Source: Atribacterota bacterium (lineage in GTDB: Bacteria; Atribacterota; Phoenicimicrobiia; Phoenicimicrobiales; Stramentimicrobiaceae). Taken from it: DNA of 28,133 nucleotides. The translations under genes were made by a program, and so were the position numbers. The notes under the pieces were generated by a model. The model saw only the letters and a list, made by a program, of their open reading frames with translations. It searched no databases and was not told the origin of the DNA. Location of the stretch: assembly GCA_035376345.1 (NCBI GenBank), contig DAOSRJ010000002.1:1-28133 (forward strand), given 5' to 3'. Shown here in pieces: positions 1-28,133 of the stretch; positions within the stretch are counted from its first letter, which is position 1; every line of letters starts with the position of its first letter.

Positions 1-195
1 AATGATTTCCCGATCAACATTTTGAAAAGTAAGTTGTTTTTTGAGAACAACAAATTCATAGTATTTTAATAAATCAAAACGATAGGAAGTAACTGTATTA
101 AATGATAGACCTCTTTCCAGAGTTAGGTATTCTAAAAAGTATTCTATTAAATCCTTTTGCTGATTATTGTTTTCTGCATTAATTTTAACATTCAT
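1..195 (-). CDS. xerD: Site-specific tyrosine recombinase XerD-like, N-terminal 65 aa only (runs off the window edge; absent from ORF track)
   Basis: Manual translation from ATG at 195 is open to base 1: MNVKINAENNNQQKDLIEYFLEYLTLERGLSFNTVTSYRFDLLKYYEF... The FLEYLTLERGLS-NT--SYR-DL pattern matches the XerC/XerD N-terminal SAM-like domain (F-YL--ERGLS-NT--AY--DL). XerD versus XerC cannot be settled without the catalytic domain. Confidence 0.8.
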   Translation of the reverse strand, partial: MNVKINAENNNQQKDLIEYFLEYLTLERGLSFNTVTSYRFDLLKYYEFVVLKKQLTFQNVDREII

Positions 196-231
196 ATATA
201 TTGATACTTACATTAATAATAGTATTAAAGA

Positions 232-1716
232 TTAATAATTAACTTCAGTATCAGGATGTATTACCTGTATCCAAACATTACCAGGTTGTATAGCTAATCT
301 ATTGCCTTCTTTGTTATAAAAGAAGGTTTTTGATCTCAAAGACTCCTTAGACCAGGTTATTTCTTCTGATCTGCCATTATAAATAATTATTCCCGTTCCC
401 TTGCCAATAAAATCAACTGCCAGCCTGCCTTCACTATCCAGTATCTTTTTGTCACTGTGCTGGATTACAAGATTCTTAACTTGCAACTGCTGACCAGTTT
501 CCTGATCAATATGAGGCTCATTATTGATAAAACGAATATATCTCTGAATCTCAGGATTGTATTTATAACTGACAGTGTAATTAGCATTGTATCTGATATC
601 TATCTTTTGAACTTCTTTGCCTGTTAATTGTTCTTTGGAGTCAATTTCAAATTGATAATCACCCCTATTAACCATTTCAATATACCCCAGCCTTTTTGCT
701 TCCCCTCTAAGCTGTTCAGTAGAAGCATATAGATTATGGGGAGGTTTTCGCTCCGGAATTCTCCAGAAAGGTTGATAATGAACCAGTTCATTGATATCAT
801 CTATTCTTTCTTCTTTTATAAATATGGCGGCATCAGGACTTTCTCCGGCATGCACGTAAATAGCATTGTGTTCCAGGGCTTTAGTAATGAAATAGGGTCT
901 GGCACTACGGATAGGACCAACTTTGCCAGCATCCTGGGTAGCAAAAATGGCTAAAAAACGTGTTATACCACCTTCTGCCAGTACTTCATAAACAATATTG
1001 GCCTTGTCCAGTCCACTTTGTGGCCGGGAATTATTAGCATTATCAATCATAATAGCTAATGGCCTCTGGTCAAAAGGAGATTCTTTTTCTGCAGTCCTAG
1101 GTAAAGTACTTAATTCCCCCGGGGTAACGATGGTTCCATAGGTAGATTCAATTCGCTCTTGTCCCGCTAAGCCCAGTCTGGCCTGTATTTCAAATTCGCC
1201 TCTTTCCAGCACCTCTCCTTCTATCTCTCTCCTGCTGGCAATACTGGGGGTTAAGTCTTGGGCAGCAATTTGTACATCAGGTATGATGGATATCTCCTCT
1301 TTAATTTGAGCTACTTCCTCTTTGGCTGGAATATCAATTTCAGGCATTTTAACTTCTACCCTGGGACTGCTTTCTACTACCATCTCTTTTTTTTCTACCA
1401 ATGGCTTTGTTTCAGTTTCTTGTATTCTAGCCGGCTCTGGTAAGGCGGGTTCCACTCTCGGCCTGACACTGGTCTCGGCAACTGGTTCTTCTCTGGTAAT
1501 CTCAGGCCTTACCGTAGTGGGATTTTTGATAGAAGGCAGTTCAACCATAGTTACCATAATAATATCTTCCAGTTCTGGAATATTAATAAGTTCAAAAGAA
1601 ATGAGATTATTAAAAACCAGTATGAATATTATATTAAGAATTATGGAAATTAGAAATGAACGCCCTAAAAACCCTTTTGAACGTAACTTTTTTCTTTGTG
1701 CTCTATATCCTGTCAT
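232..1716 (-). CDS. Chimeric protein: TonB-like N-terminal anchor plus Pro/Glu-rich spacer fused to a C-terminal DUF3048 (YerB-like) domain
   Basis: Basic N-tail, single TM (aa ~19-39) with S24-x3-N28, and IMVTMVELP motif. There are 14 Pro in aa 61-160. From aa ~217, DUF3048 signatures appear: RPLAIMIDN, RPQSGL, VYEVLAEGGITRFLAIF, GPIRSAR, HAGES, PPHNLY, and C-terminal G--WIQV. The gene lies directly downstream of exbB-exbD. Confidence 0.8.
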   Translation of the reverse strand: MTGYRAQRKKLRSKGFLGRSFLISIILNIIFILVFNNLISFELINIPELEDIIMVTMVELPSIKNPTTVRPEITREEPVAETSVRPRVEPALPEPARIQETETKPLVEKKEMVVESSPRVEVKMPEIDIPAKEEVAQIKEEISIIPDVQIAAQDLTPSIASRREIEGEVLERGEFEIQARLGLAGQERIESTYGTIVTPGELSTLPRTAEKESPFDQRPLAIMIDNANNSRPQSGLDKANIVYEVLAEGGITRFLAIFATQDAGKVGPIRSARPYFITKALEHNAIYVHAGESPDAAIFIKEERIDDINELVHYQPFWRIPERKPPHNLYASTEQLRGEAKRLGYIEMVNRGDYQFEIDSKEQLTGKEVQKIDIRYNANYTVSYKYNPEIQRYIRFINNEPHIDQETGQQLQVKNLVIQHSDKKILDSEGRLAVDFIGKGTGIIIYNGRSEEITWSKESLRSKTFFYNKEGNRLAIQPGNVWIQVIHPDTEVNY

Positions 1717-1759
1717 TATTGCTTTTAATCACCTTATAAACTATTTTAATTTGTACAAG

Positions 1760-2167
1760 TCAATTTTCCCTGGGCTTTGTAGCTATGGCAATCCTTTCTG
1801 CCCCACCTTTTTTAATCAGGTCCATAACTCTAACCACTTTCCCATGGGTTATATTTTGATCTGCTTCCAAAACAACTAAAGAATTGGTATTATTCTTAAT
1901 CTCTTCTTTTATCTTTTCAGATAAAGAATTAGGATCTATTAAGTGATTATTGATATAAAGTACATTATTTTCAGTAATAGTAACCACTACATTTTTCTGT
2001 TCTTTTACTGCAGCAAAATCGCCACTGGGCAGATCAACTTTAACACCACTCTCCACATTTATGAAGGTAGTGGTTAACATGAAAAAAAGGAGTAGTTGAA
2101 ACACAACATCAACTAAGGGAGTTAAATCAAATTTCAGAGTCTTGGTATTGGGATGATAAAATTTCAT
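1760..2167 (-). CDS. exbD: ExbD/TolR family biopolymer transport protein
   Basis: LTPLVDVVFQLLLFFM TM with the conserved Asp; C-terminal LEAD...HGKVVRVMDLIKKGG; GAGGAGG SD upstream of ATG 2167. Confidence 0.92.
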   Translation of the reverse strand: MKFYHPNTKTLKFDLTPLVDVVFQLLLFFMLTTTFINVESGVKVDLPSGDFAAVKEQKNVVVTITENNVLYINNHLIDPNSLSEKIKEEIKNNTNSLVVLEADQNITHGKVVRVMDLIKKGGAERIAIATKPREN

Positions 2168-2798
2168 CTATTTTTACATCCTCCTCTTTAATTTCTCTTT
2201 TTGATGATAAAAGATCTAATATTTCTATACTGGTTGCCTCCATCTCTTTGACCTGTCTCTCCACCCTGTTGTTGAGATAATTGTAAGCAACTATGGTGGG
2301 AATAGCTACCGAAAGACCAAAAGCAGTAGTTAATAATGCCTCAGAAATAGCACCAGCCAGAGCTTCAGGATTACCAACACCCACTATAGAAATTACCTGG
2401 AATCCTTTTATCATACCGAAAACGGTACCTAATAATCCCAATAGAGGGGCAATATTCCCCACAGTAGCCAGTATTGGCAAATTTTTTTCCAAAACAGCTA
2501 TCTCCTGGTTGGCAGTATCTTCGATTGCTTCTTTGATTTCATCTCTGGAACTGCCATATTTCAATAAAGCTGCCAAAATTATTTGAGAGATAGGGGAATA
2601 ATTTTTACGGCAGGCAGTAATCGCATAATTAATATTTCCTTTCCTGATCAGGTCACTAATACGACTGCTAAATTTGCGGGTAGAAGTTTTAATGCTCCTA
2701 AGATAAAACATTCTTTCAAAGAAAATGGCAATAGCCAGCAAGGAGCAGAAAAAAATGGGGTACATTAAAAAACCGCCTTTATAAAACATTTCAAACAT
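2127..2798 (-). CDS. exbB: MotA/TolQ/ExbB proton channel protein
   Basis: KGG-LMYP N-terminus; APLLGLLGTV-GMI (conserved Thr); ISEALLTTAFGL (conserved Glu/Thr); three TM segments; GGAGG SD. Confidence 0.92.
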   Translation of the reverse strand: MFEMFYKGGFLMYPIFFCSLLAIAIFFERMFYLRSIKTSTRKFSSRISDLIRKGNINYAITACRKNYSPISQIILAALLKYGSSRDEIKEAIEDTANQEIAVLEKNLPILATVGNIAPLLGLLGTVFGMIKGFQVISIVGVGNPEALAGAISEALLTTAFGLSVAIPTIVAYNYLNNRVERQVKEMEATSIEILDLLSSKREIKEEDVKIDEILSSQYQDSEI

Positions 2799-2933
2799 TA
2801 ACCAGTTGCCTCCTCTAAAGTTATAAGATTTCTTTAACTTTTAATTATATTATATCTTGTTAATAATCTATATATTTATAGTTCATTCTCTAAAAATTTT
2901 ATTTAGTTTATATTCTTTCTGACTTGTCTGGGT

Positions 2934-5900
2934 TTATTCTGATTTCTTTCTGGCAAAATCTGCATAAGATGATTCAGGACAGTTTTTGATAATCATTTCA
3001 TATTTTTGATTTGCCTGTAGTTCATTACCTAGCTCTTCCTGGCACAGAGCAGTAATATATAAGATATCACATACCAATACGCCGGTAGGAATGTCTTTCA
3101 GATATCTGTCTCCGACCTGTACCGCTTTTTCATATTCCCCTTTTTTAAAGTAACTCAGGCAAAGTCCATATAAAGAATTTGGAATATATTTACTATCGGG
3201 GAAACGATCCAATAATTTTTCAAAATTTATAATACTATCAAACCATTCCTGCTCTTCCAGGTCAATCTGTGCCAAAATATAAATGCCCTCTTCAGCAAAT
3301 TGACTCATAGGATGATTCTTTACAAAATCCTGTATTTTTGCTCTGGCTTCATTATAATTTTTTACTAAAAACTGTATCTTACCCAAGAGATAGTTACCTT
3401 CCTCTGAAAACTGACTCTCAGAATAATCCTGAACGAGCCTGCCAAATGATTCCAAAGCTAAGGGATAATCGTGAAGATTCAGATAGCTCCAGCTCACGCT
3501 GTACTGTACATGCGCAGCTAAAGAATGGGAACTATAATATTTAAGAAATTCCTGGTAATAGTGTATTGCTTCTGAATATTTATCTTGTTTATAGTAAGTT
3601 TCCCCTAACATATATAAAGCTCTTATGGCTACCTCATCACCAGCAAAATAATTAATACTATGGAAATACTCTTCAGCCTGGAAATAATCAGCCAAACGAT
3701 AATAACAGAGGCCCTGCCAGTAATTAATCTCTTGTCTCATCTTATCAGTGTTAACAGTATTCTCTACCTTTTTAAAAAGGTCTGCGGCTTCCTGATAGGC
3801 CCCTTTCTCATATTTATCTTTAGCCAAGCTGAAATAGCCCTCCCTGACCATAGCATCATCTGCTGTTTGCTCGGTTAAATCCTGATAGAGAGAAAGCAAC
3901 TTTTCCTCATTATTTATTTTTCGGGCTGCCTCAATCTTAAGTTCTATTGCTTCCTGACTGTTAATGTTTTCCAATATATTCAATACATCCTGATATTGTG
4001 TCAGCTGATAGTAACTTTGAGCCAGTTCCTGAGTAGCAATGGTTGAGAGCTCTCCTGCCGGAAACTGACGGACAACCCTTTCAAAATAAGTAGATGCTTC
4101 CTGGTCCTGACCTTTTCTAGCGTAAGCCAAACCTAAATCAAACAACACCTTTTCCAATATACTACCATCGATGTTCTGTTCAGCTAAGGAACTGTCAATG
4201 TCAATTACCCGGTCATAATCTTTTTGTTCTAACAATACCCTGGCTAACAGATATTGGGCTTCCACCTTAACCTGGCTTTCCTTTTTGGCCAATTCCTCCA
4301 GAATTACCATTGCTTCTTGATATTTACCCTCTTTAAATAGTGTAAAACTATAATGATACTTAGTTTCATTAATTAATTCAAAGGAAGGGTTGTTATTCAT
4401 AATATCTGTAAAATAACCCTTAGCTTTATCATACAAACCTTCCCAGAAGTAGGATTGTCCTAAGATGTATTCAATTTCAAATTTATCAAATTTCAGAGGA
4501 TCAACAGTTGATAGATTTTCATACAGGTTAATTGTCTGGGAATACTTCTTCTGTGCAAAATATATTCTTCCTAATTTATAAACTCCCTCTAAATAAAGGG
4601 TACTTCTGGGAAAGTTTTTAATTAGTAACTCTAAATCGATTTCAGCCTGTTGATAATTTCCCAATAAATAAGCGGTCCAGCCATTACCTAATAAGGAATT
4701 TTCATAATACTGGCTCTCTCCGTAATTATCTATTATATATTGATAATGTTGATTTGCTTCTCCATAATCTCCCAATTCATAGGCAGTTTCAGCCATAAGG
4801 AATCTGGCTTCTAAAAAATCAGGATTGATTGCCAGCACTTCTCTCAATTTTTCCAGGGCTTTTGCATATTCGCCCAGAGAATAAAAGTTATAAGCTAACT
4901 GATAATATTCCTTCTCCCAATCGACATCAAAGGCCTGATCCCCGCCTATTCGCTCTCTTTCTGCCAGGTATTCCTCCATCTGATTTAGATGGTAGTAAGT
5001 ACGCATTAAGTAGATCCTGGTTTTTTCAAAATTGGGGTTTATTTGAACCGATTCTTTAAACTTCAGTAAGGCATCCTGATATTCTCCCTCAGTATAATAT
5101 TTATAACCCTGGTTAAAAATCCAGACTGCTTCTCTGCCAAATTCTTTTTCTTCCATCGCTTTATTCAAATATATGCGGGCATTATTGTCAAAAGGGTCTA
5201 AACGGACCGTGGCTTCCAGATATTTAATAGAGTTATTTAAATCCCCCGCATGATAATAGCTCAATCCTAAAAAATAATTGGCCCCCTTGAAATCCTTACT
5301 GAGGTTTATAGCTAATTTAAAGAATTCAATAGCTTCCGGCCACTTTTTGTTACTATAGGCATTATACCCTGTGACATACAGTTCATAAGCTTCTCTGCCA
5401 TATATTTCAGCCTGTTGATACTGACTCACCACCCAATCAATATCCCGGTCTGGCTCTATCTTTTTTATTTCTTCTCCCTGTTCCAGTGCTTTGTCAGTCT
5501 GCCCTGATTCATAATAAATTCTCATCAGCAAGATTCTAGCTTTAATGTTATTTGGCTGATAAAAAACAGAATCAGTAAGGTTTTGAATAGTAGAAGCAGT
5601 CTTTCCCTGCTCATAATTTGAATAGGCTAAGCGATAGAGAGCTTCTGAAAGTCTTCGATAACTTATTTTAATATTGCTATTATTTTGAGCAACTTCAATA
5701 AAATTTTCCAGGCTCACTATTTCACGGGCGGTCCATTTCGTCTTTTCGTAGATCTGGGATAGCAGATAGTATGCTTCAGCAAAATGAGGATCCTCGGCTA
5801 CAGCTTTTTCTCCATATTCAATGGCCTTAGACCAGAGTGGTTTGCTGGGAAAGTCTATCCCCTGATATTCGGTTGTAGCCTGGTTTTTTAATTCCAGAGA

Positions 5901-6545
5901 CAGATAGTAATACCTTAAAGCTACCAAAGAGGTGGAAATATTCTTTTTCAGGTTAAGAGCTAAATCCTCATCAATATATAAATTGGTTTCCTGTAAAATA
6001 GTCTGGGCAATATGTTCTTTTAAGTAGAATAGATCTTCCGGTATGATGGTCATTTCCCGGAATTCAAATAGTTGATCAGACTTAGATTGGTACATAACCA
6101 GATTAAACTTGAGTATGTCTCTCTGTTCAAGAGTAAAATAACCGGTAAAAAGTAGGTCAGTTTTTAATAAATCACTTAGAGAACCGAACAGATTTAAGTC
6201 TCTGTCCACTGCTAATCTTTGGTATAAATCGATTTCTGGTAATTTTTCTATTTCTTCCAGAGAAACGAAATCTATTTTCTCTGATTGAGAAAAAGTATGG
6301 CTCAACATATCAGGTAAACCTCTCTCCAACCAATCCCAATCATCCTTTCCTGTCAGGTTGTCAAAATAATATACCGCAAAACTGTTTATTTCTGATGCAG
6401 TGGAAGAAAGGGTAAGAGCAGTACAGAATAATATTATGATGCAGATCGAAAATAGGCAATGTAATAATAATTTATTCAATAAAGTTTTAGAGGGATTCTG
6501 CAATCTATTTTCCCGCCAGTTTAAAAAAATGAACCTTATTTTCAC
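2934..6545 (-). CDS. Large exported TPR protein with N-terminal CsgG/TolB_N/FlgO-like domain and many CpoB/BamD-like TPRs
   Basis: GTG start. Hydrophobic signal segment at aa ~22-50. FAVYYFDNLTG--DWDWL--GLPDML pattern (aa 56-81) is typical of TolB_N/CsgG-like alpha/beta domains. Many helical-repeat motifs follow (e.g. A-Y-LG--YY--G-Y--A---F). Confidence 0.8.
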   Translation of the reverse strand: MKIRFIFLNWRENRLQNPSKTLLNKLLLHCLFSICIIILFCTALTLSSTASEINSFAVYYFDNLTGKDDWDWLERGLPDMLSHTFSQSEKIDFVSLEEIEKLPEIDLYQRLAVDRDLNLFGSLSDLLKTDLLFTGYFTLEQRDILKFNLVMYQSKSDQLFEFREMTIIPEDLFYLKEHIAQTILQETNLYIDEDLALNLKKNISTSLVALRYYYLSLELKNQATTEYQGIDFPSKPLWSKAIEYGEKAVAEDPHFAEAYYLLSQIYEKTKWTAREIVSLENFIEVAQNNSNIKISYRRLSEALYRLAYSNYEQGKTASTIQNLTDSVFYQPNNIKARILLMRIYYESGQTDKALEQGEEIKKIEPDRDIDWVVSQYQQAEIYGREAYELYVTGYNAYSNKKWPEAIEFFKLAINLSKDFKGANYFLGLSYYHAGDLNNSIKYLEATVRLDPFDNNARIYLNKAMEEKEFGREAVWIFNQGYKYYTEGEYQDALLKFKESVQINPNFEKTRIYLMRTYYHLNQMEEYLAERERIGGDQAFDVDWEKEYYQLAYNFYSLGEYAKALEKLREVLAINPDFLEARFLMAETAYELGDYGEANQHYQYIIDNYGESQYYENSLLGNGWTAYLLGNYQQAEIDLELLIKNFPRSTLYLEGVYKLGRIYFAQKKYSQTINLYENLSTVDPLKFDKFEIEYILGQSYFWEGLYDKAKGYFTDIMNNNPSFELINETKYHYSFTLFKEGKYQEAMVILEELAKKESQVKVEAQYLLARVLLEQKDYDRVIDIDSSLAEQNIDGSILEKVLFDLGLAYARKGQDQEASTYFERVVRQFPAGELSTIATQELAQSYYQLTQYQDVLNILENINSQEAIELKIEAARKINNEEKLLSLYQDLTEQTADDAMVREGYFSLAKDKYEKGAYQEAADLFKKVENTVNTDKMRQEINYWQGLCYYRLADYFQAEEYFHSINYFAGDEVAIRALYMLGETYYKQDKYSEAIHYYQEFLKYYSSHSLAAHVQYSVSWSYLNLHDYPLALESFGRLVQDYSESQFSEEGNYLLGKIQFLVKNYNEARAKIQDFVKNHPMSQFAEEGIYILAQIDLEEQEWFDSIINFEKLLDRFPDSKYIPNSLYGLCLSYFKKGEYEKAVQVGDRYLKDIPTGVLVCDILYITALCQEELGNELQANQKYEMIIKNCPESSYADFARKKSE

Positions 6546-6826
6546 TAAATGAATCTTCCTTTAATGTGTTTGGGGTTATTACAGGTTTCGATAAATATTA
6601 AATTTCTGGAAATTGATTTTAGGAATTTTCTCAGATATTAATTCTTAAAAACTTCCAACTTGAACATCATAAAGAAGTGTTATTTACACTATATTTATAC
6701 TATTTTGACCTTTGTTGCTAAATTATTTTAATATTTAATTAATACTTAAAGAGAAAGTTTTTTAGCGATTTAACAAAATTTATAATGCTTATATTTTTGT
6801 TTATTTTACATAATATCATATCTTAT

Positions 6827-8104
6827 TTAAGGAAAAAAGTAAAATTCTTTTTCACCAATTCTAACCATATCCCCCTCTTGAGCACCCATCTTTTTAAGCG
6901 CTTTCTCAACACCCCATCTCTTTAATTTTTCTTGAAAATATCGCAGGGCTTGAGGATTATCTAAGTCATATTGGTAAGCTAATTTATTTATCTCTTTTCC
7001 ATCTATGACAAATTGTCCGCCTTCTTTCTTAATTGTGAATGCCTGTCGATAAGCATAATGAGTTAACTTATTATGAGCCGGTACAGCCAGGTACTCTTCT
7101 TTTTTTTCAGCTAATTTGAGCGTCCTAAAAATCTGATATATTAAATCCCTCACACCCTCGCCGGTAAGGGCTGAAATAAAAAAAATGCTTTTCCCTTCCT
7201 TGGCAAATGATTCTCTTATCTCCGCCATATGTTGTTGTACTTCCAGTAAATCGAATTTATTTATTGCAATTAATTCTTCTTTATTTTTTAATGAAGACGA
7301 GAACTGAGCCAACTCACTCTTTATAGCATAATAATCTTTTAAAATATTTTTCCCCTCAACCCTGGCTCCATCAATGAGATGAATAATAACTTTAGTTCTT
7401 TCAATATGCTTTAAAAAACGAGTCCCCAATCCGGCACCCTGAGAAGCTCCCTCTATCAACCCGGGAATATCGGCTAATACAAATTGGTTTTCTCCATCCG
7501 TAGTGACTACACCCAGATAAGGGTCAAGTGTAGTAAAGGGATAATCAGCAATTTTTGGTTTCGCCTGGGAAACTCTTGCCAGAAAAGTAGATTTACCCGC
7601 ATTGGGACACCCCACCAATGCCGCATCTGCAATTAGTTTTAAATCTAACTTAATAGTTTTTTCTTCACCCATTTCCCCTCTTTGAGCAAATTTTGGTGAT
7701 TGAAATGCTGATCTTTTAAAACTATAATTTCCCTTGCCCCCTGAACCGCCACAGGCAACACAGATTTCTTCTCCATCCTGAGATAGATCAGCAAGGATCC
7801 TATGGTCTTTCATATCTTGCACAATAGTTCCTACCGGGATTTTCAAATATAAATCATTGCCATTCCTGCCCGTTTTTTTTTGACCGCTGCCGTTTTCACC
7901 GTTTTCTGCTTTAAAGTGAGGGTTACGAAAATATTCATTCAATGTCTTTATCTGTAAATCAGCCTGAAGGTAAACACTGCCACCCCGTCCGCCATTACCT
8001 CCATCAGGCCCGCCTTTGGGAATAAACCTTTCCCTTCGAAAACTAACACAGCCATCACCGCCTTTACCAGCTTTCACCTGAATAATTATTTCATCAATAA
8101 ACAT
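6827..8104 (-). CDS. obgE: GTPase ObgE/CgtA with C-terminal DUF1967 (OCT) extension
   Basis: MFID...AG-GGDG--SFRRE--IPKGGPDGG-GG-GG Obg fold; G1 GCPNAGKS, G2 YPFTT, G3 DIPG, G4 NKFD, G5 SAL; C-terminal GVEKALKKMGAQEGD-VRIG--EF. Confidence 0.97.
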   Translation of the reverse strand: MFIDEIIIQVKAGKGGDGCVSFRRERFIPKGGPDGGNGGRGGSVYLQADLQIKTLNEYFRNPHFKAENGENGSGQKKTGRNGNDLYLKIPVGTIVQDMKDHRILADLSQDGEEICVACGGSGGKGNYSFKRSAFQSPKFAQRGEMGEEKTIKLDLKLIADAALVGCPNAGKSTFLARVSQAKPKIADYPFTTLDPYLGVVTTDGENQFVLADIPGLIEGASQGAGLGTRFLKHIERTKVIIHLIDGARVEGKNILKDYYAIKSELAQFSSSLKNKEELIAINKFDLLEVQQHMAEIRESFAKEGKSIFFISALTGEGVRDLIYQIFRTLKLAEKKEEYLAVPAHNKLTHYAYRQAFTIKKEGGQFVIDGKEINKLAYQYDLDNPQALRYFQEKLKRWGVEKALKKMGAQEGDMVRIGEKEFYFFP

Positions 8105-8168
8105 AAATTTACCTTTTTAAATTATTTCGAATTCTTTTTTCTAAACCCTGCAAAAGAGATCTCACGTA

Positions 8169-8197
8169 ATTATAAATTAGTTTAGATCATTTGACAA
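8169..8197 (-). promoter_or_regulatory. Sigma70/sigmaA-type promoter for obgE
   Basis: Minus strand TTGTCA (8197-8192), 17-nt spacer, TATAAT (8174-8169), about 65 nt upstream of the obgE ATG. An AAGGT SD precedes the ATG. Confidence 0.65.
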
Positions 8198-8645
8198 TTG
8201 ATCTTTAACTATTATTACCTTTATTTGGTTTTCCGGCGTGACTGTTTAAACTGAAATAAGATAATAATTCTGTTTACTTTGCTTTACTGATTAACCCAGC
8301 GGATTTTTATCTTGAAAATTATTGAAATAAAGGATAGAGGCTTACCCCCCCCCTGTACCCATGGTAGACCATTAAAGTCTTCAAACTCTCTTCTCATCAA
8401 TATCCTGAAGGGGTAGGAGTGAAAAAACGTATCAGGGTTCCATGTTAAGTTATTGGGTTCATTGGAAAATTAAGGAATAAGACTGGTTCATAGTCTTAAA
8501 ATTTTTTTCCGATAACGAATAAAAAGCAATGCAAAACTTCTTAAATAAAGATTAAGAGTTATATAGAGACAATTACCATAATATATCTGATGTGCACTTA
8601 TTTTGGAGAAGTAAAATAATTGAATATAATACCGTGCGTAATTAA

Positions 8646-8685
8646 ATAAAGGCCCTGGGCTTTCCAGAAAAATCAGGGCCTTTAT
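8646..8685 (-). terminator. Intrinsic terminator of rplU-rpmA
   Basis: Perfect 12-bp inverted repeat ATAAAGGCCCTG / CAGGGCCTTTAT starting 16 nt after the rpmA stop, followed on the minus strand by a U-rich run (UUUAUUUAAUU). Confidence 0.8.
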
Positions 8686-8700
8686 CTTATAGTAAAAAAC

Positions 8701-8967
8701 CTAAACATCTGTAGTTTCAGTATTAATAGAAACTTGCTTTCTTCTTTTTACGGTTGTTCCAAAGGTAACATAGCCATCAACAAGAGCAAATAGTGTATCA
8801 TCTCTGCCCCTACCAACATTCTTACCAGGCAGTATTTTAGTTCCCCTTTGTCTGACAATTATATTTCCGCTTAGCACATACTGTCCATCATATCTTTTTA
8901 CACCCAGCCGCTTTGAAATGCTGTCACGACCATTTTTCGCTGAACCCTGTCCTTTTTTATGAGCCAT
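8701..8967 (-). CDS. rpmA: 50S ribosomal protein L27
   Basis: [26 protein letters not shown]...G-IIVRQRGT; GAGGT SD. Confidence 0.98.
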
Positions 8968-9021
8968 AAAACCTCACCTCGCTAACCTGCCAGTCAGGAA
9001 AATTCTATTTATTACTTTTCA

Positions 9022-9333
9022 TCAGCTACTTATCTTTTCAATTTTTATTTCGGTAAACAACTGTCGATGCCCTATTTTCTTTTCATACCTTTTTTTTGGT
9101 TTATATTTCAACACTACAATCTTTTTCCCCTTGCCGTGTCTCACTATTTTACCCTCCACAAAACAATTTTCGAGCAAGGGTTGGCCAAAGCTATATTTGC
9201 CATCTTTCTCCAGCATCAAGACCTGTTCAAATTTGATGTTCTCCCCTTCCTGTTGTTCTAATTTCTCTATCTTGACAACATCCCCTTCTTTAACGAGATA
9301 TTGCTTGCCACCTGTGGCAATTATGGCATACAT
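9022..9333 (-). CDS. rplU: 50S ribosomal protein L21
   Basis: MYAIIATGGKQY-V-EGD...K-KKRY-KK-GHRQ-FT; GGAGG SD. Confidence 0.98.
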   Translation of the reverse strand: MYAIIATGGKQYLVKEGDVVKIEKLEQQEGENIKFEQVLMLEKDGKYSFGQPLLENCFVEGKIVRHGKGKKIVVLKYKPKKRYEKKIGHRQLFTEIKIEKISS

Positions 9334-9361
9334 CCTGTTAATTCCTCCTGCTTAAATAAAT

Positions 9362-9402
9362 CGCCTGGAAAGGCAGCTTAGCTTTAAAACCTTCCCAGTG
9401 CG
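9362..9402 (-). ncRNA. L21-leader-like cis-regulatory RNA stem-loop
   Basis: In the rplU 5' UTR the minus strand reads CGC-A-CUGGGAAGG ... CCUUUCCAG-GCG. This is a 12-bp stem with one bulged A and the GCAC/GGCG flanks I associate with the Rfam L21_leader. No covariance search was run. Confidence 0.6.
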
Positions 9403-9416
9403 TACTTGGCTTATAA

Positions 9417-9445
9417 AATTTAGCACATCAGAGTAGCCCTGTCAA
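9417..9445 (-). promoter_or_regulatory. Sigma70/sigmaA promoter for rplU-rpmA
   Basis: Minus strand TTGACA (9445-9440), 17-nt spacer, TAAATT (9422-9417), with an extended -10 TG at 9425-9424. Confidence 0.75.
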
Positions 9446-9510
9446 ATTATTTTTAAAAGTAGGTTTATTTTCTTTAATATCTATCCGGTATTATAAATTA
9501 TCTTTTGCTC

Positions 9511-11013
9511 TCACATCACCTTTAAAATCTTTTTGATATCCTTCTTCTTTCCAACCGCGATAACCTTTATCTTTTCAATATGAAGATCTGTCAATGCTTT
9601 AATATATATACTCTTCTCATAATCCCGCTCCAACTGTTTTATGAGTAACATCTTTCCTCCAGAAAGTGCTTCTTCCACTTTGTGGTTTACACCTAGCAGG
9701 ATTGCTTCTGCTTTAGAGTTTTTACCTAAATCCTCTAATTTTTGTAATACCAGATTACTAATTGTTTCCGGTGAGAGAATACGTCCATTACCCGAACAAT
9801 AGGGGCAGGCAGTACGTAATAAGGAATCCAGGTCTCTCTTGGAACGCTTTCTGGTCATCTCCACCAAACCTAATTCACTCGTTTGTACAATATTTGATCG
9901 TGTTCTATCTTTTTTTAATTCCCCTTCTAAGGTTTTTATTACCTTCTCCTGATCTTCCTTATTATCCATATCGATAAAATCAATGATAATAATGCCGCCA
10001 ATATCTCTTAACCTTAATTGCCGGGCAATCTCTTCAGCAGCCTGTAGATTAGTTTTCAAAATGGTATTACGCATTTTTTTACCACCCACATATTTTCCCG
10101 TATTCACATCAACAACGGTAAGTGCTTCAACTTCATCAAAAACAAGATAGCCTCCACATTTGAGCCAAACCTTTTTCTCTAAAGCCTTGCTAATTTCTTT
10201 TTCTATATTATAAGCTTCAAATATTGGCTTATCTCCATCATAATACGAAACCCTGGGTTTTAATTCCAATAAAAAAAGCGTATCCAGATAATTAATTATT
10301 TTTTCATATTCTGTTTCAGAATTAACCACAAATTCATCAATTTCTTCAGTAAACAGGTCTCTGATAACCCGATAAGTCAGGCTTAGGTCTTCATGTAGCA
10401 AAAGCGGGGTCTTGACCCGACGGCTTCGCTTCTGTATTTTGTCCCATAAACGGACCAGAAAATCCATATCAGGCAGCAAGTCCTCTTCGCCTTTACCTAT
10501 AGCAGCAGTTCTCACAATAAACCCATAATCATTTTTCCTGATGTTTTGAACTATTTTTTTGAGTTTCTCCCTTTCTTCTTCCTGTGCAATTCTTCTAGAA
10601 ACCGCAACAGTATTATTATTGGGCATTAAAACCAGATAGCGACCTGGTAAACTTATATTGGTGGTAACCTTTGCTCCCTTAGGTATAATGGCTTCCTTAA
10701 CTACCTGCACATCAATCTCCTGCCCTACTTTAATTAATTTATTGACATCAGTGTTCTTGCCATCCTTGCGGCCAAAGGCTTGCAGAACATCATTTAAGTG
10801 TAAAAAGGCATTTCTATCGATACCTATGTCAATAAATGCAGCCTCTATTCCCGGCAAAACATTCATAACCCTTCCTTTATAAATATTGCCAATGATTTTT
10901 TTATCTTCCAATCTTTCAATGTAGATCTCTACTAATTTATTATTCTCTAAGATAGCAATCCTTTCTTCGCTCAAACCGCTATCAATTATTACTTGTTTAG
11001 CTCTATACTCCAT
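9511..11013 (-). CDS. rng: Rne/Rng family ribonuclease (RNase G)
   Basis: GNIYKGRV-NVLPG-EAAFIDIG (S1 domain); TVVDVNTG and GGIIIIDFIDM catalytic motifs; CPYC Zn-link; 500 aa with no long C-terminal scaffold. Confidence 0.93.
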   Translation of the reverse strand: MEYRAKQVIIDSGLSEERIAILENNKLVEIYIERLEDKKIIGNIYKGRVMNVLPGIEAAFIDIGIDRNAFLHLNDVLQAFGRKDGKNTDVNKLIKVGQEIDVQVVKEAIIPKGAKVTTNISLPGRYLVLMPNNNTVAVSRRIAQEEEREKLKKIVQNIRKNDYGFIVRTAAIGKGEEDLLPDMDFLVRLWDKIQKRSRRVKTPLLLHEDLSLTYRVIRDLFTEEIDEFVVNSETEYEKIINYLDTLFLLELKPRVSYYDGDKPIFEAYNIEKEISKALEKKVWLKCGGYLVFDEVEALTVVDVNTGKYVGGKKMRNTILKTNLQAAEEIARQLRLRDIGGIIIIDFIDMDNKEDQEKVIKTLEGELKKDRTRSNIVQTSELGLVEMTRKRSKRDLDSLLRTACPYCSGNGRILSPETISNLVLQKLEDLGKNSKAEAILLGVNHKVEEALSGGKMLLIKQLERDYEKSIYIKALTDLHIEKIKVIAVGKKKDIKKILKVM

Positions 11014-11133
11014 ATCCAGGAGCCACCTTCCTCTTAGTTCTTGGTTGTATAACCTGTTAAATCAATTAATATTTTTATTTACAAATTACTTCTTATGGGA
11101 TTCCATAGAATTATTGTATAACACAATTCTTAA

Positions 11134-11832
11134 TTATGCAGTAGAATCTATTAAGAATTTCTCCCTTACTATTTTTTCTATAATAACAGATTCCTCGAGA
11201 CCGGTCAGTAATTTGCCAATAATTAAACGGGGATTTAGAGATCTCCCCTGTTCCATACTGAGTATTAAACGGATAATTAACCGGCTATCGCTTCTGCATA
11301 TAATATTTATTTCCTGAATAAAGGGACGTAAATCTAATTCTGTTATCCCTTTTTTTGTTTTTGCGGCTATTATAATTTCTTTTTGCTTCAACAAATCATT
11401 AATAAATAGTTCTATCCTATCCTGAATAGCTCTTTTCTTACTTTTTAGGATAGTGTTCTGAAATCTCAAATAAACTAAATAGGAAAAACCCTTTAATAGT
11501 TTACCCAAAGAGATTTTTTCCTTTTGTGAAAATATCGGTTTTACCTCTATTACTTTAAAGCCAGAGGGGGCAGCCTTGTTAATTTTATCTATTAATACCT
11601 CACTGATTAATGGTTCAATTAGGGATAATTCCATTATTTCCTGCCATCCCTCCAGACCAAGGGGTAAAGCGGGACCAAAGGAAACCTTCATTCTGGGATT
11701 AAATCCCTCGGACAATTCTACCGGTATCTCTGCCCGTAATAGCACCCTCCGCCATAAAGAGTTTAGATCCAGATGAGAGATGAACCTCAAAGAACCATTC
11801 TTTTTGTATTTTATGCGATATAGATAGGACAT
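11134..11832 (-). CDS. TIGR03936 radical SAM-associated protein (DUF2344)
   Basis: YRIKY-K-G--RFISHLD...S-GFNP--KVSFGPALPLG; C-terminal K-KKG--E-DLRPFI; canonical position between the TIGR03960 gene and rng. Confidence 0.88.
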   Translation of the reverse strand: MSYLYRIKYKKNGSLRFISHLDLNSLWRRVLLRAEIPVELSEGFNPRMKVSFGPALPLGLEGWQEIMELSLIEPLISEVLIDKINKAAPSGFKVIEVKPIFSQKEKISLGKLLKGFSYLVYLRFQNTILKSKKRAIQDRIELFINDLLKQKEIIIAAKTKKGITELDLRPFIQEINIICRSDSRLIIRLILSMEQGRSLNPRLIIGKLLTGLEESVIIEKIVREKFLIDSTA

Positions 11833-11868
11833 AAATACACATTTCTTTCAATTTACACTGGTGAAATT

Positions 11869-13752
11869 CTATATTTTTTCATTACCTGAAAACCCTGTAT
11901 CGGCACATACGCTTTCCAAACCACAGCCCTGACATTTTATCAAACGACAATCATCGGTACTAATTCCCTGTAAAGCTTTCTCCCATTCTCTCCACAGATA
12001 TTGCCTTTCCACACCACAATCTATCAAATCCCAGGGCATAATTTCATCTTTTTCTCTTTCGCGGTGGGCATAGAAAGACATAGTTAGATTATGTTTTTGA
12101 AAAGATTCCTGCCAGCTCTCGAAATTAAAATAATCCTGCCAGGAATCAAATTTGCATCCCTTGCGAAAAGCCTCCTCTATTACATCTCCTAATCGCCTAT
12201 CGCCACGGGAAAAAACAGCCTCCAGTAAGAGTAGCCTGGTATCAGGAAAACGACAGGAAACATTTCTACTTCTTACAGCCTTAACAATATGATTAAACTT
12301 TTTTAACAGCTGATCTTCTTTTTCCTGAGCAACCCATTGAAATGGGGTATGGGGCTTGGGCACCAATGCATTGATGCTTACATTTAACAAAAATTTTTTC
12401 CCTGCTCTTTCCCTCCCCATTATTTCTACTTTTTTTATCAGCTTAACAATATCTTCAATATCATCCCAGGTTTCACAAGGTAGCCCTATCATAAAATAAA
12501 GCTTCATCCTCCTCCAGCCCATTTCTAGGGCATTTTGCACAGTCTTATATAAATCCTGGGCATTAACGTTTTTATTGATTATTTTGCTCATACGTTCAGA
12601 CCCTACCTCGGGTGCAAAAGTTAAACCTGTTTTCCTTACCCTCTGAGTCTGTTCAGCCAAAAATAAGGAAAAGCTATCTATTCTTAAGGATGGTAAAGAG
12701 ATTCCAACTCCCTTTTTTTGATAACGGTCTACCAATATTTTTGTTATCTCATCTATATGGCTATAATCACTGGAACTTAAGGAAGAGAGGGAGATTTCTT
12801 CATATCCGGTCTGTCGAATACTCTTTTCCGCTAATTCTAGCAAGCAATCTACTGAACGTTCTCTCACCGGCCTATAGATAATACCAGCCTGACAAAATCG
12901 GCAGCCACGGGTACAACCCCGAAATATTTCTAAAGTAATCCTATTATGTATGATATCAATATTGGGCACTATAGGCATAATGGGAAAAGGAGCTTGATCC
13001 AGGTTTTTCACAATTCCTTTTTTTATCCTTAAAGGGGCTTCTGGTACAGTCTTCTGGTATGATTTTACCTTGCCGCTCATATGATATTCTACCTGATAAA
13101 AACTGGGGATATAAATGCCAGTATTGATCTGCAGCAATTTTTTAAAAAGTTTCTGTTTACCATTTCTTTCTTTTTTGGTGGACCATTCTTTGTAAACATC
13201 GATAATTTCATTAATAATTTCTTCCCCGTCACCTATCACAAATAAATCTATAAATTCAGCTAAAGGTTCTGGGTTAAAGGCAGTGGGTCCTCCGGCAATT
13301 ATTAAAGGTCTGGCTGAGTCTCTATCGCTAGCCCGTAAAGGTATTTTCCCCAAATTGAGTATATTCAAAACATTGGTATAGCTCAATTCATACTGCAGGC
13401 TAAAACCGATAATATCAAACTCATCTAAAGGTCTGAAACTTTCCAGAGAAAATAGAGTAATTCCTTCATTTCGTAAATAGTTTTCCAGATCGGCTGCAGG
13501 AGCGTAAACCCTTTCTGCCCACGAATCATCTCTTCTGTTTATAATATCATAGAGAATTTTAAGCCCTAAATGACTCATTCCTATTTCATATAAATCAGGA
13601 AAAACCAGTGCAATTTTAATCAGTTTTTCATCGTTTTTTTTAATGATCTCATTATACTCTTTTCCCGTATAACGACCCGGCTTTTCTACCTTTTCTAATA
13701 TTCTATATATAGCTTCCTTATTTGACTTTCTTTTTACTTGCTCTCTATTTAT
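11869..13752 (-). CDS. TIGR03960 family B12-binding radical SAM protein (start extended upstream of the ORF-track call)
   Basis: CTRGCRFC motif; GFSLQYEL-YTN; AGGP--FNPEP; C-terminal C--C--CG. The frame stays open 58 codons upstream of ATG 13578 and encodes the family N-terminus KVEKPGRY-G-E-N...ALVFPDLYEIGMSHLG. The exact start is uncertain (ATA at 13752 or 13710). Confidence 0.85.
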   Translation of the reverse strand: MNREQVKRKSNKEAIYRILEKVEKPGRYTGKEYNEIIKKNDEKLIKIALVFPDLYEIGMSHLGLKILYDIINRRDDSWAERVYAPAADLENYLRNEGITLFSLESFRPLDEFDIIGFSLQYELSYTNVLNILNLGKIPLRASDRDSARPLIIAGGPTAFNPEPLAEFIDLFVIGDGEEIINEIIDVYKEWSTKKERNGKQKLFKKLLQINTGIYIPSFYQVEYHMSGKVKSYQKTVPEAPLRIKKGIVKNLDQAPFPIMPIVPNIDIIHNRITLEIFRGCTRGCRFCQAGIIYRPVRERSVDCLLELAEKSIRQTGYEEISLSSLSSSDYSHIDEITKILVDRYQKKGVGISLPSLRIDSFSLFLAEQTQRVRKTGLTFAPEVGSERMSKIINKNVNAQDLYKTVQNALEMGWRRMKLYFMIGLPCETWDDIEDIVKLIKKVEIMGRERAGKKFLLNVSINALVPKPHTPFQWVAQEKEDQLLKKFNHIVKAVRSRNVSCRFPDTRLLLLEAVFSRGDRRLGDVIEEAFRKGCKFDSWQDYFNFESWQESFQKHNLTMSFYAHREREKDEIMPWDLIDCGVERQYLWREWEKALQGISTDDCRLIKCQGCGLESVCADTGFSGNEKI

Positions 13753-13779
13753 ATAAATACCTCTCTTTAATTAACAGAA

Positions 13780-14931
13780 TTAAACAAATATACTTCTTAC
13801 ATGAATATTTAGCAATAGACCTATACCAATAAAGTTGGAAACCATAAAGGTCCCACCATAGCTAATAAAAGGCAAGGGCAATCCTGTTGCCGGCATCAGC
13901 CCCATAGACATACCAATATTAATAAAAATCTGAACAAACAGAAAAGAAGTAACGCCAGCAGCAAGAAAGGAACCAAATAAATCTGGTGCTTCCTGGGCAA
14001 TTCTAATACCTTTCCATAAGAGCAGTATAAAGAATGTTAATAGTAGCAAAGCGCCAATAAATCCTAACTCCTCCCCTAAAACAGCAAAGACAAAATCGGT
14101 ATGCTGGGAGGGTAAAAATTTTAGTTGACTCTGAATTCCACTAAATAATCCTTTACCTAAAAAACCACCAGAGCCAATGGCAACTTTTGATTGAATAATA
14201 TTGTAACCGGCACCCAGAGGATCCCTTTCGGGATTTAAAAAAAGTATCAGTCTATTTCTTTGGTAATCCTTAAGTAAGGACCAGGTAATAGGAAATAAAG
14301 ATAAAATTGTTAAAAAAACAATTATGATATACTGCCATCTGATTCCCGCAATAAAAACTATGAGCAAGGTTATGGCAAAAAAGACTATAGCGGTACCTAA
14401 ATCAGGTTGTTTATAGCTTAATAACATTAAAATTCCGGCAAACAGTAGTGGTAGAGAAAAATATACAAAATCGGGTAACTTATCCTTTTGCCGGCTTAAA
14501 AAATCTGATAAAAAGATAATCAGGGCAATTTTGGCAAACTCTGCAGGTTGAAACTCCTGTCCCGCTAATTGAATCCAGCGCCTTGCTCCGCCGATTTCTT
14601 TTCCAAAATAAATTACATAGATTAATAGTATTATGGACAGGATATAACCAGGAATAGCTATTTTGGCAACTTCATGGTAGTCAATCATAGTTATCAAAAA
14701 ACAGATTAGTAAGCTAGACAGGATTGAAATTAATTGCCTTTTAGCAAATTGTGTGGTTCCATCAGCCATAATTTCCTGATGTGTACTGCTGTAAATAATC
14801 AACAGACCTAAAATACAGAGGCCTAAAGCTAAAAAAACTATACTATAATCAATATGTTTTACCAAACGAAAATAGCGATTAAAAAATGACTTACCTGATA
14901 TCAACCGCGACGAATTTATATTATTTGACAT
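13780..14931 (-). CDS. rodA: Rod shape-determining protein RodA (SEDS transglycosylase)
   Basis: GARRWI...FQPAEFAKI; QPDLGT; YQ-NR...DPLGAGYNI-QS--AIGSGG--GKG; LP-QHTDF-F----EELGF; TG-PLPFISYGG. Confidence 0.95.
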   Translation of the reverse strand: MSNNINSSRLISGKSFFNRYFRLVKHIDYSIVFLALGLCILGLLIIYSSTHQEIMADGTTQFAKRQLISILSSLLICFLITMIDYHEVAKIAIPGYILSIILLIYVIYFGKEIGGARRWIQLAGQEFQPAEFAKIALIIFLSDFLSRQKDKLPDFVYFSLPLLFAGILMLLSYKQPDLGTAIVFFAITLLIVFIAGIRWQYIIIVFLTILSLFPITWSLLKDYQRNRLILFLNPERDPLGAGYNIIQSKVAIGSGGFLGKGLFSGIQSQLKFLPSQHTDFVFAVLGEELGFIGALLLLTFFILLLWKGIRIAQEAPDLFGSFLAAGVTSFLFVQIFINIGMSMGLMPATGLPLPFISYGGTFMVSNFIGIGLLLNIHVRSIFV

Positions 14932-14961
14932 TATAACCTCATTTGATCTGTTTAAATAATT

Positions 14962-16752
14962 TCAACCTTTCACTATTTGCAAATATTTAAGTTGAAAATA
15001 TTTTCGTATAATATTGCCAGCAATTGGAGCCGCGGTAGCACTTCCGTCTCCCCCATGTTCAATAAATACGGTTATACAAACTTCAGGATGTTCAAAAGGG
15101 GCAAATCCAATAAACCAAGCATGATTTTCCCCTTGTGGATTTTGAGCCGTACCGGTTTTACCAGCAATTTTCATTTCTTCAATATTTGCTAAATAGCCAG
15201 TTCCACTTTCCACTACCCTTCTCATACCTTCTTTAATAATTCTGAAGGTATCTTTAGCCACGTCTATCTCTTTTACTATTTCCGGTTCAAATTGTTCCAT
15301 TATTTCTCCTGAGGGAGAAACAATCCTCTCCACATAGTAGGGCTTATAATAACATCCATCATTAACAATTAAGCAGAGCATATTATGAACTTGTAGAGGT
15401 GTAACCAGTAAAAACCCTTGTCCGATAGACATGTTAACAGAATCTCCAGGATACCAGGACTGATTAAAGGTTTTCCTTTTCCATTCCTGGGAAGGCACTA
15501 ACCCTACCTGCTCTGCTGGTAAACTAATTCCTGTACTTTCACCAAACCCCATCAATTTTGCATAATGGCTTAATCTATCAATTCCCAACCTATGCCCCAT
15601 AGTATAGAAAAATACATTGCAGGAATTTGCAATAGCATCAACTATAGCTCTACTTCCATGCCCGGTTTCCTTCCAGCATCTGAATGTTACATCTCCAACC
15701 TTGTAATACCCTGGACAGTAAACGCTACTATTTATATCTATGATTCCTTCCTCCAGGGCCGCAATGGCAGTTACAAGCTTAAAAACAGAACCGGGTGGAT
15801 AAACGCTTTGGATAGTGCGATTGCATAAAATATTATCTTTATTTTGGGCAATTTCCTGCCACTGTTTTAAGGTAATCTGCTGGGTAAATATATTGGGGTC
15901 ATAATCTGGATAGCTAACCATAGCTAATATCTTACCAGTATGTGGCTCGCTCAGGATTATGGCACCCTTTTTCCCGTTCATCTGCTCTTCAATAAACCTT
16001 TGTAGCTCACTATTTAGTGTTAAATAAATATCGTTTCCGGCTACTGGCTTCTGTGATTTAAGGATAGTAACTTCCCGGCCAAGGGCATCTATTTCTACCT
16101 CTTTTCTCCCTTTTTCACCTCTCAAAAAAGAATCATAATAACGTTCCAGCCCTGATTTTCCAACCATATCACCACCGATTAAATTATCAAAAGTGGTAGA
16201 CTTCAGTTCTTCTTCACTAACTTCATTAACATAGCCCAGAAGATGTGCAGCAAAATTATGATAAAGATATTTCCTTTCTGGCTGCACTGTTAAGAGGGTA
16301 CCTTTAAATTTATATTTCTGTTCTTCAATAGCTACTATCTTATCTTTTTCCAAATCTCTTTTTATGGTAAGTGCCTGAAAGGGATTTTGTTTAAGATTCT
16401 TTAGTTTGCTAAGAAAGCTGGCGGAATCGATGGGAATAATTGAACTAAGGTCATCGGTCAGAGTTTGATAATTACTTATTTCAGCCGGTATTACCGAAAA
16501 ATTTACAGCTGGCCGGTTAGTAACCAGTATATTGCCCTGCTGGTCATATATTTCTCCTCTGGGAGCCTCTTCCACCAAAGCTCTGATACAATTATTAATA
16601 GCTCTTTGTTCAAACTCTTTTCCCCTGATTATCTGTAAATACCAGAGATTTAATAATATAATGACGAAACAAAGGGTTATTAAAATAAAAAAATCATTTA
16701 ACCTTTTTTTGATTATTTCTTTGCTTTTTTTCTTGTTTTTTTGGCTAAACAT
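14962..16752 (-). CDS. mrdA: Penicillin-binding protein 2 (class B)
   Basis: N-terminal TM and LWYLQII-G; APRG-IYD; transpeptidase motifs SVFK (SxxK), SCN (SxN), KTG. Confidence 0.95.
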   Translation of the reverse strand: MFSQKNKKKSKEIIKKRLNDFFILITLCFVIILLNLWYLQIIRGKEFEQRAINNCIRALVEEAPRGEIYDQQGNILVTNRPAVNFSVIPAEISNYQTLTDDLSSIIPIDSASFLSKLKNLKQNPFQALTIKRDLEKDKIVAIEEQKYKFKGTLLTVQPERKYLYHNFAAHLLGYVNEVSEEELKSTTFDNLIGGDMVGKSGLERYYDSFLRGEKGRKEVEIDALGREVTILKSQKPVAGNDIYLTLNSELQRFIEEQMNGKKGAIILSEPHTGKILAMVSYPDYDPNIFTQQITLKQWQEIAQNKDNILCNRTIQSVYPPGSVFKLVTAIAALEEGIIDINSSVYCPGYYKVGDVTFRCWKETGHGSRAIVDAIANSCNVFFYTMGHRLGIDRLSHYAKLMGFGESTGISLPAEQVGLVPSQEWKRKTFNQSWYPGDSVNMSIGQGFLLVTPLQVHNMLCLIVNDGCYYKPYYVERIVSPSGEIMEQFEPEIVKEIDVAKDTFRIIKEGMRRVVESGTGYLANIEEMKIAGKTGTAQNPQGENHAWFIGFAPFEHPEVCITVFIEHGGDGSATAAPIAGNIIRKYFQLKYLQIVKG

Positions 16753-16762
16753 AACTTATGAT

Positions 16763-17269
16763 CTAACTCCAACGTTCCGCATAAGATAATAACTTTCTAA
16801 TACCAATAAAAATAAATGGGGATAATACACTATTGACCAGCGCCTGTGTTAATAGATATCTTTTTAAAATTTCCATAAAATCATAATTAGTGTGGAACAA
16901 ACCTAATAGATAATAAACAAAAGTGTTATTTAGGATAGTAAAAAAGAAGGTTGCTAAGGCCACTATCCATAATAGATATTGCTGGAAAATTCTTTCTCTG
17001 ATTGTTCCCGATATATATCCAATTATGGTCTTTACCAATGCATTGGTGCCCAGTAAATTGATTGAAAAAATATCTTTTAGTAACCCTCCGGCAAAACCAA
17101 TAATAATTCCATCTTCAGAACCATACATAAAGGATAGACAAATAACTATTATTAGCACTAAATCTGGTTTTATGGCATCAAAAGTCACTATATTGGCAAA
17201 CAAAAGCTCTAAAGCCAAGGTAATAATTATTATTCCAAACTTTATCCATATTTTCATTTTTAATACCAA
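16763..17269 (-). CDS. mreD: Rod shape-determining protein MreD
   Basis: Hydrophobic 168-aa protein with KPDL-LI-V...G---GF--GLL-DI motif; directly upstream of mrdA. Start is TTG 17269 or ATG 17257. Confidence 0.88.
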   Translation of the reverse strand: MVLKMKIWIKFGIIIITLALELLFANIVTFDAIKPDLVLIIVICLSFMYGSEDGIIIGFAGGLLKDIFSINLLGTNALVKTIIGYISGTIRERIFQQYLLWIVALATFFFTILNNTFVYYLLGLFHTNYDFMEILKRYLLTQALVNSVLSPFIFIGIRKLLSYAERWS

Positions 17270-17652
17270 CTTATAAACCAGGATTATTTATTCTAATTAT
17301 TTAATATAATTAATGGCTAATCTTTATAGTCTTGTCCGGTAATCTGAGTAAAATACGGAGAGAATATTTTAAAACCAGCAAATGTTAAACTACCTACTAT
17401 CTTTCCCGGATAGGTGAGTGCCTGATTAAATCCTTCTAATTAAGCAAACCACATCTAATAACAGTATAACAAGTATCGCCTGTAGATAATTTTTAATTTT
17501 TGCTATGTAAAGGTGGGAAATTGGGTATTTCAATTACTAATTAGGCCTTATTTATTTTTAGTTTTTGGAATAAGGTGATCTATAAACTTTTTCAATAAAA
17601 TTCTGGATTTGTATCGTATTTAATTTCGAATATTTTTCGGTTGTAAAATAAT

Positions 17653-19287
17653 TTATTTCTCAACACGAAATAATAGATCAATTTTACCTAAAAAAACGAG
17701 CCAGATGAAAGAAGGTAGTTGGATCATTCGAATAATTCTTTTTGGTTCTTTAATTATACGGAAGACCCATTCCATTCCATGGCTTTGCATCCATAAAGGA
17801 GCTCGTGGTATTTTACCAGAAAGAACATCAAAACTTCCCCCAATGCCTATGCAGACGGGAACACCTAATCTATCTTTATAATTGGATATCCATATTTCCT
17901 GTTTAGGAACGCCCATTCCGACCAGCAAAAAATCAGGTTTTTTTTCTGTTATATCATTGATAATATCATTTATTCTTAATCCTTCAGGGGCTTCTGAATC
18001 ATCATTATCATCAAAATAACCATGGTGGTAGCCCACAATTTGAAGGCCAGGGTATTTTTCTTTTAAATTCTGAACAGCCTTTTTAATAACTTTTTCTTCT
18101 GCTCCTAACAGATATAATCGGTAACCTTTTTTGACTGCCAGCTCACAGATGTGATTAATCAAATCAATTCCGGTGATACGTTCCGGGAGCGGTTTCTCCA
18201 GGAAAGCAGCAGCCCATAATAAACCAGCCCCATCAGGAGTTACTAAATCGGCTTGTTTGGTTATCTCTAAATATTGTCGGTCTGTCCGGGCTCTCATAAC
18301 GGCCAGAGTATCAGGCGTTATTACCAGACGAGCTCTTTCTCCCCTGACAAAATAATCAATTCGTTCCAAGGCTTGCTGTAAATTAAGGCGATCAATTGGC
18401 ACTCCAAACAATTCCAGTTTTTCTTTAAACTGGTTATAATTTATGATGGCCTCTCCCTTTAAGATCCTTTGCCTCAACCAGTAATAGGCAAGATATCCCA
18501 CCCCAATCATTGTGGTAAATAAATATATATTCTCTTTAATAGATATAATTATCGCCACAAAACTTAAATAAAAACAGGCTGAAACAATAATCAGATTGGC
18601 ACCTTTCCAGGAAAAGCCATGTTCCATCAATTGTTGTTTTAATTTACTTTCATTCACATTTCCTAAATAATCATCCCTTAAGTAGTTGGCAATAAAAGAA
18701 TAGGAAGTATCTATAATGGGAAATCCCAGAATTAAAAGTGGTGTCAATAGAGTTAAAGCAGCAGTACTCTTTAATACTCCCACAATGGCAATAACAGCCA
18801 GTAAATATCCAAAAAACATATAATAAATAGAAAAATAATTGTTTCGATCAGCTTTACTTTTTTTCTTTTCAAAAATAATTATTGAAGAAAAAACAATCAA
18901 AAATAAAGATAAAACTTCGGCAATCAAGAGGCCCTGTCTCTGAAAAACAGAAACAATAAAAAAAGTCAGGGCGGCAATAAGAACAGTTATTGGAGTGGTA
19001 TCACCTGTCTCATCAGTTTGTCCAATAGAGTTGGTGATAGTGAGCAACCAGATAACAGTGACTGGTATGGAGAGGTAACTAAGGTACCAGTAACCACCGG
19101 AATAGTTTCTTAAGAATTCTATTCTTACACCAGCTGTGATAGCTATAGAAACAATAACAACCTGACAAAAAAGTTTTAACCAGGGAGCAATTTTACTCTT
19201 CTGATTATACTTTCCTAAAAATATCATTAAAAGGCCAGCAAACATGATGCTTATTATTTTAATAAGAGAATTAATCCACTCAGCCAA
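17653..19287 (-). CDS. Fusion of a degenerate MraY/WecA-like membrane domain with a C-terminal WecB/TagA/CpsF (WecG/TagA) glycosyltransferase
   Basis: TTG start with a GGGGAGGGG SD. aa 1-~272 align by eye to the neighbouring WecA but lack its catalytic motifs. aa ~290-544 carry TagA motifs ADLVTPDG, RITGID, VG-HHGYF, VGMG-PKQE, GIGGSFD, RAP-WM---G-EW--R---EP-R. Confidence 0.85.
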   Translation of the reverse strand: MAEWINSLIKIISIMFAGLLMIFLGKYNQKSKIAPWLKLFCQVVIVSIAITAGVRIEFLRNYSGGYWYLSYLSIPVTVIWLLTITNSIGQTDETGDTTPITVLIAALTFFIVSVFQRQGLLIAEVLSLFLIVFSSIIIFEKKKSKADRNNYFSIYYMFFGYLLAVIAIVGVLKSTAALTLLTPLLILGFPIIDTSYSFIANYLRDDYLGNVNESKLKQQLMEHGFSWKGANLIIVSACFYLSFVAIIISIKENIYLFTTMIGVGYLAYYWLRQRILKGEAIINYNQFKEKLELFGVPIDRLNLQQALERIDYFVRGERARLVITPDTLAVMRARTDRQYLEITKQADLVTPDGAGLLWAAAFLEKPLPERITGIDLINHICELAVKKGYRLYLLGAEEKVIKKAVQNLKEKYPGLQIVGYHHGYFDDNDDSEAPEGLRINDIINDITEKKPDFLLVGMGVPKQEIWISNYKDRLGVPVCIGIGGSFDVLSGKIPRAPLWMQSHGMEWVFRIIKEPKRIIRMIQLPSFIWLVFLGKIDLLFRVEK

Positions 19288-19362
19288 AAGCCCCTCCCCT
19301 ATATTTTAATAAATAGAGATAGAATGTTTCTTTACTGGAAAATTTAATTAAAATACTCAGTT

Positions 19363-20352
19363 CTAATTAAGCTGTTCTATTTGCTTTAACCATTGTGCCG
19401 TTTCCCGTAACCCCTCTGCCAAACCATACTGCGCTTTCCATCCCAGAACTTGTTCTGCCAGATGGCTATCCAGGATATTTTTCCTTAAATCACCGACACG
19501 AGGAGGACCGTAATGTGCCTCTTGGGGAAATCCGAGTATATCCTGCAAATAGGAATATAGTTGATTTACCGATACTCCCCTACCGGTCCCAATATTGACA
19601 GCTTGAAAAGCTTGATTCAACCTTTTTATTTTTTTTAACTCTGCTAATTCTACCATATTTTTTATACTGAGTAAACAAGCCCGGGCAACATCTTTTACAT
19701 AAACATAATCCCTGATATATTCACCATCTCCATTGATGGTGGGAGTCTCTCCTTTCAGCATTTTCCCAATAAAAATAGCAACAACCCCCGCTTCTCCCGA
19801 GGGATCCTGTCTTGGCCCAAAAACATTACCGTAGCGTAGAGAAATATAGTTCAACCTGTGGGTTTGATAAAAAAAATTTAAATAAAACTCAGAGGTCATC
19901 TTGGAAATACCATAAGGAGAAGCAGGGTGTAGTGGGCTGTTTTCGGTAATTGGAAATGTTTGTTGTTCTCCATAAACAGTACCGCCACTGGAGGCAAAGA
20001 CAAAACCCTTTACCTTATTTTTAAATGCAATCTCTAACAAGCTTAACAATCCTACAATATTAACCTGTGCATCTGACCTGGGATGAGCAACTGAATATGA
20101 AACGCTTATTTGAGCAGCTTGATGACAAACATAATCCGGTTTTACCATGTTGAAAACTTCCTGTAAGGCAGAATCATTGATGTTTATCTGGTAAAATCGG
20201 GCTTGGGGATTAATATTTTCCTTTTTTCCTGAGGATAGATCATCAATAATTATCAGCTCATACCCCTGCTGAATTAAGAGATCCACGATATGTGATCCAA
20301 TAAATCCAGCTCCTCCGGTAACCAGCACCTTTTCCTTTTTTTTCCGCTCCAT
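19363..20352 (-). CDS. NAD-dependent epimerase/dehydratase, UDP-glucose/UDP-GlcNAc 4-epimerase-like
   Basis: LVTGGAGFIGSH; HQAAQ-SV--S; FASSGGTVYG; YGISK (YxxxK); LRYGNVFGPRQDP-GEAGVV; RDYVYV-DVA. Substrate is not assignable. Confidence 0.9.
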   Translation of the reverse strand: MERKKKEKVLVTGGAGFIGSHIVDLLIQQGYELIIIDDLSSGKKENINPQARFYQININDSALQEVFNMVKPDYVCHQAAQISVSYSVAHPRSDAQVNIVGLLSLLEIAFKNKVKGFVFASSGGTVYGEQQTFPITENSPLHPASPYGISKMTSEFYLNFFYQTHRLNYISLRYGNVFGPRQDPSGEAGVVAIFIGKMLKGETPTINGDGEYIRDYVYVKDVARACLLSIKNMVELAELKKIKRLNQAFQAVNIGTGRGVSVNQLYSYLQDILGFPQEAHYGPPRVGDLRKNILDSHLAEQVLGWKAQYGLAEGLRETAQWLKQIEQLN

Positions 20353-20394
20353 TGTTTTTTCCTTATTTTATAAAAATGCTATTTATAATATTAA

Positions 20395-21339
20395 TCAGTG
20401 TTTTAAAAGCACTACAGCTATACCTAACGCCAGCAAACTAAAAACCCCACTGATAGACAATAAGATTAAAACGACATTACGGTGATTAATACCACGATTC
20501 AGTAGACGATGGTGTAAATGTCCCTGATCTGCCTGAAAAATTGATTTATGACTTCGGTATCTGCGCCAGATAGCAAAAAGAGTATCTGTTATGGGTAGTG
20601 CTAAAACTAGGACCGGAACTGTTAGGAATAATAATTTTCCAGACCATATTACCAATAAAATCGTAGTAGCAGATAACAAAAATCCAGAAAACGTGCTGCC
20701 CGAATCTCCTAAAAATATCTGAGCTGGATAGAAGTTATAGCGGAACAAAGCTACCATACTTCCTAATAGTGCAGCATTTAATAAATTATAAGGCATATAT
20801 TCCTTATTGACTGAAAATCCAATTATTAGAAATGTAATCAAGGAGATTATAGATATTCCCGAAGCCAACCCATCCAAACCATCGATAAGATTAATAGAAT
20901 TGGTAATGCCGACCATCCATAATAACAATATTGGGTAAAGAAGATACCCTGCCATATTTAAAAAAGCGAGTTTCTGTACTATAAATTGATTAATTGTCTC
21001 ATGATGATAAACCAGGAATAGTAGGGCTGGTATCATCTGAATGGTGAATTTCCGGAGGGGTTTTAAGTCGGCAATATCATCTATTATTCCCAATAATAAA
21101 ATGATAATACAGCCGGCAATTAAGGCCTGTACTTGCCTACTAAGTAATACAAACAAAAAAATACTAACCAAAAACCCAAAAAAGATTACTATACCCCCCA
21201 GATTAGGGATTGCATCATTATGTATTTTGCGATAGCCGGGTTTATCCACCAGCTCCTGTTTTTTTGCTAATCTGGCAATAAATGGGGTTATAATATAGGA
21301 AATAAAAAAAGCCACTAAAGCCGTTAAAAAAAAGACCAA
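20395..21339 (-). CDS. wecA: Undecaprenyl-phosphate alpha-N-acetylglucosaminyl 1-phosphate transferase (WecA/TagO, MraY family)
   Basis: D-PG-RKIH--IP-LGG; GIIDD (D87, D88); TNSINLIDGLDGL; IFLGDSGS; P-TDT; HLHHRL. All catalytic motifs are intact. TTG start. Confidence 0.9.
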   Translation of the reverse strand: MVFFLTALVAFFISYIITPFIARLAKKQELVDKPGYRKIHNDAIPNLGGIVIFFGFLVSIFLFVLLSRQVQALIAGCIIILLLGIIDDIADLKPLRKFTIQMIPALLFLVYHHETINQFIVQKLAFLNMAGYLLYPILLLWMVGITNSINLIDGLDGLASGISIISLITFLIIGFSVNKEYMPYNLLNAALLGSMVALFRYNFYPAQIFLGDSGSTFSGFLLSATTILLVIWSGKLLFLTVPVLVLALPITDTLFAIWRRYRSHKSIFQADQGHLHHRLLNRGINHRNVVLILLSISGVFSLLALGIAVVLLKH

Positions 21340-21410
21340 GGCGGGCTGTTTCTCCTTTTTCCTTCTGAAATTCTTTTATCTAAAACTAAATTAACTATAT
21401 TATGGTTTAA

Positions 21411-21419
21411 ATTATACCA
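21411..21419 (-). promoter_or_regulatory. Extended -10 promoter element upstream of wecA
   Basis: Minus strand TG-G-TATAAT, ~70 nt upstream of the wecA start; no good -35. Confidence 0.45.
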
Positions 21420-21477
21420 TCAAATCTCTATGATTTTGTACTGCTGATGAAATTATTTTAAGTAATATTTTTAAGAA

Positions 21478-22608
21478 TTATCCTTTAAAGAATAGCTTCT
21501 CTGCATTGTCATGATAAATCATTTTTAAGGTCTCTTCATCTAAATTTAAGCCATGGTAAATCCTGTTGATATCTATATTTTTAGCAGCTCCTCGAGACAT
21601 CATATTATATATACTAGGTGGTAATTTAAACTCTTCTTTCTCCAATAAATCCATATAAGCTAACTGTACATCATCAATATAAGCCCTGCTTTTTGCCAGG
21701 TAGGTAGTTACTACTAAGTCGGTACCATAGGTTATTCTGTCCCGGTATTTTATTACAAAATCACGAAAATCCTTATGGAAATTAGAAATTCGGTCAAAAC
21801 CAGCTACTAAAAAGTCGGGATGGCCGAAACTGATGTCTAGATATAGTTGGGGGTATTCTCTCATAAAACGGTCTAAACGGTTCAGATTGCTGGTAGACAT
21901 CATAAAATGAGGAGCTATAATAATTAAATTGGGAAATTCCTGTAAAATATGTTCAAAATCAGTCAAAAAACGTCCTGCATTGATATGATAAAGTATGGGT
22001 AGTTGTTCCTGTTCACAAAATGCATATATTTCCATCATTCCTGCATCAATCAAAGACATTTTAAAGAATAAATCATAAAAGGTGCCATGACCATTATAGA
22101 GCTTAACACCAGCTATCCCTTCTTCTTTATACTTTCTTAATTTTTCAGTCTTATGATCATCCAGGGGGTCTAAGGTCGCCAGGGCAGCGAATTCATTAGG
22201 GTAATCCTGGCTTAGTTTGACGATAAAATCGTTGTTCTTTTCATATCCGGTAAAACCGTATTCAGTTTTAAGGAAAAAGGTAAAATCAGGGGTCCCCAGC
22301 ATTACCATTTTCTGCACCTGACAATCCCCCATAGCTTTTCTCAAAAGCGGCAGGCATTCTTCATTTTGCACATGTTCATGGGCATTGATAATATTAAAAT
22401 TTTGCCGCCTGGCTCTAACCTCTTCTGTAAGTCTGCCTACCTGAGCAGAAGGCTGATTATCTATCCACAATGGCAAAAGGCCCCTCTGTCTCAAACCAAT
22501 AAACAGCAATATCACAATAATAATGGCACTGACCGTATAAAAAATAAGGTCAAACCATTTCTTTTTTGATGTAATTTTTTTCTTTTTTATTTTTTCTTTT
22601 TTTACCAT
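21478..22608 (-). CDS. Amidohydrolase-2 family metallohydrolase with N-terminal membrane anchor
   Basis: INAHEH (HxH), GVKLY, LYH, APH and YGTD metal-site pattern of the amidohydrolase TIM barrel; very Lys-rich N-tail followed by a TM at aa ~21-39. Confidence 0.8.
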   Translation of the reverse strand: MVKKEKIKKKKITSKKKWFDLIFYTVSAIIIVILLFIGLRQRGLLPLWIDNQPSAQVGRLTEEVRARRQNFNIINAHEHVQNEECLPLLRKAMGDCQVQKMVMLGTPDFTFFLKTEYGFTGYEKNNDFIVKLSQDYPNEFAALATLDPLDDHKTEKLRKYKEEGIAGVKLYNGHGTFYDLFFKMSLIDAGMMEIYAFCEQEQLPILYHINAGRFLTDFEHILQEFPNLIIIAPHFMMSTSNLNRLDRFMREYPQLYLDISFGHPDFLVAGFDRISNFHKDFRDFVIKYRDRITYGTDLVVTTYLAKSRAYIDDVQLAYMDLLEKEEFKLPPSIYNMMSRGAAKNIDINRIYHGLNLDEETLKMIYHDNAEKLFFKG

Positions 22609-22690
22609 CTAACTACCATTGACTCCATTCTGTTTAGTAACTTTTTTTATTTTATCTGAATAATATAATTACTGAAATATTACTACTTTA

Positions 22691-22719
22691 TTGTAACAGT
22701 TTTAAAAAAAAGATATAAT
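22691..22719 (+). promoter_or_regulatory. Sigma70-type promoter for the Omp85-family gene
   Basis: TTGTAA (22691-22696), 17-nt spacer, TATAAT (22714-22719); GAGGT SD at 22738-22742. Confidence 0.6.
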
Positions 22720-22746
22720 GGATAAGTATAAAATTTTGAGGTAATA

Positions 22747-25700
22747 ATGGGAAATTTTAAAAGATTCTTTAAAAAGAAGGTTTTTTTATTCCTTGTTTTC
22801 TTCTTCTCCCTGCTACTATTCTATGCGCTATCAGGCCTGGTTTTTAATAATTTTTCACCAAATGTTGCTCACAGTAAAAATTATGACACATCACTTGACT
22901 GGACAGTGTTGGATGGCAGGTATTGTTCAGTAATCTTTCCAGCAGGTATTTTAATTGATTATGATACAACCTATGATCATATTGCCCTTCATATTGCTAA
23001 CTTAGCTGATGAGGTATATTCCCAGATAACCCCGCAGTTTGGAGAACCTTTCCACAAAAATAAGAGATTTACCATTATTTTGGAAGATTTCAGTGATTCT
23101 GCCTATGGTTTTGCCACTACCATGCCTCATCGTCTCATCAGAGTGAATCTGACTGTACCCGGACCGGAAATTTTTGATACAAAGTTTGAAAGCTGGCTCA
23201 GAATCTTGTTAGCACATGAATATACGCACTTGGCTCATTTTGATATGACTGATAAAATAACCACATTTCTGCACTTTTTTTTAGGTCAGATTATAACCCC
23301 CAATGCTTTACAGCCTCTCTGGTCTATTGAAGGATTGGCTATTTATAATGAGAGTAGACTGAATACCGGTGGCCGCCTCACAGATAACAGATATGAGATG
23401 TACCTCAGAACTGATTTTATGGAAAACAGTATAAAAAACCCCGCACTGTTAGAGGGAAGTTACCTGGTCTCCTGGCCAGGAGGGAATATACCCTATATTT
23501 ATGGGCAATCACTGGTTCATTATATTGCCAGCCACTATGGAGAAGAAAAATTAATTGCTATCAGTGAACAGTTTTCCTCATTTCCCCTATCAGGGATGGA
23601 TTGGGCTTTAAAAAAGATATTAGGCATCACTCAGGAAGAACTATATCAGCAATGGCAGGAGGAAAAAGAGCATTACTTTAACCAACAAATTGAACAAATT
23701 ATTTCTGCTCATAAAATTACAGAATCACAGCAAATTACCAACCATCGATACTGGGTTGAGAAACCTTCCTGGATAGTAGATAATACCCTTCAGAATACCT
23801 TTCTGGTTTATAAAGTTTTTACTCCACATTTTTATCCCACTATTCGTAAATATAACCTGAACTCTCAAAAAGAAAGTGTTGTTGTAAAACGGACAGCGGG
23901 ACTTGGTACCTCTTACTCTTTTTCACCAGACTCCCAATACCTTCTTTATAGCAAGCTGGTCCAGTATGACCAGTATTATTCCTACCAGGACCTATTCTTG
24001 TATCATTTAAATAGTGGTAAGCAATTCCAGCTTACCGAAAAGTTGAGGATCAAAGACCCGTCCTGGTATCCTGACCCTGCCGCAGGCAGAGCAGCTGCCA
24101 TTATCAATCAGGCTGGCACCAATAACCTGGTCTTATTTTCTCTAAAAACCCCTTTACTGGACGGAAAATTCGATCAGCCAGAAATAATTACCTCTTCTGA
24201 TCTTATTTATCTAACCGATTTTAACGATGGAACTCAAATCTCTCAACCGGTCTGGTCGCCCCGGGGTAACCAGCTTGCTCTTTCTTTGTGGCACAAAGGA
24301 TACCAGGATATTTATATAATTACCTTTGATAATTACTTTACCATACAATCTATCAGACCAATTGCAATTGATCGATATACAGATATTAACCCTTGCTGGT
24401 CAGGTGATGGTAAATACCTTTATTTTTGTTCTGACCGCAGTGGTATATATAATATTTATGCTTATTCTTTAGCAGATGAAAAACTCTTCCAGTTAACCAA
24501 TGTAGTTACCGGTGCCTTTGAACCTGCTATCGCTCCAGATAGCAAAGACCTGGCTTATATACAATACCATTCTTCTGGCTATGAATTGCATTTGGTAAAA
24601 AGCGATGATTTGCTCTGGGAATCAGTGGAAAAACCTGAGATAACCCCCTCTATCATTCTCCCGGCTCTAAAAAATGATAAGGTCTATTTTCCTGAAATGC
24701 AGCCTATGAATAATGAAGAAAATACCCGCTCAAAATTAGCTAAAATCACTTCCAGATACGACCCCGGCTATACCTTAAAAAAATACTCGCCCAGGAATAG
24801 CATTCTTCCCACTTACTGGGTTCCTTATTTCGGTATCATTGAAAATAACCTTTACCTGGGTCTTTCCGCTCAGGCTCAGGACTATCTGGAATTTTACCAG
24901 ATCCCGGCTACTATTGCTTATAGCCCTTTTTATGATTCCTTATTTTATAGCTGCCAGCTTTATAGCTATATTAATGAACCATCTTTATCATTATCATGGG
25001 AGGGCGAAACCTCTTCTTACACCGAGTTCCAATTAACCTTAAGATTTAATGATAGTGGTTATACTTCTCAGGGAGATTCTGGCCGCCTTTTCTCCAGAAA
25101 TTTTTCTATAGGGGTACAGAGTGAATATTTATGGGCAAACCAGGAGCCACAGGCTGAGCTTCCACTAAAAGACTCTACCCTGATTAATTCTTTGTTGTTA
25201 AGATATGCTTACAATGATACCGAAAAATATCAATGGTCTTCCAGTCCCGAATTAGGTAATTCTTATTCTCTCAGCTATCAATATGGATTACCATTCCCAG
25301 ATTCTGAGACTACCTTTCACAAATTCCTCTTTGATAGCCGTAAATATTTCTCACTGCCTCATTCCCACCAGGTTGTAGCTTTACGGCTGGTAGCTGGCCA
25401 TCTTTCCAACCAGGAAAATGAAGAAAGACAATTCAGTTTAGGTGGAAGTATTTCGGCTCAAAACCTTAGCTCAGTAAATACCAAAAATTTTTCTTTAAGA
25501 GGGTTCCCCTCTTCCTCTTTTGCAGGTAATAATCTTTTGCTTGGCTCATTGGAGTATCGCTTTCCGCTAAAAAAACCAGAACGTAAAATTGGTTTCCATG
25601 CGGTATCTGTCTTTTTAGAACAAGTTTCAGGAACACTGTTTTTAGAGGCTGGACAGGTCTGGAATGAGACATTGTTGCCCTCTTTTGAGGATATTAAGAT

Positions 25701-25836
25701 TTCCATGGGTGGAGAGATTGTATTTACTTTAAAACTAAGATATACAGAACCCTTGCTATTATCTCTGGGAATTGGTAAAGCAATTAGTGAACCCCTACCA
25801 GCCCGTTTTTATGGACGGATAGGCCTTTCCTTTTAA
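22747..25836 (+). CDS. Outer-membrane protein: gluzincin-type peptidase domain + PD40/TolB-like beta-propeller + Omp85/BamA-type C-terminal barrel
   Basis: N-terminal signal/TM; HEYTH (aa 157-161) with downstream W-IEGLA; PD40 repeats (SFSPDS, PVWSPRG, PCWSGDG-YLYF-SDRSG, PAIAPDS); LRGF motif (aa 917-920); amphipathic strands ending in C-terminal Phe (GRIGLSF). Confidence 0.8.
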   Translation: MGNFKRFFKKKVFLFLVFFFSLLLFYALSGLVFNNFSPNVAHSKNYDTSLDWTVLDGRYCSVIFPAGILIDYDTTYDHIALHIANLADEVYSQITPQFGEPFHKNKRFTIILEDFSDSAYGFATTMPHRLIRVNLTVPGPEIFDTKFESWLRILLAHEYTHLAHFDMTDKITTFLHFFLGQIITPNALQPLWSIEGLAIYNESRLNTGGRLTDNRYEMYLRTDFMENSIKNPALLEGSYLVSWPGGNIPYIYGQSLVHYIASHYGEEKLIAISEQFSSFPLSGMDWALKKILGITQEELYQQWQEEKEHYFNQQIEQIISAHKITESQQITNHRYWVEKPSWIVDNTLQNTFLVYKVFTPHFYPTIRKYNLNSQKESVVVKRTAGLGTSYSFSPDSQYLLYSKLVQYDQYYSYQDLFLYHLNSGKQFQLTEKLRIKDPSWYPDPAAGRAAAIINQAGTNNLVLFSLKTPLLDGKFDQPEIITSSDLIYLTDFNDGTQISQPVWSPRGNQLALSLWHKGYQDIYIITFDNYFTIQSIRPIAIDRYTDINPCWSGDGKYLYFCSDRSGIYNIYAYSLADEKLFQLTNVVTGAFEPAIAPDSKDLAYIQYHSSGYELHLVKSDDLLWESVEKPEITPSIILPALKNDKVYFPEMQPMNNEENTRSKLAKITSRYDPGYTLKKYSPRNSILPTYWVPYFGIIENNLYLGLSAQAQDYLEFYQIPATIAYSPFYDSLFYSCQLYSYINEPSLSLSWEGETSSYTEFQLTLRFNDSGYTSQGDSGRLFSRNFSIGVQSEYLWANQEPQAELPLKDSTLINSLLLRYAYNDTEKYQWSSSPELGNSYSLSYQYGLPFPDSETTFHKFLFDSRKYFSLPHSHQVVALRLVAGHLSNQENEERQFSLGGSISAQNLSSVNTKNFSLRGFPSSSFAGNNLLLGSLEYRFPLKKPERKIGFHAVSVFLEQVSGTLFLEAGQVWNETLLPSFEDIKISMGGEIVFTLKLRYTEPLLLSLGIGKAISEPLPARFYGRIGLSF

Positions 25837-25920
25837 ACTAAGACTATCACCAGAAATCCATATAGGTTTATTATCTTTTCTATGTCTCAATAAATTAAAC
25901 TGACTTGTCTTTCTCTTATC

Positions 25921-26991
25921 TTACATTAAACGTATATTACTATCATCTGCTAAGATAAATTCATATACCAATGGCAAGCCTGCTGAACGATAGATATGAA
26001 CATCTTTGCCAATAAGGCAATTTTGCATACGGTATTTGACATCCTTGATATGAGTATTGGCCATAACCACACTATATTCAATCTCGCTATTTTCAATTTC
26101 CACCCTGTCAGATAGGGAAGTAAAAGGTCCTACATAGGAATTAACTATTTTAACCTTTTCGCCTATCACTACCGGCCCCAATATGGTTGAATTAATAATC
26201 TCAACACCAGGGGCTAAATTGACTCTTCCTAAGATTCTGGATTTTTGTTCAATCTTTGTTTCTCCCAGGTCTCGTTGAATATCTTCCAGTACCAGTCTAT
26301 TAGCCTCCAGAATGTCATCTGGTTTTCCGGTATCTTTCCACCAGCCCTCAATTATCTCAGCAGCAACATCGTAATGGTTATTAAGAAGCCATTGAATGGC
26401 ATCAGTTATTTCTAATTCACCCCGGGCAGAAGGCTTAATATTTTCAATAGCCTTATGTATGATCTTATCAAAAAAATAAACACCAATTAAAGCCAAATCA
26501 GAGATGGGCACTTTAGGTTTTTCTACCATGCGAACAATTTTATCCCCTTTCAGTTCAACCACTCCAAATTGTTCAGGGTTCTCTACAGGTGTTAGTAATA
26601 CAAAGGCCTTTGTTTTACCTTTTTCGAATTTCTGACGATAAGGTAAGATGCTGTTTTTCAATAAATTATCACCCAAAAACATTAAAAAAGCATCATCCTG
26701 TAGAAAATCCCGGGCAGTTGTTACGGCATGAGCCAGGCCGAGCGGCTTTGATTGCAGAATATAGCTTATCTTAATACCCCATCTCTGTCCATCACCTATA
26801 GCCTGTCTTATATCCTCCCCGGTTTCTTCTCCAATGATCAGTCCAATTTCTTCAATCCCGCATTCTATGATCTTTTCAATACCATATTCTAAAGCAGGCT
26901 TGTTAGCCAGAGGAATCAAGTGTTTGGCGCTGGTATGGGTCAATGGTTTTAAACGAGTACCCTTCCCGGCACAAAGGAGGATTGCTTTCAT
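25921..26991 (-). CDS. rfbA: Glucose-1-phosphate thymidylyltransferase, long form (RmlA/RfbA)
   Basis: MKAILL-AG-GTRL-PLTHT-AK-LIP-ANKP; Q--PLGLAHAV; GDN; EKP; PS-RGELEITDAIQ; GWWKDTG; C-terminal hexapeptide-like region. Confidence 0.92.
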   Translation of the reverse strand: MKAILLCAGKGTRLKPLTHTSAKHLIPLANKPALEYGIEKIIECGIEEIGLIIGEETGEDIRQAIGDGQRWGIKISYILQSKPLGLAHAVTTARDFLQDDAFLMFLGDNLLKNSILPYRQKFEKGKTKAFVLLTPVENPEQFGVVELKGDKIVRMVEKPKVPISDLALIGVYFFDKIIHKAIENIKPSARGELEITDAIQWLLNNHYDVAAEIIEGWWKDTGKPDDILEANRLVLEDIQRDLGETKIEQKSRILGRVNLAPGVEIINSTILGPVVIGEKVKIVNSYVGPFTSLSDRVEIENSEIEYSVVMANTHIKDVKYRMQNCLIGKDVHIYRSAGLPLVYEFILADDSNIRLM

Positions 26992-27107
26992 ATTGGTTCA
27001 CCCTCTCTTTTCTTTCATTAAATGGAAATGTTTTTTATTATTGATATTATTTATAATCATTTATCTTCAAGTCTACTGTGCTACCCGTTATTGTTGCTAA
27101 ATCGTTT

Positions 27108-28133
27108 TTAAGATTTCTTCTGCTGCTCTTTGCAGAATTCTTTTTCTCTCATCAAATTCTTGTATTCTTTTTTCTGAAAACTATATTTGAAATTAGTATG
27201 AATATCATAGGTACCTTCAATAAGTGCTACCACATCCTCCACAAAGACCAGCTCTTCATCAGTGGGAATTACCAGCACCTTTACCGGGGAATCTGGTGAT
27301 GAGATATCAGATTCTTTATTGCGTGTTTTAGCTAACCTATTTTTCTCAGCATCATATTTAATTCCGATAATATCAAGCCCGTCCAATACTTTAGCACGAA
27401 TTAAATCACTCATTTCACCTACTCCTGCCGTAAAAATAAGAGCATCCAGCCGGCCCAAAACAGCGGCATAGGCACCAATATATTTTTTCAATCTATAGAC
27501 TTCCATTTCTATAGCTAAATTGGCTCTTTCTTCCCCTTTTTCAGCGGCATTAAGAACATCCCTTCTGTCAATATATTTTCCAGTAATTCCCAATAATCCA
27601 CTTTTTTTATTCAAAATATTATCAATCTCCTGAGGTGTATAGCCTTCTTTTTGCATTACATAAAAGTCTAAAGCAGCATCATGATCCCCTGCTCTGGTAC
27701 CCATGATAGCCCCTTCCAGGGGAGTGAATCCCATACTGGTATCATATGATAATCCGTCTTTTACCGCATTTACACTCACTCCGTTTCCTATATGGCAGCT
27801 GATAAGATTACACTGGAATGGATCTTTATTTAAAAGTACTGCTGCCCTTTTTGCGACATATAATAAAGAAGTTCCATGAAAACCATACCTTCTGATTCTG
27901 TATTTTTCATACCATTCATAGGGCACTGCATACATATAAACATATGGTGGCATAGTCTGATGCCAGGCAGTATCCATTATAGCGGCATGTGGTATATCTG
28001 GTAATAATTCCATAGCAGCTTCAATACCCATTATGTTAGGTGGATTGTGCAAAGGTGCCAATACTGCTAATTCTTTAAAAGTTTTCAATACTTCCTGGTC
28101 AATGAGAACAGATTTGGAAAACTTTTCTCCACC
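27108..28133 (-). CDS. ackA: Acetate kinase, 5'-truncated by the window edge
   Basis: LAPLHNP-N; DTAWHQTMP; [10 protein letters not shown]; CHIGNG-S; [18 protein letters not shown]; FTAGVGE; IPTDEEL. The frame stays open to base 28133 ([19 protein letters not shown]), so TTG 28088 is not the start. Confidence 0.96.

What the first reader, a model, noticed from the sequence alone, without database searches (positions are those of the whole stretch)
232..6545. Candidate new Ton/Tol-type energised envelope machine: TPR - ExbB - ExbD - TonB-like::DUF3048
Seen: four co-directional genes encode an intact ExbB/ExbD proton motor (conserved TM Thr/Glu and Asp), a single-pass TonB-like protein, and a 1203-aa exported TPR scaffold. 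No TonB-dependent receptor, TolB propeller or Pal gene is in the locus. Known: ExbBD/TolQR/AglRQS motors pull on a partner through a TonB/TolA C-terminal domain, and TPR partners occur in such loci (CpoB, Vibrio TonB2, Myxococcus Glt). Inference: the motor output here is a DUF3048 domain, a family of unknown function best known as the Bacillus lipoprotein YerB. That would couple proton motive force to an unknown periplasmic or cell-wall activity rather than to nutrient import, and would give the first functional context I know of for DUF3048.
Basis: partly seen in the sequence, partly recalled or inferred. Interest (0 to 1): 0.82.

Follow-up and report, generated by a model that had tools for sequence, protein, structure and literature searches.

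The report
Proton motor with YerB-tipped stalk
An Atribacterota genome, like nearly all of its phylum and some Deinococcus relatives, encodes a proton-driven ExbB/ExbD membrane motor next to a TonB-like membrane stalk that ends in the uncharacterised YerB/DUF3048 domain, so this is probably an undescribed variant of the machines that power the outer cell envelope.

Summary
Four co-directional minus-strand genes encode a 1203-aa exported TPR protein, a TolQ-like ExbB, an ExbD, and a 494-aa protein with one TM helix, a roughly 160-residue Glu/Pro-rich linker and both DUF3048 domains.

The block is in 82 of 86 Atribacterota species genomes (29 of 29 genera). It stays linked where gene order is permuted. 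RNA-library contigs cover it and bridge all three junctions.

New here:
- ExbB-ExbD-TonB-like::DUF3048 triads also occur in high-GC loci, one assignable to Oceanithermus (Deinococcota). One such genome shows no other ExbB, no TonB_C and no TonB-dependent receptor.
- All anchored DUF3048 forms lie on one side of a 99% branch.
- The window's ExbD resembles those distant ExbDs far more than its own genome's canonical ExbD.
- The TPR protein starts with a TolB-N-terminal-like fold (Z 12.7).

The window's genome has a separate, complete TBDR-TonB-ExbB-ExbD set.

DUF3048 matches only YerB (PDB 2PSB), so its activity is unknown. Physical coupling to the motor is inferred, not shown.

The closest system in print is the vWA-tipped "motor-driven force transducers" (Williams-Jones 2025). 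The scan had already reported this block in four other Atribacterota genomes and a related triad in Trueperaceae. Verdict: new variant of a known kind.

The parts
2934..6545 (-). Giant exported TPR protein (1203 aa). It has an N-terminal hydrophobic signal or anchor, a TolB-N-terminal-like domain, then about 1000 residues of TPR units of the YbgF/CpoB and BamD type.
   Evidence: Pfam TPR families match down to 1e-59. NCBIfam tol_pal_ybgF TIGR02795 scores 2e-60 in 8 stretches, and OM_YfiO scores 5e-41. Orthologues in other lineages start with classical signal peptides.
5928..6389 (-). TolB-N-terminal-like alpha/beta domain of the TPR protein (residues 53-206).
   Evidence: The AF2 model m26f40760d37f has pLDDT 90. 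Its 12 best Foldseek hits are all TolB (6e-5, probability 1.0). VIA wide gives 1c5k_A Z 12.7 over 134 residues at 2.8 A, followed by a flagellar LPHT-ring chain (8z5n), CT253, CadC and LpoB. Pfam finds nothing in this stretch.
2127..2798 (-). ExbB/TolQ-type proton-channel subunit (223 aa).
   Evidence: PF01618 7e-36. It is closer to tolQ (TIGR02796, 1e-34) than to exbB (4e-21), and both scores are below the equivalog cut-offs. The best PDB match is E. coli TolQ at 1e-17. T125, E153 and T158 align with TolQ T145, E173 and T178.
1760..2167 (-). ExbD/TolR-type subunit (135 aa). Its start overlaps the exbB end by 41 nt.
   Evidence: PF02472 8e-30. D20 aligns with ExbD D25 and TolR D23. It scores 97-108 bits against the ExbD of Deinococcota-type DUF3048 triads but only 31 bits against its own genome's canonical ExbD.
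232..1716 (-). TonB/TolA-like transducer ending in a YerB-type DUF3048 domain (494 aa).
   Evidence: A full-length orthologue is present in 82 of 86 Atribacterota genomes.
1591..1668 (-). Single TM helix (residues 17-42) carrying S24-x3-N28.
   Evidence: The AF2 helix spans 17-42. In alignment A2, S24 is invariant. Position +4 is N in most Atribacterota and H in P0129, L050 and P0137. It is also H in P0275 and in the Deinococcota-type proteins P0284, P0285 and P0287.
1531..1563 (-). Conserved strand motif IIMVTMVELP (residues 52-61) just outside the membrane. It is a candidate 'motor box'.
   Evidence: Alignment A2 shows the pattern [LIV][IV]xVx[LM][LV]E[LI]..P, with P61 invariant and E59 at 90% or more. 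The genome's own TonB has VRMEFV at the same place. The likeness to E. coli TonB ISVTMV and TolA AVMV comes from memory.
1102..1584 (-). Extended, disordered Glu/Ile/Pro/Val-rich linker (residues about 45-205).
   Evidence: pLDDT is 41-53 here. Composition is E 18%, I 11%, P 10%, V 9%. There is a weak match to the N-terminal and spacer part of the TonB model NF008084 (1.7e-4, residues 40-115).
268..1086 (-). DUF3048 N- and C-terminal domains (residues 211-483), a YerB fold.
   Evidence: Pfam. Foldseek matches 2PSB at 3.6e-27 with TM 0.87. VIA gives Z 37.5, and the next match is only Z 5. The family's invariant polar residues E244, R270, S271, R273, R395 and W455 are present.
6546..6826 (-). 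281-nt spacer between obg and the TPR gene. It probably holds the block's own promoter.
   Evidence: RNA-contig depth in run X1 falls from about 25 to about 1 across 6303-6850 and rises again inside obg. A promoter-like site lies at 6843-6815 on the minus strand with 9 of 12 matches, which is only a consensus match.

Best explanation
The block encodes a Ton/Tol-type trans-envelope force machine in which a YerB-type DUF3048 domain replaces the usual TonB or TolA C-terminal domain. A TolQ-like ExbB and an ExbD form a 5:2 proton-driven motor in the cytoplasmic membrane. The 494-aa protein binds the rim of that motor through its single TM helix (S-x3-N/H) and the strand motif just outside the membrane. 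Its roughly 160-residue extended linker carries the DUF3048 domain across the periplasm, so that proton flow pulls on, or moves, whatever DUF3048 binds. The secreted TPR protein joins a TolB-N-like domain to CpoB/BamD-like repeats and is the periplasmic or outer-membrane-side partner or scaffold in Atribacterota. The likely task is envelope maintenance of the Tol-Pal kind (wall and outer-membrane coordination), not nutrient import. What is shown: the domain make-up, intact motor residues, phylum-wide and cross-phylum linkage, a distinct ExbD subfamily, and presence in RNA libraries. What is inferred: physical coupling of stalk and motor, the partner role of the TPR protein, and the cellular task.
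For: Domains and motor residues are as described. The block is present in 82 of 86 Atribacterota genomes, 29 of 29 genera. All four genes stay together in 13 deep-branching loci, and two of them have the order ExbB-ExbD-TPR-DUF3048. In a GTDB scan, 19 of 20 Atribacterota DUF3048 loci have exbBD alongside, against 0 of 60 loci from other phyla whose DUF3048 proteins lack the anchor. ExbB-ExbD-anchored DUF3048 triads with 2-10 nt gaps and unrelated flanks occur in 64-73% GC loci, one of them Oceanithermus-like. Genome G087 shows one ExbB (the cluster's), no TonB_C and no TBDR. All 21 anchored DUF3048 domains sit on one side of a 99% SH-aLRT branch. The window's ExbD scores 97-108 bits to the triad ExbDs and 31 bits to its own canonical ExbD. 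The window's genome has a separate, complete Ton set. RNA-library contigs bridge all three junctions, and depth collapses in the obg spacer. The TPR N-domain has a TolB-N-like fold. A published precedent exists for TonB-like stalks with a non-TonB head next to TPR, tolQ-like and tolR-like genes (PMC12204202).
Against: No profile method links the N-terminus to TonB or TolA. hmmsearch against the PDB and hhalign against the genome's own TonB gave nothing, and the NCBIfam TonB hit may be compositional. Position +4 after the serine is Asn, not His, in this protein. One anchored lineage (G086) keeps the gene away from exbBD. Within Atribacterota the flanks are syntenic too, so those genomes are not independent. 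The RNA evidence consists of assembled contigs from one study and cannot prove a single transcript. The completeness of G087 is unknown. DUF3048 has no known ligand or activity, and no complex could be modelled. OmpA-family proteins occur elsewhere in 18 of 31 good Atribacterota genomes, so a Pal-like tether is not excluded in the phylum.
Confidence: 0.68

Rival explanations
1. The DUF3048 protein is simply a membrane-anchored YerB-type envelope protein with a disordered tether. It lies next to exbBD through inherited synteny, and the motor works with another partner, either the TPR protein or the TonB encoded elsewhere.
For: Most DUF3048 proteins are lipoproteins or signal-anchored proteins with no motor nearby: 0 of 60 non-Atribacterota loci had one. 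No significant homology between the N-terminus and TonB was found. The whole neighbourhood from RNase G to Xer is syntenic in Atribacterota.
Against: The linkage survives gene-order permutation. It recurs with different flanks in a second phylum. The window's genome gives its TonB a separate exbBD. G087 shows no TonB_C or receptor for the motor to serve. Anchored forms are one branch of the family and come with a distinct ExbD subfamily.
Confidence: 0.17
2. It is a true but divergent Tol-Pal system. The DUF3048 protein would be the TolA, the TPR protein a fused TolB/CpoB, and an undetected lipoprotein would play Pal, driving outer-membrane constriction at division.
For: ExbB is closest to TolQ. 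The TPR protein has 8 YbgF/CpoB-like stretches and a TolB-N-like fold. TolB_N (Pfam) is missing from 85 of 86 Atribacterota genomes. The block lies about 7 kb from mreD-PBP2-rodA.
Against: There is no TolA or TonB C-domain, no beta-propeller, and no OmpA/Pal gene in the locus or the genome. All Tol equivalog models score below their cut-offs. The Deinococcota-type triads have no TPR gene. The TolB-N-like fold is shared with LpoB, PelC, CadC and FlgT, so it is not specific to TolB.
Confidence: 0.1
3. It is a nutrient-uptake Ton variant. DUF3048 would dock onto an outer-membrane transporter of an unknown type and open it.
For: The stalk-and-motor layout is that of TonB. In G086 the sole ExbB lies next to a TBDR-like barrel.
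Against: No barrel gene is linked in any of the roughly 40 loci examined. DUF3048 is abundant in single-membrane Firmicutes and Patescibacteria, which have no outer membrane.
Confidence: 0.05

Closest known systems
vWA-tipped 'motor-driven force transducers' (Williams-Jones et al. 2025, Mol Biol Evol msaf138; PMC12204202)
   Same: Both have a TM helix with an SHLS-type motif, a disordered proline-rich linker and a globular head that is not a TonB or TolA domain. [quoted passage not shown] In both cases the function is unknown and the coupling is inferred from synteny and models.
   Different: The head here is DUF3048/YerB, not a vWA fold. There is one tolR-like gene, not a heterologous pair. 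The hosts are Atribacterota and Deinococcota, not Proteobacteria, PVC or Bacteroidota. The TPR protein is a 1200-aa giant with a TolB-N-like domain. The paper mentions neither DUF3048 nor YerB.
Ton system (ExbB-ExbD-TonB with TonB-dependent transporters), e.g. E. coli; PDB 6TYI, 9DDO
   Same: The ExbB/ExbD families and their key TM residues are shared. So is the single-pass stalk with a serine-x3 motif and a strand motif after the membrane, followed by an extended spacer.
   Different: There is no TonB_C domain and no linked receptor. The window's genome has a separate ordinary Ton set.
Tol-Pal system (TolQ-TolR-TolA-TolB-Pal-CpoB)
   Same: ExbB is nearest to TolQ. The TPR protein has CpoB/YbgF-like repeats and a TolB-N-like fold. 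The setting is an envelope one rather than an uptake one.
   Different: There is no TolA domain III, no TolB propeller and no Pal. All equivalog scores are below their cut-offs.
YerB of Bacillus subtilis (PDB 2PSB), the type member of DUF3048
   Same: The fold is the same: Z 37.5, 33% identity, 274 residues at 1.9 A. The family's invariant residues are kept.
   Different: YerB-type proteins are short lipoproteins or signal-anchored proteins with no motor nearby. Here the domain sits on a TonB-like stalk. No function is known for either form; a full-text search on the term DUF3048 found only two papers, each mentioning it once, and the YerB and Pfam-accession searches added none about function.

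Membership tests
Ton system | ExbB/TolQ-family subunit with the conserved TM Thr and Glu residues | tested here: met
   PF01618 7e-36. T125, E153 and T158 align with TolQ T145, E173 and T178.
Ton system | ExbD/TolR-family subunit with the TM aspartate | tested here: met
   PF02472 8e-30. D20 aligns with ExbD D25 and TolR D23.
Ton system | Transducer N-terminal TM helix with the S-x3-H (SHLS) motif, homologous to TonB | tested here: inconclusive
   S24 is invariant. Position +4 is N in this protein and H in several orthologues and in the Deinococcota-type proteins. Profile searches against PDB TonB/TolA and against the genome's own TonB were not significant. The TonB model NF008084 scores only 1.7e-4, against a cut-off of 315 bits.
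Ton system | TonB C-terminal domain (PF03544) | tested here: not met
   No TonB_C match in P0001. The only TonB_C in the genome is on contig C128.
Ton system | A TonB-dependent outer-membrane transporter as the target | tested here: not met
   None lies in the locus. The single TBDR of the genome is next to the canonical TonB. None was found in G087.
Tol-Pal system | TolQ and TolR equivalogs | tested here: not met
   tolQ TIGR02796 scores 120 bits against a cut-off of 221. tolR TIGR02801 scores 76 bits against 127. Family-level likeness only.
Tol-Pal system | TolB (N-domain plus beta-propeller) and Pal (OmpA-type lipoprotein) | tested here: not met
   There is no TolB_N and no OmpA-family match in the genome. 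TolB_N is absent from 85 of 86 genomes of the phylum. Only a TolB-N-like fold exists, inside the TPR protein, and there is no propeller.
Tol-Pal system | CpoB/YbgF-type TPR protein | tested here: met
   TIGR02795 scores 2e-60 (202 bits, cut-off 90) in 8 stretches. The protein is 1203 aa, not about 260 aa.
Alternative motor-driven force transducers (Williams-Jones 2025) | TM helix, disordered proline-rich linker and a non-TonB globular head, encoded beside TPR, tolQ-like and tolR-like genes | tested here: met
   Architecture. Gene order TPR-ExbB-ExbD-stalk. The description in the paper. The head domain differs: DUF3048 instead of vWA.
Alternative motor-driven force transducers (Williams-Jones 2025) | The TM helix docks on the rim of the ExbB/TolQ pentamer in complex models | not testable with these tools
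   No multimer prediction is available here.
DUF3048 / YerB family | Both Pfam domains above the gathering score, and the YerB fold | tested here: met
   PF11258 scores 159.5 bits and PF17479 scores 106.8 bits, both against a cut-off of 25. 2PSB matches at Z 37.5. The profile scores 4.5e-92 to 2psb_A.

The most novel reading that the evidence does not exclude
Stalk-borne DUF3048 with its own ExbB/ExbD subfamily is an ancient third class of proton-driven envelope machine, beside Ton and Tol. It would be shared by Atribacterota, Deinococcota and at least one further lineage. In double-membraned bacteria without Tol-Pal it would apply force to a cell-wall or lipid-linked ligand bound by the invariant Arg/Ser/His/Glu site of DUF3048. 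The same domain in single-membraned bacteria would be the motor-less form of that wall-directed activity.
Probability: 0.22. Interest if true: 0.85.

Novelty: new variant of a known kind. Interest (0 to 1): 0.7.

Why it matters
Ton and Tol were long the only known ways to deliver inner-membrane energy to the outer envelope by pulling on a stalk. A paper in 2025 added vWA-tipped stalks.

A DUF3048-tipped stalk that is conserved across a whole phylum and shared with Deinococcota would extend that list to lineages without Tol-Pal. How the envelopes of these lineages are maintained is poorly understood. In Atribacter the envelope has three membrane-like layers.

It would also give the first testable functional context for DUF3048/YerB. 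That family is widespread, and its structure has been solved since 2007, but it has no assigned function.

Oceanithermus profundus and Atribacter laminatus are cultured, so the idea can be tested at the bench.

Tried and rejected
- **N-terminus versus TonB/TolA.** A profile of the stalk N-terminus (A2) against PDB sequences gave only a chance hit to a photosystem peptide. hhalign against the genome's own TonB aligned 2 columns. Homology of the anchor is therefore not demonstrated.
- **Pfam on sub-regions.** Pfam found nothing in the TPR N-terminus or in the stalk N-terminus. The TolB-N-like fold came only from structure.
- **Fold searches for DUF3048.** They returned YerB and nothing else above Z 5. 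No function could be borrowed.
- **Homologue search with P0137.** It gave only 2 proteins, because the search words fell in the low-complexity linker.
- **Relatives of G086.** Only L144/L145 could be tied to a taxon, Oceanithermus.
- **Genome-contig scan.** It was capped at 600 pattern matches, so 0 of 60 is a sample, not a census.
- **Long DUF3048 forms with a helical N-terminus** (P0165, P0229). I suspected these might be motor-linked. They are not: they sit in phoH-pgpH-ybeY-...-era operons.
- **"No Pal in the phylum".** I dropped this claim. OmpA-family proteins occur in 18 of 31 good genomes.
- **Literature.** The Atribacter papers do not mention the locus.
Full report
**What is there**

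The window is contig C2 of a 1.6-Mb, 94%-complete assembly. Named relatives of its proteins are all Atribacterota.

Four minus-strand genes occupy 232-6545:
- a 1203-aa TPR protein
- a 223-aa MotA_ExbB-family protein
- a 135-aa ExbD, whose start overlaps exbB by 41 nt
- after a 43-nt gap, a 494-aa protein with both DUF3048 Pfam domains

ExbB is nearer to TolQ than to ExbB, both in NCBIfam and against PDB sequences, but it is below every equivalog cut-off. The residues that carry protons in the known motors are kept. ExbD D20 aligns with ExbD D25 and TolR D23. ExbB T125, E153 and T158 align with TolQ T145, E173 and T178. The roles of those E. coli residues are established knowledge.

**The stalk protein**

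AF2 with a 124-sequence alignment gives a TM helix at 17-42, about 160 disordered residues (E 18%, I 11%, P 10%, V 9%), and a confident DUF3048 fold at 210-494.

In an alignment of 17 orthologues, S24 is invariant. The residue four positions later is Asn in most and His in some. A strand motif, IIMVTMVELP, follows the membrane. The genome's own TonB has SIFFH and VRMEFV at the matching places.

This is the TonB/TolA layout. However, profile methods did not detect homology, and the NCBIfam TonB hit is weak (1.7e-4). I count the anchor as TonB-like in architecture, not as proven kin.

**The head domain**

The head matches only YerB (2PSB): Foldseek 3.6e-27 and VIA Z 37.5, with the next match at Z 5. 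The family's invariant polar residues are present. No function is in print; a full-text search on the term DUF3048 found only two papers, each mentioning it once, and the YerB and Pfam-accession searches added none about function.

**The TPR protein**

It has eight YbgF/CpoB-like stretches and BamD-like units. A model of residues 1-270 (pLDDT 90) shows that residues 53-206 adopt the fold of the TolB N-terminal domain. The 12 best Foldseek hits are all TolB. VIA wide gives Z 12.7 to 1C5K, followed by a flagellar LPHT-ring chain (8z5n), CT253, CadC and LpoB.

That fold is shared by several periplasmic adaptor proteins, so it marks a periplasmic interaction module, not TolB itself. Orthologues begin with ordinary signal peptides.

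**Is the linkage real?**

Within Atribacterota:
- A full-length orthologue of the stalk protein is in 82 of 86 species genomes, 29 of 29 genera.
- In 13 loci from the deep families, the four genes stay together wherever enough flank was available. Two loci run off their contig just past exbD. Two of the complete loci have the order ExbB-ExbD-TPR-DUF3048.
- The flanks (RNase G-L21-L27-obg upstream, a Xer-type recombinase downstream) are also conserved. Atribacterota alone is therefore weak evidence for a functional link.

In a capped scan of GTDB genomes:
- 19 of 20 Atribacterota DUF3048 loci had exbBD alongside.
- 0 of 60 loci from Firmicutes (including double-membraned Halanaerobiales), Patescibacteria, Chloroflexota and others did.
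- Those 60 encode unanchored forms sitting in housekeeping operons.

**A second phylum**

I tested the idea independently.

- A length-restricted search found long DUF3048 proteins with S-x3-H anchors.
- Three of them lie in ExbB-ExbD-DUF3048 operons with 2-10 nt gaps, no TPR gene, 64-73% GC and unrelated flanks.
- The gene next to one of them falls in a 90%-identity cluster with Oceanithermus profundus proteins, which places that locus in Deinococcota.
- The genome of another (G087, completeness unknown) shows that ExbB as its only one, with no TonB_C and no TonB-dependent receptor.
- A tree of 74 DUF3048 domains puts all 53 unanchored forms on one side of a 99% SH-aLRT branch. All 21 anchored forms (Atribacterota, Deinococcota-type, and a third lineage, G086) are on the other side.
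- The window's ExbD scores 97-108 bits to the triad ExbDs, against 31 bits to its own genome's canonical ExbD.

Motor and stalk therefore look like one inherited module.

In the G086 lineage the stalk gene is solitary. The genome has one ExbB, two TonB_C proteins and two homologues of the TolB-N-like/TPR module. That arrangement resembles an orphan tonB.

**The genome's ordinary Ton system**

Contig C128 carries TBDR-TonB(TonB_C)-ExbB-ExbD. That TonB has its own motor.

**Transcription**

Contigs from four RNA-seq libraries of one sludge study cover all four genes at 95-100% identity. They bridge the DUF3048/ExbD, ExbD/ExbB and ExbB/TPR junctions. In run X1, depth drops from about 25 to about 1 in the obg-TPR spacer. 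No terminator-like site lies on the minus strand of the block.

Contigs cannot prove a single transcript, and DNA carry-over is not excluded.

**Comparison with what is known**

Williams-Jones et al. [quoted passage not shown] They propose that these are new PMF-driven transducers. They mention neither DUF3048 nor YerB, and they cite Atribacteria only for TonB.

The present system shares that design with another head domain, other host phyla and a much larger TPR partner. It is not a member of Ton: there is no TonB_C and no linked receptor. It is not a member of Tol-Pal: there is no TolA domain, no propeller and no Pal.

**Function**

Function is inferred only. Against nutrient uptake:
- No barrel gene is linked in any locus examined.
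- DUF3048 is common in single-membraned bacteria.

For a wall or envelope role:
- the TolQ-like motor
- the CpoB- and TolB-N-like modules
- the lack of TolB in the phylum
- the DgkA and SEDS neighbours of unanchored forms (a weak hint)

**Standing in the scan**

Four earlier reports describe the same block in other Atribacterota genomes, and one describes a Trueperaceae triad.

- the independent cross-phylum check
- the single-branch tree
- the ExbD subfamily
- the genome without TonB or receptor
- the measured TolB-N-like fold

Noticed in passing
L078-L139 (genome-contig loci); L140, L141: Unanchored DUF3048 genes sit in conserved housekeeping operons. In Thermoanaerobacterales and Halanaerobiales the order is phoH-pgpH(7TM-HD)-ybeY-dgkA-DUF3048-cdd-era-recO. 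In Patescibacteria it is SEDS(FtsW/RodA)-x-L25-DUF3048, often as a tandem pair. A long class with a helical N-domain sits in phoH-pgpH-ybeY-CNNM-CNNM-DUF502-DUF3048-era. The DgkA and SEDS neighbours hint weakly at a wall or lipid-carrier role.
   Followed up: partly
The genome search (e.g. G084:C55:731-1555, G047:C56:10250-11065): Many Atribacterota genomes on the window's side of the phylum carry a second, short DUF3048 paralogue (about 312-340 aa, 33-38% identical over the domain) away from the motor block.
   Followed up: no
window 1-196 (-): A Xer-type tyrosine recombinase gene starts 36 nt after the DUF3048 stop codon. It follows the block in every Atribacterota locus examined. It may be co-transcribed.
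   Followed up: no
L055 / G086 (C13:27314-29413; C24:2217-3014; C16:10963-11739): A third, unnamed lineage (45% GC) has a solitary TonB-like (SLIIH) stalk with a roughly 400-residue linker and a DUF3048 head. It has one ExbB beside a TBDR-like barrel, two TonB_C proteins, and two homologues of the TolB-N-like/TPR module elsewhere in the genome.
   Followed up: partly
window 11134-13578 (-): A radical-SAM protein (Radical_SAM_N2 plus Radical_SAM, 569 aa) and a DUF2344 protein lie between rodA and the RNase G gene, inside the mreD-PBP2-rodA shape cluster.
   Followed up: no
window 17653-19287 (-): A 544-aa ORF joins a weak Glycos_transf_4 match (N-terminal, 28 bits, just over the cut-off of 27) to a WecG/TagA-type glycosyltransferase domain (C-terminal). 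It lies next to a second GT4 gene and an epimerase gene.
   Followed up: no
control genomes: Thermus thermophilus and Deinococcus radiodurans match MotA_ExbB but match neither TonB_C, nor the TBDR barrel, nor DUF3048. Their ExbB-like motors also lack a recognised transducer.
   Followed up: no
window 22747-25836 (+): The only long plus-strand ORF of the window (1029 aa). It was not examined.
   Followed up: no

Follow-up and report, generated by a model that had tools for sequence, protein, structure and literature searches.

A DUF3048 protein with a TonB/TolA-like N-terminus, encoded next to exbB and exbD in Atribacterota, as a candidate force transducer of a second motor

To our knowledge, the Ton and Tol-Pal systems were long the only known routes by which inner-membrane energy reaches the outer envelope. 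The window analysed here, that is, the whole stretch of 28,133 nucleotides of an Atribacterota contig, contains a gene whose product joins a TonB-like N-terminus to a DUF3048 head, and the question raised by this locus is whether such a protein is simply an anchored DUF3048 protein or the moving part of an energy-coupled machine. Current annotation names it merely a "DUF3048 domain-containing protein", and the TonB link is missed, as the first-pass annotation of this DNA had expected. Our reading, to which we give a probability of about 0.8, is that this is the gene for a force transducer, the third subunit of a second PMF motor of the ExbB/ExbD (TolQ/TolR) type. We place it in the TonB class because of its conserved linkage to exbB-exbD, the Ser-x3-Asn/His arrangement in its TM helix and the profile matches of its N-terminal part. 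Together with its motor, this stalk::DUF3048 protein seems to form a type of energy-coupled envelope machine not described before.

Layout of the gene and its block

The features of the transducer gene and of the genes preceding it are compiled in Table 1. The first-pass annotation had described a complete DUF3048 plus DUF3048_C, and Pfam agrees, placing the two domains at aa 211-345 (E 8.5e-47, 159.5 bits) and aa 372-483 (E 1.1e-30, 106.8 bits), respectively, both above the gathering score of 25. They are the only Pfam domains of the protein; aa 1-215 gave no Pfam match, and TonB_C and TolA_C are absent. A supposed vestigial TonB_C motif at aa 156-169 was rejected as a chance likeness, present only in the two closest families and replaced by unrelated residues in families f3 to f7. 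The spacer had been reported to contain 14 Pro in aa 61-160, which is exactly the count, and had been proposed for a disorder check, in which AF2 gave it a pLDDT below 50. Its composition over aa 62-211 is 18% Glu and 10% Pro, with a net charge of -10, and its length stays at 138-164 aa, mostly 146-153, across 39 orthologues despite the divergence of their sequences. Of 86 Atribacterota genomes, 82 were found to carry an orthologue of the transducer gene, and all 29 genera are represented among them.

Table 1. Features of the transducer gene and its block in the window (nucleotide positions).
Feature	Position	Strand	Basis
Transducer gene, whole: TonB/TolA-like N-terminus, spacer and DUF3048 head (494 aa, P0001)	232..1716	-	ORF and Pfam
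Cytoplasmic basic tail, aa 1-18, 6 K/R	1663..1716	-	direct sequence reading
TM helix, aa 19-40	1597..1662	-	AF2 helix at aa 19-40
S24 and N28, in the S-x3-H register of TonB/TolA	1645-1647 (S24), 1633-1635 (N28)	-	alignments
"Motor box"-like post-TM motif, aa 48-61 (ELEDIIMVTMVELP)	1534..1575	-	conservation, alignment with TonB_C proteins
Disordered Pro/Glu-rich spacer, aa 62-211	1084..1533	-	pLDDT < 50
DUF3048 + DUF3048_C head, YerB fold, aa 212-494	235..1083	-	Pfam, 2PSB matches
exbD, ExbD/TolR-type subunit, TM Asp in PLVDVVF	1760..2167	-	Pfam ExbD E 7.9e-30; best NCBIfam TolR, 3e-21
exbB, ExbB/TolQ-type subunit	2127..2798	-	Pfam MotA_ExbB E 7.4e-36; best NCBIfam TolQ, 1.2e-34
Giant secreted TPR protein, 1203 aa, YbgF/CpoB-like repeats; first gene of the block	2934..6545	-	profile matches
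TolB-N-terminal-domain-like fold in the TPR giant, aa ~55-190	5976..6383	-	AF2 mean pLDDT 83, Foldseek

The genes exbB and exbD overlap by 41 nt, and the transducer gene follows exbD on the same strand after a gap of 43 bp. The order TPR giant-exbB-exbD-transducer is conserved in nine distant Atribacterota loci, and in a tenth (L042) the contig ends within exbD. Contigs from RNA libraries of three studies cover the transducer gene and span the exbD/transducer junction, which, as contigs only, is weak evidence of expression. A promoter and terminator scan of the block returned sites at chance level and no minus-strand terminator inside it. The position of exbB-exbD directly upstream on the same strand, which the first-pass annotation did not mention, is the strongest support obtained in this work.

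In the source genome, exbB occurs twice, whereas TonB_C and DUF3048 are each encoded by a single gene; the TonB_C gene lies on another contig, within a receptor-tonB-exbB-exbD cluster. Because the genome also has this canonical cluster, the block is a second, dedicated motor beside the canonical TonB system. The motor of the block is, moreover, nearer to TolQ/TolR than to ExbB/ExbD by NCBIfam score, and for these two reasons the protein is better called a TonB/TolA-class transducer of the second motor than a modified TonB. Judging from similarity scores, ExbD type appears to track transducer type: the ExbD of the window scores 100 bits against the ExbD beside the transducer of another lineage (L057) and 92 bits against the only ExbD of a genome outside Atribacterota (G138), versus just 31-51 bits against the TonB-linked ExbD of its own genome. 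None of the loci examined has a receptor gene within the block or next to it.

In the predicted model of the TPR giant, the domain near its N-terminus has TolB structures as its top Foldseek matches (E 1.5e-4, ~138 columns, rmsd 2.8-4.2 A), and LpoB-C, PelC and CadC match it as well; as modelled, the likeness to TolB is one of fold only. The genome is 94% complete, and searches of it recovered neither OmpA/Pal (PF00691) nor TolB_N (PF04052).

Resemblance of the N-terminal part to TonB and TolA

The first-pass annotation had likened the basic tail, the TM helix and two stretches behind it, INIPELE and IIMVTMVELP, to the N-terminus of E. coli TonB. All four are present, and the two stretches differ in their conservation: among 20 orthologues, whose N-terminal parts share about 20% identity, the second is retained as the pattern h-h-V-x-L-h-E-h-P, which aligns with the equivalent stretch of TonB_C proteins, whereas INIPELE varies. 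No orthologue deviates at S24, E59 or P61, and N28 and V55 are almost as constant; S24 stands in register with the TonB_C-bearing proteins. Position 28 is Asn in most Atribacterota members and His in family f7 (L041, P0125, P0140) and in three lineages outside Atribacterota, giving S-x3-H as in TonB/TolA; the Leu and second Ser that would complete SHLS can vary within the transducer family. According to Swayne & Postle (2011, PMC3147502), Asn fully substitutes for His20 in E. coli TonB, and in cryo-EM structures the motor contacts are S16/H20 of TonB and S18/H22 of TolA (10.1101/2024.10.08.617233). As for the motor box, a concept taken from PMC12204202, AF2 predicted no strand there in the monomer model, and a complex prediction of two ExbD periplasmic domains with aa 38-80 of the transducer scored 0.04, a value that speaks neither for nor against binding.

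Similarity of aa 1-70 to TonB proteins, on which the first-pass annotation had made its proposal depend, is also found at the profile level. Among 18,950 NCBIfam models, TonB (8 of 20 members) and TolA (4 of 20) were the only ones recurrently matched by the N-terminal parts. A search of 1.84e9 proteins with the N-terminal profile recovered its own family and five other proteins, all five with TonB_C or TonB_2, at modest E values of 7.5e-5 to 9.3e-4; one of these, from Aquificota, itself has S-x3-N. With hhalign, the comparison with these TonBs, which had been chosen by the same N-terminal profile, gave a probability of 97.6% (E 2.8e-12) over the TM helix and motor box, and the comparison with the genome's own TonB alone gave no significant match (E 0.074). 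Against the curated TonB/TolA models the transducer scores far under the cut-offs (24 vs 315 bits). The three invariant residues, the recurrence of the TonB and TolA models and the five outside matches together put the proposed resemblance beyond chance.

The DUF3048 head, its free relatives and other stalk fusions

The structure of B. subtilis YerB has been known since 2007. The head shares with it (PDB 2PSB) a two-domain fold, 33% identity and an rmsd of 2.2-2.5 A, with a sequence match at E 3e-44, a Foldseek match at E 9e-27 (TM 0.84) and, by VIA, a Z of 34.7 and an rmsd of 2.2 A over 271 residues. Foldseek had been suggested as a way to enzymatic relatives of the head; it recovered YerB and nothing beyond DUF3048, 2PSB being the only significant match in the PDB and DUF3048 clusters the only ones in the AFDB clusters, and in the wide VIA search the next-best Z was 3.4. 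Seven residues (N226, E244, R253, R270, S271, R273 and W455) show no variation across the 52 domains compared, the plain lipoprotein forms included. The head thus lacks none of the polar residues that are invariant across the family, and its binding or catalytic activity is therefore probably that of the free lipoprotein DUF3048 proteins. Our literature search found two papers that mention DUF3048 and no functional study of it or of YerB, and a link to a motor would give this large orphan family, YerB included, its first testable context.

The family occurs mostly in monoderms, as lipoproteins, with B. subtilis as the control match. YerB-type proteins are lipidated or secreted and have a short linker where the transducer has a TonB-like stalk beside a motor. 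Plain DUF3048 genes occur in nine of the genomes outside Atribacterota; of the eight products inspected, seven start with a signal peptide or lipobox and one has a signal peptide and a helical domain, so that, in line with the first-pass annotation, the TonB-like N-terminus is not the usual one of DUF3048 proteins. The one inspected DUF3048 gene with a helical N-terminus (G360) has DUF502 and era as its neighbours and no ftsEX close by.

Stalk::DUF3048 genes following exbB-exbD are present in at least two lineages besides Atribacterota. One encodes a protein of 742 aa with SLTLH, after exbB-exbD (P0155), and two others, also after exbB-exbD, encode proteins of 637-648 aa with SVIVH (P0172) and SFIVH (P0173). 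A 712-aa form with S-x3-H (G138) is not adjacent to exbBD, and its genome has a matching exbD. With this one exception, exbB-exbD precede the TonB-like::DUF3048 gene wherever the contig extends upstream of it, and the expected tie between this N-terminus and exbBD is thereby borne out. The first-pass annotation had also spoken of a domain swap that placed DUF3048 on a transducer. The TonB-type part of this proposal is supported; as to the swap itself, the free tree separates the stalk-fused heads and the AU test of a single clade gives p 0.088, which leaves one swap or several.

Possible function and alternative readings

If the gene encodes a transducer, its TM helix would dock on the ExbB pentamer via S24 and N28, and the motor box would bind the periplasmic domain of ExbD. 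Proton flow would then pull or turn the stalk, and the DUF3048 head would act on, or be released from, a partner in the wall/outer-membrane zone.

The protein might instead be a passive anchor, in which the Pro-rich spacer tethers a DUF3048 enzyme or binding protein at a set distance from the inner membrane, ExbB-ExbD serve another function, and the TonB likeness amounts to generic TM-plus-proline features. Most DUF3048 proteins are indeed plain lipoproteins or secreted, the similarity scores to TonB models are low, and the G138 copy does not adjoin exbBD. A tether of this kind would, however, hardly account for an S-x3-(N/H) and a motor-box-like motif that are invariant phylum-wide while identity over the remainder of the N-terminal part is down to ~20%, or for database matches outside the family that are all TonB_C proteins. 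It would equally leave aside the recurrence of exbBD adjacency in three separate lineages, the presence of exactly one transducer per motor in the genome and the agreement between ExbD type and transducer type, and we consider it unlikely. An import function, in which the motor-coupled protein, like TonB, would use its head to open or gate an outer-membrane transporter, is in our view also improbable. In its favour, TonB proteins are the nearest match of the N-terminal part, and Atribacterota possess outer-membrane barrels and TonB-dependent receptors; against this, the block lacks a receptor gene within or beside it in every locus, a complete receptor-TonB-ExbBD set is located separately, and DUF3048 proteins are mainly lipoproteins of monoderms, where outer-membrane transporters do not exist.

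A true TolA, with the block as a divergent Tol-Pal, DUF3048 as the TolA domain III of this phylum and TolB and Pal equivalents that escape recognition, would fit the TolQ (1.2e-34) and TolR (3e-21) models as the best NCBIfam matches of the motor, the operon partner with its YbgF/CpoB repeats and TolB-N-like fold, the TolA model matched by 4 of 20 N-terminal parts and the conserved, housekeeping character of the block. We nevertheless regard it as very improbable, given that the head has no TolA_C and instead has a YerB fold of 280 aa (2PSB at Z 34.7), three times larger than the ~100-aa TolA_C/TonB_C fold and unrelated to it, that OmpA/Pal and TolB_N were not found in the 94%-complete genome, and that all Tol scores fall under the curated cut-offs. 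Curated Tol-Pal systems were, in addition, recovered from Gracilicutes only (PMC12204202).

Returning to the reading of the protein as a motor-coupled transducer, we put a Tol-like role in envelope upkeep during growth and division, over one in nutrient import, at roughly even odds, from context: the motor scores closer to TolQ/TolR, the partner gene encodes CpoB-like TPRs together with a TolB-N-like fold, the block has no receptor gene for a neighbour, a separate receptor-TonB-ExbBD set exists in the genome, and Pal and TolB were not found. The stalk::DUF3048 system would be a candidate replacement for Tol-Pal in Atribacterota, where these two proteins were not found. It is conceivable, though we hold this only tentatively and rather doubt it, that Ton and Tol-Pal are joined by a third class of PMF-driven trans-envelope machine, of ancient origin, made up of the TPR giant, ExbB, ExbD and stalk::DUF3048 and used by non-Gracilicutes diderms without Tol-Pal, with DUF3048 as a force-switched wall/outer-membrane module. 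Were this so, the free DUF3048 lipoproteins of Firmicutes and Actinobacteria, including YerB, would target the same substrate in the envelope, but would do so without a motor.

The closest published analogue, by its overall architecture, is the group of vWA-tipped "motor-driven force transducers" proposed in 2025 as a third type (Williams-Jones et al., Mol Biol Evol msaf138, PMC12204202). They resemble the Atribacterota protein in their S-x3-H-type TM motif, in a motor box, to which its post-TM motif would correspond, in a disordered, Pro-rich linker (~100-150 aa) and in a head unrelated to TonB_C/TolA_C, and their genes also lie downstream of a TPR gene and of tolQ-like and tolR-like genes. 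The two differ in the head, vWA there and DUF3048/YerB here; in the hosts, which are Proteobacteria, PVC and Bacteroidota in one case and Atribacterota with a few other lineages in the other; and in the heterologous pair found there, compared with the single exbD here. That article and its accessible supplements do not mention DUF3048. A DUF3048-tipped stalk inherited together with its motor would mean that the TonB/TolA stalk can be reused, as a module, with different heads.

With E. coli TonB, the transducer shares the basic tail, the TM Ser and His/Asn four residues apart, the post-TM motif, the Pro/Glu-rich periplasmic spacer and the exbB-exbD neighbours; it differs in the absence of TonB_C, in having mostly Asn for His, in the lack of a TonB-dependent receptor nearby and in the separate canonical TonB of its genome. 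In a comparison of ExbB TM1 made by eye, both Atribacterota ExbBs seem to retain the Ser, and to lack the Trp, of the TonB His20 contact known from E. coli.

Layout of the putative transducer and its likeness to TonB

The first-pass annotation had described a TonB-like N-terminus fused to DUF3048 in place of TonB_C, with a basic tail, a TM helix, the strings INIPELE and IIMVTMVELP, a Pro/Glu-rich spacer and complete DUF3048 and DUF3048_C domains; this layout is borne out by the sequence, Pfam and AlphaFold2. By direct reading, the tail has 18 aa with 6 K/R, the hydrophobic helix spans aa 19-40, and both strings lie in the N-terminus. The spacer contains 18% Glu and 10% Pro, and a recount of Pro in aa 61-160 gave exactly the 14 claimed. 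In Pfam, aa 211-345 match DUF3048 (E 8.5e-47) and aa 372-483 match DUF3048_C (E 1.1e-30); aa 1-215 have no match. In the AlphaFold2 model (20 orthologues as input), aa 19-40 form a helix, the head is confident (pLDDT about 90), and the check proposed for disorder in the spacer found aa 42-214 without confident structure (pLDDT <50). A stretch at aa 156-182 (1171-1251), whose string SRREIEGEV resembles the TonB_C opening, was rejected: only the two closest families keep the string, unrelated residues stand there in Atribacterota families f3-f7, and the likeness is probably due to chance.

Similarity of the N-terminus to TonB/TolA profiles, as supposed at first, emerges from an NCBIfam scan, a large protein search and a joint alignment. 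When 20 N-terminal parts were compared with 18,950 NCBIfam models, recurrent hits were confined to TonB (in 8 parts, the best at E 8.6e-6) and TolA (in 4), with scores far under the cut-offs of the curated models. Against 1.84 billion representative proteins (E <= 1e-3), the N-terminal profile retrieved 17 proteins. Its own family, fragments included, accounts for 12; each of the remaining five (262-332 aa) has TonB_C/TonB_2, two are named TonB by their sources, and one, from Aquificota, carries S-x3-N. In the joint alignment of stalk::DUF3048 and TonB_C proteins, the Ser is invariant, His or Asn follows four residues on, and the putative strand motif is in register. With hhalign, the profile matched TonBs that it had itself selected (probability 97.6%, E 2.8e-12) and gave no significant match to the genome's own TonB alone. 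Published work supports the TonB-like reading: by cryo-EM, ExbB/TolQ is touched by TonB S16/H20 and TolA S18/H22 (10.1101/2024.10.08.617233), His20 of E. coli TonB is fully replaceable by Asn (Swayne & Postle 2011, PMC3147502), and a beta-strand "motor box" is reported to follow the TM helix in all TonBs and 93% of TolAs (PMC12204202). P0137, an Aquificota TonB family protein with TonB_C, naturally has S-x3-N where the TM helix would otherwise have S-x3-H; DUF3048 stalks are thus not alone in showing the Asn variant.

Gene block, conservation and expression

Coordinates of the putative transducer gene, its neighbours in the window and the separate Ton cluster
Feature	Positions	Strand	Remarks
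stalk::DUF3048 gene	232..1716	-	ORF, 494 aa
ExbD/TolR gene	1760..2167	-	directly upstream, 43 bp from transducer start codon
ExbB/TolQ gene	2127..2798	-	overlaps exbD
TPR gene	2934..6545	-	1203 aa, upstream of exbB
TolB-N-like domain of TPR protein	5976-6383	-	aa ~55-190; predicted fold and Foldseek
Ton cluster, same genome (G000), contig C128 (L002)	2-790, 859-1737, 1757-2371, 2355-2795		receptor C-terminal part, tonB, exbB, exbD

TolQ (1.2e-34) and TolR (3e-21) are closer NCBIfam models for the window motor than ExbB/ExbD, with all scores below cut-offs, and the TPR protein matches YbgF/CpoB repeats. The best Foldseek matches of its N-terminal domain are TolB structures (E 1.5e-4, ~138 columns, rmsd 2.8-4.2 A), with LpoB-C, PelC and CadC as further matches; with a TolB-N/LpoB-C/PelC-class fold at its start, the protein thus combines a TolB-N-like part with CpoB-like ones in a single chain. 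Farther upstream (9511-16752, -) lie genes for a PBP2-type transpeptidase, RodA, a radical-SAM/DUF2344 pair, RNase G, L21 (rplU) and Obg, which locates the block in a housekeeping neighbourhood with many cell-shape genes. The sole large plus-strand gene (22747-25836) encodes 1029 aa with weak Pfam matches to Peptidase_MA_2 (below cut-off) and PD40 repeats, which would fit a peptidase/propeller outer-membrane protein.

Of 86 Atribacterota genomes, 82 have the long stalk::DUF3048 form, and all 29 genera are represented. The order TPR-exbB-exbD-transducer is complete in nine of ten distant loci, down to 35% identity, the contig of the tenth (L042) ending inside exbD. An extra exbB-exbD pair precedes the TPR gene in two of the ten (L037 in genome G019, L040 in G012); the copies before and after that gene are nearly identical at protein level. 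In the alignment of the N-terminal part, where overall identity falls to ~20%, S24, E59 and P61 never vary and N28 and V55 hardly do. Position 28 is Asn in all but one family, where His (L041, P0125, P0140) gives the canonical S-x3-H. In 39 orthologues, 138-164 aa (mostly 146-153) separate motif and head; a length kept while the sequence diverges fits a distance-setting stalk. Many Atribacterota also encode short DUF3048 paralogues (303-340 aa, loci L059-L066, e.g. L063:5194-6129) with a signal peptide directly before the domain; they form a separate clade, and none is present in the window's genome.

RNA-library contigs from three studies (sludge, biofilm) cover the transducer gene and span the exbD/transducer junction (e.g. 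392-1798, 621-2032) and the TPR/exbB gap. They lend weak support to expression of the block and are compatible with separate transcripts or DNA carry-over. In one contig, from run X17, an in-frame stretch of 135 nt (45 codons) is missing from the TPR gene (3078-3214), which may reflect a strain variant without about one TPR repeat.

Proposed motor assignment and competing explanations

The MAG (1.6 Mb, 94% complete), assigned to Atribacterota by protein names in public records, contains a single gene each for DUF3048 and TonB_C and two exbB genes, hence one candidate transducer per motor. The TonB of the C128 cluster has 292 aa, TonB_C and S-x3-H in its TM helix. Beyond the observed layout, motifs, synteny and distribution, we read ORF 232..1716, with a probability of about 0.8, as a DUF3048-tipped transducer of the TonB/TolA class belonging to a second ExbB/ExbD-type motor. 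Its TM helix would dock on the motor through S24/N28, strands of transducer and ExbD would pair, and force would be delivered to the DUF3048 head.

DUF3048 was found in 10 of 315 sampled genomes of other families; in seven of the nine besides G138 the product starts with a signal peptide or lipobox (G317's larger copy, L068, being left out of this inspection), and that of G360 has a signal peptide and a helical N-domain, so the TonB-like N-terminus is not the common DUF3048 form, in line with the first-pass annotation. Given motor coupling, Tol-like envelope upkeep is favoured over import, at roughly even odds, by the TolQ/R-like motor with its CpoB-like/TolB-N-like partner; in addition, no receptor is adjacent, the Ton set is separate, and searches for Pal and TolB gave nothing. 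That the protein is instead a passive anchor seems unlikely, as does Ton-like import by a motor-coupled DUF3048 stalk; that the block is a true TolA system is less probable still, indeed very unlikely, no OmpA/Pal or TolB_N family members having been found in the 94%-complete MAG.

The putative motor-coupled transducer has its nearest published counterpart in the vWA-tipped "motor-driven force transducer" family (PMC12204202), whose genes likewise lie downstream of TPR and tolQ/tolR-like genes and share the design, whereas the window protein's head (DUF3048, not vWA) and hosts differ. DUF3048 is unmentioned in that article and in the supplements covered.

The DUF3048 head and its occurrence in other lineages

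The head matches B. subtilis YerB (PDB 2PSB) in sequence (E 3e-44) and fold (TM 0.84, Z 34.7 over 271 residues); the suggested search for structural relatives returned 2PSB as the only close solved fold, the next best having Z 3.4. A literature search for functional work on DUF3048 or YerB found none. All 52 DUF3048 domains compared, plain lipoprotein forms and the signal-peptide-only Atribacterota paralogues among them, share N226, E244, R253, R270, S271, R273 and W455; Q233, Y243, E248, T252, H289 and Y393 are almost as constant. Since the family-wide residues are identical in the stalk-borne head, whatever site defines the family is retained; its Arg/Glu/Ser/His-rich composition might point to an anionic envelope ligand.

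In the G138 protein (712 aa), the TM helix carries SLIIH and DFLEVSLVTLEG resembles a motor box; some 400 aa of spacer lead to a head that shares 43% identity with that of the window protein. A homologue search from it added two further stalk forms: P0155 (742 aa, SLTLH), directly after exbB-exbD, and P0172/P0173 (637-648 aa; SVIVH and SFIVH, respectively), ~270-325 bp after exbB-exbD. The window ExbD shares 42.5% identity (100 bits) with the ExbD next to the transducer of locus L057 and 45% (92 bits) with the sole ExbD of G138, versus 31.5% (31-51 bits) with the TonB-linked ExbD of its own genome; judged from these alignments in a small sample, ExbD, the expected motor-box contact, tracks transducer type across lineages. 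In the phylogeny proposed for locating the fusion point, the P0155/P0159 heads form a clade separate from Atribacterota, deep nodes are weak, and an AU test of one origin for all stalk-fused heads gave p 0.088, which neither establishes nor rejects it.

A 657-aa DUF3048 cluster in Atlas is commonest in Deinococcota, and the L057 neighbourhood contains DUF3248 and DUF3809, which we take to be Deinococcus-Thermus families. G360 (L067:7475-9409) and P0141 share a signal peptide and a ~250-aa helical N-domain before DUF3048; the G360 gene is flanked by DUF502 and era, and its neighbourhood has no ftsEX. In P0165 (1178 aa), DUF3048 occurs together with dockerin and CarboxypepD_reg domains.
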